From: an uncultured Bifidobacteriaceae bacterium | GTDB lineage: Bacteria > Acidobacteriota > Vicinamibacteria > Vicinamibacterales > JAMQPK01 | Length of the DNA stretch: 64,000 bases | NCBI GenBank assembly: GCA_964356125.1 | Contig: CAYHHH010000002.1 | Span: 12,755 to 76,754 of the forward strand | Direction of reading: 5' to 3' | In this document: positions 1 to 64,000 of the stretch, one piece after another | Numbering within the stretch: the first letter of the stretch is position 1 | How the letters are laid out: each line of letters starts with the position of its first letter | Notes under the pieces: generated by a model | Told to the model about the DNA's origin: nothing | The model's database searches: none | The model's input: only the letters and a program-made list of their open reading frames with translations | Program-made: the position numbers and the translations under genes

Positions 1-1643
1 CCTGGATTCTTCGATGCCAGGTCGTCGATGATCATGTGTGGCACCCAGGACGTCTCGCCCGTCGCCGAACGCTTCTGCTCGAACCACGCCAGGCCCCAGC
101 CATGCGCTTCGAGGCTCGCGACGACGTCGTTCAACCCGTCGCCGTTCAGATCGGCCACGCGCAGCTCGCCACCGCCCGGACTCGCACCTGCGCGCGGCCA
201 TCGGCCGAACGCGACCGGATGATAGGGCCACGGACTGTCGACTGTCGACTGTCGACTGTTGACTGTCGACTGAGCCGGATGTTCCCACCATCCGTACGGA
301 GTGACGACATCCACGCGGCCGTCACCGTTGATATCACCCGCGCCAAGACCGTGCTGCGCGGCGACGGTGTACCCGGGCCCCGAGACGGGGCGGACCGTCC
401 ATGGGGACGTCGGATCGGCGGCGTTGACCGCTGCCACCGACACCATCCCGCCGTTGAGCACAACCGCATCCGGCGCACCGTCACCGGTGACGTCGTGGAA
501 TGCCACCACTTCGGCTGTGTTGGCAAAGGCGGGATGGCGATCCCACCTGCGCAGCTCCTTTCCCGGATTCACGTACATCACGAAGCTGCGCCCTTCCGAC
601 ACGACGACGTCGGGGAATCCATCGCCTGAGTAGTCGTGCGCGATGTTCATTGCGCCAGCGGCGTACTCGGCGCCAGGGTTGAAGATCCGGCTCACGTAGA
701 TCTCTCGCGACACGCGATAGTCGGGCCCGAGGAAATAGTGCGGCCCGGCAACGACGTCGAGCACGCCATCGCGGTTCACGTCGGCGGCGGTCGCGGACCA
801 GGCGTAATAGAAGTCGTTCAGCCGCTGCAGCCGGAACGCCGCGCCCGTTTGCTCATCGGTAAACACGCGGCGTCCGAGATCTTTGGTTTCAATCGATCGG
901 TATCGGACTTCCGTCGTCCCGCCGACGTACAGTCCTACTCGGCCGTAACGCGCGACGTGATCGTCGACGCGTCCGCTCGCCACGCCGGCTTCCGGTCCGT
1001 CGTTGAGCCACGAACGCAGGATGTTGGCGTCGAGGATCGACTCGAGCGTGTTCCATTCGCCCGGCCGAAACACGTATTCCGGCGGCGTGTACGGCGACCG
1101 CTCTGGCGGGCCGCCGCGTCCGGCAGCACCCGCGCCGCGTCCAGGACCGCCACGTCCCAGACCACCACGCCCCGGACCATCGGGTGCCCCTTGAGGCTGC
1201 GGAGGTGCGAGCGCGCGGACCGTGCCGCCGCCGCGCTCGAGCGGCTCCTTCGTGCGGAGGCGTCCCTGCGCGTCGAGCGTCACGGCGAACGCGCCAGGCG
1301 TGTCGGAGATCGAGACGAACACGCCCTTGTATCCATCCGCGGTCTTCTCGAGCCGCAGCACCAAGCCGGCTTGACACCCGGCCGCGCAGCGGAACGATGC
1401 CGCCATCTGCACGTCCTGCAAGGGTTTATTGAAGAGCAGCCATCCGCCATCCGGCGAGGACGGGGTGGCAGTCACCTCGCCGTTCTGCGCCGTCCAACTG
1501 GCGGCGCCGAGCTGCTCGGTGTCGGAAAGCGACGATCCGGCGAACGTCCAGTCAGGAACGAAATTCCTGTTCGCGTGCGATGCATGTTCCGTCGCCGCGG
1601 CGCAGAGGAGGGTCATCAGGGCCAATCGGATCAGGCGAGACAT
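1..1643 (-). CDS. Exported DUF1080 (3-keto-disaccharide-hydrolase-like) + FG-GAP/VCBS repeat protein; C-terminus runs off the window start (paralogue 1 of 3)
   Basis: Absent from the ORF track because it has no stop in the window. My reverse-strand translation from ATG 1643-1641 gives MSRLIRLALMTLLCAAATEHASHANRNFVPDWTF... It stays open to nt 3 and is collinear with ORFs 27577..29550 and 29551..31626 (DINGDGRVDVV, WWEHP, GLAWFEQKR). Confidence 0.85.
   Translation of the reverse strand, partial: MSRLIRLALMTLLCAAATEHASHANRNFVPDWTFAGSSLSDTEQLGAASWTAQNGEVTATPSSPDGGWLLFNKPLQDVQMAASFRCAAGCQAGLVLRLEKTADGYKGVFVSISDTPGAFAVTLDAQGRLRTKEPLERGGGTVRALAPPQPQGAPDGPGRGGLGRGGPGRGAGAAGRGGPPERSPYTPPEYVFRPGEWNTLESILDANILRSWLNDGPEAGVASGRVDDHVARYGRVGLYVGGTTEVRYRSIETKDLGRRVFTDEQTGAAFRLQRLNDFYYAWSATAADVNRDGVLDVVAGPHYFLGPDYRVSREIYVSRIFNPGAEYAAGAMNIAHDYSGDGFPDVVVSEGRSFVMYVNPGKELRRWDRHPAFANTAEVVAFHDVTGDGAPDAVVLNGGMVSVAAVNAADPTSPWTVRPVSGPGYTVAAQHGLGAGDINGDGRVDVVTPYGWWEHPAQSTVNSRQSTVDSPWPYHPVAFGRWPRAGASPGGGELRVADLNGDGLNDVVASLEAHGWGLAWFEQKRSATGETSWVPHMIIDDLASKNP
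233..274 (-). repeat. Heptanucleotide tandem array (GACTGTC x ~6) inside the CDS; encodes AQSTVNSRQSTVDS
   Basis: Direct reading: GACTGTC GACTGTC GACTGTC GACTGTT GACTGTC GACTGAG. It is in frame on the minus strand, between WWEHP and PWPYHP. Confidence 0.9.
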
Positions 1644-1708
1644 GTCAGGTCCCTTAAATTATCGATAACTTGGGTGAGCGGCGAGTATAGGATCGTCTCG
1701 CCCGGTAA

Positions 1709-1725
1709 GTGAGACATTTTGTGAC
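1709..1725 (+). promoter_or_regulatory. Candidate direct-repeat operator GTGAGAC-ATT-TTGTGAC
   Basis: Two 7-bp half sites with 10-bp phasing, 56 nt upstream of ATG 1782. It resembles the sites at 11344, 24385 and 36099(-). Confidence 0.3.
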
Positions 1726-1781
1726 GACCGCCATTTGCGGCCGTCGTGATGCGATGATGGCGCCCACGAAGGAGTCAGTCC

Positions 1782-4109
1782 ATGTTCCAGAACACTCGGC
1801 GGTTCCGCCAGTCGCTCGTCGTCATCCTCGGGCTATCGGCCGGGATGGCCGCGGTCGCGACCGGTCTCGCGCAGTCGTCCACGGGCAAGTGGTGGACGGG
1901 ATACGGCAACGGCCCCGATAACTCGCGCTATTTCGCATCCCGGCAGATCAACAAATCCAACGTCAGTCAGCTGCAGGTGGCGTGGACCTACCCCTATGGC
2001 GACACGAGCGGCAACCCGCTCGTCGTCCGCGGCGTGATCTACGGCCGGGGCCGCAACGGCTCCATCGTCGCTGTTGACGCGAAAAATGGCAAGGAGTTGT
2101 GGGTCCGCGAGAACATGAACGGCATGAGCAGCCGCGGCATGATGTACTGGGAAAGCCGCGACGGCCGCGATCAGCGCCTGATCTTCCCGATGAACAGCCT
2201 GCTGCAGCAGCTGGACGCGAAGACAGGGAAGTCGGTCATGTCGTTCGGCATCAACGGAGCCGTCGACTTGAGGGTGGGCATCGACGGACGCGACCCGGAA
2301 ACGATCGGGAATATCCAGTCGCAGACTCCCGGTGAAGTGTTCGAGAACCTGATCATTGTCGGCAGCGCCCCGGGTGAAGGCTACATGTCGCCGCCGGGCG
2401 ACATTCGCGCCTACGACGCCCTCACCGGCAAGCTCGTCTGGACCTTCCACACGGTCCCGCGTCCAGGCGAGTTCGGCTACGAAACGTGGCCGAAAGACGC
2501 GTGGAAGTACGTCGGCGGCACCAACAACTGGGGCGAAATGACGGTCGACACCCGCCGCGGGATCGCATACGTCCCGCTCGGATCAGCCACTTACGACTAT
2601 TACGGCGCCGACCGCATCGGCGCCAACCTGTTCGGCTCGTCGATCGTGGCGCTCAATGCGCGCACAGGCACGCGTCTGTGGCACTTTCAGATGGCCCACC
2701 ACGATCTCTGGGACTTCGACAACAATGCTGCGCCGCAACTGACGACGATCCGCCACAACGGACGCAATCGGGATGTCGTCGCCGTGGCCGGCAAGACCGG
2801 CTGGCTCTACGTATTCGATCGCGTAACGGGCGAGCCGATTTGGCCAATTGAAGAGCGGCCGGTACCCCAGACCGACATGCCGGGCGAACAGACCTGGCCC
2901 ACGCAGCCGTACCCGACCAATCCGCCGCCCTTTGCGAAGCAATCGTTCGGCGTTGACGACATTAATCCGTACCTCGAACCGGCTGAGTACGAGGCATTCA
3001 AGAAACGCGTGCTCGCCGCGAACAACAAAGGGCTGTTCACGCCGATCAACCATACCGACACCGTTCACATTCCAGGCAGCAACGGCGGCGCGCTGTTCGG
3101 CGGCACCGCAGCAGAGCCGAATACCGGTGCTGTGTACGTGATCACTCAGGACAATCCTGGCATGCTCCGCCTCCTCACAACCGCCGAGATGGCGGCGCGC
3201 GCCGGCGGCTTCGGGCCGCCCGGTCAGCTCGTCTACCAGCAGCACTGCCAGCAGTGTCACGGTGCAGATCGTCTCGGAACAGGTGACGGCGTGCCGCTTG
3301 TCTACGCGGACGCCGATCCGGCGAACAATATTGCCGCCGGCGCGTCGCGTTTCAGTGCGGTGGCGATCCGCGACATTCTCGAGACAGGCCGGGGCCGCAT
3401 GCCTGCGTTCCCGCATCTCAGCGCCGCCGACGCGGACATCCTGATCAGGTATCTCACCGCGGTGCCGGGCCCGGGGCGCGGTGCCGGTGGGGGATTCGGC
3501 CGCGGCGCAGGACCGGTCGCATCGGGCGCGCCACCCGCGCTGATTGCCGGATCCGGTTCCGTGTGGACGCGTCCGGACCCTCCAGGTGGACGCGGCCGCG
3601 GCGCCCCGCCGCCGTATCCCGAAGGGGTTCCTCAAACCGAGCGGTTCGTGATCAACGAATACGGAACGATCGGCGACCGCATGAAGCCGCCGTTCACGAC
3701 GATCGTCAAATACGACTTGAACGTACCCGCCATCAAGTGGCGCATCGGTTTCGGCGACGACCCTGCGCTCATCGGCCGTGGCGTCACGGGTACGGGCGTC
3801 ACTCAGATGCGCACCAGCATCATCGTCACGGAATCGGGTCTTGTCTTCGGCGCCGGGCGCGATAACCACATTCGCGCGTGGGACAGCGACACGGGCGCCC
3901 AACTTTGGTCGTCGCGGTTTGGCGGCAATTTCTTGGGCTCCCCAGCGATGTACGAGATGGACGGCAAGCAGTATCTGCTGGTGCCTGCCGCGAGCACGGC
4001 AGGCGGCCGGGGCGCCGGTGCTGGCGTGCCGCCGACACCAGGCGGGAGCCCGGCGACCGCTCCTCCCGCGCCCGGGCCGATGGGCTGGGTCGCCTACGCG
4101 GTGCCATGA
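1782..4109 (+). CDS. PQQ-type beta-propeller dehydrogenase (glucose/quinate-like) with an internally inserted cytochrome c domain
   Basis: 775-aa ORF with GAAGGAG upstream. Signal-like N-terminus MFQNTRRFRQSLVVILGLSAGMAAVATGLAQS. Quinoprotein N-terminal signature WTGYGNGPDNSRYFASRQINKSNVSQLQVAWTY. CQQCH at codons 489-493 (nt 3246-3260). Propeller-like blades resume after the heme domain. Confidence 0.85.
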   Translation: MFQNTRRFRQSLVVILGLSAGMAAVATGLAQSSTGKWWTGYGNGPDNSRYFASRQINKSNVSQLQVAWTYPYGDTSGNPLVVRGVIYGRGRNGSIVAVDAKNGKELWVRENMNGMSSRGMMYWESRDGRDQRLIFPMNSLLQQLDAKTGKSVMSFGINGAVDLRVGIDGRDPETIGNIQSQTPGEVFENLIIVGSAPGEGYMSPPGDIRAYDALTGKLVWTFHTVPRPGEFGYETWPKDAWKYVGGTNNWGEMTVDTRRGIAYVPLGSATYDYYGADRIGANLFGSSIVALNARTGTRLWHFQMAHHDLWDFDNNAAPQLTTIRHNGRNRDVVAVAGKTGWLYVFDRVTGEPIWPIEERPVPQTDMPGEQTWPTQPYPTNPPPFAKQSFGVDDINPYLEPAEYEAFKKRVLAANNKGLFTPINHTDTVHIPGSNGGALFGGTAAEPNTGAVYVITQDNPGMLRLLTTAEMAARAGGFGPPGQLVYQQHCQQCHGADRLGTGDGVPLVYADADPANNIAAGASRFSAVAIRDILETGRGRMPAFPHLSAADADILIRYLTAVPGPGRGAGGGFGRGAGPVASGAPPALIAGSGSVWTRPDPPGGRGRGAPPPYPEGVPQTERFVINEYGTIGDRMKPPFTTIVKYDLNVPAIKWRIGFGDDPALIGRGVTGTGVTQMRTSIIVTESGLVFGAGRDNHIRAWDSDTGAQLWSSRFGGNFLGSPAMYEMDGKQYLLVPAASTAGGRGAGAGVPPTPGGSPATAPPAPGPMGWVAYAVP

Positions 4110-4179
4110 AACGCCGTCGCTGTCGCTGGTGATGCGGCGCGGCTGACGCCGGAGCGCTGATACGGCGCCGGAGTGCCCG

Positions 4180-4196
4180 CACGGACGTCGTCCGTG
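4180..4196 (+). terminator. Candidate stem-loop CACGGAC-GTC-GTCCGTG downstream of the PQQ gene
   Basis: Perfect 7-bp stem with a 3-nt loop, 71 nt after the stop at 4109. No clear U-tract follows. Confidence 0.3.
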
Positions 4197-4212
4197 TCCA
4201 AATTTGTCTCAA

Positions 4213-4230
4213 ATCAGGGTTTTCCCTGAT
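4213..4230 (+). terminator. Candidate stem-loop ATCAGGG-TTTT-CCCTGAT
   Basis: Perfect 7-bp stem with a 4-nt loop. Its function (terminator or operator) is undetermined. Confidence 0.25.
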
Positions 4231-4254
4231 GGTATCGTCCGTGCCGATCACCAC

Positions 4255-4270
4255 CGATTATCGATTATCG
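4255..4270 (+). promoter_or_regulatory. (CGATTAT)2 tandem heptamer; shares the 12-mer TATCGATTATCG with 24409-24420
   Basis: CGATTATCGATTATCG lies 27 nt upstream of ATG 4297. The same 12-mer occurs upstream of gene 24483. Related ATTATCGAT elements occur at 1658-1667 and 11297-11303 (reverse complement). Confidence 0.35.
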
Positions 4271-4296
4271 TTTGACGCTCAGGAGCAGGAGGAGCC

Positions 4297-4473
4297 ATGA
4301 GACACCTTCGTCCGCGCGCCTACGCCTTGTTGATAGCAGCATTACTGTTCAACGTGACCGCGACCGAACTGGCGCCGGCCGAAATTCGGAGTCTCGAGAA
4401 ACTCCAGCACAGGCTTGGCCAGCTGGCGACGCCGCCGCGACAGATCGGCATCACGCTCCGGCTGGACTTCTAA
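4297..4473 (+). CDS. Small (58 aa) putative secreted protein
   Basis: Below the track's size cutoff. ATG is preceded by AGGAGCAGGAGGAG (SD). Translation: MRHLRPRAYALLIAALLFNVTATELAPAEIRSLEKLQHRLGQLATPPRQIGITLRLDF, ending in TAA, with a signal-like N-terminus. The track ORF 4272..4484 is in a different frame and Arg/Ser-rich. Confidence 0.4.
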   Translation: MRHLRPRAYALLIAALLFNVTATELAPAEIRSLEKLQHRLGQLATPPRQIGITLRLDF

Positions 4474-4476
4474 TTA

Positions 4477-4551
4477 GCTGGTAGCTGGTAGCCCGTAGCT
4501 GGTAGCAAGAGCTTTCGCTACCGGCTACCGGCTACCGCCTACCGCCTACCG
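4477..4551 (+). repeat. Long imperfect hairpin built from heptamer repeats: (GCTGGTA)x4, 10-nt loop, (GCTACCG/CCTACCG)x5
   Basis: Manual pairing 4475-4506 with 4517-4548 gives about 30 pairs, including 3 G-U and 3 mismatches. The 3' arm ends 3 nt before ATG 4555. Confidence 0.85.
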
Positions 4552-4554
4552 ACT

Positions 4555-6174
<1,620 letters not shown>

Positions 6175-6178
6175 CGGG

Positions 6179-9100
6179 CTAGAAGGTGAACTTCGCCACG
6201 AACTGGATGAACCGTGGAGAAGCGGCTGTCGCGCTCGTGATGCGTCCGAAGTCGGTGCTCGCCGGGTTCAGATTCGGGTTGGCGAACGTCGTCCGATTCG
6301 GGAGGTTGATGATGTCCACGCGGAAGCTGAGCGCACTGCGACCGGGCAGCGTCACCGTTCGCATGAAGTTCATGTTCACCTGCAGGAGGTTCGGCCCCCT
6401 GACCCCATCGATTCGGAACGGGAAGACGCGCTTCTGGAAGTTGGCGGGCACCTTCGCTGGATCGCGCTCGAACCCGGCGTCCACGTTGAACCAGTGCTCG
6501 AGCGTCGGGTCGTCACTCGGGATGTCCTCGAAATCGCCGTAGAAGAAGACGTTACCCCACGCGAGAAGCGGTCCAGGCTGGTATTCGAGCGTGCCGCCGA
6601 CCTGCCAGCCGCCGAGAATCGCGCCAAGAACGCCCGTGCTCGCGAACTTTCGCCCAGGGCCGAACGGCAACTCGGCCAGGCCGTTGGCTGTGACGCGGTG
6701 CGGACGGCCGTTGGCGTTCGGCTGCCAGAGCGTGGGCACGCGGTCGTACTCGTTCAAGAGCTCCAGATTGCGGATCCGGTTGCCCGAGTAGGCAGCGCTC
6801 AGGGCGAAACCCTTGTGGAAACGACGCGTGAGGTTGATCTCCACGCCATGCGTCGTCTGTTTGCCGAGCGGCAGGTTCTGGAACATGAGACCGTTGCCCG
6901 CGCTCATATGCGGGAAGGGCCGCAGCAGCCGGTGCAACTGCACGGTGGTACTCGTGAAGAAGGCGTTACCAGCCATCCGCGCGTAGAGGGCTGGGTTGCT
7001 CGCCTGCAGCGAGGAAAAGCGCGAGAGCAGGAAGGGATTGGGCACATTCGTCTGCAGGAAGTTCTGCTGCGTGAGGTCCCTGACATTATTCCCATTCCAG
7101 TATTGCTCCGGCAGGTAGTCCATGCGGAGTGTCATCGGCAGCCGATCGCCGACCTGGTAGTTGTAGGCAACCTCGATGGCCGTCGTGCCCCACAGCTCGC
7201 GCTGGACGCTGGCTCGATACCGCTGCACGCGCGGGTGCTTACGATCCGGATTGCCGATGTTCACGGCAGCGCCGAGCAACGAGTCGACACCGAGGCTGTC
7301 GCCAACGATCGGGTCATAGCGCGTGCCGTCGGCGCGCAGCGGGAACGGATCGGTTTGCGGAAGAATCCCGACGGCGGGATTCCCGAGCGCCCAGGTCTGT
7401 CCGAAGTCGTTGCTCGTCACGCGCGTGCTCGTTGCGCTATAGCCGGTCGTGAGCGGCGTGTAATTGGCCGCGTTCAGCGTGTCGTAGAACATGCCGTAGC
7501 CGGCCTTGAGGACCGTCCGGGTGCCGAGCCGGTAGGCGCCCGACAGGCGCGGCATCAACAGCGACTCTCCCTTCCAGGAGCTTCCGTTCGTTCGTGCATC
7601 GCTCGCGAAGATCGGCCCGCCGCGAACCTTGAACGCGCTCGCCGGGAGGTTCGGATTCGGACTCGCCGCGTAGGCCGCTTCGGCCAGCGCCGTGATGGCT
7701 GTCACCGCGTCTGGATCCCAACCGATGATGTCGCGCTGCCCGGTTTCGACGATACCGCTCTCGTACTCGTAGCGAAGGCCGAAGTTGAGCGTCAGGTTTT
7801 GGCCGACCCGCCACGTGTCCTGGCCGTAGACGGAGAAATACGGCGAGTGCAGCTCGGGCGCCACGAAATCGTCGATCGAAAACGACTGCGGCAGGCCGAG
7901 CATGAACGCGGCCCACTCCAGCCCGAGGTTGCCGGCCGGGAACACCGTCGTGTCGTCGGCGGCGCGCGTGTAGATGTTGGTGTAGTTCACCACGCCGGAC
8001 GTGTTGCCCAGGTTCGAGATCTTGCGAGCGTGGCTGCGGTTGTCCGAGCCGAACCGAAGCGTGTGCGCGTTCCTCACGTGTGTGACGTTGATCTGGCCCT
8101 GGATGTTGAGCACCTCCGGATACACGCCAACGTTGCCACCGAAGTCCTGATAGCCCTGAAAGTTCACCGCTGGCATCTGGCAGCCGCCCTGGCGTGCCGA
8201 GCAGAAGTCGTCGACGTACTGCGGCATCCCGAAGTCCGTCGGCTCGTAGCTCTTCATCCCGAGGCGCCGCTCTGAGTCGAGAAACCAGTTCGATGCCGCC
8301 TGCGTGTCGACGACCGTGCCGTTGCCGAAGACCCGCGTCCAGTTGCCCGTGTACGACCAGCTCTTGCGTAGGCGCCATGTCGCATGAAGGCCCTGCGAGA
8401 GCGGATTGGCGTACGTCCAGTCGTCGTCCTCTTCGGTGAAGTAGCTGCCCGCGGCGCGGAAGAAGAGACGGTCCTTTTGCGACAGGTTGAAATCGAGGCG
8501 CGTGCCCCAGACGTGGCTGTGCGTCTGATCGGGCTCGGCCGCGCCGAGGTAATTGTTGGTCGGCGCCAGCCCCGCAGGCGGGTTCTGGTTGGGCGCCGGC
8601 AGGAACTGGGTGTACAGCTTGTAGGCCGGGTTCACGATACGGTCCTGCGGGATGACGTTGTTCGGGAATGGATCACGGATGATGCGGCCGGGCCGGTTCG
8701 GGTCGGGCCGCGCCGTCAGCGGATCGTAGATGCGGTACTGCTGCGGATTTGGCAGCCGCAGGAGATCGGAGAAGTCGCCTCTCAGGTGGGCTTCGGTCGG
8801 AAGCGTGATGGCGCCGGCCTGGATGTTACCGGGGATGAGATCGGCGACGAATGAATAATTCGCGAAGAAGAACATCTTGTTCCGTCCGTCGACCAGTTTC
8901 GGGATCACGACGGGACCGCCGATGGTGTACGACATGTTCGTGGACTTGCCGGACTGGAATACGTTCTTCAATTCGGGATCGCGATCGAGAATGGGCCTCT
9001 GAAAGTGGTTCGCGCCGTTCAGGCGGCTCGTCCACGTTTGATAACCGGCCGTGCCGCTCCATCGGTTGGTGCCCGCCTTGGTCATCATCGCGACGCCGAG

Positions 9101-9805
9101 CCCCGTGCCGTGTCCCACCGACGCATCGAAGTTCGACGTTTCGATTCGCATTTCCTGCAACATGTCGGAATTGGGCGAAGTGGCTATGTTGCGGGCGTTG
9201 CCGGCATTCGTGGCGCCATCGATGGTGTACTCCGCGGCGCCGACGCCGCCGATCGGGCCGGCCTGCGACGATGGGCCGCCGACGAAGCCCTGGGTTGCAA
9301 ACTGTGGCGCCGCACTCGCGGCCACGCCCGAGACGTTGCGGATCAGAAGCAACGGCATGCTCGAGAACGACGGCAGCTCCGTAATCAGACGGTTCTCGAA
9401 ACTGAGCCCCGACGAAACCGCATTCATGTCGAGGAGCACGGCCGCCGCGACCACGTCCACGCGTTCGCTCATATTGCCGACGTCGAGCGTGATGGTGAGC
9501 GAAACCGTCCGGCCGACCGCGACCTGAATGCCGGTCTGCCGGAAGCCTTTGAAATTCGGGAGCTCGACCGAGACTTCGTAGGCGCCAGCGATGAGCAGGG
9601 GAGCCTCGAAGTACCCGCTGCCGTTGGTCGCCAGCTGTTGCGAGACGGTGGTGCCGGTGTTGGTGATCGTCACGTTCGCGCCAGGCAGAACGCCGTCCTT
9701 ATCGCGTACGGTTCCCGAAATCGTTCCGCGCGTCTCCTGCGCGGCCGCACTGCCGGCGATCAGCAGCGCGACCAGCGCGCAAGCGATCGTGAGCCACTTT
9801 CGCAT
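6179..9805 (-). CDS. TonB-dependent outer-membrane receptor with N-terminal carboxypeptidase-regulatory-like domain
   Basis: 1208 aa. Signal peptide MRKWLTIACALVALLIAGSAAAQE, then TRGTISGTVRDKDGVLPGANVTITN (CarboxypepD_reg-like). C-terminal ...FVAKFTF (terminal Phe, typical of OM beta-barrels). Confidence 0.9.
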   Translation of the reverse strand: MRKWLTIACALVALLIAGSAAAQETRGTISGTVRDKDGVLPGANVTITNTGTTVSQQLATNGSGYFEAPLLIAGAYEVSVELPNFKGFRQTGIQVAVGRTVSLTITLDVGNMSERVDVVAAAVLLDMNAVSSGLSFENRLITELPSFSSMPLLLIRNVSGVAASAAPQFATQGFVGGPSSQAGPIGGVGAAEYTIDGATNAGNARNIATSPNSDMLQEMRIETSNFDASVGHGTGLGVAMMTKAGTNRWSGTAGYQTWTSRLNGANHFQRPILDRDPELKNVFQSGKSTNMSYTIGGPVVIPKLVDGRNKMFFFANYSFVADLIPGNIQAGAITLPTEAHLRGDFSDLLRLPNPQQYRIYDPLTARPDPNRPGRIIRDPFPNNVIPQDRIVNPAYKLYTQFLPAPNQNPPAGLAPTNNYLGAAEPDQTHSHVWGTRLDFNLSQKDRLFFRAAGSYFTEEDDDWTYANPLSQGLHATWRLRKSWSYTGNWTRVFGNGTVVDTQAASNWFLDSERRLGMKSYEPTDFGMPQYVDDFCSARQGGCQMPAVNFQGYQDFGGNVGVYPEVLNIQGQINVTHVRNAHTLRFGSDNRSHARKISNLGNTSGVVNYTNIYTRAADDTTVFPAGNLGLEWAAFMLGLPQSFSIDDFVAPELHSPYFSVYGQDTWRVGQNLTLNFGLRYEYESGIVETGQRDIIGWDPDAVTAITALAEAAYAASPNPNLPASAFKVRGGPIFASDARTNGSSWKGESLLMPRLSGAYRLGTRTVLKAGYGMFYDTLNAANYTPLTTGYSATSTRVTSNDFGQTWALGNPAVGILPQTDPFPLRADGTRYDPIVGDSLGVDSLLGAAVNIGNPDRKHPRVQRYRASVQRELWGTTAIEVAYNYQVGDRLPMTLRMDYLPEQYWNGNNVRDLTQQNFLQTNVPNPFLLSRFSSLQASNPALYARMAGNAFFTSTTVQLHRLLRPFPHMSAGNGLMFQNLPLGKQTTHGVEINLTRRFHKGFALSAAYSGNRIRNLELLNEYDRVPTLWQPNANGRPHRVTANGLAELPFGPGRKFASTGVLGAILGGWQVGGTLEYQPGPLLAWGNVFFYGDFEDIPSDDPTLEHWFNVDAGFERDPAKVPANFQKRVFPFRIDGVRGPNLLQVNMNFMRTVTLPGRSALSFRVDIINLPNRTTFANPNLNPASTDFGRITSATAASPRFIQFVAKFTF

Positions 9806-9832
9806 GGTCGGTTCCTCCTCAAGCGACGACGA

Positions 9833-11242
9833 TTACCAGTGCGATAACGAGCCGTCGAGCCGCCTATGTGTCGGCCCTGGCGCGCCCTCGGTCATCTCCT
9901 CGAGGAACGTCAGAACCTTCTCGTCGACGCTGACGCCCAGACCCGGCCGTTCGTTCGGCCACACCTTGCCATTCCTGCACTCGAGGAACTCCGGCATGTA
10001 TGGCACTGGACGGTCGCCCTGGTTGTATTCCATGAGCACCTGACCGGGAAATGCCATCATCGTGTGCATGTGCCCAGCGGTGGCGATGGGGCCCGTGAAA
10101 TGCGGCACGATACCGACCTTGTGCGTATCGCACACCGCCATGATCTTCAGCATCTCGGTGATGCCGCCGGAGTTCGGCATCGACGCGCGTGCGAAATCGA
10201 TGTCGCGCTGCTCGACCAGCGGACTGAAGTCTGCCCTGATGCTCCACTCCTCACCGGGTGCAAGCGGCACGCTGGTGAGCAATCTGAGCTTCGGGATTTG
10301 TGTCCGGAACTGCTCCTCGCGGAGCGGATCCTCGACGCAGAACGGCCGCAGCGGCTCCATAAGCCTGCAGAGCTCGACCGACTCATGGAAATCGAACTTC
10401 TGATGCACGTCGATCATCCAATCGCCGTCGGCGCCGACACCGTCGCGGATCTGCTCGAGCGCCTTGATGATTTGCGGGATTCGCGCTCGTGAATTGAATA
10501 CGGACCCGCCCCGCCCGCCGCCCCGTCCGCCGGCTCGAGCGCCCGCAGCGCCTGGACCCGCTCCAGGGCCCGGGGCCGGTCCACCGGTTCGAGCGCCACC
10601 GGTGCTCGGCAGAATGCCGCCGTCCACGCGGTAGACGCGATAACCGGCAGCCATCGTCGCCGCCGCGCGCTCTTTCAGCCCCATCGCCTGTGCCTCGGCC
10701 GGCGGCACGACGCCCTGTGGGAGTCCGGATGTTGCGTACAACTCGACGTGCTCACGCGCCTTGCCGCCAAACAGCTGATACAGGGGCACGTTGAGCGCCT
10801 TTCCCTTGATGTCCCACAGCGCCAGGTCGATGGCGCCGAGCGCGTGCAGCCGTTCCTTGCCTGGCGAGTAAAAGCCGTCCATGAAGGCCGCCTGCCAGAT
10901 GGCCTCGGTATCGAAGGCATTCTTGCCGATGACGCTTCTGGCGACGTTGCGCACGGTGTCCGGAGAGCCGCCTTGGCCGACTCCCGTGATCCCTGCTTCG
11001 GTGTCCACAAGGACGACCATGTTGCTCTGCGGAAACGCCTGTGGGCCGTTCGCGTTGTAGTTAGGCGGATAGAAGATCCGGATCTTCGTGACCCGGGTGG
11101 GCGACAGGCGGCTGGCAGCCTGTGCGAGCGCGACTGGCATACGAGTCCACTCGGGCCTGTTCCGCAGGACCCATGAACCGGCGACAAGCGATCCTGCCGC
11201 TCCCACAAGCGACTTCGTGAAGGTTCTGCGATCGATGTTCAT
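9833..11242 (-). CDS. Enolase-superfamily (mandelate racemase/sugar-acid dehydratase-like) protein with twin-arginine signal
   Basis: 469 aa. N-terminus MNIDRRTFTKSLVGAAGSLVAGSWV (Tat-like). AIDLALWDIKGKALNVPLYQLFGG is an enolase-superfamily hallmark. A Gly/Arg-rich insert is present. Sits 27 nt upstream of the receptor gene on the same strand. Confidence 0.85.
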   Translation of the reverse strand: MNIDRRTFTKSLVGAAGSLVAGSWVLRNRPEWTRMPVALAQAASRLSPTRVTKIRIFYPPNYNANGPQAFPQSNMVVLVDTEAGITGVGQGGSPDTVRNVARSVIGKNAFDTEAIWQAAFMDGFYSPGKERLHALGAIDLALWDIKGKALNVPLYQLFGGKAREHVELYATSGLPQGVVPPAEAQAMGLKERAAATMAAGYRVYRVDGGILPSTGGARTGGPAPGPGAGPGAAGARAGGRGGGRGGSVFNSRARIPQIIKALEQIRDGVGADGDWMIDVHQKFDFHESVELCRLMEPLRPFCVEDPLREEQFRTQIPKLRLLTSVPLAPGEEWSIRADFSPLVEQRDIDFARASMPNSGGITEMLKIMAVCDTHKVGIVPHFTGPIATAGHMHTMMAFPGQVLMEYNQGDRPVPYMPEFLECRNGKVWPNERPGLGVSVDEKVLTFLEEMTEGAPGPTHRRLDGSLSHW

Positions 11243-11343
11243 AACTATGCTCCTTTAGACAGCGCACGAAGCTGATCAGCATTCCTTTGGAGGCGGCGAT
11301 AATTGACTGTTTGTGGGCATTCTAGCGGCGCATTCCCGGCGAG

Positions 11344-11360
11344 TTGGGACAAGTTGTGAC
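11344..11360 (+). promoter_or_regulatory. Candidate direct-repeat operator TTGGGAC-AAG-TTGTGAC
   Basis: 16/17 identical (19/20 with flank) to the reverse-strand site at 36099-36083. Lies 55 nt upstream of ATG 11416. Confidence 0.45.
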
Positions 11361-11415
11361 ACGCCGCGGCGACGGGTTCTCGCGCGACGGATTCGCGGTA
11401 ATCTCGCGTGACTTT

Positions 11416-13062
11416 ATGAGTTCATTTGGCCGACGCTCGTTCCTCTCCGGCCTGGGCAAGGCCGGGGCAGTGCTCGCCGCCAGTCCGTGGCTCAGCCCGA
11501 TCGGGTACGCACAGGTCAGCAGGGGGCCTGCGCGCGTGTTCCTCCGGCGATCGGCGACGCGCCCCGACTTCGATCGCCGGGTGCTCGGCGCGTTTCTCGA
11601 ACATCTCGGCCGTGCCGTCTACACCGGAGTGTTCGAGCCCGGGTCGCCTCTTGCTGATGCAAGCGGATTTCGCACCGACGTGGCGCGCGAGGTCAAGGAG
11701 CTCGGGGTGCCCGTCGTTCGCTATCCCGGAGGCAACTTCGTCTCCGGATATAACTGGCTCGATGGCGTCGGACCCAAGGCGAATCGTCCCGTGGTGCTCG
11801 AGCGCGCCTGGAATTCGATCGAGACAAACCAGTTCGGCACGAACGAGTTCATCGACTGGTGCCGCGCGGTCGGCACCGAGCCGCTGCTCGGACTCAACTT
11901 CGGTACCGGTACGGCCGAGATGGCGGTCGCTTACGTCGAGTACTGCAATGTGGAGCGCGGCACCAGGTGGAGCGATCTACGCCGCGCACACGGCTACGCC
12001 GAGCCGCACAACGTGCGCTACTGGTGTCTCGGCAACGAGATGGACGGCCCATGGCAGATCGGCCAGATGCAGGCGCGCGAGTACGGACGCAAGGCCCGCG
12101 ACGTCGCGCAGCAGATGCGGGCGATCGACCGCGAACTGAAGCTGCTCGCGTGCGGATCGAGCGGCACGTTCATGCCGACCTATCTGGCGTGGGATCGTGA
12201 AGTGCTCGAAGAGTGCTACGACCAGGTTGACGGCATCTCGCTTCACGCCTATTACGGCAACACGAACGCGTTGACCGGCAACAACACGGCGCGGTACCTG
12301 GCGATGAACCTCGACATGGATCGCCACATTCACGAGACGGCCGCGGTCTGCGACTACGTCCAGGGACTGAAACGGTCGAGCAAACGCCTGTGGCTGTCGT
12401 TCGACGAGTGGAACGTGTGGTACCGCGCGCGCGGCCGGGATGCCACCGACGGCCGCCGCACTGAGGCGCCGAAACTGCTCGAGGAGGTGTACAACCTCGA
12501 GGACGCGCTCCTGGTCGGCGGTCTCATCAACACCCTGCTCCGCAACTCGGACCGCGTGCACGTCGGTTGTCTGGCGCAGCTCGTCAACGTGATTGCGCCG
12601 CTGGTCACCAACTCGAGCGGCGTGCTGCGCCAGAGCACGTACTTCCCGTATGCGTGGGCGCTTCGTTACGCCCGCGGCCGCGTGCTCGATTTCCGCGTGG
12701 AGTCGGAGACCTATCCGATCAGAGCGGCCGGATTACAGGCCGACTTCGCGCGCAACGCAGACGTCCCGTTCGTCGATATCGTCGCCACGCTGGATGAGCA
12801 GAATGGCCAGGCGTGCGTCCTGATGCTCAATCGCGATCTCGACGCGGAACGCGAGGTGGTGCTCGAGTGGGACGACGTCACGCCGGCGCGCGTGCTCGCG
12901 TGCGAGACGTTGACCGGACCAGACCTGAAAGCGTTCAACACGTTCGACGAGCCGCGGCGCGTCGCGCCGCAGCCACTGGCTCCGCCCGCGCCTGGCAGCC
13001 GGATGTCGTTCAGGCTGCCTCCGCGTTCGTACAGCGTCGCGCACCTGAGCCTGAAAGCCTGA
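11416..13062 (+). CDS. abfA: GH51 alpha-L-arabinofuranosidase with Tat-type signal
   Basis: Motifs RYPGGNFVSGYNWLDGVGP, ETNQFGTNEF and WCLGNEMDGPWQIG (GH51 acid/base region). Start moved to the internal ATG 11416, giving MSSFGRRSFLSGLGKAGAVLAASPWL. Confidence 0.85.
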   Translation: MSSFGRRSFLSGLGKAGAVLAASPWLSPIGYAQVSRGPARVFLRRSATRPDFDRRVLGAFLEHLGRAVYTGVFEPGSPLADASGFRTDVAREVKELGVPVVRYPGGNFVSGYNWLDGVGPKANRPVVLERAWNSIETNQFGTNEFIDWCRAVGTEPLLGLNFGTGTAEMAVAYVEYCNVERGTRWSDLRRAHGYAEPHNVRYWCLGNEMDGPWQIGQMQAREYGRKARDVAQQMRAIDRELKLLACGSSGTFMPTYLAWDREVLEECYDQVDGISLHAYYGNTNALTGNNTARYLAMNLDMDRHIHETAAVCDYVQGLKRSSKRLWLSFDEWNVWYRARGRDATDGRRTEAPKLLEEVYNLEDALLVGGLINTLLRNSDRVHVGCLAQLVNVIAPLVTNSSGVLRQSTYFPYAWALRYARGRVLDFRVESETYPIRAAGLQADFARNADVPFVDIVATLDEQNGQACVLMLNRDLDAEREVVLEWDDVTPARVLACETLTGPDLKAFNTFDEPRRVAPQPLAPPAPGSRMSFRLPPRSYSVAHLSLKA

Positions 13063-13079
13063 GGAGGATCGTGAAAAAG

Positions 13080-14984
13080 ATGAACGCTCCATGTCGTGGA
13101 TACCTCGGTGTGTCTCTGGCCTGTGTGCTGTTTGTTGCCGGCTGCTCGAGCGGCGGACCGGAATGGGCCGAGCGCAACCAGCGCGTGATCGACGAGTTCA
13201 AGATCACGGGTCGGACGCGAGAGCTTCCCGAGGTCCGCGTGCCTGTGTCCCTCACGCCCGGCCAGCCGGTGGAGAACGCCGCGCTGCCCACCGCCACCCT
13301 CGCCCCCGGCGTTGTCGCCAGGCTCGCGTGGGGACGCGGCGCGTTGCTCGAACAGGTCGACATGCAAGCGGGCGCCGTCTACCCGGAGCAGACGCTCGCC
13401 GAGGAGCTGATCGTCATCGTGCGTGACGGCTCGGCGATCCTTCAGTTCGACGGCAAGACCGCAGAACTGATCAAGGATCACGTGATCTATCTCCAGCCGG
13501 GAACGAAGCGATCGATGAAAGCCGGGCCCGACGGGTGGAAGGCCTACGAGGTGTACTCGCCGGTACGGCTCGACCACCTCGCGCTCGCCGGACAGAAGGT
13601 CGATGGCGTGAACGCGACAGTCCCCGACCAGGGAGTGACCCCGTCGCTCCAGCCTGGTGTCGTCGCGAACCTCAACGACATCCAGTGGACGCCGCTGATT
13701 GATCCAGACGCGACCAGGTCGTATCGCCGCAGCACGGGACAGTCGCGGCTGATCTGGGGAAAGAACGCGCAGGTCAGCCTGATCCGCATGGACCCCGGCT
13801 CCCAGATTCCGAAGCACATGCACCCGGAGGATCAGCTCACGCACACGGTTCGAGGCACCCTCGATCAAGGTGTGATGGACGCGACGTTTCCCGAGACCGG
13901 TGCGGCCGGCCACACGTTGCTCCTGCCCGGCGGCATGGTGCATTCGGCGAAGCTGGGGGATGTCGGCGCCGATCAACTCGACGTCTTCTGGCCTGTGCGT
14001 CCCGACTACACGGAGCGCGCCGGAAAGCAGCGCGTGCTCTACGAGCAGATCGTGGCCCCCGAGACGAAGCCGCAGAAGCTGAGCGAGGGTTTCACGTTCA
14101 CCGAAGGACCCACGTGGTTGAAGGGGAAGCTGTACTTTTCGGACATGTTCTTTCAGAATCCGGCAGCCGGCGACTGGACCGGCAGCCCCGCCAAGAGCCG
14201 GCTGATCGCGATGACGCCGGATGGCAAGTGGCGAGTGCTGACGAGCGGGATGCAATCGAACGGCACCATCGCCGCCGCGAACGGCAATCTTCTCGTGTGC
14301 GACATGTTTGGCCACCGCGTGGTGGAGATCGATCCGGCGAACGGCCGGGTGGTGCGCGTGGTGCTCGACAAGGTGGGAGGCACACCCATCGACGGCCCGA
14401 ACGATCTCGTGATGGACGCCAGGGGCGGCCTCTACGTCACCGATCCGCAGTTCACGCCGGAAGCCAAGAAGAGTCAGCCCGGCAAACAGGTCTACTACGT
14501 CGCACCCGGCGGCACAGCCAGAGTCGTCATCGGGCCCGGCGAGTTCGCGATGCCAAACGGCGTCGAGCTGTCGCCTGACGGCAAGACGCTCTATGTGAAC
14601 AACACATGGTCGCAGCCCGGCGAGAACTTCGTTTACGCGTACGACGTCGCAGATGACGGCTCGGTGTCGAACAAGCGGCAGTTCGCGAAGTTGAACCTGA
14701 CGCCGGACGTGCTCGGCGCCGCCAATCCGCCCGATCGGTTCGATTCGCGCGCCGACGGCACGGCCGTCGACACCGATGGCCGTTACTACGTGGCGACGAA
14801 CACGGGCGTGCAGATGTTTCTGCGGGATGGTACGTACGCCGGCACGATCTGGGTGCCGCAATATCCCGTGAGCCTCACCTTCGGCGGCGCGAATAACGAC
14901 ATCCTCTATATGGTTGGCGAGTCGTCTGCCTGGTCGATACAGACCAGGGTGCGGGGGTTCCGCCATCCGCAAGGCATGAACTGA
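13080..14984 (+). CDS. Lipoprotein: two cupin-like domains + SMP-30/gluconolactonase/LRE-like beta-propeller (sugar lactonase candidate)
   Basis: Start trimmed (ATG 13080, or GTG 13071) to give MNAPCRGYLGVSLACVLFVAGCSS (lipobox). The C-terminal half has FTEGPTWLKGKLYFSD, NDLVMDARGGLYVTDP and PNGVELSPDGKTLYVNN. Confidence 0.8.
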   Translation: MNAPCRGYLGVSLACVLFVAGCSSGGPEWAERNQRVIDEFKITGRTRELPEVRVPVSLTPGQPVENAALPTATLAPGVVARLAWGRGALLEQVDMQAGAVYPEQTLAEELIVIVRDGSAILQFDGKTAELIKDHVIYLQPGTKRSMKAGPDGWKAYEVYSPVRLDHLALAGQKVDGVNATVPDQGVTPSLQPGVVANLNDIQWTPLIDPDATRSYRRSTGQSRLIWGKNAQVSLIRMDPGSQIPKHMHPEDQLTHTVRGTLDQGVMDATFPETGAAGHTLLLPGGMVHSAKLGDVGADQLDVFWPVRPDYTERAGKQRVLYEQIVAPETKPQKLSEGFTFTEGPTWLKGKLYFSDMFFQNPAAGDWTGSPAKSRLIAMTPDGKWRVLTSGMQSNGTIAAANGNLLVCDMFGHRVVEIDPANGRVVRVVLDKVGGTPIDGPNDLVMDARGGLYVTDPQFTPEAKKSQPGKQVYYVAPGGTARVVIGPGEFAMPNGVELSPDGKTLYVNNTWSQPGENFVYAYDVADDGSVSNKRQFAKLNLTPDVLGAANPPDRFDSRADGTAVDTDGRYYVATNTGVQMFLRDGTYAGTIWVPQYPVSLTFGGANNDILYMVGESSAWSIQTRVRGFRHPQGMN

Positions 14985-15013
14985 ACGGCACGCGACGGGT
15001 TTGGAGGGAGCGC

Positions 15014-16687
15014 ATGAGCACGGCGATGTCTCGACGGAGCATCCTGCAGTTGGCGTTGGCGCCGGCGTTTCTGTCTCGCGCGCAGGTGGGCGACCTTGCG
15101 CCGACAGTGTCGAGGGTTCATCCCGGGACCGACGGCAGGCTCGTCTACGTTCCCGATGAGCACGGCAACACGATTCTCGACTCTTCCCACGCCGGATACG
15201 GAGGCGGGGGCGTGCCAATTCCCACCGTGCCGGTCAAGGTGACCATCTGGCCGGTCGCCGGCGACAACACCGAGCACATCCAGGCGGCTATCGACAACGT
15301 CTCCGCACTCCCGCTCGACAAGAGCGGGTTCCGCGGCGCGGTGCTCCTGAGGGCTGGGTACTACAAGATGGCGACGCCGGTGCGGATTCAGGCCAGCGGC
15401 GTGGTGCTGCGCGGCGAGGGCATGGGTGACACCGGCACCATTCTCGTCGGCACCGGGACGGGCCGTATCCCTGCGCCTGCAGGAGCGGCAGGAGCGGGCG
15501 GTGGTCCCGGCGGGGGATTTGGCGGCGGCCAGTCGACGCTCGTGCAGATCGCCGGCGCCTCCGGCGTCACGACGAAGGATGAGACGAAGCAGATCGTCAC
15601 AGACGACCACGTGCCGGTCGGCGCGCGCAGCTTCAGGGTGGCATCGGCCCGGGGATTCAGGCGTGGCGATACGGTCATCGTCCGGCGCATGGGCAACGAT
15701 GAGTGGATCGCCGCGATCGGGATGAACGGGGAGACGCCGCAGAGCCGCTGGAAGCCGTTCAACGTGGAATGGGATCGTGTGATCACCGACGTCCAGGGAA
15801 ACACGATCACCATCGACGCGCCGATCACGTGCGCGATCGAGAAGCGCTGGGGCGGCGGCGAGCTGATGAAGTACGAGGATCCCGGCCGCATCGAGAAAGT
15901 GGGCGTCGAGAACCTTCGCGCCATGTCGGAGTTCGACCCGGCAGTACGCACGAAGGAATACGGCAACATGGACCGCCCGAATTACGTCGCCGAGGAGTAC
16001 TACGCCGACGAGAATCACTATCGCAACTTCATCACCTTCGACAATATAAAGGACGGCTGGGTGCGGAATGCCACCGCCCTGCATTTCGTCTACAGCATGG
16101 TGGGGACGGCGCGCGGATCGAAGTGCGTCACCGTGCAGGACTGCGTGTCGCGCGAGCCGATCTCGCGGAGGGCGGGCGCGCGGCGGTTTACGTTCGCGCT
16201 GCGCGGGCAGCTCGCGCTCGTGCAGCGGTGCCACTCCGACAAGGGGCGCCACTCGTTCATGGCGGGCCAGCCGACGGCGAGCGGAAACGTGTTTCTCGAC
16301 TGCAAGGCGACCAACCCGTATTCGTCGAGCGAGCCGCACGAGCAGTGGGCGACCGGCAGCCTCTACGACAACGTCCAGGCGCCGCTCACGGCCCGGTTCT
16401 GGAAAAACATCAGCATCGGATGGGCGGGCGCCAACACTGTCTTCTGGAACTGCGAAGGATCCTTCCTCGTCCAGAAGCCGCCGACGGCGCAGAATTTTTC
16501 GTTTGGCCACATCGGCGTCGACGCCGTGGTGTTCAACATCCCGCTGCAGGATCCGACGAAAGACGGCGGCTATATCGAGTCGCTGGACAGGCACGTCACG
16601 CCGCGCAGTCTCTATTTGACGCAACTCCGCGAGCGGCTCGGAGAGACCGCACTTCGCAATATTGCGGCGCCCAGCCAGCTCGGCTGA
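15014..16687 (+). CDS. Tat-exported right-handed beta-helix protein (pectate-lyase-superfamily / glycosidase-like)
   Basis: 557 aa with SD GGAGGGAG. N-terminus MSTAMSRRSILQLALAPAFLSRA. DNTEHIQAAIDNVSALPLDKSGFRGAVLLRAGYYKMATPVRIQASGVVLRGEG resembles the Pectate_lyase_3-type N-terminus. The family call is tentative. Confidence 0.6.
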   Translation: MSTAMSRRSILQLALAPAFLSRAQVGDLAPTVSRVHPGTDGRLVYVPDEHGNTILDSSHAGYGGGGVPIPTVPVKVTIWPVAGDNTEHIQAAIDNVSALPLDKSGFRGAVLLRAGYYKMATPVRIQASGVVLRGEGMGDTGTILVGTGTGRIPAPAGAAGAGGGPGGGFGGGQSTLVQIAGASGVTTKDETKQIVTDDHVPVGARSFRVASARGFRRGDTVIVRRMGNDEWIAAIGMNGETPQSRWKPFNVEWDRVITDVQGNTITIDAPITCAIEKRWGGGELMKYEDPGRIEKVGVENLRAMSEFDPAVRTKEYGNMDRPNYVAEEYYADENHYRNFITFDNIKDGWVRNATALHFVYSMVGTARGSKCVTVQDCVSREPISRRAGARRFTFALRGQLALVQRCHSDKGRHSFMAGQPTASGNVFLDCKATNPYSSSEPHEQWATGSLYDNVQAPLTARFWKNISIGWAGANTVFWNCEGSFLVQKPPTAQNFSFGHIGVDAVVFNIPLQDPTKDGGYIESLDRHVTPRSLYLTQLRERLGETALRNIAAPSQLG

Positions 16688-16708
16688 GCCCGGATTCTGG
16701 AGGGGACT

Positions 16709-17584
16709 GTGACTCTGACACGACGAGAGTTCCTGGCGCTGGTTGGTGCGGCGGCGGTGGTGCCGGGCACCGGGGTATCGGCCAATCCGCTCGGCCTGCC
16801 GTTCGGATTCCAGGCCTGGGAGATCGCCCCCGACATGCGGAAGGACTGGGATGGCACCCTGAAGGCCATGAAAGGATTTGGCTATTCGTACATCGACCTG
16901 AACCAGGTGAGCCCGTACATCGATCGGCCCGCGGCCGATCTCAAGGCCTCGTTCTCGTCGCACGGCTTCACCTTCTCGAACGCGCTCTGGTCCTACCAGG
17001 CGTTTGCGAACCGTCTCGATCAGACCGTTGCCGATTCGCTCACGCTGGGCTTGTCGACAATCGTCTGCTCCCCGAGACCGCGGCTGCGGACGAGCGACGA
17101 CTGGAAGAGCTTCGCGGAGGAGCTCAACAAGTACGGCGAGCGCACGAAGGCCGCGGGGCTGACGCTGGGTTTCCATAACCACGAGATCGAGTTCGTCAAG
17201 ACGCCGCAGGGCGACGTGCCGTGGGACATTCTCGTTCAGTCGACCGATCCGGCACTCGTCAGTTTTCTCATCGACGTCGGCAACCTCACGTTCGGAGGCG
17301 GCGATCCGTATGAATATCTGGCGAAATATCCGAAGCGCTACTATGGCGTGCATGTGAAAGACTTCAAGCGGGGAAAGGCGGCGATCCCGGTCGGCGCGGG
17401 CGACCTCGACTGGAAGCGGATCTTCACCCTCGTCAAAGCGGCCAACATCCGCAACATCGTCGCGGAAGTCGGCGCGTACGGCGCGAGTACCCTGCAAGGT
17501 GAGCCGCTCGAGCCGCCCGACTACAGCGTGCTCGAGCTGTACAAGCGCAGCGCGGAGTTTCTGCGAGCGTTTTCGGACGTGTGA
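16709..17584 (+). CDS. Tat-exported xylose-isomerase-like TIM-barrel protein (sugar phosphate isomerase/epimerase family)
   Basis: GTG start after GGAGGGGA. N-terminus MTLTRREFLALVGAAAVVPGTGVSA. Family-typical HNHEIEF and FLIDVGN motifs. Confidence 0.75.
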   Translation: MTLTRREFLALVGAAAVVPGTGVSANPLGLPFGFQAWEIAPDMRKDWDGTLKAMKGFGYSYIDLNQVSPYIDRPAADLKASFSSHGFTFSNALWSYQAFANRLDQTVADSLTLGLSTIVCSPRPRLRTSDDWKSFAEELNKYGERTKAAGLTLGFHNHEIEFVKTPQGDVPWDILVQSTDPALVSFLIDVGNLTFGGGDPYEYLAKYPKRYYGVHVKDFKRGKAAIPVGAGDLDWKRIFTLVKAANIRNIVAEVGAYGASTLQGEPLEPPDYSVLELYKRSAEFLRAFSDV

Positions 17585-17598
17585 AGGAGAACCTGGTT

Positions 17599-18774
17599 AT
17601 GCGAAGAACAGCAGCACTGGCACTTCTGTGCGGGCTCGCCGGTGTCGCGGGGCTCGTGGCCGCGCAGACCACCGCCGGCAAGACGCTCGACATCTACTAC
17701 ATCGACACGGAAGGCGGGCAATCCACGCTGTTCGTCAGCCCCGCTGGCGAGTCGCTCCTCGTCGACACCGGCAACGCCGGCGGCCGCGATCTCGAGCGGA
17801 TCATCGCAGCCGTCAACGCCGCCGGCGTCACGCAGATCGATCACATGTGGAGCACGCATTACCACGGCGATCACGTGGGCGCGATGGAAGAGCTGGCCAC
17901 GCGCGTGCCGATCGGGCATTTCTACGACCACGGACCGATTGCGCCGAACGATCGCGCGACGCCGGCCACGTTCTTCGCGATGTACGAGGCGCTGAGCAAG
18001 GGCCGCCGCACGACCGTCAAGCCCGGCGACAAGGTGCGAATGGCGGGCCTGGACATCACCACGGTGTCGTCGAACGCCGTGGCCATCAAGACCAGCCTGC
18101 CTGGCGCGGGCAAGCCGAATCCGGCGTGCGCGGGCGTCGAGAAGAAGGATGAAAGCGCCTATTTTGATCCCGACAACGGATCGTCGGCCGGCTTCGCGAT
18201 GACGTTCGGCAGGTTCACGACCGTCGATCTTGGAGATTTGACGTGGAACGGCGAGCTCGACATCGTGTGCCCAGTGAACCGCATCGGGAAAATCGACCTG
18301 TATCTCGTGTCGCACCACGGGATCGACCGTTCCAGCTCGCCGGCGCTGGTGCACGGACTCCAGCCGCGCGTGGCGATCATGAACAACGGCACGCGCAAGG
18401 GTGGCGCGGCCAACACGTTCAAGGTGCTCGAGTCGTCACCGGGACTCGAAGATCTCTGGCAGCTGCACTGGTCGCACAACGTCGGCGTCGAACACAACGC
18501 GCCCGGCACGTTCATCGCGAACATCGAGGACAACGAGACGATCGCCGGCGTGCTCACCGCGCCGCCGCCGGCGCCGCGCGGTGGGACGGGTGCGCCGGGT
18601 GCGCCAGGCGCTCGAGGTGCGGGCGCACGAGGGGGGCGCGGGGGACCCGGCGGCGGCGCCGCCGCCGCACACACGCCGGCCTACTGGCTCAAGGTTTCGG
18701 CGCAGCGCGACGGCGCGTTTACCATCACGAACCCGCGCAACGGATTCAGCAAGACGTACCGGCCGGAGGATTGA
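17599..18774 (+). CDS. Exported MBL-fold metallo-hydrolase
   Basis: ATG 17599 lies 9 nt after AAGGAG. Signal MRRTAALALLCGLAGVAGLVAAQ. WSTHYHGDHVG matches the HxHxDH motif. Long Gly/Arg/Ala/Pro insert near the C-terminus. Confidence 0.8.
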   Translation: MRRTAALALLCGLAGVAGLVAAQTTAGKTLDIYYIDTEGGQSTLFVSPAGESLLVDTGNAGGRDLERIIAAVNAAGVTQIDHMWSTHYHGDHVGAMEELATRVPIGHFYDHGPIAPNDRATPATFFAMYEALSKGRRTTVKPGDKVRMAGLDITTVSSNAVAIKTSLPGAGKPNPACAGVEKKDESAYFDPDNGSSAGFAMTFGRFTTVDLGDLTWNGELDIVCPVNRIGKIDLYLVSHHGIDRSSSPALVHGLQPRVAIMNNGTRKGGAANTFKVLESSPGLEDLWQLHWSHNVGVEHNAPGTFIANIEDNETIAGVLTAPPPAPRGGTGAPGAPGARGAGARGGRGGPGGGAAAAHTPAYWLKVSAQRDGAFTITNPRNGFSKTYRPED

Positions 18775-18785
18775 TTGACTGCGCC

Positions 18786-20834
18786 TTACGGCACCGGACG
18801 CGCGCGTTCCAGCCACGCCGTATCGCGATCGGCGTGACACGCGAGACAGGCGTTCGGACTCTGGTCCAACCCGAAGCGCTCGGTCATGGCGGCGTCGGGA
18901 ATGTCGTCGATCTCGTGCGTCCGCGCTGGAAACAACAGCGCGTCCATGATTCGCGGCATATGGCATGAGACGCAACGGCTGGCCTCGGTGCCAGGCAAGT
19001 GACGCGCATGGCGGGCGCGATCGTCGGCGAGCGCCGAATGGCACTGCGTACACATGTCGTTCGCATCAGCCGCGAATTTCAGAGAGGCCGGATTCGAGGC
19101 AGCGTTCGATGGATGGACGTCGTGACAGGACGCACACGTCGCTCCGCCTTCCTTGAAACAGCGCGACCGCGTGAACGCCTCGACGATGAACGTCGTCGCC
19201 CGGTGCCGTCCGTCGCGATAGAACGCGCGCCGCGTGAAATCCGACATCAGGTGGCGGGAATACGAACGATAGAAGTGCCCGCCCTCCTCGGAGTAATTCG
19301 CCGCGCCGCGCGGTTGCGCATCGTGCACGGCCGACTGCGCATGACACTGCGCACAGACGGCCACCGATTCGGCCGCCGTCAGGCGCGAAAAATACAGGGG
19401 CGTCATGCTGGCCGCCGGGCTATACTTCCGCGATCCCTGCATCGACTCGACGTGCCGGCGTGAGGGTCCGTGACACATTTCGCAGTTGATCCCGGGCTCC
19501 AGAAACGTTCCGGTGGCGGGGCGATCGATCCCCGATGAAAACTTCAATTGGCTCGTATGGCAGGGTGCGCACGCGCTTTGAGAGATCGCACCTGGCGGAC
19601 GCGTGTGGAACCGTGACACGTTCGCCCGTGCGCTGCCGGGCGCGTCGGTCAGCTTCCAGTAATTCAACCACTGCGAGTGAACGCGGCTGTACTGGATTGG
19701 AAACACGAGAATCGTATCGTCTGGAAGGCGCGTCGCATACGCCTGCTGCCACTTCGATCCGATGAGGTAGTCAACGGCATAGCGAATCCATTCGCCGGTG
19801 TCCCCGTTGCGGATCTCGATGAAGTGACGGCCGCGCTCCACGAGAGGACGAGCATCGCTGGGGATGCCGGTTCTCGCGGAGAAATCTCCGATCACGTCGG
19901 CTGCGCGATACGGACGAAACATTTTCGCCATGCCGGTTGCTTGCCAGTTCGCGTATTGCCTGGCGTGGCATTGATTGCACGCCGTCGATCCTGCGTACGT
20001 TTCTGCAGCATCGGCCCCGGACGCCCCCGTCGCCGCACGCGACGCGGGCGTATGCGCGGGAAACGGTTGCGTCCATACAAAGGAGGCTGCGTACTCGTCG
20101 AAGCTGAGGTGCGGCGCGTTCGTTCGGCGTCCGTACAGCTCCTGGAGCGCGGAGCGTGCGAAACGGGACCACGGTCCGTTTGACCTGAATACGTGGGCCA
20201 GCGCCGCGCCCGCTCCCCGGTCATCTTTCAGCGCCGCTCGAACCAACCCCAACATGTAAACGCTTTCCATGTCTTCAAGGTTTGTCTGAAGCGCCGTGAG
20301 CAGAAGGGCCTCAGCGTCGCGATACCCGCCGCGAGCAGCGGCGACTCTCCCCAGTGCGAGGCGGGCAGTGGCCAGGAGCTGGTCGCGCATCCTCGGCCAC
20401 TCGGCGGGCGGCACCTGTGTGGGTGGAACGCTGTGGGTCAGAAGCCGAAGCACGTCCTCGGCACTGCGAGAAGCCAGGTCGCGATCGGAGCGCCTGGCGG
20501 CAAGATCCGCCACCATTGCCGACAGGAACGGATTCTCCGGCATGAGGCGAAGCGACCGTTGTGCCCATACCAGAGCGGCGTCCACATCGCCCGCTGCGGC
20601 CGAGCCGCGTGCGGCGACTTCATAGACGTCCCTCAAGACAATCGATCGCGGAAACGACTCGACGAAACGGATCGACAGCGATCGCTGCGTGGCCGGATCG
20701 CGGTGTTCCCAAAGCTCACGGAACGCTGCCCGCTCCCGTGCATCTTCAATTTCATCGAGGACCGTCGGTGTGCCGGGCTGCTGAGCCGACGCCAAGCCAG
20801 CCGTCAGCACAATCGCCGGCAGCCACCATCTCAT
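18786..20834 (-). CDS. Exported TPR-domain + octaheme c-type cytochrome
   Basis: 682 aa with signal MRWWLPAIVLTAGLASAQQ. Eight CxxCH motifs: CNQCH, CAPCH, CEMCH, CAQCH, CASCH, CTQCH, CVSCH, CLACH. Helical TPR-like N-terminal third. Confidence 0.85.
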   Translation of the reverse strand: MRWWLPAIVLTAGLASAQQPGTPTVLDEIEDARERAAFRELWEHRDPATQRSLSIRFVESFPRSIVLRDVYEVAARGSAAAGDVDAALVWAQRSLRLMPENPFLSAMVADLAARRSDRDLASRSAEDVLRLLTHSVPPTQVPPAEWPRMRDQLLATARLALGRVAAARGGYRDAEALLLTALQTNLEDMESVYMLGLVRAALKDDRGAGAALAHVFRSNGPWSRFARSALQELYGRRTNAPHLSFDEYAASFVWTQPFPAHTPASRAATGASGADAAETYAGSTACNQCHARQYANWQATGMAKMFRPYRAADVIGDFSARTGIPSDARPLVERGRHFIEIRNGDTGEWIRYAVDYLIGSKWQQAYATRLPDDTILVFPIQYSRVHSQWLNYWKLTDAPGSARANVSRFHTRPPGAISQSACAPCHTSQLKFSSGIDRPATGTFLEPGINCEMCHGPSRRHVESMQGSRKYSPAASMTPLYFSRLTAAESVAVCAQCHAQSAVHDAQPRGAANYSEEGGHFYRSYSRHLMSDFTRRAFYRDGRHRATTFIVEAFTRSRCFKEGGATCASCHDVHPSNAASNPASLKFAADANDMCTQCHSALADDRARHARHLPGTEASRCVSCHMPRIMDALLFPARTHEIDDIPDAAMTERFGLDQSPNACLACHADRDTAWLERARPVP

Positions 20835-20839
20835 CGCTC

Positions 20840-23800
20840 TTAGAAAATCACTCGAACCCCGAGTCGAAGGTTTCGTTCGTCGTATTCGCGGCCAGGATTT
20901 GCGGTGAAAGTAATCTGCCCGAAATCGATGGCGTTGACGTTCGTGCCAGGATTGGTCCAGTGCGGCGTGTTCGTCACGTTCAGAGCCTCAAGGCGAACCT
21001 GGACCGAGACGGACCGTGAGAACCGGAACGTCCGAAACAGACTGGCGTCGAGGTTGGCGTATCCGGGCCCACGGTATCCATTCGCTTTGGATGTGCCGAA
21101 GCGCGCCGCAGTGACGGCGGCAAACGACGTCGTATCGAACCAGGGTCTGCCGGGTCCAACTCCGCCCAGCACGTTGAACGCCTTGACTTCGTCGGCGCGC
21201 TGGGCGCTGCCCGGTGCGTTCAACGAAGCTCCGCTGGCGGTCATGGTCATGGTCGAACCGCTGAAGGCCGTGAAATACGCGTTGAGCTGCCAGCCTCCGA
21301 CAATAGCGGCGGCTGCACCGTCGGTCAGATAGCGCTTGCCTGCGCCGAAGGGCAATTCATACGAGGCTGAGAGGTCCAGCTTGTTCGGAGACACGGTAGA
21401 AGCCGGACCCTCATTGAGATATCGGTACTCCGGGATCAGGATGCCTGTGGCCCACGCGTCTGTCCCTTTTGCCCTCGCGTACGCGGCAGTGAAGGCCAAC
21501 CCCTCGGAGAAGCGGCGGTTCACACTCACTTGAAGTGAGTCATAGTCGACCCTTCCGAGGGGATCGAGGAAGTTGAAGTTCGCGGTCGTGCCGAGGGCCC
21601 GGAAGAACGGCTGACTGGCGGCACCGCCACCAATAGTCCCATAGTTGCGATTCGTCGAACGGACCATGTCGCGCTGGCGGTTCCCCGCGTATCCGACCTG
21701 GACGCTCATATTTCTGGAGAACGACTTCTGCGCGGTCACGTTGAACCCCGTGATGGTTCCCCGAATGTAATTGTCGGGGGCCGTCGTGACCCCTGCGCCA
21801 GCTGGCAAGGCCAGCGAACCGGAGCTGTAATCTGGAATGGGCGAGACGCGATAGCCGGTCTCCAGCGTGCCTGCCGGCTGAAACGAGTTCAGGCCAGCCT
21901 GATTGATCGTGATGGACGCGGGATAGGTGTAGGTCGCACCGCGGTACATGTGGTCGTTCTGCGGATTCCGCGAGTATCCGGCGCGGATGACGAAGGATTC
22001 GAATGGACGGTATGCGATGCCCAGACGAGGGGTGAACAGATCCTTCTGAACCCCCACGCCGCACGTGTCGCTGTTGCCGGCGACGCCGCACATCAGCACG
22101 CGGTTGGTCGCGAGGTCGAAATGCTCGACACCACGGTCTGCCCGAACCGGCACCGGGTAGTATTCCCACCGCAGACCGAACGAGGCGGTCAGTTTCTGCC
22201 CAATCTGCCACTGGTCGCGCACGTAGAAACCCATTTCGCGCTCGCGCATCGTCACGGGCCGTTCAGGTGCACAGTTGTCGGCAACGACGCATGGCGGCAC
22301 CTGGGCGTTGCTCATGTTGCCCCCGATCTGCCCCAGCAGGAAGTCGGCCAATGCGTTATACGAATTCGCCGCCGGGCCTCCATTCAGCGAGGTCGCGATT
22401 CCGGTGAATGACATGGAGGTCAGCGGACTGATCTCGTAGTGATTCATGTGCTGCCAGTGAAAGTCGCCGCCGAACTTCACGTTGTGGTTGCCCCTGGTCC
22501 AGCCAAGGTTGGCAACCATCTGGTACTGACCGTCGTTATAGTCGAGGACCGAGGAGCTGAACCCGTTGTTCCCGAGCGGCTGAGTGCCGCCCGACGTGCC
22601 GCCCCGCGATGTAAATCCGGTGATCTCCATCTGGGGCAGCGCCCAGTCCCTGGCCTGGCAGGCGTTCGGAATGCCCATGAGATCCGCCCAGCACTGTTGC
22701 ACCCCATTGGGTTGCTGATAGGTGTGTGGTGTTGTCGCTCCACCCACCACATCCATCACGAGGTTGGGAGTCAGCGTCATCGTCGCTGCCAGTGAATAGC
22801 TGAAGATCTTGGCGTTGAGATCGGTGCCCAGACTCAAGGGATTGTCGTCGCCGTAGAGGCCCGCGGAATTCATATCGTCGTGCAGGCCGCTGATCCGCGC
22901 GTTGACGTTGAGACGGTTCGTCGGCGCCCACGTGATCTTCGAATCAATCTTGTAGAAGAGCGACGTGAACGGTGGCGTCGACACGTAGTTATTGACGTTG
23001 CCTGCCGTTTGGGGCGCCGGCAGATAGGCCAGCAGGCGCTGCGCCACCGGGCTGAGGCGGTTCGAGGGAATGAAATTGCACCCCGCGAACCTGGGATCGC
23101 TGGTGGACGTCACGCCGGGGCAGTTCGCGAAGGCAAACGGCGTCCGGCCGGTGCCGTTCGGGTTGCCTGTCAACGGGTCATAGATCGCGACACCGGTGCT
23201 GGAAAAGTTTCCAGTCCTGAACTCCGTCGGGGGCAGCGAGAGCAGCAGAGCGGACGATCCGACGAAGGGCCCGCCAACCGCCCTCGAATCCGTCGTCTCG
23301 AGACTGAAGAAGTAGAAAAGCTTATTCGGTTTGATCGGCCCCCCGATCGTGCCCCCGTAGATGTTTTTTGTCCCCTTCGGCTTCTCGCTGGTGGCCGGCA
23401 GAAAGTAATTCCTCGAGCGGAGGTTCGCGTGCTCGAAGTATTCGAATGCCGAACCGCGCAGCGAATTCGTGCCGCTCTTGACCTGCACGTTCACGGCGGC
23501 GCCACCGGCCATTCCCTGGTCGGCCTCAAAGTTGCTCGTCACGATGTTCACGGTTTCGATCGCTTCGATGGCGGGGCTATACGCCTGAAGGAACGGAATC
23601 CACTGATTGGTTATCGACATGCCGTCGAGGCGGAAGGCCGTATTCGTATTCGGTTGCCCGTTCACCGACACACTCATCGACCGTGACGGGTTGTTGATGC
23701 CACCGGTCTGGAAATACGACGGCTGCGCGACACCGGGAGTGAGCGCCAGCAGGCTCTGGTAGCTCCGGCCGTTAATCGGGAGATTCTCGAGTGCCTGTGC

Positions 23801-24250
23801 CGTTGTCACCGACTGCAACGCCGCGCTGTCGGCTTGCAGGATCGCCGCCTGGCCCGTCACCACAACGGATTCTTCGAGGGTTCCCACCGCGAGCCTCGCA
23901 TCGACGCGGACGATGGCGCCAATGTTGACGGTGATGTCACGGCTCGAAAATGTCCGGAAGCCGGGCAACGTCACGACAACGTCATAGGTGCCCGGCGAGA
24001 GATTGGGAAAGGAATAGGCGCCATTCACCGGTGTCGTCTGGTCGCGCGTCTGATTCGTTTCCCTCTGCGTGATGGTGACCGTGGCTCCCGGGACGATCGC
24101 TCCGGTTTCGTCCAGCACGTTGCCCACCAAGGATCCGTACAACGCCTGTGCGCTGGCGTTGGCGGCGGAGAAGACCATTAATCCTGCGACCAGTGCATGG
24201 CCAAGCCAGGCCCAGCAACCTGTCGATGCGGTGATGTGACGGGTCATCAT
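20840..24250 (-). CDS. TonB-dependent outer-membrane receptor with N-terminal carboxypeptidase-regulatory-like domain
   Basis: 1136 aa. ...SAANASAQALYGSLVGNVLDETGAIVPGATVTITQRETN. C-terminal ...LGVRVIF. SD GGAGGAG upstream. Confidence 0.9.
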   Translation of the reverse strand: MMTRHITASTGCWAWLGHALVAGLMVFSAANASAQALYGSLVGNVLDETGAIVPGATVTITQRETNQTRDQTTPVNGAYSFPNLSPGTYDVVVTLPGFRTFSSRDITVNIGAIVRVDARLAVGTLEESVVVTGQAAILQADSAALQSVTTAQALENLPINGRSYQSLLALTPGVAQPSYFQTGGINNPSRSMSVSVNGQPNTNTAFRLDGMSITNQWIPFLQAYSPAIEAIETVNIVTSNFEADQGMAGGAAVNVQVKSGTNSLRGSAFEYFEHANLRSRNYFLPATSEKPKGTKNIYGGTIGGPIKPNKLFYFFSLETTDSRAVGGPFVGSSALLLSLPPTEFRTGNFSSTGVAIYDPLTGNPNGTGRTPFAFANCPGVTSTSDPRFAGCNFIPSNRLSPVAQRLLAYLPAPQTAGNVNNYVSTPPFTSLFYKIDSKITWAPTNRLNVNARISGLHDDMNSAGLYGDDNPLSLGTDLNAKIFSYSLAATMTLTPNLVMDVVGGATTPHTYQQPNGVQQCWADLMGIPNACQARDWALPQMEITGFTSRGGTSGGTQPLGNNGFSSSVLDYNDGQYQMVANLGWTRGNHNVKFGGDFHWQHMNHYEISPLTSMSFTGIATSLNGGPAANSYNALADFLLGQIGGNMSNAQVPPCVVADNCAPERPVTMREREMGFYVRDQWQIGQKLTASFGLRWEYYPVPVRADRGVEHFDLATNRVLMCGVAGNSDTCGVGVQKDLFTPRLGIAYRPFESFVIRAGYSRNPQNDHMYRGATYTYPASITINQAGLNSFQPAGTLETGYRVSPIPDYSSGSLALPAGAGVTTAPDNYIRGTITGFNVTAQKSFSRNMSVQVGYAGNRQRDMVRSTNRNYGTIGGGAASQPFFRALGTTANFNFLDPLGRVDYDSLQVSVNRRFSEGLAFTAAYARAKGTDAWATGILIPEYRYLNEGPASTVSPNKLDLSASYELPFGAGKRYLTDGAAAAIVGGWQLNAYFTAFSGSTMTMTASGASLNAPGSAQRADEVKAFNVLGGVGPGRPWFDTTSFAAVTAARFGTSKANGYRGPGYANLDASLFRTFRFSRSVSVQVRLEALNVTNTPHWTNPGTNVNAIDFGQITFTANPGREYDERNLRLGVRVIF

Positions 24251-24384
24251 CTCCTCCTGTCCTTCCTGACGAGGGTTGCGTCAACGCGGCGAACGGACCG
24301 GCCGTCGTTAGGCGTCGTCGGTTTTATATCATGAAACTATGTTGTGTGCGGTGCACACTATAACCGCAGTCACACCCCTCGAAG

Positions 24385-24401
24385 TTGTGACAAATTGTGA
24401 C
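24385..24401 (+). promoter_or_regulatory. Candidate direct-repeat operator TTGTGAC-AAA-TTGTGAC
   Basis: Perfect 7-bp direct repeat with 10-bp phasing, 81 nt upstream of ATG 24483. Confidence 0.4.
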
Positions 24402-24407
24402 GGGTGG

Positions 24408-24424
24408 CTATCGATTATCGATAG
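24408..24424. promoter_or_regulatory. Perfect 17-bp palindrome CTATCGAT-T-ATCGATAG
   Basis: Checked base by base. Contains the 12-mer TATCGATTATCG that also occurs at 4259-4270. Lies in the divergent region between receptor 24250(-) and gene 24483(+). Confidence 0.4.
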
Positions 24425-24482
24425 GTCACCCGGCCGGTGTGTTACCATCGCCGCTTCACACCAGGCCGGAGGAATAGCACTC

Positions 24483-25643
24483 ATGACCCTTGCGAGATCG
24501 CTCGGCGTTGGAACCATGCTGGTACTCGCAGCGGGTTGGCTATCAGCCCAGACCCATCCCTCGCACCAAATCACGAATGGCGACCTCACCGCGACGGTCT
24601 ATCTGCCCGACGCACAGAACGGCTTCTACACGACGACGCGATTCGACTGGTCGGGCGCGATCGGAATCCTCAAGTACAAGGGCCATGAGTACTATGGAAT
24701 CTGGTGGTCGAAGATCACCGATATCTACGACTTCGGATACGAAGGGCCGAACAAGGATGTCCTCTCCGCCGACTTCACGGCGATGGTCGGCCCCGCCGAG
24801 GAGTTCGGCGCGCTCGGGTATACCGACGTTCCGGCAGGTGGACTCTTCGTCAAACCGGGAGTCGGCGCGCTGAAGCGCGACGAGATGAACTACAACCATT
24901 CGCGCACGTACGTGATTGCGAACGGCGGAACGTGGGACGTCAAGCGGTCGCGCGACGCAGTGGAGTTCACACACACGTTGAGCGAGCCGTCGATCAACTT
25001 CGGATACGTCTATACGAAGGTCGTGCGCCTCACGCCAGGCAAGCCGCAGATGACGATCGCGCACGTCATGAAGAACACCGGCTCGAAGCCGATCGTGACC
25101 AACGTGTACAACCACAACTTTACGACCATCGACAAACAGCCGACCGGGCCCGACATCGAGATCGCCGTGCCGTGGCAGATGACGCGCGCCGCCGGACGCG
25201 GCGGTCGGGGCCCCGCGACTCCGCTTGGGGCAGGCGGACCGGCGGCGCCCGCCCCGCCCGCCCGGCAAGGCCCGCCGCCGGCAGATCCGTACGCGCCGCT
25301 GGCGGCCGGCGAGCGCATGGGCACGCAGTGCGGCCAGCCGCAGATGCAAACGCTGGCCAGCCCGCAGGGCAACACGCTCGTGTACTCCAAGGTGCTCGAG
25401 GGCTCGGAGTGTTACCAGGCCGGCTTCACCGGCTTCGGCGCGGCGCCGACGGACAACGACATCCGCATCGAGAACAAGCGGACAGGCGCCGGCGTTCGCA
25501 TCACTGGCGATCGGCCCGTGACGCGGTTCGGGTACTGGTCGATCCGGACAGTGGTGGCGCCCGAGCCGTACATCGACCTCAACATCGAGCCGGGCCAGCA
25601 GTTCGCCTGGACGTATACGTACGACTACTACACAACGAAGTAG
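24483..25643 (+). CDS. Exported hypothetical protein (no family recognised)
   Basis: Start trimmed to ATG 24483 (GGAGGA 9 nt upstream), giving MTLARSLGVGTMLVLAAGWLSAQ. Coding-like composition. Contains a Gly/Arg/Pro insert. 9 nt upstream of the next gene. Confidence 0.7.
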   Translation: MTLARSLGVGTMLVLAAGWLSAQTHPSHQITNGDLTATVYLPDAQNGFYTTTRFDWSGAIGILKYKGHEYYGIWWSKITDIYDFGYEGPNKDVLSADFTAMVGPAEEFGALGYTDVPAGGLFVKPGVGALKRDEMNYNHSRTYVIANGGTWDVKRSRDAVEFTHTLSEPSINFGYVYTKVVRLTPGKPQMTIAHVMKNTGSKPIVTNVYNHNFTTIDKQPTGPDIEIAVPWQMTRAAGRGGRGPATPLGAGGPAAPAPPARQGPPPADPYAPLAAGERMGTQCGQPQMQTLASPQGNTLVYSKVLEGSECYQAGFTGFGAAPTDNDIRIENKRTGAGVRITGDRPVTRFGYWSIRTVVAPEPYIDLNIEPGQQFAWTYTYDYYTTK

Positions 25644-25652
25644 ACAAAGATC

Positions 25653-27602
25653 ATGAAGACATCAAAGCATCGCGCGCTGAGCGCAGTCGTGTACGCGTCG
25701 GTCCTCTTCGCGACGAGCGCGTTCGCGCAATCCGAGAGCGCCGGCGTGAATCAGTACTTCAACAACTGCGCCTCGTGCCATGAGAGCAACGAGCCAGGAC
25801 ATCAGGCGCCGTCCACCGCCGTGCTCAAGCGGATGACGCCTGAACGGATTCTCGAAGTGATGACGACCGGCTCGATGCGAACCGCCGCCGCCGCCGTCAG
25901 CGACCAGGACAAGCGCCTCATCGCGGAATGGGTGGCCGGGCGGAAGCTCGACACCGATCTGGTTGGCGCCGCCGAGAAGATGTCGAACGTCTGTGCCAGT
26001 CATGCGCCGGTGCGCGAATCGAACACGCCGGCATGGAACGGCTGGGGTGTTGATTACCGGAACTCGCGCTTCCAATCGGGCGCGGCCGCCGGCTTGTCTC
26101 CCGGACAAGTGTCGCGCCTGCAGCTGAAGTGGGCCTTCGGATTTCCGGGCGCCACGGCGCTGTACGGCCAGACGGTGTATGACGGACGGCTGTATGTGAC
26201 GTCCAATGCCGGGTACGTCTACTCGCTCGACGCCGAGACCGGCTGTCTGCACTGGGGGTTCCGCGCGCAATCGGCGGTGAGGAGCGGGTTCACGATTGGC
26301 CGCCTCAGCAAGACCGATCCGCGGCTCGCCATTTTCTTCGGCGATATTCATGGCACGGCATACGCACTGTCGGCAAGCACCGGCGAGGAGATCTGGAAGA
26401 CGCTTACCGATCCGCATCCGCTCGCTCGGATTACCGGAACGCCGGTGCTGTTCGAGGGACGGCTGTTGGTGCCGGTCGCCTCGCTCGAAGAGCCGGAGTC
26501 GGGACAGGCCGATTACGCGTGTTGCACCTTCCGCGGGTACATGTCGGCGTTGGATTCGGCAACCGGCCGTCAGATCTGGAAGACATACACGATTCCGGAC
26601 GTGCCGAAGGTCGTTGGCAAGAACTCGCGCGGCAAAAACATGCTGGAGCCGGCCGGCGCCGGCGTCTGGGCGACGCCGACGATCGACGTGAAACGCCGCG
26701 CTCTGTACGTGACCACCGGCAACGCCTTCTCGGGCACGCCCAAAACAGCCAACGCCGTGATGGCGATGAACATCGACACGGGCAAAGTACTGTGGTCGAT
26801 GCAGGCGCTCCCATTCGATACGTGGCACAACGGCTGTGTGCAGAACATTCCCGGTGGAGCATTTCCCGCTCGGAGTGGCGGCGGCGGACGTGGCGGCCGC
26901 GCCGGCGGACCTGGCATTCCCTATCCGCCTGAAAACTGCCCCGCGGTGCTCGGACCCGACTGGGACTTTGCAGCGCCTCCGGCGCTCGCGACAACCAGCG
27001 ACGGCCGGGACATTCTCATCGCGCCGCAGAAGCAGGGGCTCGTGTGGGCCGTCAATCCGGAAAACGGCCAGGTATTGTGGAAGCAGGATGTGGCGCGCGA
27101 AATCGCCGGCGGCCGCGGAGAGACGCTCTTCGGCGCTGCGGTAGACAGCGAGAAAGCCTACTTCGGTCTGATCAGCAGCGCGCACCTCGCGCTCGATCTC
27201 AAGACTGGGGAAGAGGTCTGGTACGTACCACTGATTCCGCCACCGGGCCGTGAGAACCAGCGCGGGGTCGTCGGCGCCGTCACGCTGATTCCCGGCGTGC
27301 TCTTATCGGGCGCGCGCGATGGGATGATTCGCGCGGCGTCGTCGCGAACCGGTCAACTCCTGTGGCAGTTCGACAGTGCGCAGGAATTCACGACCGTCAA
27401 TGGCGTGCAGGCGCGCGGTGGTTCCGCCGCCTCCGGCGGCCCCATCGTCGCGAACGGGATGGTGTTCATCGGCTCGGGCTATCCCGGCTTCCAGGGGGGA
27501 CAGCCCGGAAATGTGCTGCTTGCCTTCGCGCCGGCGGTGCGGCTCGACGTGCATGCCGACGAGTTGAAGCGGAAAGCTAGCGACGCCGACCCCAGAAAAT
27601 GA
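25653..27602 (+). CDS. Quinohemoprotein-like dehydrogenase: N-terminal cytochrome c domain + PQQ-type beta-propeller (PVA-dehydrogenase-like layout)
   Basis: 649 aa with signal MKTSKHRALSAVVYASVLFATSAFAQ. CASCH heme motif near the N-terminus. Repeated propeller blades (LYVTSNAGYVYSLDAETG, GMVFIGSGYPG). Confidence 0.8.
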   Translation: MKTSKHRALSAVVYASVLFATSAFAQSESAGVNQYFNNCASCHESNEPGHQAPSTAVLKRMTPERILEVMTTGSMRTAAAAVSDQDKRLIAEWVAGRKLDTDLVGAAEKMSNVCASHAPVRESNTPAWNGWGVDYRNSRFQSGAAAGLSPGQVSRLQLKWAFGFPGATALYGQTVYDGRLYVTSNAGYVYSLDAETGCLHWGFRAQSAVRSGFTIGRLSKTDPRLAIFFGDIHGTAYALSASTGEEIWKTLTDPHPLARITGTPVLFEGRLLVPVASLEEPESGQADYACCTFRGYMSALDSATGRQIWKTYTIPDVPKVVGKNSRGKNMLEPAGAGVWATPTIDVKRRALYVTTGNAFSGTPKTANAVMAMNIDTGKVLWSMQALPFDTWHNGCVQNIPGGAFPARSGGGGRGGRAGGPGIPYPPENCPAVLGPDWDFAAPPALATTSDGRDILIAPQKQGLVWAVNPENGQVLWKQDVAREIAGGRGETLFGAAVDSEKAYFGLISSAHLALDLKTGEEVWYVPLIPPPGRENQRGVVGAVTLIPGVLLSGARDGMIRAASSRTGQLLWQFDSAQEFTTVNGVQARGGSAASGGPIVANGMVFIGSGYPGFQGGQPGNVLLAFAPAVRLDVHADELKRKASDADPRK

Positions 27603-29550
27603 ACGTGCCGCGCACGCTCGACGTGACGATGTCCATCGCGCCGTCTTTGTTGAGGTCCGCCGCCGAGAATTGCGAGCCGACGCCAGACCGATTGTGAATC
27701 AGCTCGGGCACGAACTCCGCGCCGCCCGGCGCCTTCCGATTTCGCACGGTGCGAAACCAATACAGCGCCGGAGTGCCGTAAGGATCGGGGTCGGTATAGC
27801 TCTCCAGGTGGGAAAAGTAACGCTTGCCCGTGACGTAGTCAGTTACCCCGTCGCCGTCGATGTCGGCTGCCAGCGACGCGTGCATTTCCGACAGCGTCAC
27901 GTTGCCGGCGTTCTTCGTCGAGTAGTCGTCGATGATCATGTGCCGCTCGAACGAGATGCGCCCATCCGTGTCGCGTTTCTGCTCGAACCACGCCAGGCCG
28001 AATCCGTGAGCGTTCAGCCCGGTGACCACATCGTTGAGCGTGTCGCCGTTGACGTCATACACGCAGAGCTCGGCGCCTCCGGCGCCCTCCGCTCGGCCCC
28101 ACCGCCCGAACGCCTCGGGATGGTAGATCCACGCTTCAGACTCTGGACTCTGGACTGTCGACTCTGGACTTTGGACTTTCGACTTTGGACTAGCCGAAGG
28201 CTGTTCCCACCAGCCAGCCGTCTGGAGAATGTCCACGCGCCCGTCGCCGTTGATGTCGCCGGCACCCAGGCTGTGACCGTATGCCATTCCCGGCGCCGAA
28301 ATCGTGTGCACCACCCACGGGCGAGTTGGATCGGCAGGATCCGGCTGCGCGTACGCCAGCGTTCCCTTCGCCGTGCCGGTGCCGGTCCCGAAGATCGCTT
28401 CGGGCTTACCGTCGCCGTCCACATCCCGCATGAGCACCAGCTCGCTGTTGCCCTGCGGCACAGCCGGGTACTTCGCCCAGCGCCGGCGCTCGCCTTTCGG
28501 ATTCACGTACATAAATAAAGGACGGTTCTCGCCGGACACGACGTCGGGCCAGCCGTCGCCGGTGAAGTCGAAGACGAAGTGAAACCCGGCGCGCGGAAAC
28601 TGATCGCTCGGATTGACAGTCGGCGCGACATAGATCTCGCGTCGCGACGTGTACTCGGGCCCCAGGTAGTAGTACGGGCCAGCGACGACGTCGAGGACGC
28701 CGTCGCGGTTGAGATCACCGACGCCGGCGCCCCAGGTGTAGAAGAATTCGTCGAGCTGCTGCATGCGGAACCGTGTGGATGTCTGCTCGGGTGGTACGAC
28801 CCGCACGTTGAGATCTTTGAATGAGACGTCCTTGAAGTGCACCTCGCCGCTGCCCACGAAGAGCGCGACGGGCCCGTAGCCGCTGGCGCGGTCGTCGGTC
28901 GTTGCAGCGGGAATGTCGACCCCCTGATTCAGCGTCGATCGAATGATATCGGCGTCGAGCGCGACACTCAGCGTGTTCCACTCGCCCGCGCGCGGGCCGG
29001 GCTGCGGAGGCATCAGCGGAGCGAGCGGTACAGGCAAGGTCATCGCCGGACCGCCCGTGCCCGCGCCGCCGCGCGCTGGACCACCGCTCCGGGCACCTGC
29101 CGCAGGCGGCGGTGGCGCGGAGCGGATGAACGCCGCCACGCCGCGCAGCGGTTCGCGCGCCGTCTCGCGGCCTGCCGCGTCGAGCGTGACGCGAAATGCC
29201 GCGAGCTCACCGGCATTGAGCGCGAGATACACGCCGGTCATACCCTCAGCGGTTTTTTCGGCGCGGAAGAGCACCCCTGTGCGGCACTCCCCGGCGCAAC
29301 GGAACCGCGTGAAGAAGTTCAGATCCTGATACGACGCATCGAGCACGAGCCAGCCGCCGCCGGGGCCCGACGCGGTTCCGATCAGCTCGCCGTTCTGTGC
29401 CTTCCACTGTGAGGAGCCGAGCGTATGCCAGCCGGCGAGCGTGGACCCGCTGAAGGTCGAATCCGGCCGGAAATCATGTGCCGGTCCCTGCGCGCCGATC
29501 CACGCGGCGGCCAGTGTCACGGCGGCGACGATGACGACTAGTCGTCTCAT
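27577..29550 (-). CDS. Exported DUF1080 + FG-GAP/VCBS repeat protein (paralogue 2)
   Basis: 657 aa with signal MRRLVVIVAAVTLAAAWIGAQ. DUF1080-like LAGWHTLGSSQWKAQNGELIG...GVLFRAEK. FG-GAP-like DINGDGRVD and DVNGDTLND. Its ATG directly abuts the stop of the upstream paralogue. Confidence 0.9.
   Translation of the reverse strand: MRRLVVIVAAVTLAAAWIGAQGPAHDFRPDSTFSGSTLAGWHTLGSSQWKAQNGELIGTASGPGGGWLVLDASYQDLNFFTRFRCAGECRTGVLFRAEKTAEGMTGVYLALNAGELAAFRVTLDAAGRETAREPLRGVAAFIRSAPPPPAAGARSGGPARGGAGTGGPAMTLPVPLAPLMPPQPGPRAGEWNTLSVALDADIIRSTLNQGVDIPAATTDDRASGYGPVALFVGSGEVHFKDVSFKDLNVRVVPPEQTSTRFRMQQLDEFFYTWGAGVGDLNRDGVLDVVAGPYYYLGPEYTSRREIYVAPTVNPSDQFPRAGFHFVFDFTGDGWPDVVSGENRPLFMYVNPKGERRRWAKYPAVPQGNSELVLMRDVDGDGKPEAIFGTGTGTAKGTLAYAQPDPADPTRPWVVHTISAPGMAYGHSLGAGDINGDGRVDILQTAGWWEQPSASPKSKVQSPESTVQSPESEAWIYHPEAFGRWGRAEGAGGAELCVYDVNGDTLNDVVTGLNAHGFGLAWFEQKRDTDGRISFERHMIIDDYSTKNAGNVTLSEMHASLAADIDGDGVTDYVTGKRYFSHLESYTDPDPYGTPALYWFRTVRNRKAPGGAEFVPELIHNRSGVGSQFSAADLNKDGAMDIVTSSVRGTFIFWGRRR
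28139..28194 (-). repeat. Heptanucleotide tandem array (GACTCTG/GACTGTC/GACTTTG x ~8) inside the CDS
   Basis: Direct reading with unit boundaries 28139, 28146, 28153, 28160, 28167, 28174, 28181 and 28188. Encodes SPKSKVQSPESTVQSPESE between WWEQP and WIYHP. Confidence 0.9.
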
Positions 29551-31551
29551 CTATTTCCTTGTCCGCGGCTGGCCGAGAAACGCGAATGCGCCCAGCTCGC
29601 CCGCCGTCACCAGGTCCATCACGCCGTCCTTGTTCAGATCCACGGCGAGCACCTGCGAGCCTGCGCCAGACTGGTTGTGCACCAGCTCGGGCACGAATTC
29701 GGCGCCGCCCGGCGCGTTCTTGTTGCGAACCGTGCGGTAGACGTACAGCACCGGTGCGCCGTAGGGATCGGGATCGGCGTAACTCTCGTTGTGCGAGAAG
29801 AACCGTTTGCCGATGACGAAGTCGGTCGTACCGTCGCCGTTCATGTCGGCGCACGTCGAGCCGTGGGGTTCGGAGAAGACCACGCCGCCTGCGTTCTTCG
29901 TGGCGAAGTTGTCCGAAATCATGTGCCGCACGAAGGAGATCTGTCCGCCGGCATCGCGCTTCTGCTCGAACCACGCGAGCCCGAACACGTGCGCCTGCAG
30001 CGACGTCACGACGTCGTTGAGTTTGTCGCCGTTGACGTCGTACACGCACATCTCGGCGCCACCGGGCGCGCCGCGGCCGTTTTGACGCCCGAAGGCCTGG
30101 GGATGGTAGATCCACGGACTCTCGCCTTTCGACTGTCGACTTGCGCCTTGCGACTGTGCGGGCTGTTCCCACCAGCCGTACACGTTCAGGATGTCGACGC
30201 GTCCATCGCCGTTGACGTCGCCCGCGCCGATGCCATGCGCCGCGTAGGTGCCGGGCTCGCCAACTTGCGTCGACAGCCACGGCCCGGTGGGGTTGGCTGG
30301 ATCGGGCTTCGCCCATCGCACGGCGCCCGCGCTCGCGTACACCAGGTCGGGCTTGCCGTCCGCATCGACGTCCTTCATCACCGACACTTCCGAGACGTTG
30401 GGGGCAGGCGGCACGACGCCCGCGTACGAGTCCCATCGTCTCGGCTCGCCCTTCGGATTCACGTACACCCGGCTGCCCGACGTCGACGCGAGCAGCACGT
30501 CGGGCCACCCGTCTCCGGTAAAGTCGCCGGCGAACTCGAGCCAGTTCGACGAGAAGTTCGTCGAGGGGTTGGTGGAGAGCGCCATGTAGAACTCGCGCAC
30601 CTTCGTGAAATCGGGCCCCAGGAAAATGAACGGTCCCGACACGATGTCGATGTTGCCGTCGCGATCGAAATCCGCGGCGCCCGACGCGAAGGAATAGTAA
30701 AAAGGCGTGAGCCGCAACATGCGGTAGTTGGGCGATAGCTCTTCTTTGACGACTCGTTTGAGGCTCAGATCGCGATACGACACATCGCGGAAATGCACCG
30801 CACCCGAGCCGCCGACATAGATGGCTATAGGGCCGAACGTGCCGAGATCATCGTCGGCCGCGCCGCCGCCGTTGGCGGAAGTGTTCACCCACGGCCGCAG
30901 AATGTTCGCGTCGATCACGACGTCGACATCATTCCAGTCGTTCGGTTTGAGTGCGGATGGCGCCATCAGATCGGGGAGCGTTGCGCCGGATGGCAGCGCA
31001 CCGCGCCCGCGTCCGCCGACCTGCGCGCCGGCGGCGCCCGGCGCCCCGCGTCCGGCCCCGCGACCTGCACCACCGCCACGCGCGGCGGCTGCGGCCGCGG
31101 CTTCAGCCGCCGATGGTGCAACGCGAATCAACCCGCCGCCTGCACGAAGACGCTCTCGTGTCAGGATCGTGCCGTTCGCGTCGAGCGTGACGGCGTAGCC
31201 GCCGACCTCGCCTTCGTCCAGTGAGAGGAACACGCCTTTCATTCCCGTCGCCGTCTTCTCCGCGCGCAGCAGCACACCTGTCCGGCACTCGCCCACGCAC
31301 TTGAAGTCGGCGCCGAACTCGACATCCTGAAACGATGTGTCGAGCACGAGCCAGCCGCCGTCTGCCGACTTCGGTGTGCCAACCAATTCGCCGTCGATCG
31401 CTTTCCACTCGGCGGCGCCGAGCACATGCCAGCCGGCGAGCGTGCTTCCCTTGAACGTCCAGTCTGGAACGAACGTGCCGCGCGTGCCGCGAAGAGGCAC
31501 ACCTGTGAGCGCGCCGAGTATCGCGACGAGGCCGAGTAATCGACGCGTCAT
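29551..31551 (-). CDS. Exported DUF1080 + FG-GAP/VCBS repeat protein (paralogue 3)
   Basis: Start trimmed to ATG 31551 (MTRRLLGLVAILGALTGVPLRG) so it does not overlap gene 31589..32596. Collinear with paralogues 1 and 2. Confidence 0.9.
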   Translation of the reverse strand: MTRRLLGLVAILGALTGVPLRGTRGTFVPDWTFKGSTLAGWHVLGAAEWKAIDGELVGTPKSADGGWLVLDTSFQDVEFGADFKCVGECRTGVLLRAEKTATGMKGVFLSLDEGEVGGYAVTLDANGTILTRERLRAGGGLIRVAPSAAEAAAAAAARGGGAGRGAGRGAPGAAGAQVGGRGRGALPSGATLPDLMAPSALKPNDWNDVDVVIDANILRPWVNTSANGGGAADDDLGTFGPIAIYVGGSGAVHFRDVSYRDLSLKRVVKEELSPNYRMLRLTPFYYSFASGAADFDRDGNIDIVSGPFIFLGPDFTKVREFYMALSTNPSTNFSSNWLEFAGDFTGDGWPDVLLASTSGSRVYVNPKGEPRRWDSYAGVVPPAPNVSEVSVMKDVDADGKPDLVYASAGAVRWAKPDPANPTGPWLSTQVGEPGTYAAHGIGAGDVNGDGRVDILNVYGWWEQPAQSQGASRQSKGESPWIYHPQAFGRQNGRGAPGGAEMCVYDVNGDKLNDVVTSLQAHVFGLAWFEQKRDAGGQISFVRHMISDNFATKNAGGVVFSEPHGSTCADMNGDGTTDFVIGKRFFSHNESYADPDPYGAPVLYVYRTVRNKNAPGGAEFVPELVHNQSGAGSQVLAVDLNKDGVMDLVTAGELGAFAFLGQPRTRK
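30117..30158 (-). repeat. Degenerate heptanucleotide array (GACTCTC GCCTTTC GACTGTC GACTTGC GCCTTGC GACTGTG) inside the CDS
   Basis: Direct reading. Encodes AQSQGASRQSKGES at the same WWEQP...WIYHP loop. Confidence 0.75.
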
Positions 31552-31588
31552 GTGTGCCTCCACAAAAAGTGACGAACGCGGCCGTGCG

Positions 31589-32596
31589 TTATTTTGCGGC
31601 GACCCGCAGCTTCGACGCCATCGCACACTCCGCCATCACGGTGAAGTAGCGCTGCACGGCATCGGCGCCGATGATGAACGGATGGTTTTCGCCAGGCTGG
31701 CGCGGTGCCGCGAGCAGCCGGGCCTTCGTGTAGGCGCCATCATATTCGCTGTGATTCGAGAGCAGGACGCTCGCCCCCGCATCGGCTGCCGCCTTCGCGA
31801 TCTTGCGCTGCGAGGCGATGTACTCGTCCCACCGCGCGCCGTCTGTACCGAACGCGCCGGTGAGCGTGCCGCCCGAATAGGCGACCATCACGGTCCTGCC
31901 CTGGTCCTTCACGGGGAAGACATACGACAGCGTTCCAGGTGAGTGGCCCGGCGTCGCGACGATCTCCACAGTGGTGTCTCCCAGCGTCATCTTCCTGCCA
32001 TCCGATCCGACCGAGATGTCCTTCCTCGGTACTCCGCCCGCGGCGGTGGGCGGGCGGCTGAGTGTCGCCTCCCAGTCTGCTGCGCCCATCACGACTTGCG
32101 CGGTGTAGCGCTCCTGCAGCTCTGCAGCTCCCTGGTCGTGATCGCCGTGTGCATGGCTGATGATCACGTACTTGATGCCTTGCGGATTCAGCTTGAGCGC
32201 AGTCAGGCCGTCGATAATCTCCGGCCGTGTCGCCCAGGCGAAATTGGTATCGATGATGATGATGCCATCGCTCGTCTGGAGCGCCCACGTGGAATGCTGG
32301 CGTGTGCCCAGCCAGTAGAGGTTATCGAACACCTTGAAGGGCGGGGCATACCAGTTGGCACGGTCCGGTGTTTGAGGTGCGCCGGTTCCACGCGCCGCGC
32401 CGGCTCCGCGTGCGCCGCCGCCGCGCGGAGCGCTCGGGAGGCAGAGATTGATGAATGTGTTCCGGTGCTCCATTCCTGCAGCGGCCCTGGCCGTCGCGAT
32501 GTGGGCGTCAATCTGGCTGGGCGGCGCCTGCGCCAGGACAACGGTGCCGAGGAGCATGGCCGACAGTGAGGAAATCACGACAGACGTGCGCTTCAC
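31589..32596 (-). CDS. Exported subclass-B3-like metallo-beta-lactamase-fold hydrolase
   Basis: 335 aa with signal MKRTSVVISSLSAMLLGTVVLAQA. PFKVFDNLYWLGT, IIIDTNF, ISHAHGDHDQGAAELQ (HxHxDH) and TPGHSPGTL are collinear with B3 MBL motifs. Confidence 0.75.
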   Translation of the reverse strand: MKRTSVVISSLSAMLLGTVVLAQAPPSQIDAHIATARAAAGMEHRNTFINLCLPSAPRGGGARGAGAARGTGAPQTPDRANWYAPPFKVFDNLYWLGTRQHSTWALQTSDGIIIIDTNFAWATRPEIIDGLTALKLNPQGIKYVIISHAHGDHDQGAAELQERYTAQVVMGAADWEATLSRPPTAAGGVPRKDISVGSDGRKMTLGDTTVEIVATPGHSPGTLSYVFPVKDQGRTVMVAYSGGTLTGAFGTDGARWDEYIASQRKIAKAAADAGASVLLSNHSEYDGAYTKARLLAAPRQPGENHPFIIGADAVQRYFTVMAECAMASKLRVAAK

Positions 32597-32694
32597 TTCT
32601 TCCTCCCTTGTATAGAGGTACGCCCGGCAGACGGTAGCACAAAATCCTGACAGCGGAATGTGACATTGTTGGTCGGCACGGCGTCCCCGGCAGT

Positions 32695-33381
32695 TCAGCC
32701 TGATGTCATTGCCTCCACAGTCAATATGTAACCGTCGCCATGGACGGTGCGAAGAAAGCGCGGATTACGTGGGTCGGGCTCGATCTTCTGCCGGAGCCGC
32801 GAAACCGCCCGGTCGACCGACCTGGTGGTCGACGCGTCCACGAACCCCCAGATCTCCTTGAAAAGCTCGTCTCGGAAGACCACCCGCGAATGGCGTTCGG
32901 CGAGGACCCGCAGAATTTCGAACTCCCGGTGCGTCAGGTGCAAATCGCCGGTCGTGCCCGTCGCAATCCCCCGCTGGAAATCGATCGTGACCGATCCGAG
33001 CTGGACCGTGCCGACGGCCGGCTTCACACGGCGCAGCACGGTGTGGATGCGCGCCACCAGCTCTTCCATGTCGAACGGCTTGGTAATGTAGTCGTCCGCT
33101 CCGAGGCGCAGCCCCTGCAGCTTGTCAGCCTTCTCGCCGCGGGCCGACAAGATAATGATGGGCGTCTTGCCTCCGTGTCTGAGCACGCGGCCCAACTCGT
33201 ACCCGCTCAAGTCGGGCAGCATGAGGTCGAGAAGAACGAGATCGGGCACGAAGGAGCGGTAGAGGGTGAGTGCATTTTCCGCATTTGCCGCCCACTCGAC
33301 TTCGAACCCGTCCACGAGCAGGTTGTCGCGCAGGATCTGCACGAGCGACGAATCGTCTTCGACGATGAGGATGCGCGGCAT
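32695..33381 (-). CDS. OmpR/PhoB-family response regulator (receiver + winged helix)
   Basis: MPRILIVEDD...DLVLLDLMLPDLSG...DDYITKPF. C-terminal LTHREFEILRVLAE...RTVHGDGY. Confidence 0.92.
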   Translation of the reverse strand: MPRILIVEDDSSLVQILRDNLLVDGFEVEWAANAENALTLYRSFVPDLVLLDLMLPDLSGYELGRVLRHGGKTPIIILSARGEKADKLQGLRLGADDYITKPFDMEELVARIHTVLRRVKPAVGTVQLGSVTIDFQRGIATGTTGDLHLTHREFEILRVLAERHSRVVFRDELFKEIWGFVDASTTRSVDRAVSRLRQKIEPDPRNPRFLRTVHGDGYILTVEAMTSG

Positions 33382-33382
33382 G

Positions 33383-35056
33383 TCAAGCTTCCGCGGCCGG
33401 GATGCAGAGGGTCACCGTCGTGCCGGACCCGATCTGGCTGCTGATGTGGAGCGCGCCCTGGTGGTCTTCGGCGATGCGGCTGACGATCGCGAGGCCCAGT
33501 CCGTTGCCGTCGCCGGGCGCCGTCCTCCCGCGCACGAAGCGCCGCCTCACCGCGGGCAGTTCGTCGTCAGCGATGCCCACTCCGCGGTCGATAACCTCGA
33601 AGCGCACTTCACCGTTCGCCGCCGTGGCATGGATGGCCACGGACGTGGCGTCGCCTGAATAACGGATGGCGTTGTCGATGAGGTTGTCGAGCGCGAGAAC
33701 GATCGCGGTGCGATCGGCCTTGACGGCCGGGATGTCTGGCGCGACCGAGACGTCGAGGCTGAAGCCGCTGTCGGCCAGTTGCCGCCGAAACCCCTGTATC
33801 GCCTCGGTGATGAGCGCCCCCGGATCGTGCGGCTCGAACGAATACACCTCGGTGACGTCGGTGACCCTCGAGTACGCGAGCAGATTGTTCACGAGCCGCG
33901 TCAAACGCCGTTCTTCGCGCACGAGCATCTTCGCGTAGCGCTTGAGGTCCTGATCGGTCTTGATGCGGCCTCGGACCAAGGTCTCTCCGACCGCCCGTAT
34001 CGTGGAGAGCGGCGTTTTCAGCTCGTGCGTGACGGTCGCGACGAAGTCGGCACGCACGGCCGCGATCGCGGCGCTTGCCCGTGCCGCGCGGGCCGTTGCG
34101 AGGAGGCTGAGCGCCAGCAGCGTGACGCCCGCGCCGACCACCACGAGGCTCCGCCGCGCGCCGCGCGCCGCCAGCACGAACGTCGGATCGCCTGCGGCGC
34201 TCGTAGCGACCGTCCAGGACTGTTGCGTGAGATCGGCCGGTGGATCGACCGCGATCAGCGTGGGATCGAAGAACAAGACTGGAAAGGCGCGCGTGGCGGT
34301 CGCTTCCTGCGCTGACGGGTCCAGCGTGCCCGCGACACGGCGACCGCGTTCGTCGATCACGGCATAAGAGGTGGCGCTGGAATTTCCGACGATCTGCGCC
34401 ACTTGTTGGAGGATGTCGTTGAAATAATGGTTCCGCGCCCACTGCAGATTGACGGCGATGCCGAACACACGGTCGAGCCGTTCGCGCGTAGTACCTTCGT
34501 ACGCAAGCAGCGCGACAATTTGGTACCGGACTCCTCCTATTGACGTGTCGAACACCGAATAACGACGGCGGCGGGCGATGTCGAGTTCGACGCGCCGGCG
34601 CAGCGCCGCGATTTCCGGCGGATCGCGCCACACCTCGACGGGATAAACGTCCGCCTTTTCGGTGGCGGTGATCCAAGGCGGTAGCCGATCGGTGCGGGCG
34701 AACATCACAGCGCCGCCGCTCGATGGAGTCCATCCGAAGAAAAACTCCGGATAGGGATAGCGCGCAAATGCAAGCGCGACGAGATCGTTGGCCTCGTAGG
34801 GAGGATCGAACGCGTGGCGATTCTGCTCCGGGCTGTTCAGGATCGACGTCTGCACGCCGGACATGTCGCGAGTCAGCGCGCGGGTGAGCAGATCCGCCGC
34901 TTCCTGTCCGCGGTGATCGGCCAGGAGCGCCGCGCTGCGGTGCCACTGGTCGGTGACACGATAGCCGAACCACGCCAGCGCGCACAGGCCGCAGCAGATG
35001 AGCGCGGCCAGCCATGTGGAGGGCTCGGCGACGAACGCACGCGGCCGCAGGTTCAT
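33383..35056 (-). CDS. Sensor histidine kinase with large periplasmic domain
   Basis: 557 aa with two TM segments flanking about 270 aa. H-box FVATVTHELKTPLS. HATPase N/G boxes DNLIDNAIRY and GNGLGLAIV. 1 nt before the RR start and a 4-nt ATGA overlap with the upstream TAXI gene. Confidence 0.9.
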   Translation of the reverse strand: MNLRPRAFVAEPSTWLAALICCGLCALAWFGYRVTDQWHRSAALLADHRGQEAADLLTRALTRDMSGVQTSILNSPEQNRHAFDPPYEANDLVALAFARYPYPEFFFGWTPSSGGAVMFARTDRLPPWITATEKADVYPVEVWRDPPEIAALRRRVELDIARRRRYSVFDTSIGGVRYQIVALLAYEGTTRERLDRVFGIAVNLQWARNHYFNDILQQVAQIVGNSSATSYAVIDERGRRVAGTLDPSAQEATATRAFPVLFFDPTLIAVDPPADLTQQSWTVATSAAGDPTFVLAARGARRSLVVVGAGVTLLALSLLATARAARASAAIAAVRADFVATVTHELKTPLSTIRAVGETLVRGRIKTDQDLKRYAKMLVREERRLTRLVNNLLAYSRVTDVTEVYSFEPHDPGALITEAIQGFRRQLADSGFSLDVSVAPDIPAVKADRTAIVLALDNLIDNAIRYSGDATSVAIHATAANGEVRFEVIDRGVGIADDELPAVRRRFVRGRTAPGDGNGLGLAIVSRIAEDHQGALHISSQIGSGTTVTLCIPAAEA

Positions 35057-36021
35057 CGCCTCAACTCTCGCTCTCGATAGTAGAGCGCCGCGCCCGGGTG
35101 CAGCGGAACCGGCGTGGCCGGCGCACGTTCGGGCATCATGCCTTTCAGGAACGGCAGCTCTGCGGTGAGCTGAGGCAGCATTCGGAAGAGCCCCTCCGTC
35201 AGCCGCCGCACTATCGCGTCATCAAGACCGGCGCGCGCGAGCAGCACGACATCGACCGAGAGCGTGCGCACGGGTTGATCGACCCCGCGGTACGCGCCCG
35301 CAGGAATGAGCTCCGAGCGGAAGAATGGATACATCGTCCGCAGTCGATCCACGCGAGGACCGCCGATCGGTATCAGCCGCGCACCCGCGTCGCTCATGTG
35401 CTTCGCGTCTTCGTTCGGCACGCTCGAAACGGTGAATGCCGCATCGATCTCGTCGCGAAGCAGCATCGATGCGGTGAGCGGCACGGTCGCGTTCACTTCG
35501 TGCACGTCTCCCGGCGAGAAATACCCCTGTAGGAGTGCGTGCGAGATGACCGCGGCCCCGCTGCCGTCCGGGCCGACACCCACACGGCGGCCGACCAGCT
35601 CGTCGATCGAGCGGATACGCGAGCGGGGGCCGACCAGCAGCTGGACCGCGGAGGAATTCAGTATGGCGATGCCGCGAATCCCTCGCATCGCGCGGACCGA
35701 CTGACGCAGCCGTCCGTTGTAGGCCATGTAGGCGATGCCGGCCTGCGAGAGCCCGATGTCAATGGCGCCGTCTTCGAGCCCCTGAATGTTGTCCAGCGAT
35801 CCGGTCGTATCGATTTGCTGGATGCGAACGTCCGGCATCAGTTGCGCGTAACCCTTGACGAGCGCCTCGCTGAACGGCCGGAAGTTGCCGGATGGAAATC
35901 CGGTCGACATTCTGATCGTTGCGGCCTGCTCGGTGTCGGCTGACTGGACGCGCCCGCACGACGCGGCGAACGCCATCAAGGGCACGAGGGCCGCTGTCGA
36001 CAGGATGCGATGGGTTGTCAT
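35053..36021 (-). CDS. TAXI-family (TRAP-associated, immunogenic-protein-like) periplasmic solute-binding lipoprotein
   Basis: 322 aa. LMAFAASCGR lipobox. C-terminal PLHPGAALYYRE is characteristic of TAXI receptors. No TRAP membrane genes are adjacent. Confidence 0.75.
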   Translation of the reverse strand: MTTHRILSTAALVPLMAFAASCGRVQSADTEQAATIRMSTGFPSGNFRPFSEALVKGYAQLMPDVRIQQIDTTGSLDNIQGLEDGAIDIGLSQAGIAYMAYNGRLRQSVRAMRGIRGIAILNSSAVQLLVGPRSRIRSIDELVGRRVGVGPDGSGAAVISHALLQGYFSPGDVHEVNATVPLTASMLLRDEIDAAFTVSSVPNEDAKHMSDAGARLIPIGGPRVDRLRTMYPFFRSELIPAGAYRGVDQPVRTLSVDVVLLARAGLDDAIVRRLTEGLFRMLPQLTAELPFLKGMMPERAPATPVPLHPGAALYYRERELRR

Positions 36022-36082
36022 TCAGGGTTCCGAGCACTTGTGCCACTCGTGGATGCTGGTGTCAAGGGATAGGCTCTCCCGT

Positions 36083-36099
36083 GTCGCAACTTGTCCCAA
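36083..36099 (-). promoter_or_regulatory. Candidate direct-repeat operator TTGGGAC-AAG-TTGCGAC (read on the minus strand)
   Basis: 61 nt upstream of the TAXI start (36021), oriented toward it. 16/17 identical to 11344-11360. Confidence 0.45.
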
Positions 36100-36172
36100 T
36101 TTCCGCAGTAATGCCTCGCTACAGTACTTCGTATTGACTCAACAGTTGCAGTGTTTCCTGGAGGGAGGACGC

Positions 36173-39100
36173 ATGAAGATCGCGTGGAGAAGTGTGCTGG
36201 TGGCGGTACTTCTGTCGGCGGCGGCGAATGTCGGCGCACAGGCGCTATACGGGTCGCTCCTGGGCAACGTCGCTGATGAAACCGGAGCAGCACTTCCTGG
36301 CGCGACCGTCAGCGTGACGCAGCGGGAAACGAACCTCGTGCGCGAGGTCGTCACCAACGAAACCGGCGGTTACAACGTGCCGAACCTCCTGCCGGGCACC
36401 TACCAGATCGACGTGAAACTTCCAGGATTTTCAACCTTCACGGCACGTGACCTCAGCGTGCGCCAGGGGCTCGACGTTCGCGTCGACGCGAGACTGAGCG
36501 TCGGCGCGCTCGAAGAGTCGATCGTCGTCTCGGGGCAAGCAGCCGTTCTGCAGACCGAGAGCGCCGCCGTGCAGTCACTGACGACGGCCGAGCAGCTCGA
36601 GACCGTGCCGACGAGCGGACGCGCCTATCAGACGGCGCTTGCGCTCATGCCCGGCGTCGCGCAGCCGAGTTACGACCAGTCCGGCGGCAGCAACAATCCG
36701 ACGCGGTCGATGGCCGTGACGGTCAACGGCCAGCCGTCGAACAATACGGTCTTCCGCCTTGACGGCGTGTCGCAGATCAACCAGTTCTTTCAGCAGATCC
36801 AGGCCTACACGCCGAGTATCGAGGCGATTGAAACGGTCAGCGTCGTGACCAGCAGCTTCGACGCCGATCAGGGGATGGCGGGCGGCGCAGCCGTCAACGT
36901 GCAGGTGAAAAGCGGCACGAACAGCATTGCAGGCTCGATATTCGAGCACGTCACCGACTACCGGATGAAGTCGAAAAACTTCTTTCTGCCGGCCGGCGAT
37001 CCGAGAGGCACAGGCAGCGTGCACATCTACGGCGGCACGATCGGCGGGCCCATCAAGCGCAACAAGGTGTTCTTCTTTGCCAGCGCCGAGCGGACGCGCC
37101 AGCGCACCGAGGCCGGTAATGCCTTGTCGAACTCGGGCGCCAACGGCCTTCGCAGCCTTCCGACGATGGCGATGCGCGAAGGGAATTTCTCGGGCACCGG
37201 CACGGTGCTCTACGATCCGCGCACCGGGAACGCGAACGGCACAGGACGCACACCGTTCGCGTTCGCGAACTGCCCGGGGCTCAGCGTGCTCTCGGGCCCG
37301 CAATTCGACGCGTGCAACTACATTCCAGCGAACCGCATCAACCAGATCTCAAAGAACTTCCTGAGCAAGCTGGTGGCGCCGACGCTCCCTGGCTTCACGA
37401 ACAACTTCTTCGCGACCAACAGCTACGATACCGACTACAACAAGTACGACGGGAAGATCACCTGGACGCCGAGCGCGCGGGTCATCATCAACGGCCGCCT
37501 GGGCTACGGAGACAGCTACGAGGACAGCGCGCCCGAGATGCCGTCGATCGACGGCGGCGTCAACCAGATCTTCCAGGGCCGGATCTGGGACTCGACCGTG
37601 CACAGCCATTCGCTGGCAGTGACCTCCACGTTGTCGCCCACGATGGTGATGGACGGCGTGTTCGGGTTCACCCGCACTGATATGCTGGCGCGGCCGCACA
37701 CCGACGACTGCTGGGGCGAGCTGCTCGGCGTCAAGAACAGCTGCCAGCCGCCGCTCTCCCGCGCCACCGCGATTCCGCAAGTCACCGCATCGGTGTACCG
37801 GCTGTCCGGCGACGCCTCGCCGCGCGCGTACCGCGATCCGCAGTGGAGCGGCTCGATGAACTTCGGGTGGACCAAAGGGGACCACAACGTGAAGTTCGGC
37901 GGCGAGATGAAGATCCTGCATCAGAACCACTACGAGACGCAGACGCCGACGTTCACGTTCACGGGAGGCCGCACGGCGCTCGCCCCTGCGGGGCCGAACA
38001 ACTTCAACGCGTTCGCCGACTTCCTGCTCGGAGAGATGAACTCGAGAACGTCAGAAGCGATGACGCCGATGATCGGCGACAACCCAACCGTCGACGACAT
38101 GATGGATTTCCGCCCGGCCACGCTGCGGTCGAACCAGTACGGTCTGTACGTCCGAGACCAGTTCGAGCTGAACCGGAAAATGACGGTCTCGATCGGGCTG
38201 CGTTGGGAGTACTACCCGATGACACAGCGTGCGGACCGCGGTCTCGAGATCTTCGACTTCGAGTCGCGGCAGCTCTTGATCTGCGGGGTGTCCGGCAACC
38301 ACGACACGTGCGGGATCACCGTCGAGAAAGATCTGTTCACGCCGCGCCTGGGTTGGGCCTACCGTCCGACAGAGAAGACGGTTATTCGCGTGGGCTACTC
38401 GCGCAATCCGCAGAACGATACCTCGGGCCGCAATCAGATGCCGCCGTTCCAGGCATTCCCCGCGACCATCATCCTGACCGAGACGGCGCCGAACACCTAC
38501 TCGGCAATCGGCAACTTCAACGATGGCGTCAGCATCGTTCCGCAATTCGACCTGGCCGTCGGCCGCGTCACGCCGAGGGCCGGCATGACGACGTATCGCG
38601 ACAAGTTCGAGCGCGGCAAGATCTCCTCGTGGAATGTGAGCATGCAGCAGCTGCTGCCGGCCAACCACAGCCTGACGCTGGGCTACGTGGCGAACCGCCA
38701 GCGCGGCATGACGCGCAACCTGAATCAGAACTACGGTCAGCTTGGCGGCGGCACCGCGAGCCAGCCGTATCGCGAGCTCACCACGGCGGCCATCAACGTC
38801 CAGGGTCCGTACGGCCGGGTTAACTACGACTCGTTCCAGGCGAGCGTGAACAAGCGGATGTCGAACGGACTTCAGTACACCGCCGCGTACACGTTTGCGA
38901 AGGCGATCGACTGGTGGGCCGGTACGATTCCGCAACCTGAGTTCCAATACTTGAACAAGGGCAATCAATCCAACAGCAATCCGCACCTGTTCAATACATC
39001 GGTGATCTATGCGCTGCCGTTTGGCAAGGGCCGGAAGTTCCTCGATGACGCCGGTGCCTTATCGCACATCGCCGGCGGGTGGCAGGTCAACGCGTTCTTC

Positions 39101-39565
39101 ACCGCGCGCTCGGGAACGCCGTTCACGGTGACGGCTTCGACCGCTTCGCTCAATGCCGGCACCGGGACACCGCAGATGGCGGATCTTGTCAAGGAAGACG
39201 TCGAGATCCTGGGCGGACTGAGCCCGTATTTCGATGTGACCGCGTTCCGGCCGGTGACCCAGGTCCGGTTCGGCAACGCCGGATTCAACACCCTTCGGGG
39301 GCCCGGCGTCGCGAACCTCGACTTGAGCCTGTTCCGGACGTTCACGCTGGGCGGCGCAAGAACCTTGCAGCTGAGGGTTGAGGCGCTGAACGCGACCAAT
39401 ACGCCGCACTTCTCGAATCCGGCCTCAAACGTGGCCAATCTGCAGCTGAATCCGGACGGAAGTGTCCGTAGCCTCAATGGGTTCGGAGTGATTACGTCCA
39501 CGGATCGGCGGGGCCGCCAGTACGACGAACGGGAGTTCCGATTGGGTATCCGGATGACGTTTTAG
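36173..39565 (+). CDS. TonB-dependent outer-membrane receptor with N-terminal carboxypeptidase-regulatory-like domain
   Basis: Start trimmed to ATG 36173 (GGAGGGAGG upstream), giving MKIAWRSVLVAVLLSAAANVGAQALYGSLLGNVADETGAALPGATVSVTQRETN. Ends ...LGIRMTF. The track ORF start at 35855 would overlap the TAXI gene. Confidence 0.9.
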   Translation: MKIAWRSVLVAVLLSAAANVGAQALYGSLLGNVADETGAALPGATVSVTQRETNLVREVVTNETGGYNVPNLLPGTYQIDVKLPGFSTFTARDLSVRQGLDVRVDARLSVGALEESIVVSGQAAVLQTESAAVQSLTTAEQLETVPTSGRAYQTALALMPGVAQPSYDQSGGSNNPTRSMAVTVNGQPSNNTVFRLDGVSQINQFFQQIQAYTPSIEAIETVSVVTSSFDADQGMAGGAAVNVQVKSGTNSIAGSIFEHVTDYRMKSKNFFLPAGDPRGTGSVHIYGGTIGGPIKRNKVFFFASAERTRQRTEAGNALSNSGANGLRSLPTMAMREGNFSGTGTVLYDPRTGNANGTGRTPFAFANCPGLSVLSGPQFDACNYIPANRINQISKNFLSKLVAPTLPGFTNNFFATNSYDTDYNKYDGKITWTPSARVIINGRLGYGDSYEDSAPEMPSIDGGVNQIFQGRIWDSTVHSHSLAVTSTLSPTMVMDGVFGFTRTDMLARPHTDDCWGELLGVKNSCQPPLSRATAIPQVTASVYRLSGDASPRAYRDPQWSGSMNFGWTKGDHNVKFGGEMKILHQNHYETQTPTFTFTGGRTALAPAGPNNFNAFADFLLGEMNSRTSEAMTPMIGDNPTVDDMMDFRPATLRSNQYGLYVRDQFELNRKMTVSIGLRWEYYPMTQRADRGLEIFDFESRQLLICGVSGNHDTCGITVEKDLFTPRLGWAYRPTEKTVIRVGYSRNPQNDTSGRNQMPPFQAFPATIILTETAPNTYSAIGNFNDGVSIVPQFDLAVGRVTPRAGMTTYRDKFERGKISSWNVSMQQLLPANHSLTLGYVANRQRGMTRNLNQNYGQLGGGTASQPYRELTTAAINVQGPYGRVNYDSFQASVNKRMSNGLQYTAAYTFAKAIDWWAGTIPQPEFQYLNKGNQSNSNPHLFNTSVIYALPFGKGRKFLDDAGALSHIAGGWQVNAFFTARSGTPFTVTASTASLNAGTGTPQMADLVKEDVEILGGLSPYFDVTAFRPVTQVRFGNAGFNTLRGPGVANLDLSLFRTFTLGGARTLQLRVEALNATNTPHFSNPASNVANLQLNPDGSVRSLNGFGVITSTDRRGRQYDEREFRLGIRMTF

Positions 39566-39596
39566 TGTGCGAAACTCGAGTCCATCAGGAGCCACA

Positions 39597-39819
39597 ATGA
39601 CGCGGAAGGTGTTTGCCGGATTCGCGGTTTGCGCAATCAGCCGCGTGAGCACAGCAAGCCATCTGGCCCAAGGTGATCGAGCGCGACGCCGTCATCAACT
39701 GGATTCGCAAGCTGCCGGGCGTGGCGGACGCGGCGCCCGTGCGCAGCAGCGCCGGACGCGTGACGGCGCGCCGCCTGAATCGCGTCGAGTACAACTCAGA
39801 AAGGAACTCACACGTATGA
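39597..39819 (+). pseudogene. Possible frameshifted gene remnant in the receptor-cupin spacer
   Basis: AGGAG-N5-ATG at 39597 opens MTRKVFAGFAVCAISRVSTAS. A different frame (39649-39819, GC3-rich) reads AQQAIWPKVIERDAVINWIRKLPGVADAAPVRSSAGRVTARRLNRVEYNSERNSHV. Its TGA overlaps ATG 39816 (ATGA). Confidence 0.25.
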
Positions 39820-40811
39820 ATCGCGCACGGCGTGCCTGGAGGTTCGTTCGCATCCTGTTCGCGTGCATCGGCGCACTTGGATCGCTTCCCGCTCGACTGG
39901 GCGCCCAGGCGCCATCGGCCCCGACATTCCCCAACTCGATCACGGTCTCGTCAGGCCCGAAGACGAATCTGTTTCCGCACCTCATGACGAAAGCCGAAGT
40001 CCTGGCGGCGCTGGCGCAGGTGAAGGATTCGCAGGACCTCGTGGTGAAAAACAATTTCGCGCTCACATTGCGCGCGGCGAGCAATACGACGAAGCTGCCC
40101 TGGAAGATACACACCGAGGCCGATGAAATCTGGTTTGTCTACAAAGGGTCGGCCAGGGTGAGCCTGGCGCCGTTCTCGTTGCAGGTGGGCATCACGCCTC
40201 CAGGCACCACCCATGATGTGGGCGAAGGGGCCATCGTGAACGTCCCGCGCGGCATGGCGTATCGCATCATGCCCGCCGGCCGTTTCGAGTATGTGGCGGT
40301 ACGGAAATTTGCGATCCAGCCTCCTCCTGCCGGCCGGGCTGGCGGCCCGCCTCCGGGGCCACCGCCGACCGTGGTGACCCAAGCGCAACTCGATGAGTTC
40401 TACGCCACCGCTACGAGGAGCGTGGTCCTCTATCCCGGAATCACTCGCAATCTCTATAACGGCGGCCCCGACGGCGTGAAATGGGGTCCGTTCGATGGCG
40501 GTCCCGTCGAAAACCATGAAATCGACGAGCACCTCTATGTGGTGACGTATGGCACGGGCAAGGCGTATCTGGACGGGTTCATCCCCAACGGGCACTGGGA
40601 CACCCGCGGCGTGATGGGAGTCCCGCTCCCGCAGGGTTCAACTGAGTACACGATCAACCCGGGCGACCTCCTGTTCGTCTTCCGTAATACGCTGCACTAC
40701 ATCGTTCCCATCCCCGCCAGGGGCAAGGTCGGCTACCTCCTTGTCGATCTACCGGAGAGCGAGGCGTTCTGGCCGAAGTCGATTGTGCCGAATGGCACCG
40801 GTGCGTACTAG
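39816..40811 (+). CDS. Exported bicupin protein (paralogue A)
   Basis: Start trimmed to ATG 39816, giving MNRARRAWRFVRILFACIGALGSLPARLGAQA. Cupin-like HTEADEIWFVYKGSARV...VNVPRGMAYRI, and a second HEIDEHLYVVTYGTGKAYL...GDLLFVFRNTLHYI. Confidence 0.8.
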   Translation: MNRARRAWRFVRILFACIGALGSLPARLGAQAPSAPTFPNSITVSSGPKTNLFPHLMTKAEVLAALAQVKDSQDLVVKNNFALTLRAASNTTKLPWKIHTEADEIWFVYKGSARVSLAPFSLQVGITPPGTTHDVGEGAIVNVPRGMAYRIMPAGRFEYVAVRKFAIQPPPAGRAGGPPPGPPPTVVTQAQLDEFYATATRSVVLYPGITRNLYNGGPDGVKWGPFDGGPVENHEIDEHLYVVTYGTGKAYLDGFIPNGHWDTRGVMGVPLPQGSTEYTINPGDLLFVFRNTLHYIVPIPARGKVGYLLVDLPESEAFWPKSIVPNGTGAY

Positions 40812-40855
40812 AGGGAGTCCACCAGCGGTTATGGCGACCCGAAAGGATTAGGCGT

Positions 40856-41764
40856 ATGAACCCTTCGCGATCTGTCGGGATTGTCGCGCTGGCCTTGTGC
40901 GTGCTCATGCTGGGGCTGGCGCCCCGCCGGGCGCATGCGCAGGCCAAGCTGACCAGGAACTTGTTTTCCCACGTGATGAAGAGCGCGGATGTCGACGCGC
41001 TGTTTGCCAGGATCCAGGATTCGTGGGATGTCTACACGAAGACGAATCACGCCGTCACATTTCGCGTCGCGACCAGGAACCTGCCGGCGACGCCCCATCA
41101 GGAGGCCGACGAGTACTGGTTCGTGCGGAAGGGCACGGCCAAGGTGACGCTGGATACAGGAGTCACTCCGGCCAGCGCCTCGGTACGCGGGGGCGATGTC
41201 GTGCATGTCCCGCGCAACGTGGCGTATGCGATTGAGCCCTCGGGGCGCTTCGAGTATGTGGCGCTTCGGATATTTGCACCTCCCCCCCCCTCGCGAGGTG
41301 CTGGTCCCGGAGGCGAGGGTGCCTCGCAACCGACGTCGTATTTTGCCAGGAAGGCAGACATCGACAAGACCTTCGCGAGCGAACCCCGATCGACGCAGCT
41401 AGGTTTCCCTGGCGGGGCGAACGTCAGCATGATCATCTACGACGGCGCCATCGGTCCTTACGAATCACACGAGGTTGTGGACCAGATCTATTTTGTGCGC
41501 CACGGAACCGCGAAGGCCGCTCTTGACGGCCGGTTGATCAACCCGACGGTCACCACACCCGGCCAGATCCGCGGGACGGGTTATCTCGACGCGAGCGAAT
41601 ACACCATCGGTCCAGGTGATATCGTGTGGATACCGCGCAATCAGCTGCACTTCGTCGATCCAGGCACCGGCAAGATCGGCTACTTTCTGGTCGGGATGCC
41701 GACATCCCAGTCGGGCTTTCCGGAGCCGCCGCCTTCCCCTGGACGAGGAAGAGGCGCGCAATAG
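40856..41764 (+). CDS. Exported bicupin protein (paralogue B)
   Basis: 302 aa with signal MNPSRSVGIVALALCVLMLGLAPRRAHAQ. HQEADEYWFVRKGTAKV...VHVPRNVAYAI and HEVVDQIYFVRHGTAKAAL...GDIVWIPRNQLHFV. Collinear with 39816..40811. Confidence 0.85.
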   Translation: MNPSRSVGIVALALCVLMLGLAPRRAHAQAKLTRNLFSHVMKSADVDALFARIQDSWDVYTKTNHAVTFRVATRNLPATPHQEADEYWFVRKGTAKVTLDTGVTPASASVRGGDVVHVPRNVAYAIEPSGRFEYVALRIFAPPPPSRGAGPGGEGASQPTSYFARKADIDKTFASEPRSTQLGFPGGANVSMIIYDGAIGPYESHEVVDQIYFVRHGTAKAALDGRLINPTVTTPGQIRGTGYLDASEYTIGPGDIVWIPRNQLHFVDPGTGKIGYFLVGMPTSQSGFPEPPPSPGRGRGAQ

Positions 41765-42017
41765 GAGGATCACCTCGCTACGGTCACGGAGCAATAAAGG
41801 CGGCTCCCATGCGTCGACACTCGTGGTTCCTGGCGGCGCTCAGCGTGTTGCTCACCGTAAGGCTGGCCGAAGCGCAAGACGGGTGCACATCCCAAGAAGA
41901 CCGAACAGGTTTTCGAGCAGCGTGTCTTCGTATCGGACGCCGCCGCCGGGTTGAATGCTCGAGCGTCCATTGGCCTCCGAGGGGAAAGGACCTTGAGCTC
42001 GATAGTCGAGCCTGCCA

Positions 42018-43313
42018 TCAGGAAAGCCAGGTGCCGAGCAGGGAAGGAATCCGATCGAGCGGCACGGGTTCTGACTGCCCGAGCAGAGGAAATTCGGGAG
42101 GGGCAATGACGTAGGCGCTCGGCGTGGCCTCCGCAAGGCAGACGCACGCCGCGGTCTCTTGGTACTCGGGAAAGCGCCCCGCCGCCAGCCCCATGTAATA
42201 CGCCATGATCTGCGCGTCCAGCGCGCTGCCGGGCAAATCCTCTTCTGCGGGCAGCGGGTTCGCTCTTTCCTGATTCTCGAAGATCGCCACGCTTGTGAAC
42301 GGTTTGGGTTTGGCCCGCGTGCCCAGATGGGCGACGAGCACCGAGGGTCGAGCGCGTCGAAACGCCTCGGTGGCCGCCCACTCCACAAAAGCATTGCTGA
42401 ACACGAGAGCGCCGTTGCCGCTCAGAAACAGGGATCGGACGAATTCCCGCACTTCCGGCCGCGCGGCAACCTCCGGCGGACACCACCGGCCAACGTCCGC
42501 CTCTCGCAGGGCGGCATACACCGCATCGGCATCCGCCAAGTCTCTCCGGATCGCGTTGATGCGCTCCAGGAATCCTTCGCGAAACGGCTTGAGGCGCTCA
42601 AAGCTCAGAAACGTCGCGCGTGGGGGCTTTGCCCCGCCCATGAGGTCTTCCAAACGGCGTCCGATCTCCGTTCCAGCCTCGATGACCCAGCAGTCGTCCG
42701 CCGCGCGATCGTGGCGGCTGACAAAATCCTCGAGGAACGTGCGCCGCTTCGCGCCCCCTTCCCGACCAGGAGGGCCAAAGAGCACATCGAGCATCGGTTG
42801 TCCAACACCGGCAGGCGGCAACTCGATGGCCATCTCCCTGCCCATGCCCTGCCACCGTGCCCAGATGGTTCTGGAATCCAGCGGGAGTCGGGCCGGGAAG
42901 ATCAGCAGGATCAACCGGCGACCCACAAAACGACCGTCCCGCGAGAGGGACTCCCGATCCATCTCGTCGAACACTTTCTGAACCTCACCGCGCCATTCCT
43001 GGTAATAGGGCGAGCGGGCGAGCAGCGACGCGTTCTCGATGGTCTGCACGTCGGTGGAGAACTTCCAGCGGCTCACGTCCATTCGCATCTCGATGTCGCG
43101 CACGCCGCGGAAGAGCGTCGCGAACTGCTCGCGGCTCAGGCTCCCCAGATAGCGGAGCATGCGCACCAGGTAGCGCTGCTCGTGGGGAAACGCGAGTTCC
43201 CACTCCCGGATCTGCTGGTTCACGAAAGGCAGGAACGTGATGGGCAAGCGCGCTAACACGTCTCCCTGGACGGCTGCCTGGAGCCCCGTCGGCACGTTGG
43301 TCTGCGCGCTCAC
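42018..43313 (-). CDS. Hypothetical cytoplasmic protein, 431 aa, no family recognised
   Basis: GTG start 16 nt after the RidA stop, with AAGGTG upstream. Non-repetitive, coding-like composition with no signal peptide. Last gene of a three-gene minus-strand unit. Confidence 0.75.
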   Translation of the reverse strand: MSAQTNVPTGLQAAVQGDVLARLPITFLPFVNQQIREWELAFPHEQRYLVRMLRYLGSLSREQFATLFRGVRDIEMRMDVSRWKFSTDVQTIENASLLARSPYYQEWRGEVQKVFDEMDRESLSRDGRFVGRRLILLIFPARLPLDSRTIWARWQGMGREMAIELPPAGVGQPMLDVLFGPPGREGGAKRRTFLEDFVSRHDRAADDCWVIEAGTEIGRRLEDLMGGAKPPRATFLSFERLKPFREGFLERINAIRRDLADADAVYAALREADVGRWCPPEVAARPEVREFVRSLFLSGNGALVFSNAFVEWAATEAFRRARPSVLVAHLGTRAKPKPFTSVAIFENQERANPLPAEEDLPGSALDAQIMAYYMGLAAGRFPEYQETAACVCLAEATPSAYVIAPPEFPLLGQSEPVPLDRIPSLLGTWLS

Positions 43314-43329
43314 GCCGACACCTTGAAGA

Positions 43330-43815
43330 TCATGTTCGTTTCCGCCCTCGCAGATGTCTCGGCGTCGCCCGGCCGGACTCGAAGATCGCGATGGCTTCTA
43401 TTTCGACGAGCAGGTCCGCCCGGCACAGAATCACCTGGATTCCCGTCGAAGCCGGCAGCGGATTCAATTCCTGCTCCTTGAAGAACCGGGTCCGCATCTC
43501 ATTGAAAGCCGCGTAATCGCGCTCCATGTCGCGCAGGTAGCAGGTCGTGCGCACCACGTCCTTCCACGTTGCGCCCTCGGCGCCGAGCAGCGCGGTGATG
43601 TTCTCGTAGGTCCTCCGGGTCTGGGCGCGAACGTCTCCAGCGTGGACAGTACGACCATGCTCGTCCACGCTCGCCGTCCCGGAAATGAAGACGATCGCGA
43701 TGCCTTTGATGTCGATGCGCAGTCCTCGGGAGAAGGAAGAGGGGTGCGGATAGTCGGGGGCTTCATTCAGCGCCTGCGGCGCGCTGATCGCCCTCTTCGA
43801 GGCCGGCTTCCCCAT
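43330..43815 (-). CDS. RidA/YjgF/TdcF-family (endoribonuclease L-PSP) protein
   Basis: Start trimmed to ATG 43815, giving MGKPASKRAI.... FISGTASVDEHGRTVHAGDVRAQTRRTYENITALL...DVVRTTCYLRDM...PASTGIQV...LVEIEAIA is typical of RidA. The ATG shares one base with the upstream TGA (TGATG). Confidence 0.85.
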   Translation of the reverse strand: MGKPASKRAISAPQALNEAPDYPHPSSFSRGLRIDIKGIAIVFISGTASVDEHGRTVHAGDVRAQTRRTYENITALLGAEGATWKDVVRTTCYLRDMERDYAAFNEMRTRFFKEQELNPLPASTGIQVILCRADLLVEIEAIAIFESGRATPRHLRGRKRT

Positions 43816-44987
43816 CACGCTTTCAACTCTGCCAGCCTGGCGCCTCTCGAATCGGGCGCATTGCACCCCAGCACGTGAGCGAGCGTGGAACACACGTCGA
43901 TGTGTTGGACGGGCCGTTCGACGAGCTGTGGCCGATCGACTGCGGCACCCAGGCACATCATCCACGTGGTCCGGCAGGACGGCTCGGGGCTGCGATGGTT
44001 CAGAAACCCGTTGGTGGAAGAGCCATCGGGATCGCGTCCGAACTCCGGCAGAACGATCATCGTGGTCTGGCCCCGGTACTGCGGGTTCGCATTCACTTCC
44101 CGCCAGAGTTCGTACACAAGCCTGTCGCCCGTCCTGATTCCGGCAAGGTGAAGAGAGTAAGACCCGAAATGGGCCGACTCGACGTCGGAGAAGATCACAA
44201 CGAGAAGCTTCGGAGCGAATTTCCGCATGATTTCGCGGCTGACGAAGTAGGTCAACTCGTCGCCGGAGGTCGGGCCGTTCCCCTGGGTGAAGCTCGCCAG
44301 CGCATCCTGGACAGCCTGCCTGGCGCGCGGCTCCAGACGGTCTGCCGCGTCAAAGACCGTCCAACCCAGCCCCTCGTAGTTGCTTTCCTGGAGCATCGCC
44401 TCGAGCTCGGCCTGAACCTTGGCGCGGTCGGCCATGTTGCGGCTTCGCCCTTCCCACAGCGATTTTTCGACAGCGTTGATCATCAACTGCTTGGGAAACA
44501 CGACGTTTGCCCCATAGCTGGGCCCGAAGTCTCGCACCGAGCTTGCGCCGATCTGGCTCGTGAGCGCTTTGTTGCTGGCCACCACCCACACGTCGCTCTG
44601 CGGGATGCCAAGGTCCTTTCGGAAGTACTCGAAGAGCGTGGGAGAGTTCGGGGCTACCTTCCCCCAGTCGTCCACTCTCTGCCAATTGCCAGACAGGATG
44701 CTCGATACGGCGTTGAAGTGTGCGGTGACGCCTTCGTTCCGGGTGTTCAGGTAGAAAAGCGACTGGGGTGACAGATCTCGCACCAGGTGAGGGATGTTCT
44801 CGATGCCTTCTGGCGAAAACGTCTCCTGCTTGCGCACTCCGCCGAAGATGGTGAGGACGACTTTTTGCCCCGCTCCGCCAGCCTTGTGCCCTTGGCGCGC
44901 CAACGCACGGCATGGCAGCAGCAGACTGTCGGCCACCAGCATGCCAGCAGCCTGAAGGAACAGACGCTTTGAGATGTCCATGGCCAA
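43815..44987 (-). CDS. Exported alkaline-phosphatase-superfamily protein (DUF1501/sulfatase-like)
   Basis: 390 aa. N-terminus MAMDISKRLFLQAAGMLVADSLLLPCRALA (Tat-like with KR). C-terminal ...HIDVCSTLAHVLGC resembles the DUF1501/sulfatase C-terminus. The family call is tentative. Confidence 0.6.
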   Translation of the reverse strand: MAMDISKRLFLQAAGMLVADSLLLPCRALARQGHKAGGAGQKVVLTIFGGVRKQETFSPEGIENIPHLVRDLSPQSLFYLNTRNEGVTAHFNAVSSILSGNWQRVDDWGKVAPNSPTLFEYFRKDLGIPQSDVWVVASNKALTSQIGASSVRDFGPSYGANVVFPKQLMINAVEKSLWEGRSRNMADRAKVQAELEAMLQESNYEGLGWTVFDAADRLEPRARQAVQDALASFTQGNGPTSGDELTYFVSREIMRKFAPKLLVVIFSDVESAHFGSYSLHLAGIRTGDRLVYELWREVNANPQYRGQTTMIVLPEFGRDPDGSSTNGFLNHRSPEPSCRTTWMMCLGAAVDRPQLVERPVQHIDVCSTLAHVLGCNAPDSRGARLAELKA

Positions 44988-45150
44988 AGGCCCCTAACCG
45001 GCGGTTGCGTGGACGATTGTATGAACGTGTCGCGTGCGGGCGATATGATGGCGGTCATAGGCGGCGCCATGCGCCCATGATATTCCGTGCACCGCCGTGC
45101 GAACAACATCGGATTAGCGCTTGGCGGGTCACTCTCGAAGGAGGCACTGC

Positions 45151-47259
45151 GTGGGCGGGTGGAAACCGACCGGACGAGCGGACGGCTGGAGCGCGCGCCT
45201 GTCCCGCGTCGCCGGCACCGGCCTCGTGTTCCTGAGCGCGAGCGGCCTGGCCATCACGTTCGGCCCGTTCCATCCCGTCGTGCAATGGGCCCTGTTGGTG
45301 CACGCGGCAGTCGGAGCGATCCTCGCCGCGCCGCTGGCGTGGTACACGGCGGTGCACTGGCTCGACTATCGCCGCTTCCAGATGAGCCACATCGTGCTGC
45401 TCGGCTACGTCGCCGCGGTGGCGCTCGTCGCGTGCGTCGCCTCCGGACTCGTCGTGACATGGCAGGGCATCTTCGGCATCCGCACGTCGTGGGCGTGGCG
45501 ACAGGTGCATCTCGTCTCGACTTTCGTCATGCTTGGGGCCGCCTTGCCGCACGTCGTCCTGCTGGCCGTGCGAGTCTGGCGCGCGCTACTCACGCCGCGG
45601 CGGTACACGTGGCAGGTGCTCGGGGCGTCCGCCGCGCTCACCGCCGTGACCGCTGGCCTTCCCGGCATCTACGCCGGCACGCGCTACGTCAACGAGTTCC
45701 CGTCCGACTACGTCTTCCTCCACGGCAAGGATCGCCCGTTCGCGCCAAGCCTCGCGAAGACGGCGACGGGCGGCGCCTACGACGCCCGGTCGCTCGCCGG
45801 CTCTGAGGGCTGCGGGACGGCCGGCTGCCACCGCCAGATCGTCGAGGAGTGGCGACCGAGTGCCCACAGGTACGCCGCGATGGACCCGCTCTTCCAGGGC
45901 ATCCAAACCGTCATGGCGAAGCAGAACGGCGCGGAATCGACACGTTACTGCGGCGGCTGCCACGATCCCATCTCTCTCTTCTCTGGCACCAAGAACATCT
46001 TCGTGAAGGACCTCACGAATCTGCTGGGCTATCAGGAGGGCGTCTCCTGCCTGGCGTGCCACGGCATCCGGAAGACCGACGTGAAGGGCAATGCCGATTT
46101 CACCGTGGCGCAACCGCGCGAGTACCTCTGGCAGTGGAACGACACCGGTGCCCCGCGGGTGGCTCGCGATTTCCTGATCCGTACCTATCCCGACGAGCAC
46201 GCCGGGCTCAGCAAGCGGCTGTTCAAATCGCCTGAGTACTGCGCGGCCTGCCACAAACAGTTCATCGACGAGCAGGTGAACAGGGTTGGGTGGGTGCAGC
46301 TGCAGAACCAGTACGACAACTGGGCCAACAGCCACTGGAACACGAAGGGCGATCCCCGCAAGACGGTCGAGTGCCGTGAGTGCCATATGCCGCTGGTGGA
46401 GTCGACCGATCCGGCGGCGGGTGACGCCAGCGACTACAACCGCCAACCCGGTGACCGCAAACACCGAAGCCATCGGTTCATCGCGTCGAACCAGCTCGTG
46501 CCCGCGCTGCTCAAGCTGCCTGGATGGCAGGAGCAGGTCCGCCTGACGGAGCAGTGGATGCAGGGTGAGCGGGAGGTGCCGGAGATCGCCTCGAAGTGGG
46601 CGCGCGGTCCCATCGTAACGATAGGGCTCGAGCTCGGGACCGCACGGCCCGGCGCGGCATCTGTTCCGCTGCGCGTCGTGATGGCCTCGAATAAGGTCGG
46701 GCACGACTATCCGACCGGCCCGCTCGATATCATCCAGAGCTGGGTGGAGATCTCTGTGACCGACGGCCAGAAGCGCACCGTGTTCTCGTCGGGCGCGCGC
46801 GACGACCGGCATTTCCTCGCAGCGGGGACGACGTTGTTCAAAGCCGAGCCGGTCGATCAGCATGGCAATCTCATCGATCGCCACAATCTCTGGGAGATGG
46901 TGGGCGTGCGCTTCCGGCGCTCGCTGTTCCCTGGCTACTCCGACACGTTCGAGTACCAAGTGCCGTGTCTGCTCCCCGGCGAGTCCGCGGCCGCGCCGCG
47001 GAAGGACGGCGCGAGCCAGCCCGACCACCGCGACTTCAGCATGCCGCTCCGGACCGGGCGCTACCGCGTCGAAGCCGCCCTCAATTACCGCAAGGTCGAT
47101 CAGTTCCTGGTCAACTACCTGCTGGGCGAGCAGTCGGGAGTCACCGCGCCAGTCGTCCAGATTGCGCGCGTCGGGGCGTGGCTCGATGTGGCGCCGCCCA
47201 CGCGGGAAGGCCGGCCCGTGGTCCGCCTGGTCCACGACGCCACCCGGGGAGGTAAATGA
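45151..47259 (+). CDS. Membrane-anchored pentaheme c-type cytochrome with N-terminal 4-TM His-containing (b-type/DUF4405-like) domain
   Basis: GTG 45151 lies 6 nt after GAAGGAGG. Four hydrophobic helices carry His residues (FGPFHPVVQWALLVHAAVG, WRQVHLVSTFVMLGAALPHVV). Five CxxCH motifs: CGTAGCH, CGGCH, CLACH, CAACH, CRECH. Confidence 0.8.
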   Translation: MGGWKPTGRADGWSARLSRVAGTGLVFLSASGLAITFGPFHPVVQWALLVHAAVGAILAAPLAWYTAVHWLDYRRFQMSHIVLLGYVAAVALVACVASGLVVTWQGIFGIRTSWAWRQVHLVSTFVMLGAALPHVVLLAVRVWRALLTPRRYTWQVLGASAALTAVTAGLPGIYAGTRYVNEFPSDYVFLHGKDRPFAPSLAKTATGGAYDARSLAGSEGCGTAGCHRQIVEEWRPSAHRYAAMDPLFQGIQTVMAKQNGAESTRYCGGCHDPISLFSGTKNIFVKDLTNLLGYQEGVSCLACHGIRKTDVKGNADFTVAQPREYLWQWNDTGAPRVARDFLIRTYPDEHAGLSKRLFKSPEYCAACHKQFIDEQVNRVGWVQLQNQYDNWANSHWNTKGDPRKTVECRECHMPLVESTDPAAGDASDYNRQPGDRKHRSHRFIASNQLVPALLKLPGWQEQVRLTEQWMQGEREVPEIASKWARGPIVTIGLELGTARPGAASVPLRVVMASNKVGHDYPTGPLDIIQSWVEISVTDGQKRTVFSSGARDDRHFLAAGTTLFKAEPVDQHGNLIDRHNLWEMVGVRFRRSLFPGYSDTFEYQVPCLLPGESAAAPRKDGASQPDHRDFSMPLRTGRYRVEAALNYRKVDQFLVNYLLGEQSGVTAPVVQIARVGAWLDVAPPTREGRPVVRLVHDATRGGK

Positions 47260-49865
47260 GCGCGATTCGGGGCCTGAGCCGTCGTCGGCGGCAGTTGCTG
47301 GCCACCGCGGTCACGCTCATCGCTGCCATCGCGGTCGCGGCAACGATGCTGGTTCGGCACTACCGTTCCGGCGCTGCGGCCACGTACCGACCAGGCGAAG
47401 AGAACGCCGACATCACCAACTCGCTGGCGCGAGGGTTGCCCGCCGACGCGCCCATGCCGCGCTTCGTCGACGTCACGGAGGAGGCGGGACTCAGCGGATT
47501 CCGCGTCTTCCAGGGCGCCCGCGCATCCCAGTTGCCCGAGGACATGGGCTCGGGCGCCGCGTGGGGGGACTTCGACAACGACGGCGACGACGACCTGTTC
47601 CTGGTGAGCGCGGGGGCCGCGCTGGCGGCGCCGCCCGGCGAGCGCGCCCCCAGCCAGCTGTTCGAGAATGTCGAGGATGGGCGTTTCCGGCTCGTGGCCG
47701 ATTTCCCGGACACCCGCATCATCGGGATGGGCGCGGCATGGGGCGACGTGAATGGCGATGGCTGGCTCGATCTCGTCGTTACGGGCTACGGCACCATTCT
47801 GCTGTTCAGGAATACGAGCGGCCACTTTGCCGTGGATGTGCGGTTCGCGTCGCCGGCGGGCTTCTGGACGGGTGCGGCCTTTGGCGACTACGACCGGGAC
47901 GGCGACCTCGACCTGTATGTCTGCGGCTACGTGCAGTACCGCGAGGAGCCGGCCAACGGGTCGCGCCGGTCGCAGCACTACGGCGCGTCGGTGCCCTACA
48001 CGCTCAACCCGGCTTCGTACGAGCCCGAGCGCAATCTGCTCTTCCGAAACAACGGCAACGGCGTTTTCCGTGAAGTGGCGCACGCCCTCGGTGTCGACAA
48101 CCCCGAAGGCCGTAGCATGAGCGCCGTATGGCACGACTTCGACGGCGACGGCTGGCTCGATTTGTACGTGGCCAACGACATCTCGGACAACGTCATGTAC
48201 CGCAACGTTCGGGGACGGTTCGAGGACATCAGCCACGCGGCGTGGGTGGCTGACTACAGGGGTGCGATGGGGTTGGCCGTCGGCGACTGGAATCAGGACG
48301 GCGACGACGACCTGTTTGTGACCCATTGGGTGGCGCAGGAGAACGCGCTCTTCGATTCGCTGCTCGTCGACGCCGGCCGTCAACCGGCGGCGGGCCCCGC
48401 GGTCGGCGGTCAGGGTTCGGCATCACCGCTCCGGTTCGTCGACGCGGCCGACGCGGTGGGCCTCGGGCAGATCGCGCTCCCGATGGTCGGCTGGGGCGCC
48501 GAATTCGCCGACTTCGACGCTGACGGCTGGCTGGATCTCGTCGTCGCCAACGGCAGCACGTTCGAGACCGACACCGAGCCACGGCAGCTCAAGCCGCAGC
48601 TGCCGTTCCTCTTCTGGAACCGCCGTGGCGAACACTTCTACGACCTGGCGCCGCTCACGCCGGCGCTCGCGCGGCCTTCGGTGGCGCGCGGCCTGGCCGT
48701 CGCGGACTACGACCACGATGGCGATCTCGACATCCTCATGGTCCGGCGCGACGCCGGCGTGCAGTTGCTCAGCAACGGCATGCAGCGGGGGCATTGGCTG
48801 AAGCTGCAGCTGCGCAGCCGCGTGCCGGGCCGGCCGGAGGCATATGGCCGCGGGCTGGGTGCACAGGCCATCGCGTACCTGGGCCCAACCGAGGTCCGTC
48901 GCGCCGTGAGCCCCGCGTCGTACCTGTCACAGAGCAGCCCGGTGCTGCACTTCGGCCTCGGCGACAAGACCGGCATCGATCGGCTGGATATCAGGTGGGC
49001 GAGCGGCGCGACCGCCACATTCGGTGCGCTCGCGGCTGACCGCACCTGGGAGATCACTGAAGGCCAGGATGCCCCGCGGGAGGTGCCGCGCACGGCGACG
49101 TCGACCGCCTCACGGCGGATGCCGTCGATTCCCGCCGACGACAGGAGCCGAACCGTCGCTTTCTGGGCGAAGCAGCGCGAGGCCATGCAGGCATTGAAGG
49201 TGGACCGTGACGTCGCGCGAGCGGCGGTGCTGCTTCGCGAGGCGATCGCCCTCGATCCTGCGCACGAGGATACTCGCTACTACCTCGCCAGCTCCCTGGC
49301 GACGCTGGGCGACGTGCCAGGTGCGCTCGCCGAACTGGAGACCCTGACCCGGTTGAACCCGAGCAGCCATCGCGCGCTCGCGCGCTGGGGTGCGTTGCGT
49401 GCGCAGACGGCCCGCGGGACGGCGGATCTCTTCGCCGCCGAGACATCCCTGCAGCGGGCTCACGATCTGAACCCCGAAGAAACGGGTGCGCTGCTGGCTC
49501 TTGGCGAGATCTCACTGCTGCTGGGCGACCGCACGCGTGCCGAGCAACGGCTCGGCGCCGTGTGCGCGGCCAACCCCCGCGCGGCGGGGGGGTTGTTCCT
49601 GCTCGGGTACCTGCACTGGACGCGCGGCGACGAGCAGCATGCGACGGAACTGCTGGCTCGGACGCGCGCGGCGCTCGGGAACGACTGGAAGCCGCGCGGC
49701 TCGACCTCCGAGGGCGACGTCGCGCGGAAGACCCACGAGGACACGACGCCGCTGGCGCCGTTCCTCGATGGCTGGAACGACAGCCGACGCCCGGCGGACG
49801 CCTACCGGGATCTGGATCGGCACCTGCGTCGCGTGTCAGATGGAGAGTCGCGACGTCCTAGATGA
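47256..49865 (+). CDS. CRTAC1-family protein: TM anchor + FG-GAP/VCBS repeats + ASPIC/UnbV domain + C-terminal TPR
   Basis: ATGA overlap with the upstream cytochrome, with GGGGAGG upstream. Repeated GDFDNDGDDDL, GDVNGDGWLDL, GDYDRDGDLDL, HDFDGDGWLDL and ADFDADGWLDL. UnbV-like RRAVSPASYLSQSSPVLHFGLGD. TPR-like C-terminus. Confidence 0.88.
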   Translation: MSAIRGLSRRRRQLLATAVTLIAAIAVAATMLVRHYRSGAAATYRPGEENADITNSLARGLPADAPMPRFVDVTEEAGLSGFRVFQGARASQLPEDMGSGAAWGDFDNDGDDDLFLVSAGAALAAPPGERAPSQLFENVEDGRFRLVADFPDTRIIGMGAAWGDVNGDGWLDLVVTGYGTILLFRNTSGHFAVDVRFASPAGFWTGAAFGDYDRDGDLDLYVCGYVQYREEPANGSRRSQHYGASVPYTLNPASYEPERNLLFRNNGNGVFREVAHALGVDNPEGRSMSAVWHDFDGDGWLDLYVANDISDNVMYRNVRGRFEDISHAAWVADYRGAMGLAVGDWNQDGDDDLFVTHWVAQENALFDSLLVDAGRQPAAGPAVGGQGSASPLRFVDAADAVGLGQIALPMVGWGAEFADFDADGWLDLVVANGSTFETDTEPRQLKPQLPFLFWNRRGEHFYDLAPLTPALARPSVARGLAVADYDHDGDLDILMVRRDAGVQLLSNGMQRGHWLKLQLRSRVPGRPEAYGRGLGAQAIAYLGPTEVRRAVSPASYLSQSSPVLHFGLGDKTGIDRLDIRWASGATATFGALAADRTWEITEGQDAPREVPRTATSTASRRMPSIPADDRSRTVAFWAKQREAMQALKVDRDVARAAVLLREAIALDPAHEDTRYYLASSLATLGDVPGALAELETLTRLNPSSHRALARWGALRAQTARGTADLFAAETSLQRAHDLNPEETGALLALGEISLLLGDRTRAEQRLGAVCAANPRAAGGLFLLGYLHWTRGDEQHATELLARTRAALGNDWKPRGSTSEGDVARKTHEDTTPLAPFLDGWNDSRRPADAYRDLDRHLRRVSDGESRRPR

Positions 49866-49973
49866 TGGGACGCCCACGCAGTCGCGCCGCCGGCGCGCGT
49901 GCTCAAGCCCTGGGGCCGCCACCATTTGGCGCGCGGTTCGGGCTTTAGTGGGAACCCCTGCTATTATCTCGGC

Positions 49974-50852
49974 GTGAATAAAGCCTCTTCGACGCGCAAG
50001 ACACGTCCCGAGCCGCCGGCCTCCCGCTATCGGGTGCAGGTGCTCGATCGAACCATCGCGGTCTTGCAGGCGGTCGCCGATTCCGAAACGGATCTGCCGG
50101 CCGCCGACATCGCGCGGCAGCTTCGCCTGCACAAGAGCACGGTGCACCGGCTGCTGGTCGTCCTCGAGTCGTACCGGCTCATCAAGAAAGGCCCGGAGGG
50201 CGCCTACGGCCTGGGCACGCGGCTGATTGAGCTGGGCGAGTGCGCGATCGCCCGCCTCAAGCTCAGCGAATACGCCGAGCCGCATCTGCGCACGCTCGCC
50301 GACCGGACCGGGGAGGGCGCGCACGTCACGATCCTGAACGGCACCGAGCTGCTGTCGATCGCGCACGTCGAGGGGCGATGGGCCCTGCATTCGCTCACGA
50401 GAACCGGCCAGCGCACGGAGATTCATTCCACCGCCGCGGGAAAAGCCGTGCTCGCGTTCCTGTCAGCAGAGGCGTGCGACGACCTGCTTGCGCGGCTGAC
50501 GCTGAAGCGCAAGACGCGTCGCACGATCGTGAAGCCGTCGGCGATGAAGCTGGAGCTGATGCGCGTGCGCAACCTCGGGTACGCGGTCGACGACGAGGAA
50601 TTCGAGGAGGGGCTGCGGTGCGTCAGCGCCCCGATTTTCGATCACCGCGGCCACGTGGTCGCGTCGCTCAGCATGGCCGCGCCGGTCTTTCGTCTGCGCA
50701 AGGAGCAGGTGCCGCAGGTGGCCAGGCTCGTCGTCGCCGCCGCGCAGGGGCTGTCGGACGACCTGGGGCGCCGGAACCCCAACCAAGGGAAGCGCGGCGC
50801 CGTGGCCAGGGTGGCGCCGGCGCGCGCGAAAGGGCGCCGTCTCACATCGTGA
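49974..50852 (+). CDS. IclR-family transcriptional regulator
   Basis: YRVQVLDRTIAVLQAVADSETDLPAADIARQLRLHKSTVHRLLVVLESYRLI (wHTH), followed by an IclR effector domain (GYAVDDEEFEEGLRCVSAPIFD). Start uncertain: GTG 49974 (6 nt after TATTAT, possibly leaderless) or GTG 49899. Confidence 0.85.
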   Translation: MNKASSTRKTRPEPPASRYRVQVLDRTIAVLQAVADSETDLPAADIARQLRLHKSTVHRLLVVLESYRLIKKGPEGAYGLGTRLIELGECAIARLKLSEYAEPHLRTLADRTGEGAHVTILNGTELLSIAHVEGRWALHSLTRTGQRTEIHSTAAGKAVLAFLSAEACDDLLARLTLKRKTRRTIVKPSAMKLELMRVRNLGYAVDDEEFEEGLRCVSAPIFDHRGHVVASLSMAAPVFRLRKEQVPQVARLVVAAAQGLSDDLGRRNPNQGKRGAVARVAPARAKGRRLTS

Positions 50853-50909
50853 TATCTGGTATCGCGATCGTGAAACCCTGAGGCATAATAGCGGCTCACA
50901 TCTGCATGT

Positions 50910-50958
50910 GTAGGGCTCGTTCGTAGGGCTCGTTCGTAGGGCTCAACTTAAGTTGAGC
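50910..50958. repeat. 13-mer tandem repeat (GTAGGGCTCGTTC x2 + GTAGGGCTCAAC) merging into a perfect 18-bp palindrome GCTCAACTTAAGTTGAGC (50941-50958)
   Basis: Direct reading and a reverse-complement check. Intergenic, between the IclR gene and the small ORF/MFS gene. Confidence 0.85.
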
Positions 50959-50988
50959 ACTACCGCATGAGCACTACCCGGAGGCGCC

Positions 50989-51168
50989 ATGTCGCGATTA
51001 CTCGTGTACCCGTCCGGCGAAGAGAAAACCGTGCTGCGCGTGCCGAACTACCGGTTCGACTGGCAGGTCGGGTACGAGCTGGCGGAGCCGCTCGATCTTC
51101 CCAAGGGGACCAGGTTCAAGACCGGCGCGCACCTTCGGGACCCCGAGCCGAGTCGAGGGGCCTGCTGA
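50989..51168 (+). pseudogene. 59-codon ORF resembling a C-terminal fragment of a larger redox-enzyme domain (copper-monooxygenase-C-like / TlpA-associated)
   Basis: ATG after CCGGAGG. MSRLLVYPSGEEKTVLRVPNYRFDWQVGYELAEPLDLPKGTRFKTGAHLRDPEPSRGAC. GC3-rich. Its TGA directly abuts ATG 51169. The pattern (DFxWQ..Y....P..LPKGT) is recalled from memory and was not searched. Confidence 0.3.
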
Positions 51169-52425
51169 ATGAAGAAGCAGAAGCTGTTCGTCGCCAGTTG
51201 CCTGTCCATCGCGACGGCGTCGATGGTGTTTGCCATCCGCGGCGACGTCGCCGGGGCGCTGAGCCAGTCGTTCCACATCACCAACGAGCAGATGGGGCTC
51301 GTGTTCAGCCCGGCGTTCTGGGCGTTCACGATCGCCATCTTCATCAGCGGCAACCTGGTCGACATCGTCGGCATGCGCCGGCTGCACATCATGTCGGCGC
51401 TCGGCTTCATCGTCGGTGTGGCGCTCATCGTGCTCGCTCCGCGGCCGATCGAGCCGGTGGTGTCGCTGTTCGATCACACGGGCACGACGCTGCTGTACGC
51501 GGGCTTCTTCATGCTGGGTATCTCGCATGGGCTCGTCGAGGGGGTCATCAACCCGCTGATGGCCTCGCTCTACCCGGACGAAAAAACCAGGCGCATCACC
51601 TCTGTTCACGCCTGGTGGCCGGCAGGGCTCGTCATCGGCGGCCTGCTCGCCATCCTGATGAGCAACTTCGGGATCGGCTGGCAGTTGAAGCTCGGCCTCA
51701 TCCTCGTGCCCGCGATCATCTATCTCGTCATGGCGCTGTCGGTCAGCTATCCCGTGACCGAGCGCGTGACGTCGAACGTGTCCACCGGCACCATGTGGAA
51801 GGAAGCGACGCGCCCGCTCTTTCTTCTGCTGCTCGTGTGCATGTGCATGACGGCGGCGGTCGAGATGGGGCCGGACCAGTGGTTCCCCCGCGTGATGGGC
51901 GAGCTCGTGCCGCAGTTGAGCCCTGAACGGGGCAGCGGCGTGTTCTTTCTCGTGTATACGGGCGGGCTGATGTTCGTGCTCCGCATGTGGGGCAGCAACG
52001 TCACGCACAAGTCTCCGGTCGGGACGATGATTGTCAGCTCGCTGCTGAGTGCCGTCGGCCTGTACTGGCTGGGCGCGCTCGATGGCACGTCGAGCGCGGC
52101 CGTCGCGCTCATCGCCGCGACGCTCTTCGGCATCGGCAAGACGTTCCTGTGGCCGACGATGATCGGCATCACCGCTGAACAGTTTCCGCGCGGCGGCGCG
52201 CTGCTGCTGTCGATCATGGGGGGCACCGGCCTGCTCTCGGTGGCCATCGTGCTGCCGATCATGGGCGCGCGGATGGATCAGTACGGCCCGGGCGCCGCGC
52301 TGCAGATGGTGGCCGCGCTCGGCGCCATCCTGACTGTCATCTTCATCGGGCTCTGGCTGTACTTCCGTTCGCGGGGCGGATATCGCGCGGTCGCCATTAC
52401 TGAAGGCATTAAGAAGGTCGCGTAG
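51169..52425 (+). CDS. MFS transporter (sugar/H+ symporter-like)
   Basis: 418 aa with about 12 hydrophobic segments. N-terminus MKKQKLFVASCLSIATASMVFAIRGDVAG. Confidence 0.8.
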   Translation: MKKQKLFVASCLSIATASMVFAIRGDVAGALSQSFHITNEQMGLVFSPAFWAFTIAIFISGNLVDIVGMRRLHIMSALGFIVGVALIVLAPRPIEPVVSLFDHTGTTLLYAGFFMLGISHGLVEGVINPLMASLYPDEKTRRITSVHAWWPAGLVIGGLLAILMSNFGIGWQLKLGLILVPAIIYLVMALSVSYPVTERVTSNVSTGTMWKEATRPLFLLLLVCMCMTAAVEMGPDQWFPRVMGELVPQLSPERGSGVFFLVYTGGLMFVLRMWGSNVTHKSPVGTMIVSSLLSAVGLYWLGALDGTSSAAVALIAATLFGIGKTFLWPTMIGITAEQFPRGGALLLSIMGGTGLLSVAIVLPIMGARMDQYGPGAALQMVAALGAILTVIFIGLWLYFRSRGGYRAVAITEGIKKVA

Positions 52426-52442
52426 GGGATCGCCGGCTGCTC

Positions 52443-54194
52443 ATGAACACGCGGTTCTGGGTTCTTGGTTCGGCGGTTCTGGGGTCCTGGTTCTGGGTTC
52501 ATGGTGCGAGTGTGTTCGCACAACTCGGTCCGGCGCGGGCCCGCACGCAAACGGCCGCGTACGAGTTGACCGATGGCCGCACGATCGAGGGCATCCCTCT
52601 CAATCACGAGCGCGCCGACGATGTGCAGCTGCGCACGGCGGCGGGCCCGGTTCTCCTGCTCAGGAAATCGGGCGATCGGTATCGCGTGGTCACCTCCACG
52701 GTCGACTGGCCGAGCTACGACGGCTCGACAACCGGTAATCGCTATACCGCGCTGACCCGGATCGACAAATCGAATGTCGGACGGCTGGCGCCCAGGTGGA
52801 TCTACGCGATACCGACATCAGTGCGTCTGCAAACGACGCCGGTGGTCGTGGGCGGCTTGATGTATGTCACCAGCGCCAACGAATGCTATGCGCTCGACGC
52901 CGGCAACGGCCGCGAGGTCTGGCGCTTTCAGCGGCCGCGCACGAAAGGCCTCGTCGGCAACGCGGCCGGCGGTATCAATCGCGGCGTTGCGATCGCGGGC
53001 GAGCGTCTGTTCATGGTCACCGACCACGCGCATCTGATCGCGCTGAATCGGTTTACGGGCGAGCTGCTGTGGGACATGGTGATGGCCGACTGGCAGCAGA
53101 ACTACAACGCCACGTCGGCGCCCTTGATTGTCGGAGATTTGGTGATCGCCGGCACCGCCGGCGGCGAGCAGGGCGTGCGCGGGTTTCTCGCGGCCTACGA
53201 TCAGGCGACCGGACGCGAAGCGTGGCGATTCTGGACGGTGCCGAAGCCAGGTGAACCTGGATCGGAAACATGGAAGGGCACAGGCATCGAACATCCGGGC
53301 GGCGTCACCTGGATGACCGGCGTGTACGATCCAGCGCTCGACCTCGTCTACTGGACGACCGGCAATCCCAGTCCGGATTACAACGGCGACGAGCGATTGG
53401 GCGACAATCTGTACGCGAGCTCGGTCGTCGCGCTCGATGCGCGCAGCGGCCGCTTGAAGTGGCACTTCCAGTTCACGCCACACAACGTGTGGGATTGGGA
53501 CGCACAGCAGCCCACCGTGCTCGTCGATACGACATGGGAAGGGCGCCCGCGAAAGCTTCTTGTTCAGGCGAGCCGCAACGGGTTCTTCTACGTGCTCGAC
53601 CGCACCGACGGGAAATTTCTGCTCGCGAAGCCGTTCGTCAACAACCTGACCTGGGCGCGCGAAATCGGATCGGGCGGCCGGCCGGTGCTGGTGCCGGGGC
53701 AGGAGCCCAGTCCCGAAGGCACGCGCGTCTGTCCGTCGGCGCACGGCGCGGCGAACTGGTACTCGACGTCATACAGCCCGCAGACCGGGCTGTATTACGT
53801 GCAGACCCTCGAGAACTGCAATGTGTTCGTCAAGTTCGTCAGCGAATGGGCCGCGGGAAACGCGTACTGGGGCGGCTCCACGCGGCAGGCCGAAGATGCA
53901 CCGAATCAGAAAATTCTTCGCGCCATCGACGTGAAGACCGGGAAGATCGCGTGGGAACTGCCGCAGACGGGCCCCGGGGCCGCGCGCGGCGGAACGCTGG
54001 CCACGGCGAGCGGCCTGCTGTTCTTCTGCGACGACCAGGATCGATTTGCCGCCGTCGACGCGGCAACCGGAAAACCGCTCTGGCAATTCGGGATGAACAG
54101 CGTGTGGCGGGCGTCACCGATGACGTACGAGTTCGACGGAAGGCAGCACATCGCCATCGCATCGGGGTCGAACATCATCGCGTTTGGTTTGTGA
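52443..54194 (+). CDS. PQQ-type quinoprotein alcohol-dehydrogenase-family beta-propeller (no heme domain)
   Basis: 583 aa. NRYTALTRIDKSNVGRLAPRWIY..LQTTPVVVGGLMYVTSANECYALDAGNGREVWRF and later blades are typical of the methanol/ethanol DH family. The N-terminal hydrophobic core is encoded by a heptamer array. Confidence 0.85.
   Translation: MNTRFWVLGSAVLGSWFWVHGASVFAQLGPARARTQTAAYELTDGRTIEGIPLNHERADDVQLRTAAGPVLLLRKSGDRYRVVTSTVDWPSYDGSTTGNRYTALTRIDKSNVGRLAPRWIYAIPTSVRLQTTPVVVGGLMYVTSANECYALDAGNGREVWRFQRPRTKGLVGNAAGGINRGVAIAGERLFMVTDHAHLIALNRFTGELLWDMVMADWQQNYNATSAPLIVGDLVIAGTAGGEQGVRGFLAAYDQATGREAWRFWTVPKPGEPGSETWKGTGIEHPGGVTWMTGVYDPALDLVYWTTGNPSPDYNGDERLGDNLYASSVVALDARSGRLKWHFQFTPHNVWDWDAQQPTVLVDTTWEGRPRKLLVQASRNGFFYVLDRTDGKFLLAKPFVNNLTWAREIGSGGRPVLVPGQEPSPEGTRVCPSAHGAANWYSTSYSPQTGLYYVQTLENCNVFVKFVSEWAAGNAYWGGSTRQAEDAPNQKILRAIDVKTGKIAWELPQTGPGAARGGTLATASGLLFFCDDQDRFAAVDAATGKPLWQFGMNSVWRASPMTYEFDGRQHIAIASGSNIIAFGL
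52453..52509 (+). repeat. Heptanucleotide tandem array (GGTTCTG x ~8, one 1-nt interruption)
   Basis: GGTTCTG GGTTCTT GGTTCGG c GGTTCTG GGGTCCT GGTTCTG GGTTCAT GGTGCGA. It lies within codons 4-23 of ORF 52443. Confidence 0.9.
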
Positions 54195-55521
54195 GAGCCG
54201 CCGCCACCGCCCTCGCCTCGTCGCTTTCCTTCCGCAGCGCCGCATCCCGGCTGACGATCCGCAGGGACAGCACGAGCACGCTGCCGATCAGTCCGCACGC
54301 AACCAGGTACAGAATGCCCGCCGTATAGCTGCCTGTCAGGTCGGCGAGATAGCCGATCATGTACGGTCCGGCGAAGCCGCCGAGATTTCCGGTTGCGTTG
54401 ATCAACGCAATGCTCGCGGCGGCCGCGGGTCCGCTCAGGAAGATCGTCGGCAGAGCCCAGAACGGCGATGGGAACGAATACAACGCCATCGTCGCCGCAG
54501 AAAACGCCGCAATGGCCAGTACCAGGTGGTTGCCCGCGGCGATGCTCAGCGACAGCGCGAGCCCGACTACGAACAGAGGAATGGCCGCATGCCACCGGCG
54601 CTCTCTGGTCTTATCTGAATGCCATGCGGTGATGAACATCATCGGAATCGCTGCCAGCCACGGTATTCCCGAGATCAGAATGACCTGCGTCGTGCTGAGG
54701 CCGGAGATGCGACGGACGATGGTGGGCAGCCATGAGCTCAGACCGACGCTGTTTGTGATGTAGCAGAAGCAGGCGAGCGCAAGGATGATCACCTGCGGAT
54801 GCCGCAGTGCCTCCAGCGTGCTCAGTTTCCTGACGTGCTTCTTGTTCTCCCTCTCGCGTTCCAACTCGTCCGCAATCCAACGCCGCTCGTCGTCGGCGAG
54901 CCAGCGCGCGTCCTCGGGCCGGTCGGTGAGATAGAAAAACGCGACGACGCCGAGGAGCAGTGTCGGCAGCCCTTCGAGGATGAGCAGCCATCGCCAGCCG
55001 TTCCACCCAAGCCAATCGATGCGCATGAGCGCGGCGGCCACCGCGGCGCCGACCATGTTCGATGTCGGGATCGCCATCATGAACATGGCGACGGCCTTCG
55101 CGCGATCCTGATACCGGAACCAGTGCGTGAGGTACACGATGATGCCTGGGAAAAAGCCGGCCTGCGCGATGCCAAGGAAAAAGCGCACCCAGTAGAACTC
55201 GCCGGCAGTGTCGATGAGCCCCGTGAGCGCGGCAAGCGCGCCCCAGAGAACCAGGCTGAGCGTGATGAAGTTGCGCGCGCTCCACAATTCGGTGAGCAGC
55301 GTCGACGGAATCTGAAGGAGAAAGTATCCGATGAAGAAGATGCCGGCGCCGAATCCGAAGACCGTGTTCGAGAATCCAAGATCGGCCCGCATCTGCAGCG
55401 CCGCGTAGCCGACGTTGACGCGGTTCATGTAGTTGAACACGTACAGCACGAAGAGAAACGGCATCAGGCGGCGCGTGATGCGGCGGCGCGTCCGCTCGGC
55501 GATGTCGTCCTTCGACTCCAT
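54175..55521 (-). CDS. MFS transporter, anion:cation symporter (ACS) family (sugar-acid/tartrate/galactonate-type)
   Basis: 448 aa. RRLMPFLFVLYVFNYMNRVNVGYAALQM..LGFSNTVFGFGAGIFFIGYFLLQIPS is typical of the ACS subfamily. Confidence 0.85.
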   Translation of the reverse strand: MESKDDIAERTRRRITRRLMPFLFVLYVFNYMNRVNVGYAALQMRADLGFSNTVFGFGAGIFFIGYFLLQIPSTLLTELWSARNFITLSLVLWGALAALTGLIDTAGEFYWVRFFLGIAQAGFFPGIIVYLTHWFRYQDRAKAVAMFMMAIPTSNMVGAAVAAALMRIDWLGWNGWRWLLILEGLPTLLLGVVAFFYLTDRPEDARWLADDERRWIADELERERENKKHVRKLSTLEALRHPQVIILALACFCYITNSVGLSSWLPTIVRRISGLSTTQVILISGIPWLAAIPMMFITAWHSDKTRERRWHAAIPLFVVGLALSLSIAAGNHLVLAIAAFSAATMALYSFPSPFWALPTIFLSGPAAAASIALINATGNLGGFAGPYMIGYLADLTGSYTAGILYLVACGLIGSVLVLSLRIVSRDAALRKESDEARAVAAALTNQTR

Positions 55522-55538
55522 GAGCCCTCTCTTTCCGG

Positions 55539-56465
55539 TCAGATTCGAGCCAGGTGTCCGGTCGGAATGGGTCGAGTGATGTCGACGCCGGGGAGCGTGC
55601 GCGCAAGAATCGCGTCGAGCTGCTGCGATTGTGCGGCGGAAATCGTGGCGCCGGGATGCCTGACGCGCGGCGAGGCGAAAAGGCCGCGTCGGCGGAACAG
55701 CTCTTTGCGGATCGCGACACCGGGCTGCTGCTCGAACACGATCAGGGCGGCGAATCGCGAGTAAATCTGATGCACCCGCGGCCAGTCCTGCGCGCGTGCG
55801 GCCGCCACGAGCGCCTGCATGACTTCCGGAAACGCGAAGCCCGTGTTGAACCCGTCGGATCCGGCTTCCAGATCGAACGGCGCGTAGAGCCCGCCGAGGC
55901 CGGACAGAATCGGCATGCGCCGCTCGGTGAACGCTTCACGCAGTTGACGAATCTTGGGCGCTGTCGGTACCGCTTCTTCCTTGACGCAGCCGATCGACGG
56001 AACCGATCGGAGAATCCGCGCGACGAGCGCCGCCGGCATGTGGACATCGGCCGATGCCGGGTGGTCCTGCAGTACGATCGGAATGGAAACAGCCTGCGCG
56101 ATCTGCTGATAGAGCTCGACGATGCGATCGTCGCTGGGCACCGGCTCCTTGGCGGGTGCGATCATGACGGCGTCTGCCCCGAGATCGTGCGCCATGCGTG
56201 CCAGCGACGCCGCGGTGCGGGTGCCCGACGCGCTCGCACCGACGATGATCGGCATGCGGCCGCGTACCACGGCGGCAGCTGCTTCGATGAGGGTACGGCG
56301 CTCTTCGTCGTTGAGCCGATTCGCTTCGCCGAGGACTCCGAGAATCGTGACGCCGTCGACGCGGAGCTCGATCATGAACTCCAGCAGCCGCTGCCAGGAG
56401 CTCAGATCCAGGCTGTCTTCGTCGGCAAATGGCGTGGCGAGAATCGGGATGACGCCGGCAAACAT
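55539..56465 (-). CDS. DHDPS/NAL-family class I aldolase or dehydratase (2-keto-3-deoxy sugar-acid enzyme candidate), cytoplasmic
   Basis: Start trimmed to ATG 56465, giving MFAGVIPILATPFADEDSLDLSSWQRLLEFMIELRVDGVTILGVLGEANRL, a DapA-like N-terminus. 17 nt upstream of the ACS transporter. Confidence 0.8.
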   Translation of the reverse strand: MFAGVIPILATPFADEDSLDLSSWQRLLEFMIELRVDGVTILGVLGEANRLNDEERRTLIEAAAAVVRGRMPIIVGASASGTRTAASLARMAHDLGADAVMIAPAKEPVPSDDRIVELYQQIAQAVSIPIVLQDHPASADVHMPAALVARILRSVPSIGCVKEEAVPTAPKIRQLREAFTERRMPILSGLGGLYAPFDLEAGSDGFNTGFAFPEVMQALVAAARAQDWPRVHQIYSRFAALIVFEQQPGVAIRKELFRRRGLFASPRVRHPGATISAAQSQQLDAILARTLPGVDITRPIPTGHLARI

Positions 56466-56481
56466 GTTGGATGGCGCCTGT

Positions 56482-56487
56482 ATTATA
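56482..56487 (-). promoter_or_regulatory. Perfect TATAAT (-10-like) hexamer on the minus strand, 16 nt before ATG 56465
   Basis: The plus strand reads ATTATA. No SD lies between it and the ATG, which suggests a very short or absent leader. Confidence 0.3.
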
Positions 56488-56590
56488 TCGCCTCGTTTTA
56501 GTGGTTGGCGCACAGGGCGACCTGGGGCTACACTCCCGAAACCCGCTCGTACATCGATGCTCCGGTATCTACACTCAGAGGAGGCCGACC

Positions 56591-57859
56591 GTGAACCGTC
56601 GAAACTTTCTCCGCGCGTCCGCATCGCCGATCCTGGCCCCCATGCTGGCTCCCGTGTTTGCGCCGTTGCGCGCCTACGCGCAGGAGTCGTCGAAATCGAA
56701 TTCGCTGACGATTACCAAGATCGAGCCGTATCTGATGCGGACTCAACCGGCTCCGGCTCGCGGGCGCGGCGCGGGTCCGGGTGGCGGAGGAGGGGGAGGA
56801 TATCCCTGCGTCCGCATCGAGACAGCCGAAGGCATTCATGGATGGGGCGAGGCTACGACGCCTCCGACCAGTCCTGCTGTACTGACGCAGATTCGCGAGT
56901 CGGGCAAGCTGCTTATGGGCAAGAGCGCCTGGGACATCGAAGGCCATTGGGTTCAGATGTACACGACTGAATTCAATACCCTCGGCGGCACACTCTTCGC
57001 CGCGATGAGCGCGATCGACATTGCGCTGTGGGACATCGTCGGCAAGAAGCTTGGCGTGCCGGTCTACAAGCTGCTCGGCGGCCGCGCGATTCCGGCGCGT
57101 ACGAGCCTGCGTATTTACGCGAGCGAGCCCTGGCGCGGCATCCCTCGAACGCGCGAGGCATACACGGCGAGAACGAAGGAGATCATCGCAAAGGGCGCCA
57201 CGGGCGGGAAAACAGATTTCTTTGGCGGCACGCCGCTCGATCGCGAGCTGACCTCGCAGAACCTTCACGACGCGCGCGAGATGATAGCCGGCGTACGCGA
57301 TGCGAGTCCGACGTTCGACATCTGTGTCGAGGCGCACGCCAAATTCAACATGCACTCGGCGGGACGCATCGTGAACATGGTCGAACCGTTCGACGTCTAC
57401 TTTCTCGAGGAGCCCGTTCCGCCGGAAGATATCGAGGCGATGGCGCTGATCCAGCATCAAACGAACGTGCCCATCGCAACCGGCGAGAGCCTGCAGTCGC
57501 ATTACAACTTCCGCGAAGTGCTCGAAAAACGGGCGGCGCGTGTCCTGCAGCCCGATCTGGCGAGGACAGGCGGCATCACGTCGGGCAAGAAGATCGCCGC
57601 GATGGCGGAGACGCACTATGTGAATGTGGCGCCTCACAACCCGAACGGCCCCATTTGCACGGCGGCGACGTTGCACCTGTGCACGTCGATTGCCAACTAC
57701 CTGATCATCGAACAAGGCAACACCAACACCGCGCTTTACAAGGACATCTTCACGGGCGGCTGGAAGGAAAGCCTCGCGGAGATGTGGGTGCCCGAAGGGC
57801 CCGGCCTCGGCGTCGATTTCTCGCCTGCGTTCGTCAAGGAATACGGGACGCCGGCGTAA
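56591..57859 (+). CDS. Enolase-superfamily (sugar-acid dehydratase-like) protein with twin-arginine signal
   Basis: GTG 56591 lies 6 nt after AGAGGAGG. N-terminus VNRRNFLRASASPILAPMLAPVFAPLRAYA. AIDIALWDIVGKKLGVPVYKLLGG and LEEPVPPEDIEAMA are enolase-superfamily hallmarks. Gly-rich insert near the N-terminus. Confidence 0.85.
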   Translation: MNRRNFLRASASPILAPMLAPVFAPLRAYAQESSKSNSLTITKIEPYLMRTQPAPARGRGAGPGGGGGGGYPCVRIETAEGIHGWGEATTPPTSPAVLTQIRESGKLLMGKSAWDIEGHWVQMYTTEFNTLGGTLFAAMSAIDIALWDIVGKKLGVPVYKLLGGRAIPARTSLRIYASEPWRGIPRTREAYTARTKEIIAKGATGGKTDFFGGTPLDRELTSQNLHDAREMIAGVRDASPTFDICVEAHAKFNMHSAGRIVNMVEPFDVYFLEEPVPPEDIEAMALIQHQTNVPIATGESLQSHYNFREVLEKRAARVLQPDLARTGGITSGKKIAAMAETHYVNVAPHNPNGPICTAATLHLCTSIANYLIIEQGNTNTALYKDIFTGGWKESLAEMWVPEGPGLGVDFSPAFVKEYGTPA

Positions 57860-57863
57860 GTGG

Positions 57864-59225
57864 TTGGATGCTGATCTTTCCGCGCTGTCGACAGGAGATG
57901 CACGAGCCCTCGCGCATCTCCTGAACGATATCCTGCACGCCGTTCACTTCGACGTGGTGAATCGCGAGTTCAGGCTGCCGCGGTATGGGGGCGATTACGA
58001 CGTTCGCCCCTTCCCGCTGCCGGAGTCGCCTGTCGACGTCGCGGCCATGAAGGTCCGTCTTCGTCAAGGCGAGAAGACATCGCCAACGGCCGATGAGCAC
58101 AGCCTCGCGCGGCGAATCAGATATGCCTTCACGTTTTTCATGTTTGGAGAGCCGCTCCCACGAGAACCGCTGGAGCACCTGTTCGGCAAAGGACAGAGCC
58201 GAGGCATTGATGAGGGCCTGAAGCTGGGACTCTTCGTTCGCGCGGAAGGGCAGGCCATCCGGCTGAACGGGTTGTCGCTGTTCTCCAGGAGATTGCCGAA
58301 CGGCGAGCCGATTCATCTATTTGCCGACACGCCACCGCATTTCGAACGCAGAACAGGAAAGCCACGCGTCTACATCGGCGCGGATTCGTACGAGCTCGTG
58401 GACCGGGTCTCGCGAATGCGAGACATCACAGGGTGCTGTGTCGAAATGGGGTCCGGCTCCGGCATACAGCTCGTGGCGGCTCTGAAGCAGCATCCCGGCA
58501 TCGTGAAGGCAATCGGAAAGGAGCGCGATCGGCGCGCGGCCAATGTGTCCGTGTTCAACGCTACCATCAACGGCGTTGCCGACAGGATGACGATTGTCGA
58601 GAGCGATCTCCGTTTGCACGCCGAGCTGGACGGGTGTTCGGTATCGTTGGCGTTGAGCAACCCACCATTTCTGGCCGTGCCCGGCTGGCTCGACCTCGAT
58701 GCGGGCGATCGAGCGACTGTGGGAGCGCTGGCGAACGTCCGCGAGACCGATCGCGGGCCGCAGCTGGATGTGCAGACGCTCTTTCCAGAAGCGGGGTGGG
58801 GCGGCGATGACGGGCTGGAGGTGACGAAGTCGTTCATCGAGGCGTTGACGCCGGAATTGACGTCTGGCACGCCATTCGTCATTTATTCGCAATTCGCGGG
58901 AGATCGTACTGGCCCGACGCTCCTTCGCGCCTATGCGCACCAAGCCGGGTTCCAGTTCAGTTTCGAGCCGCTGCCGTCGCGGCCTGGGCGGACCCAGCCG
59001 CTGCTTTCCCGTGAGGAGGCGGCCGATACGGCCGCCCGCTTGATCGTGTCGGCGCTGCTGGCCAGGCGCGAGCGGCCCCGCATCCAGATGAGGCTGAGGC
59101 AGGGCTCGCCCGAGCAGAGACTGCTGGCTCACCTTTCTGAACGGATCCATGAGTCCTACCGGACCCAGGGCATCAGCCATTTCCACGATGGGTTTTCGGT
59201 GCTGACCAGGAATCCAAAAACGTGA
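57864..59225 (+). CDS. Class I SAM-dependent methyltransferase, HemK/PrmC-like (NPPF motif) with long N-terminal extension
   Basis: TTG start 4 nt after the upstream stop. VEMGSGSGIQL (SAM motif I) and LALSNPPFLAVP (N/DPPY/F motif). Confidence 0.7.
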   Translation: MDADLSALSTGDARALAHLLNDILHAVHFDVVNREFRLPRYGGDYDVRPFPLPESPVDVAAMKVRLRQGEKTSPTADEHSLARRIRYAFTFFMFGEPLPREPLEHLFGKGQSRGIDEGLKLGLFVRAEGQAIRLNGLSLFSRRLPNGEPIHLFADTPPHFERRTGKPRVYIGADSYELVDRVSRMRDITGCCVEMGSGSGIQLVAALKQHPGIVKAIGKERDRRAANVSVFNATINGVADRMTIVESDLRLHAELDGCSVSLALSNPPFLAVPGWLDLDAGDRATVGALANVRETDRGPQLDVQTLFPEAGWGGDDGLEVTKSFIEALTPELTSGTPFVIYSQFAGDRTGPTLLRAYAHQAGFQFSFEPLPSRPGRTQPLLSREEAADTAARLIVSALLARRERPRIQMRLRQGSPEQRLLAHLSERIHESYRTQGISHFHDGFSVLTRNPKT

Positions 59226-59227
59226 AG

Positions 59228-59244
59228 TTGTGGTCGGTTTCACA
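59228..59244 (+). promoter_or_regulatory. Weak match to the direct-repeat motif (TTGTGGT-CGG-TTTCACA)
   Basis: 64 nt upstream of ATG 59309. Only a partial match, so low confidence. Confidence 0.15.
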
Positions 59245-59308
59245 TCGAGATACCGATGCGCGCATCATGGTAAGCTCCACCCCTCAGCCACCATATTCAG
59301 GAGGATCC

Positions 59309-62300
59309 ATGACGAAGATTCTCACGCGCCTTGCTCTTCTGGCCGTGCTCTGTGTGGTCGCCGGCAACACCGTTCTCGCGCAGCTTCAGTCGGGGCGCAT
59401 CGTGGGAACCATTTACGACACGCAGCGGGCGGGCATCCCGGGCGCGACCGTCAGCGTCACGAACATCAGGACGAACCTGTCGCGCAGCGCCGTGACCGAT
59501 TCGCAGGGCAACTACGTCATCACGCCGCTCGATCCCGGCATCTACAACGTGAGCGCCGTGATGTCCGGTTTCCAGACGACCGTGAGGAACAACCTCGAGC
59601 TGACCGTCGGCCAGGCGGCCCGCGTCGAGCTGGTGCTGAGCCTCGGCGGGCTGTCGACGGAAGTGCAGGTCACAGCCGAGACGCCGCTGCTGAACACCGA
59701 ATCGGCGACGTTGAGCGAGGTCATCACGAACGAGCAGATCGTCGATCTCCCGCTGAACGGCAGAGGTTTTCACGAGCTGGCACGCCTCACATCGGGTGTC
59801 GCGCTGCTGCCGCCGACCGGCAACACGCAGCCGGTGCGCCCCGAGGTCGTCAATGGCAACGTCATCGGCGGCGTCGCCGGATCGCAGACGCGCTTTCTCC
59901 TGGACGGCGTGGACATCACCGAAGAGCACCAGGGGGGCACCTGGATTCAGACGTCGGTGGACGCGCTGCAGGAGTTCAGCGTGTCGCAGAACGCGTACTC
60001 GGCCGAATTCCACGGCGCCGGCGCCACGTTCAACGTGACGACGAAATCGGGCGGCAACGCGTTTCATGGCAGCGTGTTCGAGTTCATGCGCAACGACGCG
60101 CTCGACTCGAAGAACTTTTTCGCTGTCAACAAAGAGAAGCTCGAGCGCAATCAGTTCGGCGGCACGCTCGGCGGCCCGGTGATGATTCCGGGCTTGTACG
60201 ACGGACGAAACAAGACCTTCTTCTTCGCGAGCTACGAAGGTCACCGGAGGCAGCAGGGCATCGTCGATGTCACCAACGTGCCGTCGGCGGCACAGCGCCA
60301 GGGGGATTTCAGCGGCCTCGCGCCCATTTTCGATCCCCTGACCACCGCGACCGTCGGAGGCGTCGCGACGCGCACGCAGTTTGCGAACAACCAGATTCCG
60401 GCGAATCGCCTCTCGCCGCAGGCGCAGTTCTTCCTTCGGTACATCCCGCTGCCGAACGCGCCTGGCAATACGTACGTGTCGAACCCCATCACGCAGTTCA
60501 ACGCCGACCAGATGACGCTGCGGCTCGACCAGGAGATCACCTCGCAGCACCGGTTCTTCGCGCGATACAGCAAGCATGCGAACGAAGAAACCAGACAGGA
60601 TGCATGGGACACGCTGGGGTCGACTCGTCTCGAGGGGCCGGCGTTCAACGTGGCGCTGTCGCTGACGTCGAATTTCGGATCTTCGTTGGTCCATGAGCTT
60701 CGCTTCAGCCGCATGTACGGCGAGTACCGCTCGACGGCGTATTTCCAGGGCGAGGGCGTCAACCTCGTGCAGCAACAGGCCGGGGTGAAAGGGCTCGAAG
60801 GCATTCAGGATCCGAACATCGGCAGTCTTCCCGCGTTCACGATCTCCGGCTACCAGGGATTTTCCGGTAACGCCGGCGACGGCCGCCCGAAATGGCAGGA
60901 CCGCGGCGAGTACGAGCTCATCGACAGCCTCACCTGGATCAAGGGCCGGCACATCCTGAAGTTCGGCGGCAGAATGTATCACCGCAACATTCTGTTTACC
61001 GACGCGAGAAGCCACAACGGCGTGTTCAACTTCAACGGTTCGATGACGCAGCGTCCGGTCACTTCTGCGGGCACGGGCGTGTCGTTCGCCGATTTCCTGC
61101 TCGGTCATCCCAACAGCGTGACGCGCTCGAACCCCGCGACGTGGTGGGGCGGATCCGGCACGTACTGGCACGGTTTCTTCCAGGATGACTATCGGTTGAC
61201 GAACAATCTGACCGTCAATCTTGGCTTGCGGTACGAGTACACGCCGTGGCTGACCTCGTACCGTAATCAGGCGGCTGTTTTCGATCCGACGCGCGCCAAG
61301 CCCATTATCGTCTCGAGCGACTCCGACCAGATCGATCTCGGCGCGCAGGCGCTGGCCGATGTCGGGTATCGCCTGTTCGGCGATCTCATCCAGACCAGCA
61401 GCCAGGCGGGCGTTCCGCTGCAACTGACGAAGAACGATACGAACCAGTGGGCGCCGCGCATCGGGTTTGCGTACCGCCTTGGCGATCGTACCGTCGTGCG
61501 CGGCGGCTATGGCATGTTCTACGAAGCCGAAGGCACGAGCGGGCGGCTGAACTTCCACTTCCTGCCGTTCAGCATGAGCGAGACCGTGAACGCCACGACC
61601 AACGTGGTGCCGACGCGCACGATGGCGGACTTTTTCCTGGGTGTGCCGTTCGGCGCGGGGGTCGGCAGCGTCGGCTGGAACCCGCTGACGCTCGATGCCG
61701 ACTTCGGATACGACCAGCGCTGGAACTTCGGCGTGCAGCGCGAAATTGCGAACCGGATGAGCCTCGAAATCAACTATGTCGGCACGAAGGGGACGAATCA
61801 GCAGGAGGCCGAGCCGATCAATATTCCCGCAGCGGGTCCCGGAAATATTCAGGCGCGCCGGCCGTATCCGCGGTTCGGCAACATGAACATTCACAGCCAG
61901 GCGAGATCGAGTGAGTATCACGCCCTGCAGACGAAACTGCAGAAGCGGACCTCTGGCGGCTTGTGGTACCTGGTGTCGCACACGTGGGGCAAGAGCGAGA
62001 CGACAGTGCCTGCGCCAGGGATCGGCGGCAACTTTACGTACGACACGGGGCCGGCCGGCTTCGACATTCGGCACCTTCTGACGATGAGCTTCGGCGCCCA
62101 ACTGCCGTTCGGCCGGGGCAAGCGATTCCTCGGCGAAGCCGGAACGCTCGCCAACGGTCTGCTCGGTGGCTGGCAGGCGCAGAGCATCGTGAACTATCGC
62201 AGCGGCCTTCCGTTTACGCCGAGCGTCTCGCGCGACGTGGCGAACACGGGCGCGGGCGGGCAGCGCCCCAATCGCATCGGCGACGGCGAGCTGGACGATC

Positions 62301-62602
62301 CCACCATCGCCGCGTGGTTCGACAAGACGGCTTTCGTCGTGCCGCCCGATTTCACGTTCGGAAATTCGGGGCGGGGCATTCTTCGCGGCGACCACCAGTG
62401 GAACGTGGATTTCTCACTGTTCAAGCGATTCAGCGTCCCCGGATCGACGAACCTGGAGTTCAGGGCCGAGGCCTTCAACCTCCTCAATTCTGTCTACTAC
62501 AGCAACCCGAATACGAATATCGATACGGCGACGGGCGGCCGGGTGACGAGCACCTCGCTTGCCGCGAGACAGCTGCAGTTCGGGATCAAATACCTGTTCT
62601 AG
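59309..62602 (+). CDS. TonB-dependent outer-membrane receptor with N-terminal carboxypeptidase-regulatory-like domain
   Basis: Start trimmed to ATG 59309 (CAGGAGGA upstream), giving MTKILTRLALLAVLCVVAGNTVLAQLQSGRIVGTIYDTQRAGIPGATVSVTN. Ends ...FGIKYLF. Confidence 0.9.
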   Translation: MTKILTRLALLAVLCVVAGNTVLAQLQSGRIVGTIYDTQRAGIPGATVSVTNIRTNLSRSAVTDSQGNYVITPLDPGIYNVSAVMSGFQTTVRNNLELTVGQAARVELVLSLGGLSTEVQVTAETPLLNTESATLSEVITNEQIVDLPLNGRGFHELARLTSGVALLPPTGNTQPVRPEVVNGNVIGGVAGSQTRFLLDGVDITEEHQGGTWIQTSVDALQEFSVSQNAYSAEFHGAGATFNVTTKSGGNAFHGSVFEFMRNDALDSKNFFAVNKEKLERNQFGGTLGGPVMIPGLYDGRNKTFFFASYEGHRRQQGIVDVTNVPSAAQRQGDFSGLAPIFDPLTTATVGGVATRTQFANNQIPANRLSPQAQFFLRYIPLPNAPGNTYVSNPITQFNADQMTLRLDQEITSQHRFFARYSKHANEETRQDAWDTLGSTRLEGPAFNVALSLTSNFGSSLVHELRFSRMYGEYRSTAYFQGEGVNLVQQQAGVKGLEGIQDPNIGSLPAFTISGYQGFSGNAGDGRPKWQDRGEYELIDSLTWIKGRHILKFGGRMYHRNILFTDARSHNGVFNFNGSMTQRPVTSAGTGVSFADFLLGHPNSVTRSNPATWWGGSGTYWHGFFQDDYRLTNNLTVNLGLRYEYTPWLTSYRNQAAVFDPTRAKPIIVSSDSDQIDLGAQALADVGYRLFGDLIQTSSQAGVPLQLTKNDTNQWAPRIGFAYRLGDRTVVRGGYGMFYEAEGTSGRLNFHFLPFSMSETVNATTNVVPTRTMADFFLGVPFGAGVGSVGWNPLTLDADFGYDQRWNFGVQREIANRMSLEINYVGTKGTNQQEAEPINIPAAGPGNIQARRPYPRFGNMNIHSQARSSEYHALQTKLQKRTSGGLWYLVSHTWGKSETTVPAPGIGGNFTYDTGPAGFDIRHLLTMSFGAQLPFGRGKRFLGEAGTLANGLLGGWQAQSIVNYRSGLPFTPSVSRDVANTGAGGQRPNRIGDGELDDPTIAAWFDKTAFVVPPDFTFGNSGRGILRGDHQWNVDFSLFKRFSVPGSTNLEFRAEAFNLLNSVYYSNPNTNIDTATGGRVTSTSLAARQLQFGIKYLF

Positions 62603-62603
62603 A

Positions 62604-62652
62604 AAGGGGCAAGGGACAAGGGGCAATCATTGCCCCTTGCCCCTTACCCCTT
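62604..62652. terminator. Strong hairpin built from heptamer repeats: (AAGGGGC AAGGGAC AAGGGGC)AA-TCA-TT(GCCCCTT GCCCCTT ACCCCTT), between convergent genes
   Basis: Manual pairing 62604-62626 with 62630-62652 gives 23 positions with 2 mismatches and a 3-nt loop. It starts 2 nt after stop 62602 and ends 25 nt before stop 62677. Confidence 0.6.
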
Positions 62653-62676
62653 ACTTAACAGGAGCCTTCTGTTGTT

Positions 62677-64000
62677 TTATCTGACGACGAGAGGTTTCAG
62701 CGTCGTTGGTGACCCATTGTTTTCGAACCAGTCAATCCCCTCACTGACCAGATCGAACTTCAGCATGTAGTTGCCGGGCGTTGTGGGCGCGACGATCTCG
62801 ATGGGGACGTCGATGCTGGCGCCCGGTTTCAGCGTTTCCGGCAGCCATGCGCGCGCGTAATCGCGCTCGAGGAGGGTGCCGTGCTCGTCGCACAACTGCG
62901 CGCCGAGCCTGACCAGCCGGCGGCCGTACGAGGCCTTCGCGGGGAAGGGGCGCGCGGACACGTTCTCGACGCGCGTTCTGATCTTCAGCTTCCTGGCCGC
63001 GCGCGTCGTGAACGGGCGCGCGGGGAAGAACCGCTTCCGCACTTCGATCTTCGCCTTCGGCGTGGCGCCGGGAATGGCGTTGCCGAGGCCGGTCATGTCC
63101 CAGATTTCATGCTTGATGGCCTCGTAACCCGGTGTGCCCGGTACGAAGCGGCGCGAGAACGCGTTCTCGGGATGATCCGTCAGCTCCCACGACAGCCGAT
63201 CGACGCCGATTTCCGTGGCCAGCCGCCGCGCCAGGTTCATCTCCTCGTCGCTGTCGTTCCACTTGAAGAGGATGTAACGCCAGTTGAGGTGCGGCACATC
63301 GCGACGCGAGCGCCGCTTCTCTTCGGCCATGACGCGCAGGTTGCGAAGCGCGAGATCGAACTTGCCTCGCTGCCGGTACTGCACGTAGGTATCCTGCGAT
63401 GCGCCGTCGATCGAGAAGGTCACCTCGTCGATGCCCGAGTGCACGAGCCGCTTCGCCGACTCCTCGGTGAACATCAGCCCGTTGGTGCTGGTGTAGAGAT
63501 AGATGTGCGGAAAGCGCGTCTTGATGTATTCGCACATCTCGACGGCGCGCTTGTGCAGGAACGCCTCGCCGTAATTGAAGAAGTCGATGCGCACGAGCCC
63601 GGGCCCCGCCTCGTCGACGACGTTCTTGAAGAGATCGAAGTCGAGCATGCCGGCGTTGCGCGTTTTCGTGATGCCGGTTTCCGGCGCGCAGCAGGCTTCG
63701 GTGCACGAGATGTTGCAGGCCGCGGTGCACTCGATATACAGCCGGTTCGGCAGGCGTCCGACGTCGAGCGACCGCTCCGTCGGCGTCTGCCCCTTGAGCG
63801 GCAGCTTGAGCGGGCAGTTGCCGCAGAACGACGAGCCGCCGGCGTTCAGCTCGGTACGCAGCGACGTCATGCGCGGGTTGTTCCAGATCTCCGAGATACT
63901 GGCGGTCCTGGCATCGCCAAGGACGCGTTTCCCGTAAGGATCCGAACACCCGCAGACAATGCGGCCGTCGCAGAGCATGATGAGCGTGCTCCACGGCCAA
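62677..64000 (-). CDS. Radical-SAM-like enzyme with Cys-rich SPASM/twitch-like segment N-terminal to the core and a C-terminal Ig-like domain; the frame is open to the window edge
   Basis: FNYGEAFL, YTSTNG and VTFSIDG resemble radical-SAM core motifs. The Cys cluster is CTAACNISCTEACC. The N-terminal CDGRIVCGC...EIWNNP...CGNCP resembles a SPASM motif. The frame continues upstream of Met 63978 (WPWSTLI) to nt 64000. Confidence 0.65.
   Translation of the reverse strand, partial: WPWSTLIMLCDGRIVCGCSDPYGKRVLGDARTASISEIWNNPRMTSLRTELNAGGSSFCGNCPLKLPLKGQTPTERSLDVGRLPNRLYIECTAACNISCTEACCAPETGITKTRNAGMLDFDLFKNVVDEAGPGLVRIDFFNYGEAFLHKRAVEMCEYIKTRFPHIYLYTSTNGLMFTEESAKRLVHSGIDEVTFSIDGASQDTYVQYRQRGKFDLALRNLRVMAEEKRRSRRDVPHLNWRYILFKWNDSDEEMNLARRLATEIGVDRLSWELTDHPENAFSRRFVPGTPGYEAIKHEIWDMTGLGNAIPGATPKAKIEVRKRFFPARPFTTRAARKLKIRTRVENVSARPFPAKASYGRRLVRLGAQLCDEHGTLLERDYARAWLPETLKPGASIDVPIEIVAPTTPGNYMLKFDLVSEGIDWFENNGSPTTLKPLVVR

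Follow-up and report, generated by a model that had tools for sequence, protein, structure and literature searches.

Histidine kinases that depend on a binding protein for their signal have so far yielded about ten characterized cases, with 13 families of solute-binding proteins (SBPs) (PMC9602780). The precedents are LuxP/Q, TorT/S, ChvE/VirA, CBP/ChiS, AioX/AioS and BctC/BctE (PMC8050422), and DctB/DctS is cited as a further pair in PMC12718363. TAXI proteins normally form part of TRAP transporters, and a review of these transporters describes them as always occurring with fused DctQM (PMC5812351). No report of TAXI-kinase signaling was found in the literature searched, which did not extend to subscription-only papers. 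Here we describe a TAXI gene joined to genes for a kinase and an OmpR-type regulator in a Vicinamibacterales acidobacterium from soil, analyzed within a stretch of 64 kb (the window). We propose, with moderate confidence, that the TAXI protein is the ligand sensor for the kinase and that the two-component system so formed exerts TAXI-dependent control over a TonB-dependent sugar-oxidation locus.

The operon and its products

Three consecutive genes on the minus strand encode a TAXI-family solute-binding lipoprotein of 322 aa (35053 to 36021), a sensor histidine kinase of 557 aa (33383 to 35056) and an OmpR/PhoB-type response regulator of 228 aa (32695 to 33381). The stop codon of the TAXI gene and the start codon of the kinase gene share an ATGA (35053 to 35056, minus strand), an overlap of translational-coupling type that recurs as a −4 overlap in most related loci, and a single base separates the kinase TGA from the regulator ATG. 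An earlier note on this DNA had given the same reading frames, and both its coordinates and the two junctions that it claimed agree exactly with the sequence.

The first product is a full-length TAXI protein. It matched TIGR02122 across residues 9 to 318 with 187.5 bits (curated cutoff of 84.35) and PF16868 (NMT1_3) with 148 bits (cutoff of 27; E = 5e-43), and it aligned over nearly its entire length with the solved TAXI structures 8S4J, 1US4 and 4DDD (E = 4e-29 to 2e-22), the first of which is the glutamate-binding VcGluP (E = 4e-29). It has the C-terminal PLHPGA..YY motif typical of TAXI, and Phosphonate-bd (PF12974) gave a weak match (E = 2e-4). A lipoprotein signal peptide could be read from the translation (35956 to 36021, minus strand), with the lipobox FAAS/C at residues 19 to 22, its Cys22 being directly followed by Gly. 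Signal peptide and structural homology together identify an exported two-lobed SBP. The lipoprotein anchor is conserved, as a Cys after a hydrophobic stretch was present in nearly all of 67 homologues.

The kinase contains a HisKA domain at residues 335 to 398 (PF00512, 1e-15) and a HATPase_c domain at 448 to 555 (PF02518, 4.5e-24), with THELKTP in the H-box (VTHELKTPL) and DNLIDNAIRYS, DRGVGI and GNGLGLAIV as the N, G1 and G2 boxes. Hydropathy places TM1 at residues ~14 to 32 (34961 to 35017, minus strand; within a long helix, 12 to 65, in the model) and TM2 at ~303 to 325 (34082 to 34150, minus strand; helix 291 to 333). Between them lies a periplasmic domain of residues 33 to 302 (34151 to 34960, minus strand), in keeping with the approximately 270 aa expected from the earlier note. 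TM2 runs directly into the DHp helix, ~18 residues before the phospho-acceptor His, and neither HAMP nor PAS domains gave a match in the kinase. The NCBI name, "HAMP domain-containing," does not fit, and the JGI name, PhoR, does not fit either (TIGR02966 gave 153 bits, short of the cutoff of 334, and covered the kinase core only). Residues 1 to 330 had no Pfam match at E < 0.01, including dCache_1/2/3, and no NCBIfam match either. In the AF2 model (pLDDT of 90.4, pTM of 0.83), the region between the two TM helices consists of a long N-terminal helix and, after it, two PAS-like alpha/beta modules, which is the double-PDC architecture. Foldseek retrieved many dCache/double-PDC structures with this model (E = 6e-7 to 1e-3), the best being KinD (pyruvate), PctD, TlpQ and McpU, and also the periplasmic domain of LuxQ (2hj9_D, E = 2.4e-4), with sequence identity to the structural matches of ~10%. 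From the model we can confidently class the sensor domain as double-PDC/dCache-like. This is the fold class of LuxQ, which includes the SBP-dependent kinases VirA and ChiS (PMC8050422).

The regulator combines a receiver domain (PF00072, 5e-28) with an OmpR/PhoB winged helix (PF00486, 8e-23). None of its profile matches reached an equivalog cutoff, and it shares a highly conserved recognition helix with its paralogues. The next gene downstream (31589 to 32596, minus strand) codes for a secreted MBL-fold protein (PF00753, 1e-16), distantly like subclass B3, that is the fourth conserved gene of the orthologous block. It was present in L001, L004, L006 to L013 and L031 but was not found in L005, and in L006 to L008 it is located between kinase and regulator. 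Beta-lactamase induction was considered as a function: the downstream MBL gene and, in L002, an upstream class C-like gene speak for it, while the MBL-fold protein falls far below the B3 cutoff (NF033105, 114 bits against 240).

Conservation of the module and the local lack of TRAP permease genes

The neighborhood survey for linkage of TAXI genes to histidine kinases and regulators, as proposed in the earlier note, covered 80 genome loci, all from Acidobacteriota, with 82 cases of the sensor domain (a family of ~650 clusters). The module proved to be family-wide, mostly with the 4-bp overlap. A TAXI gene was found directly upstream of the sensor-domain kinase in 72 of the 82 cases, too regular a recurrence for the arrangement to be due to chance, and the TAXI-kinase-regulator order was retained at sensor-domain identities of 36 to 89%, with several paralogues per genome. 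The three components also co-diverge (TAXI versus sensor domain, r = 0.82; Mantel, 0/999). This linkage, the ATGA overlap and the 270-aa periplasmic domain amount to a genetic coupling of SBP and kinase. Natural TAXI-kinase fusions were not found, since the three candidates (P0210, P0237 and P0238) were frame-shifted or out-of-frame artefacts. Four family members (L018, L046, L062 and L078) lacked an adjacent TAXI gene, so that a TAXI protein encoded in cis is apparently not required for the sensor domain to function.

No DctQ/DctM gene was detected in the 64-kb window, nor did any of the 80 loci have one within ±10 kb, and nothing in these regions qualifies as a TAXI-TRAP transporter system. 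The only polytopic membrane open reading frames (ORFs) of the window encode an L-lactate permease (4555 to 6174) and two MFS proteins (51169 to 52425 and 54175 to 55521), which bears out the earlier claim that the TRAP membrane subunits are absent from it, and no small DctQ-like ORF with four TM segments was seen there. The TAXI gene is an orphan only locally, that is, in the window and within ±10 kb of the 80 loci. Two polytopic neighbors gave DctM matches at 3e-8, one of them being a Na_sulph_symp/CitMHS carrier (L077), and the 600-aa membrane proteins adjoining some modules were PETase-like hydrolases, SulP, CLC and Mrp proteins; there was no real TRAP permease among the neighbors examined. 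Neighboring genes differ among paralogous modules and include those for TonB receptors, SDF transporters, PQQ dehydrogenases and cupins.

The TAXI protein could instead be mainly a transport binding protein for a carrier encoded elsewhere, either a distal TRAP DctQM or, by analogy with TAXI-GltS, an SDF/DctA-type, LctP or MFS permease. The two-component system would then be only a regulator, or the TAXI protein would serve both functions like BctC. Every TAXI protein characterized is a subunit of a transporter (PMC5812351, PMC11574862), and a case in which a TAXI protein works with a non-TRAP carrier has been documented (PMC12344293). Of the paralogous modules, 16 have an SDF transporter gene no more than 10 kb away, which in 7 is the immediate neighbor. 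In L044 the TAXI gene is followed by an SDF gene on one strand, and the window itself has LctP and MFS carriers. However, DctQ/DctM were missing throughout the surveyed regions, and the orthologous block, made up of a divergent TonB receptor gene and the TAXI-kinase-regulator-MBL genes, is devoid of any inner-membrane carrier. The invariant partner of the TAXI gene is a kinase gene with a start/stop overlap rather than a transporter gene, and it is with the kinase sensor domain that the TAXI protein co-diverges. We therefore consider the transport explanation rather unlikely, although it fares better than the other alternative discussed below.

Probable ligand recognition and a candidate operator

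The sugar-oxidation surroundings to which the earlier note referred are real. The window codes for four PQQ dehydrogenases, an SGL lactonase, an MR_MLE dehydratase and an arabinofuranosidase, together with 3-keto-disaccharide-hydrolase/FG-GAP proteins and five TonB-dependent receptors. One of these receptors (36173 to 39565, plus strand; CarboxypepD_reg, plug and barrel; PF25183, 3e-176) is transcribed divergently from the TAXI operon and was found, at 71 to 86% identity, in L001, L004 to L006 and L008 to L013. This gene is conserved alongside the module in its orthologues and is likely its regulatory target. Sensing of lanthanides or PQQ, which TonB receptors next to PQQ dehydrogenases might evoke, was also considered; the conserved orthologous block includes no PQQ gene.

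Compared with VcGluP, the TAXI pocket keeps S75 and Q93 but has Arg in place of Y46 and, in place of the amino-group ligands E125 and D157, Ser and Ala, which makes glutamate binding in the manner of VcGluP unlikely. The make-up of the pocket points to a carboxylate that lacks an alpha-amino group as the probable ligand, such as a sugar acid from the neighboring periplasmic PQQ-dehydrogenase/lactonase pathway. Positions homologous to the VcGluP ligand contacts vary more across paralogues than the rest of the protein (0.40 versus 0.54, P = 0.016), are conserved inside the orthologous group (0.88) and have a higher specificity score (0.49 versus 0.27, P = 0.0007). The pocket varies in a specificity-determining pattern, constant in orthologues and differing between paralogues. 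The distal PDC module of the kinase, on the other hand, has 21 family-invariant residues, including FARYPYPEFF, R121, R124, W128 and Q179. Set against the variable TAXI pocket, this invariance fits a module that would recognize a constant partner surface.

dCache domains usually bind small ligands themselves, and the membrane-distal PDC pocket of the kinase could be where the ligand is sensed directly. The TAXI protein would then be an accessory and not the specificity determinant; it would buffer or scavenge the ligand, or would restrain the kinase as apo-CBP restrains ChiS. Although the top structural matches are ligand-binding domains (KinD-pyruvate, PctD, TlpQ and McpU), four family members have no adjacent TAXI gene and the strongly conserved polar/aromatic cluster of the distal module could be a pocket, we judge direct sensing improbable: that cluster is invariant across paralogues with differing neighbor genes and presumably differing inducers, the specificity-type variation sits in the TAXI pocket, and LuxQ, VirA and ChiS show that SBPs can dock on domains of this fold class (PMC8050422).

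A direct repeat of 17 bp, TGnGACA-N3-TGnGACA, flanks the modules. The copy in the divergent promoter region reads TGGGACAAGTTGCGACA (36082 to 36098, minus strand) and is kept in all orthologous loci. A −35-like hexamer of the TAXI operon, TTGACA (36060 to 36065, minus strand), lies 16 nt downstream of it and is conserved as CCCTTGACA in orthologues, whereas a −10-like hexamer, TACAGT (36120 to 36125, plus strand), faces the TonB-dependent receptor gene at 21 nt from the repeat. The window has five copies, all intergenic and near genes for TonB-dependent receptors, PQQ dehydrogenases and sugar-acid enzymes. One, TGGGACAAGTTGTGACA (11345 to 11361, plus strand), is located between the dehydratase and arabinofuranosidase genes. 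Three more, each with one mismatch, are found between a TonB receptor gene (20843 to 24280) and an operon leading to a PQQ-dehydrogenase/cytochrome c (24386 to 24402, plus strand), between a 3-keto-disaccharide-hydrolase/FG-GAP gene and the PQQ dehydrogenase gene at 1782 to 4109 (1710 to 1726, plus strand), and upstream of the lactate-permease-family gene at 4555 to 6174 (4195 to 4211, minus strand). In 1.44 Mb of related loci we counted 82 copies against ~6 expected, an enrichment of ~13-fold, and ~60% of them flank a module. A TAnnnT hexamer was found 20 to 23 nt from the repeat in 55 of 86 occurrences, a spacing that led us to reject the repeat as a plain −35 element. A sigma-54 −24 element was likewise rejected for the conserved TGGCAC upstream of the TAXI gene, given a GG-GC spacing 3 nt too short and an OmpR-type regulator. 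Co-localization makes the repeat a candidate binding site of the OmpR-type regulator. It is nearly identical for all paralogues, and the assignment of the five sites of the window to this particular regulator is for that reason uncertain.

The preferred reading, TAXI-dependent signaling, which the earlier note had already suggested as binding-protein-dependent, draws support from the conservation of the module, the lack of a TRAP permease within ±10 kb, the LuxQ-type fold, the pattern of the TAXI pocket and the repeat. The membrane-tethered TAXI lipoprotein would bind a small periplasmic solute and, liganded or unliganded, dock on the double-PDC domain of the kinase. The signal would pass from TM2 directly to the DHp helix, with no HAMP domain, and alter phosphorylation of the regulator, which would bind the repeat at five promoters of the window, one of them the divergent promoter shared with the TonB-dependent receptor gene. 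In this scheme we infer the TAXI-kinase contact, the identity of the ligand, the binding of the regulator to the repeat and the sign of the regulation.

Relationship to known systems

Several hundred TAXI-kinase modules would bring a new SBP family into signaling, and reannotation would be called for in hundreds of proteins that now go by "TRAP transporter TAXI family solute receptor" or "PhoR." An unannotated dCache-like sensor family would be defined, and the operator motif with its candidate regulon would provide a first handle on the regulation of TonB-dependent carbon acquisition in the abundant uncultured soil Acidobacteriota. With specificity residing in a soluble, easily purified TAXI protein, inducers would be directly testable by thermal shift, and the modules could become biosensor parts. 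More tentatively, a whole TAXI branch might have been repurposed for signaling in Vicinamibacteria and some other Acidobacteriota, with several modules per genome, differing pockets, a shared operator and no TRAP permease, so as to act as their main substrate sensors. These modules would then serve TonB-dependent nutrient-acquisition and periplasmic-oxidation loci and be a functional counterpart of the hybrid two-component/SusR-type sensors of polysaccharide-utilization loci in Bacteroidota.

As in LuxP/LuxQ, which senses autoinducer-2 in Vibrio, the SBP gene lies beside the kinase gene, and in that system the tandem PAS/PDC periplasmic region binds the SBP and not the ligand. However, LuxP is a class I SBP of the Peripla_BP type, and LuxQ is a hybrid kinase that passes its signal into a phosphorelay, unlike the plain HisKA kinase with an OmpR-type regulator found here (identity of ~10%). 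AioX/AioS/AioR (arsenite sensing) and TorT/TorS share with our locus a dedicated SBP in a two-component operon without a cognate transporter, the SBP being only a co-sensor there, but they use different SBP families and AioR is a sigma-54 activator. AioX is a member of the Phosphonate-bd family (PF12974), which matched the present TAXI protein weakly. The AioS sensor is sCache-like (PMC8050422), in contrast to the double PDC of this kinase.

In BctC/BctE/BctD (citrate, Bordetella) and DctB/DctS/DctA (Bacillus), SBPs of secondary transporters (TTT TctC and TRAP DctP-type, respectively) signal to a kinase, and the frequent proximity of paralogous TAXI modules to DctA-type SDF carriers recalls DctB-DctS-DctA. 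Yet BctC works in addition for a transporter of its own, BctBA, and DctB is of the DctP type, whereas here the SBP is of the TAXI type and no TRAP/TTT membrane genes are linked. With TAXI-TRAP (VcGluP-GluQM, TtGluBP) and TAXI-GltS the locus has in common a bona fide TAXI SBP, with a lipoprotein anchor as in BP0403, but it has no fused DctQM or GltS gene and its constant genomic partner is a kinase. The repeat, finally, resembles the Pho box of the OmpR-type regulator PhoB in its tandem 7-bp direct repeats with ~10-bp periodicity, just upstream of or replacing the −35 element at a fixed distance from the −10, and differs from it in its sequence, TGCGACA, and in the spacing of 20 to 23 nt to the −10 hexamer.

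The TAXI-kinase-regulator module and its recurrence

The module lies on the minus strand of the window (G+C content of 62 to 69%) and consists of a TAXI lipoprotein gene (positions 35053 to 36021, an open reading frame [ORF] of 322 amino acids), a histidine kinase gene (33383 to 35056, 557 amino acids) and a gene for an OmpR/PhoB-type regulator (32695 to 33381, 228 amino acids). The TAXI gene ends in ...CGATGA, which holds the ATG of the kinase and makes a 4-bp overlap, and one base separates the kinase TGA from the regulator ATG. The TAXI protein matched TIGR02122 with 187.5 bits (cutoff of 84) and PF16868 at 5e-43, and FAAS/C closes its lipoprotein signal peptide. In the kinase, about 270 periplasmic residues lie between hydrophobic segments at ~14 to 32 and 303 to 325, ahead of the HisKA (335 to 398) and HATPase_c (448 to 555) domains; Pfam and NCBIfam scans gave no family match in the first 330 residues, with HAMP and PAS absent. 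All polytopic membrane ORFs of the 64-kb window were picked by hydropathy and then scanned. They comprise one lactate-permease-family protein and two MFS proteins, and none is DctM, DctQ (the TRAP transporter membrane subunits) or a fused QM. The earlier note had described this arrangement, with its coordinates, overlap, 1-nt gap and periplasmic part and with no DctQ/DctM in the window, and it is confirmed in every detail, since ORFs, overlaps, domains and the lack of DctQ/DctM all check out.

An indexed search with the N-terminal 334 residues of the kinase returned 234 homologues, and a 10-sequence profile of that region found 646 cluster representatives (E ≤ 1e-3) among 1.84 billion proteins, 237 of them reaching ≤1e-30. 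Three public cluster proteins examined as candidate TAXI-kinase fusions (P0210, P0237 and P0238) were rejected as gene-calling artefacts, in which either an Arg-rich N-terminus is out of frame or the frame shifts at the ATGA junction. When one genome per GTDB species was scanned, 106 stretches matched and 80 loci were kept, all in Acidobacteriota, mostly in Vicinamibacterales (the source of the close homologues) with a few in Bryobacteraceae. Sensor-domain identity across them ranged from 36 to 89%, and several paralogues per genome were common. A TAXI ORF was located directly upstream of the kinase on the same strand in 72 of 82 loci (a count that takes in three loci obtained by exact protein look-up), typically with an overlap of 4 bp and the regulator next. 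The linkage to kinase and regulator genes that the earlier note proposed to seek around TAXI homologues is therefore recurrent, and TAXI is the constant partner of this kinase sensor-domain family. Among the exceptions, TAXI and/or the regulator were divergently placed in three loci, two were cut by contig ends, and no TAXI gene was found nearby at L018, L046, L062 and L078. At these TAXI-less loci the regulator gene is divergent, and pairs of ~800-amino-acid secreted proteins, with the mature N-terminal motif DPL(x)C(x)(x)SGY(x)(x)(x)PGL in common, are encoded on the flanks. Pairwise distances of TAXI, sensor domain and regulator correlate tightly over 56 complete modules (r = 0.81 to 0.89; Mantel test, 0/999 permutations), indicating that the three genes have diverged as one unit.

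A Pfam scan of all polytopic membrane ORFs up to 10 kb on either side of the modules likewise found no TRAP permease in 80 loci; the "orphan" status of TAXI holds for that range and for 64 kb here. The commonest polytopic family was SDF (DctA/GltP type), which 16 loci have near the modules, seven of them (L022, L030, L032, L044, L056, L057 and L063) in the directly adjacent position. In L044, TAXI and then the SDF gene lie on one strand, with the kinase divergent. Two-component signalling dependent on TAXI is the best-supported interpretation, and we consider it probable. A transport role for TAXI, alone or as part of a dual role, seems unlikely, the SDF carriers beside some modules speaking for it and the lack of TRAP permeases nearby against it.

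Kinase sensor fold and TAXI pocket

Kinase residues 1 to 334 were confidently modeled with AlphaFold2 from a 98-sequence alignment (pLDDT of 90.4 and pTM of 0.83), with two successive PAS-like alpha/beta modules placed between a long N-terminal helix and a C-terminal one leading into TM2. Foldseek grouped the model with double-PDC/dCache sensors, with KinD as the best match (6e-7), followed by PctD, TlpQ, McpU and TlpA, and it also matched the LuxQ periplasmic domain from the LuxP complex (2hj9_D) at 2.4e-4 and ~10% identity. Although the fold is dCache-like, dCache sequence models did not match the sensor domain. VirA, ChiS and LuxQ, which are kinases dependent on a solute-binding protein (SBP), have dCache-like sensor domains without Pfam annotation (PMC8050422), and the sensor domain as modeled is of the same kind. 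In its membrane-distal PDC module, 21 residues reach 90% conservation or more across the family, among them FARYPYPEFF, R121, R124, W128 and Q179.

The TAXI protein aligns nearly over its full length (E = 4e-29) with VcGluP (8S4J), a glutamate-binding protein whose published ligand contacts (PMC11574862) we transferred onto it. S75 and Q93 are kept, while Y45 and Y46 are replaced by F47 and R48, H123 by N122, E125 by S124 and D157 by A156. In VcGluP, the acidic E125 and D157 hold the amino group or its water (PMC11574862), and E125 is kept in 0 of 66 TAXI family members. As these residues are replaced, we infer that the TAXI ligand is probably anionic and devoid of an alpha-amino group; the gene context makes a sugar acid plausible, which is speculation. 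Across paralogues, conservation is lower in the pocket than elsewhere in TAXI (0.40 versus 0.54; p = 0.016), while within the orthologous group the pocket reaches 0.88, and its specificity score is well above background (0.49 versus 0.27; p = 0.0007). With a TAXI pocket that varies and distal PDC residues that do not, the simplest reading would place ligand specificity in TAXI and have the kinase recognise a constant feature, presumably TAXI itself. The alternative that the dCache-like domain itself senses the ligand and TAXI is accessory would suit the fold and sits poorly with this pattern of conservation, and we regard it as less probable still than transport. For signalling through TAXI, the lipoprotein cysteine retained in nearly all TAXI homologues would provide a lipid anchor keeping the protein at a membrane surface, possibly of either membrane, near the kinase.

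Surrounding genes and a candidate operator

Among the 85 non-redundant immediate flanks of the modules, TonB-dependent receptors are the most frequent products (15 to 17), ahead of cupins, PQQ dehydrogenases and SDF carriers. In the window, a TonB-dependent receptor with a CarboxypepD_reg N-domain (36173 to 39565) is divergent from TAXI, and a secreted MBL-fold protein (31589 to 32596) is encoded downstream of the regulator. Orthologues (62 to 89% sensor identity) keep this block of a divergent receptor and TAXI-kinase-regulator-MBL, with the MBL gene between kinase and regulator in three genomes (L006 to L008). This conserved operon member of varying position distantly resembles subclass B3, with a score under the family cutoff, and a lactone is one possible substrate; in L002, the upstream side instead carries a gene resembling a class C beta-lactamase/esterase. 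Two paralogous loci, L016 (9848 to 11680) and L017 (12509 to 14371), encode ~610-amino-acid proteins of unusual architecture, with an N-terminal PETase/AXE-like alpha/beta-hydrolase and 10 to 11 predicted TM helices, ~6 kb downstream of the module in the former and right after it in the latter.

Periplasmic sugar-oxidation functions are abundant across the rest of the window. It encodes four PQQ dehydrogenases, some with cytochrome c fused (three of them at 1782 to 4109, 25653 to 27602 and 52443 to 54194), an SMP-30/gluconolactonase-domain protein, an MR_MLE dehydratase, an arabinofuranosidase with a Tat signal, a xylose-isomerase-like TIM barrel protein, five TonB-dependent receptors and one IclR regulator. 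GSDH-type PQQ dehydrogenases occur in related loci. Beside the four PQQ dehydrogenases are three secreted paralogues with a 3-keto-disaccharide-hydrolase domain and FG-GAP repeats and a related FG-GAP/ASPIC/TPR protein (3 to 1658, 27577 to 29550, 29551 to 31626 and 47256 to 49865), which suggests a periplasmic 3-keto-sugar route. A radical-SAM/SPASM protein running off the window end (62677 to 63978) may be PqqE-like, in view of the many PQQ enzymes. Five well-supported ORFs of 390 to 560 amino acids with high GC3 (24339 to 25643, 15014 to 16687, 42018 to 43313, 43818 to 44993 and 39567 to 40811) had no significant match above the Pfam cutoff, nor any NCBIfam match in those compared with that library (15014 to 16687 was compared with Pfam only). 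The last has just a sub-threshold Cupin_2 match, and the first begins just past a repeat copy (see below), upstream of a PQQ-dehydrogenase/cytochrome c gene.

The intergenic region between TAXI and the TonB receptor contains TGTGACAAGTTGCGACA in all orthologues, the window copy being TGGGACAAGTTGCGACA (36082 to 36098) and the family consensus of the 17-bp repeat TGCGACAAnTTGCGACA. In it, TGnGACA is repeated in tandem with a 10-bp period, as would be expected of a site for an OmpR/PhoB-type dimer. Allowing ≤1 mismatch, TGnGACA-N3-TGnGACA had 82 copies in 1.44 Mb of related loci against ~6 expected, an enrichment of ~13-fold over chance. About 60% of them flank the module, just ahead of TAXI or just past the end of the regulator gene, and in L032 and L014 one directly precedes the adjacent SDF gene. 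The repeat is followed at 20 to 23 nt by the hexamer TATAGT or TATACT (pattern TAnnnT) in 55 of 86 occurrences. In the lineage of the window, a -10-like hexamer stands at equal distance on the opposite side, facing the divergent gene (TACAGT, 36120 to 36125, ahead of the TonB receptor gene), and for the TAXI operon a separate TTGACA is conserved 16 nt downstream of the repeat. Because the hexamer sides differ between this lineage and most paralogous loci, the same operator appears to be used in both orientations with the same spacing. The recognition helix is among the most conserved parts of the regulator across paralogues, which would fit a motif common to them.

Four further copies in the window, each with ≤1 mismatch, are intergenic: between the MR_MLE dehydratase and the arabinofuranosidase (11345 to 11361), between a TonB receptor and the operon with the PQQ-dehydrogenase-cytochrome c gene (24386 to 24402), between a 3-keto-disaccharide-hydrolase protein and a PQQ dehydrogenase (1710 to 1726) and upstream of the lactate-permease-family gene (4195 to 4211). 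These candidate operators lend support to the idea in the earlier note that the module acts on the sugar-oxidation genes around it, and the same sites could serve paralogous regulators encoded elsewhere.

Relation to known systems

Names carried by homologues ("TRAP transporter TAXI family solute receptor," "phosphate regulon sensor histidine kinase PhoR" and "HAMP domain-containing") assign functions that find no support here. We found no report of a TAXI-kinase pairing in the full-text literature, a search that took in few subscription papers, so that a mention is possible, for instance among the remarks on genomic context in Mulligan et al. 2011. The table of SBP-kinase pairs in a 2021 review has no TAXI/NMT1_3 entry (PMC8050422), and according to a 2018 TRAP review TAXI always occurs with DctQM (PMC5812351). 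The SBP described here is a true TAXI member, but the linkage to fused DctQM by which TAXI-TRAP systems are recognised is absent from the 64-kb window and from ±10 kb in 80 loci. The module would probably work like the SBP-dependent sensors LuxPQ, TorTS, ChvE-VirA, CBP-ChiS, AioXSR, BctCDE and Bacillus DctB-DctS, although by sequence it belongs to none of these families; the TAXI ligand, regulator-operator binding and direction of regulation are parts of this scheme that we infer. The paralogous modules adjacent to SDF genes recall the Bacillus DctB-DctS-DctA sensor unit and also the recently described TAXI-GltS transporter class.

Follow-up and report, generated by a model that had tools for sequence, protein, structure and literature searches.

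Proteins of the CRTAC1/ASPIC-UnbV type are numerous in bacteria, and in the literature searched we found no study of their bacterial function. The locus described here raises the question of whether such a protein can be the partner of a membrane cytochrome. In the 64-kb stretch of DNA analyzed (referred to below as the window), a gene for a multiheme membrane cytochrome (gene A) runs directly into a gene for a protein combining FG-GAP, UnbV_ASPIC, and TPR domains (gene B). The initial annotation took this arrangement, together with other cytochrome and FG-GAP genes in the window, as a hint of a redox partnership for the CRTAC1 family as a whole.

Architecture of the membrane cytochrome

Gene A begins with a GTG codon behind an AAGGAGG ribosome-binding site. 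Its product, identical to a 702-aa protein already in a public collection, has more than 3,300 homologues at 60 to 90% identity across phyla. It consists of a five-helix, DUF4405-like transmembrane (TM) module followed by a pentaheme c domain and an Ig-like beta-sandwich, and its AF2 model has a pLDDT of 82 and a pTM of 0.79. The features of gene A are as follows.

45138..45145, + strand: ribosome-binding site of gene A (AAGGAGGC), read from the sequence, 5 nt ahead of the GTG at 45151
45151..47259, + strand: gene A, 702-aa membrane cytochrome (open reading frame)
45187..45669, + strand: five TM helices, residues 13-173, predicted di-heme-b module (AF2, pLDDT >90)
45301..45303, + strand: H51, TM2, periplasmic side, predicted heme-b ligand (63/63 orthologues and 27/27 sequences of a diverse alignment carry it)
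45355..45357, + strand: H69, TM2, cytoplasmic side, predicted heme-b ligand (63/63 and 27/27)
45508..45510, + strand: H120, TM4, periplasmic side, predicted heme-b ligand (63/63 and 27/27)
45550..45552, + strand: H134, TM4, cytoplasmic side, predicted heme-b ligand (63/63 and 27/27)
45811..45831, + strand: heme c site 1, C221-GTAG-C226-H227 (CX4CH), Cys and His invariant
45949..45963, + strand: heme c site 2, CGGCH, within the most conserved stretch (ESTRYCGGCHDPISLFSG) (motif, conservation)
46048..46062, + strand: heme c site 3, CLACH (motif, conservation)
46240..46254, + strand: heme c site 4, CAACH (motif, conservation)
46372..46386, + strand: heme c site 5, CRECH, then the invariant M413 (motif, conservation)
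46606..47205, + strand: C-terminal Ig-like beta-sandwich, about residues 486-685 (AF2 strands 489-680, 5ZE8 fold match, conservation)

Two independent AF2 runs place the TM helices at residues 13-37, 42-73, 80-108, 114-145, and 149-173, one helix more than the four initially annotated. This difference matters for topology: with a cytoplasmic N-terminus, it takes five helices to bring the c-heme domain into the periplasm. The five modeled helices and the basic (positively charged) N-terminus together predict a periplasmic c-heme domain.

Among 27 diverse sequences, the sole invariant residues of the TM region other than Met are H51, H69, G99, H120, and H134, and the four histidines are unchanged in homologues from 90% down to about 20% identity. 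The paired TM histidines of the initial annotation thus survive as H51/H69 in TM2 and H120/H134 in TM4, while H41 and H80 are not conserved. The module also looks like a DUF4405-type b-heme domain, as had been suggested. DUF4405 (PF14358) matched the isolated TM domain at 18.3 bits (E 0.0034), under the gathering score of 26.7, and it matched 11 of 27 members of the family (E up to 0.1; best 1.6e-5).

One DUF4405 protein binds heme b through four central histidines, and it has been proposed that proteins of this class move electrons through the cytoplasmic membrane (PMC11334425). Protein A resembles DUF4405, MsrQ-like, and PepSY-like cytochromes b in having four conserved central histidines, two per helix on two helices, and we infer that it likewise binds heme b. 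It differs in having five helices rather than the six of DUF4405 (PMC11334425) and in being fused to a multiheme c domain, whereas DUF4405-type cytochromes b work with flavinylated or molybdenum partners; no apbE gene was found near gene A. The H51-H69 spacing is 18 residues, compared with the 13 to 14 typical of di-heme helices, and a Foldseek search of the PDB with the TM-only model returned nothing significant (best E 0.69).

With several heme-attachment motifs in its predicted periplasmic domain, protein A is a multiheme cytochrome c. Five CxxCH motifs had been reported; five heme c motifs are indeed present, of which four are CxxCH (residues 267, 300, 364, and 408) and one, C221GTAGCH, is CX4CH. 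Site 1 is a plain CxxCH in distant relatives, and all five motifs are kept without change in the 63 orthologues and in relatives at identities as low as 25%. Pfam Cytochrome_C554 matches at 32.1 bits (cutoff, 20.8). Beyond the motif histidines, H239, H350, H441, and H518 are invariant both in the orthologues and in the wide-family alignment. H578 is present in 63/63 orthologues and missing in 4 sequences of a 22-sequence distant alignment. The Ig-like domain holds H578 as well as an invariant VGH518xxPxGPLD motif. No conserved Cys, Sec, Lys, or Tyr was found outside the heme motifs in alignments of the orthologues and distant relatives.

The only significant match of protein A among solved structures is the low-potential pentaheme cytochrome c552 of Thermochromatium tepidum (5ZE8; Foldseek E 8e-11, probability 1.00, target-normalized TM score 0.61), which is also matched by profile (HMM E 4.9e-5). 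Both proteins carry a five-heme domain followed by an Ig-like domain, and the heme domain that precedes the beta-sandwich in the AF2 model of A is helical; sequence identity is only 15%. In contrast to protein A with its N-terminal five-TM module, c552 is soluble in the periplasm and lacks a TM b-heme module; it has no reported propeller partner, and its function is unknown. The polysulfide reductase MccSep/ExtKL of Geobacter and PtdA, which combine a pentaheme domain with a beta-sandwich, have been compared with 5ZE8 (bioRxiv 10.1101/2025.11.18.688581; 10.1101/2023.11.21.568154), and protein A belongs to this same pentaheme-plus-beta-sandwich class. Its match to the NCBIfam ExtKL model is weak (18.2 bits against a cutoff of 250). 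Unlike MccSep/ExtKL, it has no conserved Sec or Cys active-site residue near heme 2, the heme-motif cysteines being the only ones conserved on the periplasmic side. It differs from MccSep/ExtKL and PtdA also in being membrane anchored via the b-heme module and in having no porin, decaheme, or ExtHIJ genes as neighbors.

The propeller protein and its junction with the cytochrome

Gene B overlaps gene A as initially described, with the ATG of B at 47256-58 and the TGA of A at 47257-59, and a GGGGAGG sequence lies shortly upstream. A scan for promoters and terminators around the operon gave no signal above shuffles.

47256..47259, + strand: ATGA overlap of the A stop and B start, translational coupling (sequence; same 4-nt overlap in other loci)
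47256..49865, + strand: gene B, 869-aa anchored FG-GAP propeller/UnbV_ASPIC/TPR protein (Pfam)
47295..47354, + strand: hydrophobic segment near the N-terminus of B, anchor or signal (LLATAVTLIAAIAVAATMLV), with RRRR ahead of it (sequence)
47463..48830, + strand: seven-blade FG-GAP beta-propeller (Pfam FG-GAP_3 E 1e-44, motif scan, conservation)
48852..49049, + strand: UnbV_ASPIC domain, residues 533-598 (Pfam, 56.2 bits; cutoff, 23.4)
49173..49685, + strand: TPR region, about residues 640-810, then a conserved tail W811..EGDV..H827 (Pfam TPR_19/TPR_16, PDB TPR matches, conservation)

The description of B as an 869-aa membrane-anchored FG-GAP/UnbV/TPR protein was borne out by its Pfam domains, with FG-GAP_3 (151 bits) and FG-GAP (60 bits) both above cutoffs, and by an N-terminal hydrophobic segment of a type found in 58 of 63 orthologues. 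As the segment of B is free of Cys, B is not a lipoprotein. Its propeller has motifs of the Ca-binding type (Dx[DN]x[DN]G) at seven places, residues 105, 164, 211, 294, 344, 419, and 484. No Cys is conserved in B, its only three conserved His are spread over three domains, and it has no recognizable cofactor site.

A propeller followed by UnbV_ASPIC places B in the CRTAC1/ASPIC-UnbV family. Its residues 466-590 match a chain of human CRTAC1 (9ETN; E 2.5e-11), and no CRTAC1-specific NCBIfam model matched it. The propeller and the UnbV_ASPIC domain are shared with vertebrate CRTAC1 (ASPIC; PDB 9ETN), a secreted extracellular-matrix protein with an EGF-like C-terminus for which we know of no redox partner. 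Unlike the vertebrate protein, B is membrane anchored, carries TPRs at its C-terminal end, and is translationally coupled to a cytochrome.

Linkage of the two genes across genomes

The proposed partnership depended on a linkage of the two families across genomes, and such linkage is close to absolute in both directions. A full-length B orthologue (48 to 83% identity, TPR included) lies directly downstream of A on the same strand in 75/75 genome loci; counted were those whose sequence continues for more than 400 bp beyond A. Conversely, A lies directly upstream of B in 67/68 metagenome loci retrieved with B. The pair stays together over at least six bacterial phyla, with the 75 loci drawn from Acidobacteriota, Verrucomicrobiota, Planctomycetota, Poribacteria, Gemmatimonadota, and Myxococcota, and at least 557 loci with the module were counted in the scanned species representatives. 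The 4-nt overlap recurs in 19 of the 75 orthologous loci, and about 48 of the 75 have a gap of 15 nt or less. The distance matrices of A and B are correlated (r = 0.84), a value reached by 0 of 2,000 permutations.

When all open reading frames of 80 loci were clustered, no other conserved neighbor of the pair emerged, the next cluster covering only 8 loci. Rrf2-type regulators were found close to the module in only 7 loci, from three subfamilies, out of about 170, a count too low for a conserved partner, and this candidate was rejected.

Within the window, the gene at 18786-20834 on the minus strand, initially described as a second TPR-multiheme protein, does encode a multiheme (octaheme) protein, whose N-terminus is helical. 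No FG-GAP gene lies next to it, and it shows no relation to A; as a paralogue of A it was rejected, since the best blastp match (E 0.006) involved heme motifs only. Three more FG-GAP proteins had been counted nearby, and we found only two, at 27577-29550 and 29551-31626, both on the minus strand. These are DUF1080-type fusions without UnbV and without an adjoining cytochrome. The repeated association of FG-GAP/UnbV proteins with cytochromes in one locus is thus not borne out, the other cytochrome and the other FG-GAP genes being unrelated and not adjacent to one another, and the evidence for linkage comes from other genomes. A redox partnership for the whole CRTAC1 family is likewise not supported: linkage is shown only for the FG-GAP proteins adjoining A-family cytochromes, and other FG-GAP proteins, those of the window included, have no such partner.

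In the literature searched on CRTAC1/FG-GAP proteins with cytochromes, the A-B pair is not described, and the sole match was a paper on homologues of anammox hydrazine synthase (HZS). In the HZS-like clusters, a CRTAC1-family FG-GAP gene lies between genes for heme-c proteins (PMC12758564), which provides an independent instance of a bacterial CRTAC1-type gene amid heme-c genes. The heme proteins in these clusters are homologues of the hydrazine synthase alpha and beta-gamma subunits rather than A-type proteins, and they have no TM b-heme module.

Distant relatives and the moving solenoid

The association with FG-GAP genes extends well beyond the orthologues. Among nine relatives of A checked at 25 to 45% identity, seven adjoin an FG-GAP gene (P0162, P0170, P0194, P0123, P0182, P0153, and P0189), and adjacency is kept at 25 to 35% identity even where the gene order is inverted. 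The divergent paralogue P0141 has no FG-GAP neighbor within the 4.6 kb available; a hemerythrin/DUF2249 gene adjoins it.

The alpha-solenoid shifts between the two partners. In the orthologous loci it is a TPR domain on B. In P0194 and P0189 the cytochrome carries a fused TPR domain and the FG-GAP partner has none, and in P0162 and P0170 HEAT repeats on the propeller protein take the place of TPR. The TPRs of B and of the fused cytochromes show generic similarity only (E 1e-5 and 0.26), so no claim can be made for a single transfer of the domain between partners, and the solenoid may have been acquired more than once.

Proposed function and alternative explanations

We consider it somewhat probable that A and B are two subunits of a redox complex that is anchored in the inner membrane, faces the periplasm, and is wired to the quinone pool. 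The observations behind this reading are the anatomy of the proteins, the conservation of all ligand residues, the fold match, two-way synteny, translational coupling, and a solenoid that moves between the partners; from these we infer the physical complex and the link to quinone. In the model proposed, the five-helix module would bind two b-hemes stacked across the membrane, one on the periplasmic side held by H51 and H120 and one on the cytoplasmic side held by H69 and H134. Since A has no cytoplasmic domain, the partner on that side would most likely be quinone or quinol in the membrane. Electrons would then pass along the five c-hemes of the T. tepidum c552-type domain, which the Ig-like domain may back and supply with conserved histidines. 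The chain would end at a site built with, or presented by, the seven-blade Ca-binding-type propeller of B, and the solenoid (TPR here) may dock the parts or recruit a third component. We lean slightly toward outward electron flow, that is, toward a quinol-driven periplasmic reductase; MsrQ, PepSY-like, and DUF4405 modules work that way. The conserved histidines of A are enough for five bis-His c-heme wires, which would leave B as the part that holds the substrate. Weighing against the model are the absence of a recognizable cofactor site in B, the sub-threshold DUF4405 score and five-helix count of the TM module, its lack of a significant PDB match, the long H51-H69 spacing, the missing FG-GAP neighbor in the 4.6 kb at P0141, and a TPR similarity that is generic only.

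A more specific proposal, and a more tentative one, is that the pair represents a widespread type of membrane enzyme, respiratory or otherwise redox-active, that has gone unrecognized until now. In it, the integrin-type propeller protein would bind or convert the substrate, and a seven-heme wire (two b and five c), feeding it or fed by it, would connect it to the quinone pool. Alternatively, A alone may be the enzyme, with one c-heme catalytic as in cytochrome c554, NrfA, or MccSep and with NO, peroxide, or a sulfur or nitrogen oxyanion as candidate substrate, while B would be a non-redox accessory serving to stabilize A, to gate access, or to tether the complex. We regard this as rather unlikely, although several observations are consistent with it. 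A is more conserved than B (mean identity, 62% versus 55%), and for its five hemes the wide family has just four invariant distal histidines (H239, H350, H441, and H518). The surroundings of heme 2 are the most conserved, and in the related MccSep fold the active site is at heme 2 (bioRxiv 10.1101/2025.11.18.688581). The Rrf2-type regulators in 7 loci from three subfamilies and the hemerythrin/DUF2249 gene beside P0141 also fit such an enzyme. However, H578, present in all orthologues and in most distant relatives, can serve as a fifth distal ligand, so that all five c-hemes may be bis-His. The lack of conserved Cys, Sec, Lys, or Tyr beyond the heme motifs likewise argues against catalysis by A alone, and this explanation leaves unaccounted for a full-length B with its solenoid in every genome.

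CbcL, ImcH, and CymA-type oxidoreductases join a quinone-exchanging membrane module to a periplasmic multiheme c chain, the same logic as in A. CbcL of Geobacter, with a HydC/FdnI-type b module and nine c-hemes, is functionally analogous in its architecture of b-heme TM module and periplasmic multiheme c domain. A could by this analogy serve an extracellular electron-transfer route as its quinol dehydrogenase in the inner membrane, the meaning that "electron conduit" in the initial annotation could carry, with B as a scaffold spanning the periplasm toward the outer membrane. TPR and HEAT repeats are typical docking modules, and A gave Pfam/NCBIfam matches to MtrC/OmcA-type and ExtKL models; these are weak, generic heme-motif matches far under the cutoffs. 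We judge this route improbable, because across about 160 loci there is no conserved neighbor that is a porin, an outer-membrane cytochrome, or a periplasmic shuttle. Judging by MAG names, moreover, the hosts are mostly members of lineages found in soil, fresh water, and the sea (Acidobacteriota, Verrucomicrobiota, Planctomycetota), which to our knowledge are mostly not known for metal respiration. We detected no homology of A to the CbcL/ImcH/CymA-type oxidoreductases in this analysis, and we know of none among them with an obligatory FG-GAP propeller partner.

It is less probable still that B is no working partner of A but a factor dedicated to its assembly or maturation, such as a CcmI/CycH-like TPR apocytochrome chaperone. 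The unusual CX4CH site of A could call for one, and the TPR of B weakly matches the CcmH/CycH TPR model (E 2.9e-5, 24.4 bits), but this match is under the cutoff of 42 and TPR families are prone to match one another. An FG-GAP partner is retained even by distant relatives whose site 1 is a normal CxxCH, and in some subfamilies that partner has no TPR or has HEAT repeats instead. We know of no precedent for a 600-residue Ca-type propeller as a heme chaperone. Least probable of all, in our assessment, is that the two genes have unrelated functions and are adjacent only through co-regulation or by chance hitch-hiking. This sits poorly with a two-way adjacency (75/75 and 67/68) that holds across phyla in otherwise unrelated contexts, with conserved translational coupling, with pairing that persists at 25 to 35% identity (inverted gene order included), and with the exchange of a solenoid domain between the partners.

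Implications for CRTAC1-like proteins and their hosts

The linkage to A provides the first testable context, a redox one, for the uncharacterized bacterial CRTAC1-like proteins. With one FG-GAP lineage locked to a b/c-type cytochrome, a vague annotation becomes a hypothesis that can be tested at the bench. The hosts are dominant and poorly understood phyla of soil and water, and the module is about 60% identical between phyla, pointing to a function that is important and under constraint. Should the pair prove to be a quinone-linked oxidoreductase, the electron-transport chains of these hosts would have one more branch, so far unrecognized. Should the propeller bind or convert the substrate, a redox role would fall to the bacterial CRTAC1/UnbV proteins that are paired with A-type cytochromes, and the abundant soil phyla Acidobacteriota, Verrucomicrobiota, and Planctomycetota would have a new point of electron entry or exit. 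A cultured host exists for one distant member of the family, Thaumasiovibrio subtropicus (WP_087017246.1).

A conserved cytochrome-propeller gene pair

Gene A, encoding a predicted membrane b/c cytochrome, and gene B, encoding an FG-GAP/UnbV_ASPIC/TPR protein, are two overlapping ORFs on the + strand of the window, which has a G+C content of 62-69%. Four TonB-dependent receptors bearing CarboxypepD_reg and OMP_b-brl_4 domains, along with several PQQ dehydrogenases, suggest that the DNA is acidobacterial, as do the nearest A homologues, which come from Acidobacteria, Vicinamibacterales, and Luteitalea MAGs. A mechanical ORF listing opens A at TTG 45121; GTG 45151, the start chosen in the initial annotation, was adopted because AAGGAGG precedes it and its 702-aa product is identical to a record in a public collection. 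The overlap proposed there between the A stop and B start was confirmed as ATGA.

Features of A and B
47257-47259, +, TGA stop of A (sequence)
47256-47258, +, ATG start of B, with GGGGAGG just upstream (sequence)
47256-49865, +, B (ORF, 869 aa)
A residues 13-37, 42-73, 80-108, 114-145, and 149-173, +, TM helices (AlphaFold2 model)

Divergent from A is an ORF (43815-44987, -) whose product begins with a Tat-like signal (MAMDISKRLFLQAAG...). An IclR-family regulator gene (49899-50852, +) begins 33 nt past B on the same strand and is not conserved beside the module elsewhere.

In a forward synteny scan with a single genome for each GTDB species, A relatives were encoded at no fewer than 557 loci, and the best 80 came from Acidobacteriota, Verrucomicrobiota, Planctomycetota, Poribacteria, Gemmatimonadota, Myxococcota, and other groups. 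The contig stops within 400 bp after A in 5 of these 80; the 75 with >400 bp past A all have, downstream on the same strand, a B orthologue of full length that is 48-83% identical across residues 1-860, TPR covered. The A-stop/B-start spacing equals -4 in 19 loci and -10 in another 5, and it does not exceed 15 nt in about 48 of the 75; clustering of all ORFs of the 80 loci yielded no other conserved neighbor. Reciprocally, the B alignment was searched against metagenome contigs; of the 68 loci that extended 300 bp or more upstream of B, 67 had A immediately before it. The pairwise distances of the two proteins were correlated as unit co-inheritance would give (r = 0.84; 0/2000 permutations as high). 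Three MAGs with the module (loci L007, L009, and L012) are titled Bifidobacterium sp. or Akkermansia muciniphila, names that look wrong for this verrucomicrobial-type locus and probably reflect mislabeled taxonomy in the source records.

An exhaustive HMMER search recovered 401 50%-identity clusters (E <1e-30); they include full-length A relatives, 25-45% identical, in which the TM histidines and the five heme sites are all retained. Gene neighbors were looked up for nine distant relatives; P0175, at a contig end, was uninformative, and P0141 had no visible FG-GAP neighbor, being accompanied instead by hemerythrin/DUF2249, Rrf2, and a second A-like gene.

FG-GAP neighbors of distant A relatives
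P0162: 896-aa FG-GAP/UnbV/HEAT gene, directly upstream
P0170 (from the cultured vibrio Thaumasiovibrio subtropicus): 1255-aa FG-GAP/HEAT gene, upstream
P0194 (TPR fused to cytochrome): 733-aa FG-GAP/UnbV gene that lacks TPR, 4 nt upstream
P0189 (TPR-fused): flanked by FG-GAP genes on either side
P0123: B homologue (44% identity), downstream, overlapping
P0153: FG-GAP gene, 21 nt downstream
P0182 (TPR-fused): FG-GAP-like gene, convergent

These neighbors indicate that the partnership linking cytochrome, propeller, and alpha-solenoid long predates the orthologue pair. The alpha-solenoid is located on either the cytochrome or the propeller protein, a mobility that favors a physical A-B complex, although TPR similarity between B and the TPR-fused cytochromes is only generic. 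The TPR-fused relatives (P0182, P0189, P0193, P0194, and P0159) all end in a conserved HxH tail (HVHR, HVHE, HEH, or HFH). Rrf2-family regulator genes adjoin the module in 7 of about 170 loci in three subfamilies, comprising close orthologues (L028, L060, L066, L072, and L142) and distant subfamilies (L086 and L169); L169 also has a hemerythrin/DUF2249 gene and a second A-like cytochrome. Such neighbors could point to regulation by NO, iron, or redox state in certain lineages.

Architecture of the two proteins

The AlphaFold2 model of A (pLDDT 82, pTM 0.79) has three parts, namely five TM helices, a mostly helical heme domain, and a beta-sandwich (489-680). Attachment of c-hemes is periplasmic, and the five helices, together with the basic N-terminus and loops (74-79 and 141-152), place the c-heme domain in the periplasm. 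Across 27 aligned sequences, with identities as low as about 16-25% over the TM segment, the only invariant non-Met TM residues are H51, H69, G99, H120, and H134. The four histidines are kept in 63/63 genome-derived orthologues; H41 and H80, also counted in the initial annotation, vary. TM2 and TM4 carry two each, so placed that one pair is close to the periplasmic ends and the other to the cytoplasmic ends, as in a di-heme b module that spans the membrane. The isolated TM domain scores 18.3 bits against DUF4405, under the 26.7 cutoff, and 11 of the 27 A relatives match this family (best E 1.6e-5). The TM-only model (pLDDT 84) had no significant PDB match, the top-ranked entries being the di-heme b proteins SpNOX, cytochrome b561, Dcytb, STEAP2, and Hyd-1 cytochrome b. 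We treat the module as DUF4405-like, with membership not proven. One DUF4405 protein binds heme b via four central histidines, and the class is structurally related to MsrQ-like and PepSY-like cytochromes (PMC11334425).

Pfam recognizes only a Cytochrome_C554-type segment in A (residues 235-315). Five heme sites had been proposed, all as CxxCH; a regular-expression scan retained the number, with canonical CxxCH at 267, 300, 364, and 408 and a CX4CH variant (CGTAGCH) at 221. The latter is plain CxxCH in relatives at 25-35% identity, so the variant is a genuine heme site enlarged by two inserted residues. The sole significant solved-structure match of A is 5ZE8, the Thermochromatium tepidum pentaheme cytochrome c552 (Foldseek E 8e-11, target TM 0.61; profile HMM E 4.9e-5). 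Two preprints put MccSep/ExtKL and PtdA in the same pentaheme plus beta-sandwich class as 5ZE8, a class that A shares. The linker from TM5 to the first c-heme (window 45736-45800, residues 196-217) contains RPFAPSLA, whose F197 and P199 show no variation down to 25% identity; it may form the junction of the outer b-heme with c-heme 1 or part of a quinone site.

B matches FG-GAP_3 (E 1e-44), FG-GAP, UnbV_ASPIC (56 bits), and TPR families (650-810), with seven Dx[DN]x[DN]G motifs, one in each blade, found by motif scan. Residues 466-590 resemble human CRTAC1 (9ETN; E 2.5e-11). At the N-terminus, RRRR precedes a Cys-free hydrophobic segment of 20 residues, and 58/63 orthologues have a segment of this kind. 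B has no conserved Cys and no visible cofactor site, and its only three conserved histidines are in three different domains. The post-TPR tail (window 49686-49865, residues 811-869) is also conserved (W811-P813-G815...E819-G820-D821-V822...H827).

A model for the A-B module

In the model that we infer, which extends to heme-b binding, the A-B complex, the quinone link, the direction of flow, and the substrate, A and B would form a two-subunit periplasmic redox complex anchored in the inner membrane. The two b-hemes of A would span the membrane and the five c-hemes would lengthen the wire, while the B propeller would offer a site for a substrate or partner. The inner partner would most likely be the quinone pool, since A has no cytoplasmic domain. 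Electrons go outward in MsrQ, PepSY-like, and DUF4405-type modules and are taken inward by HydC/FdnI and CybB-type modules.

Alternatively, A itself may contain a catalytic heme. This explanation is a serious rival because only four distal histidines are universal in the wide A family. Among orthologues, however, the histidines kept beyond the heme motifs (H239, H350, H441, H518, and H578, plus H438) suffice for five bis-His c-hemes, and no catalytic Cys, Lys, or Tyr is conserved in the aligned orthologues and relatives. Judged from residue conservation, this combination slightly favors A as the wire and B as the substrate holder.

Every building block of A-B is of a known kind, and public annotations of A homologues read only "multiheme c-type cytochrome" or "hypothetical protein." The literature searched contained no description of the pair, and we rate as unprecedented its obligatory propeller partner for a putatively quinone-linked b/c cytochrome module. 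Independently, HZS-like clusters have a CRTAC1-type gene set between heme-c protein genes (PMC12758564), and ASPIC/UnbV is named in one paper as a paralogue family of the Solibacter genome.

Other genes of the window

The initial annotation had also suggested repeated association of multiheme cytochromes with FG-GAP/UnbV genes in the window and, from it, a redox partnership for the CRTAC1 family. The window shows no such repetition, and the linkage applies to those FG-GAP proteins whose partners are A-type cytochromes, not to the family at large. The cytochrome at 18786-20834 (-) is an octaheme c-type protein unrelated to A, with 8 CxxCH, a signal peptide, and a helical N-terminal region of about 270 aa; a TonB-dependent receptor gene (20840-24250, -) is located 6 nt upstream of it, and receptor and cytochrome genes (18786-24250, -) may constitute an operon. 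The remaining two FG-GAP genes (27577-31626, -) are tandem paralogues fusing a 3-keto-disaccharide-hydrolase-like (DUF1080-type) domain to FG-GAP repeats, without UnbV or a cytochrome neighbor. Four ORFs of 390-434 aa (43815-44987, -; 42018-43313, -; 39567-40811, +; 24339-25643, +) have no Pfam match at E 1e-4. Three PQQ-type propeller dehydrogenases are encoded (1782-4109, 25653-27602, and 52443-54194, all +), two of which include a c-type cytochrome domain. Along with MFS transporters and sugar-acid genes (MR_MLE, gluconolactonase-like, arabinofuranosidase, and lactate permease), they suggest a neighborhood for periplasmic sugar or alcohol oxidation.
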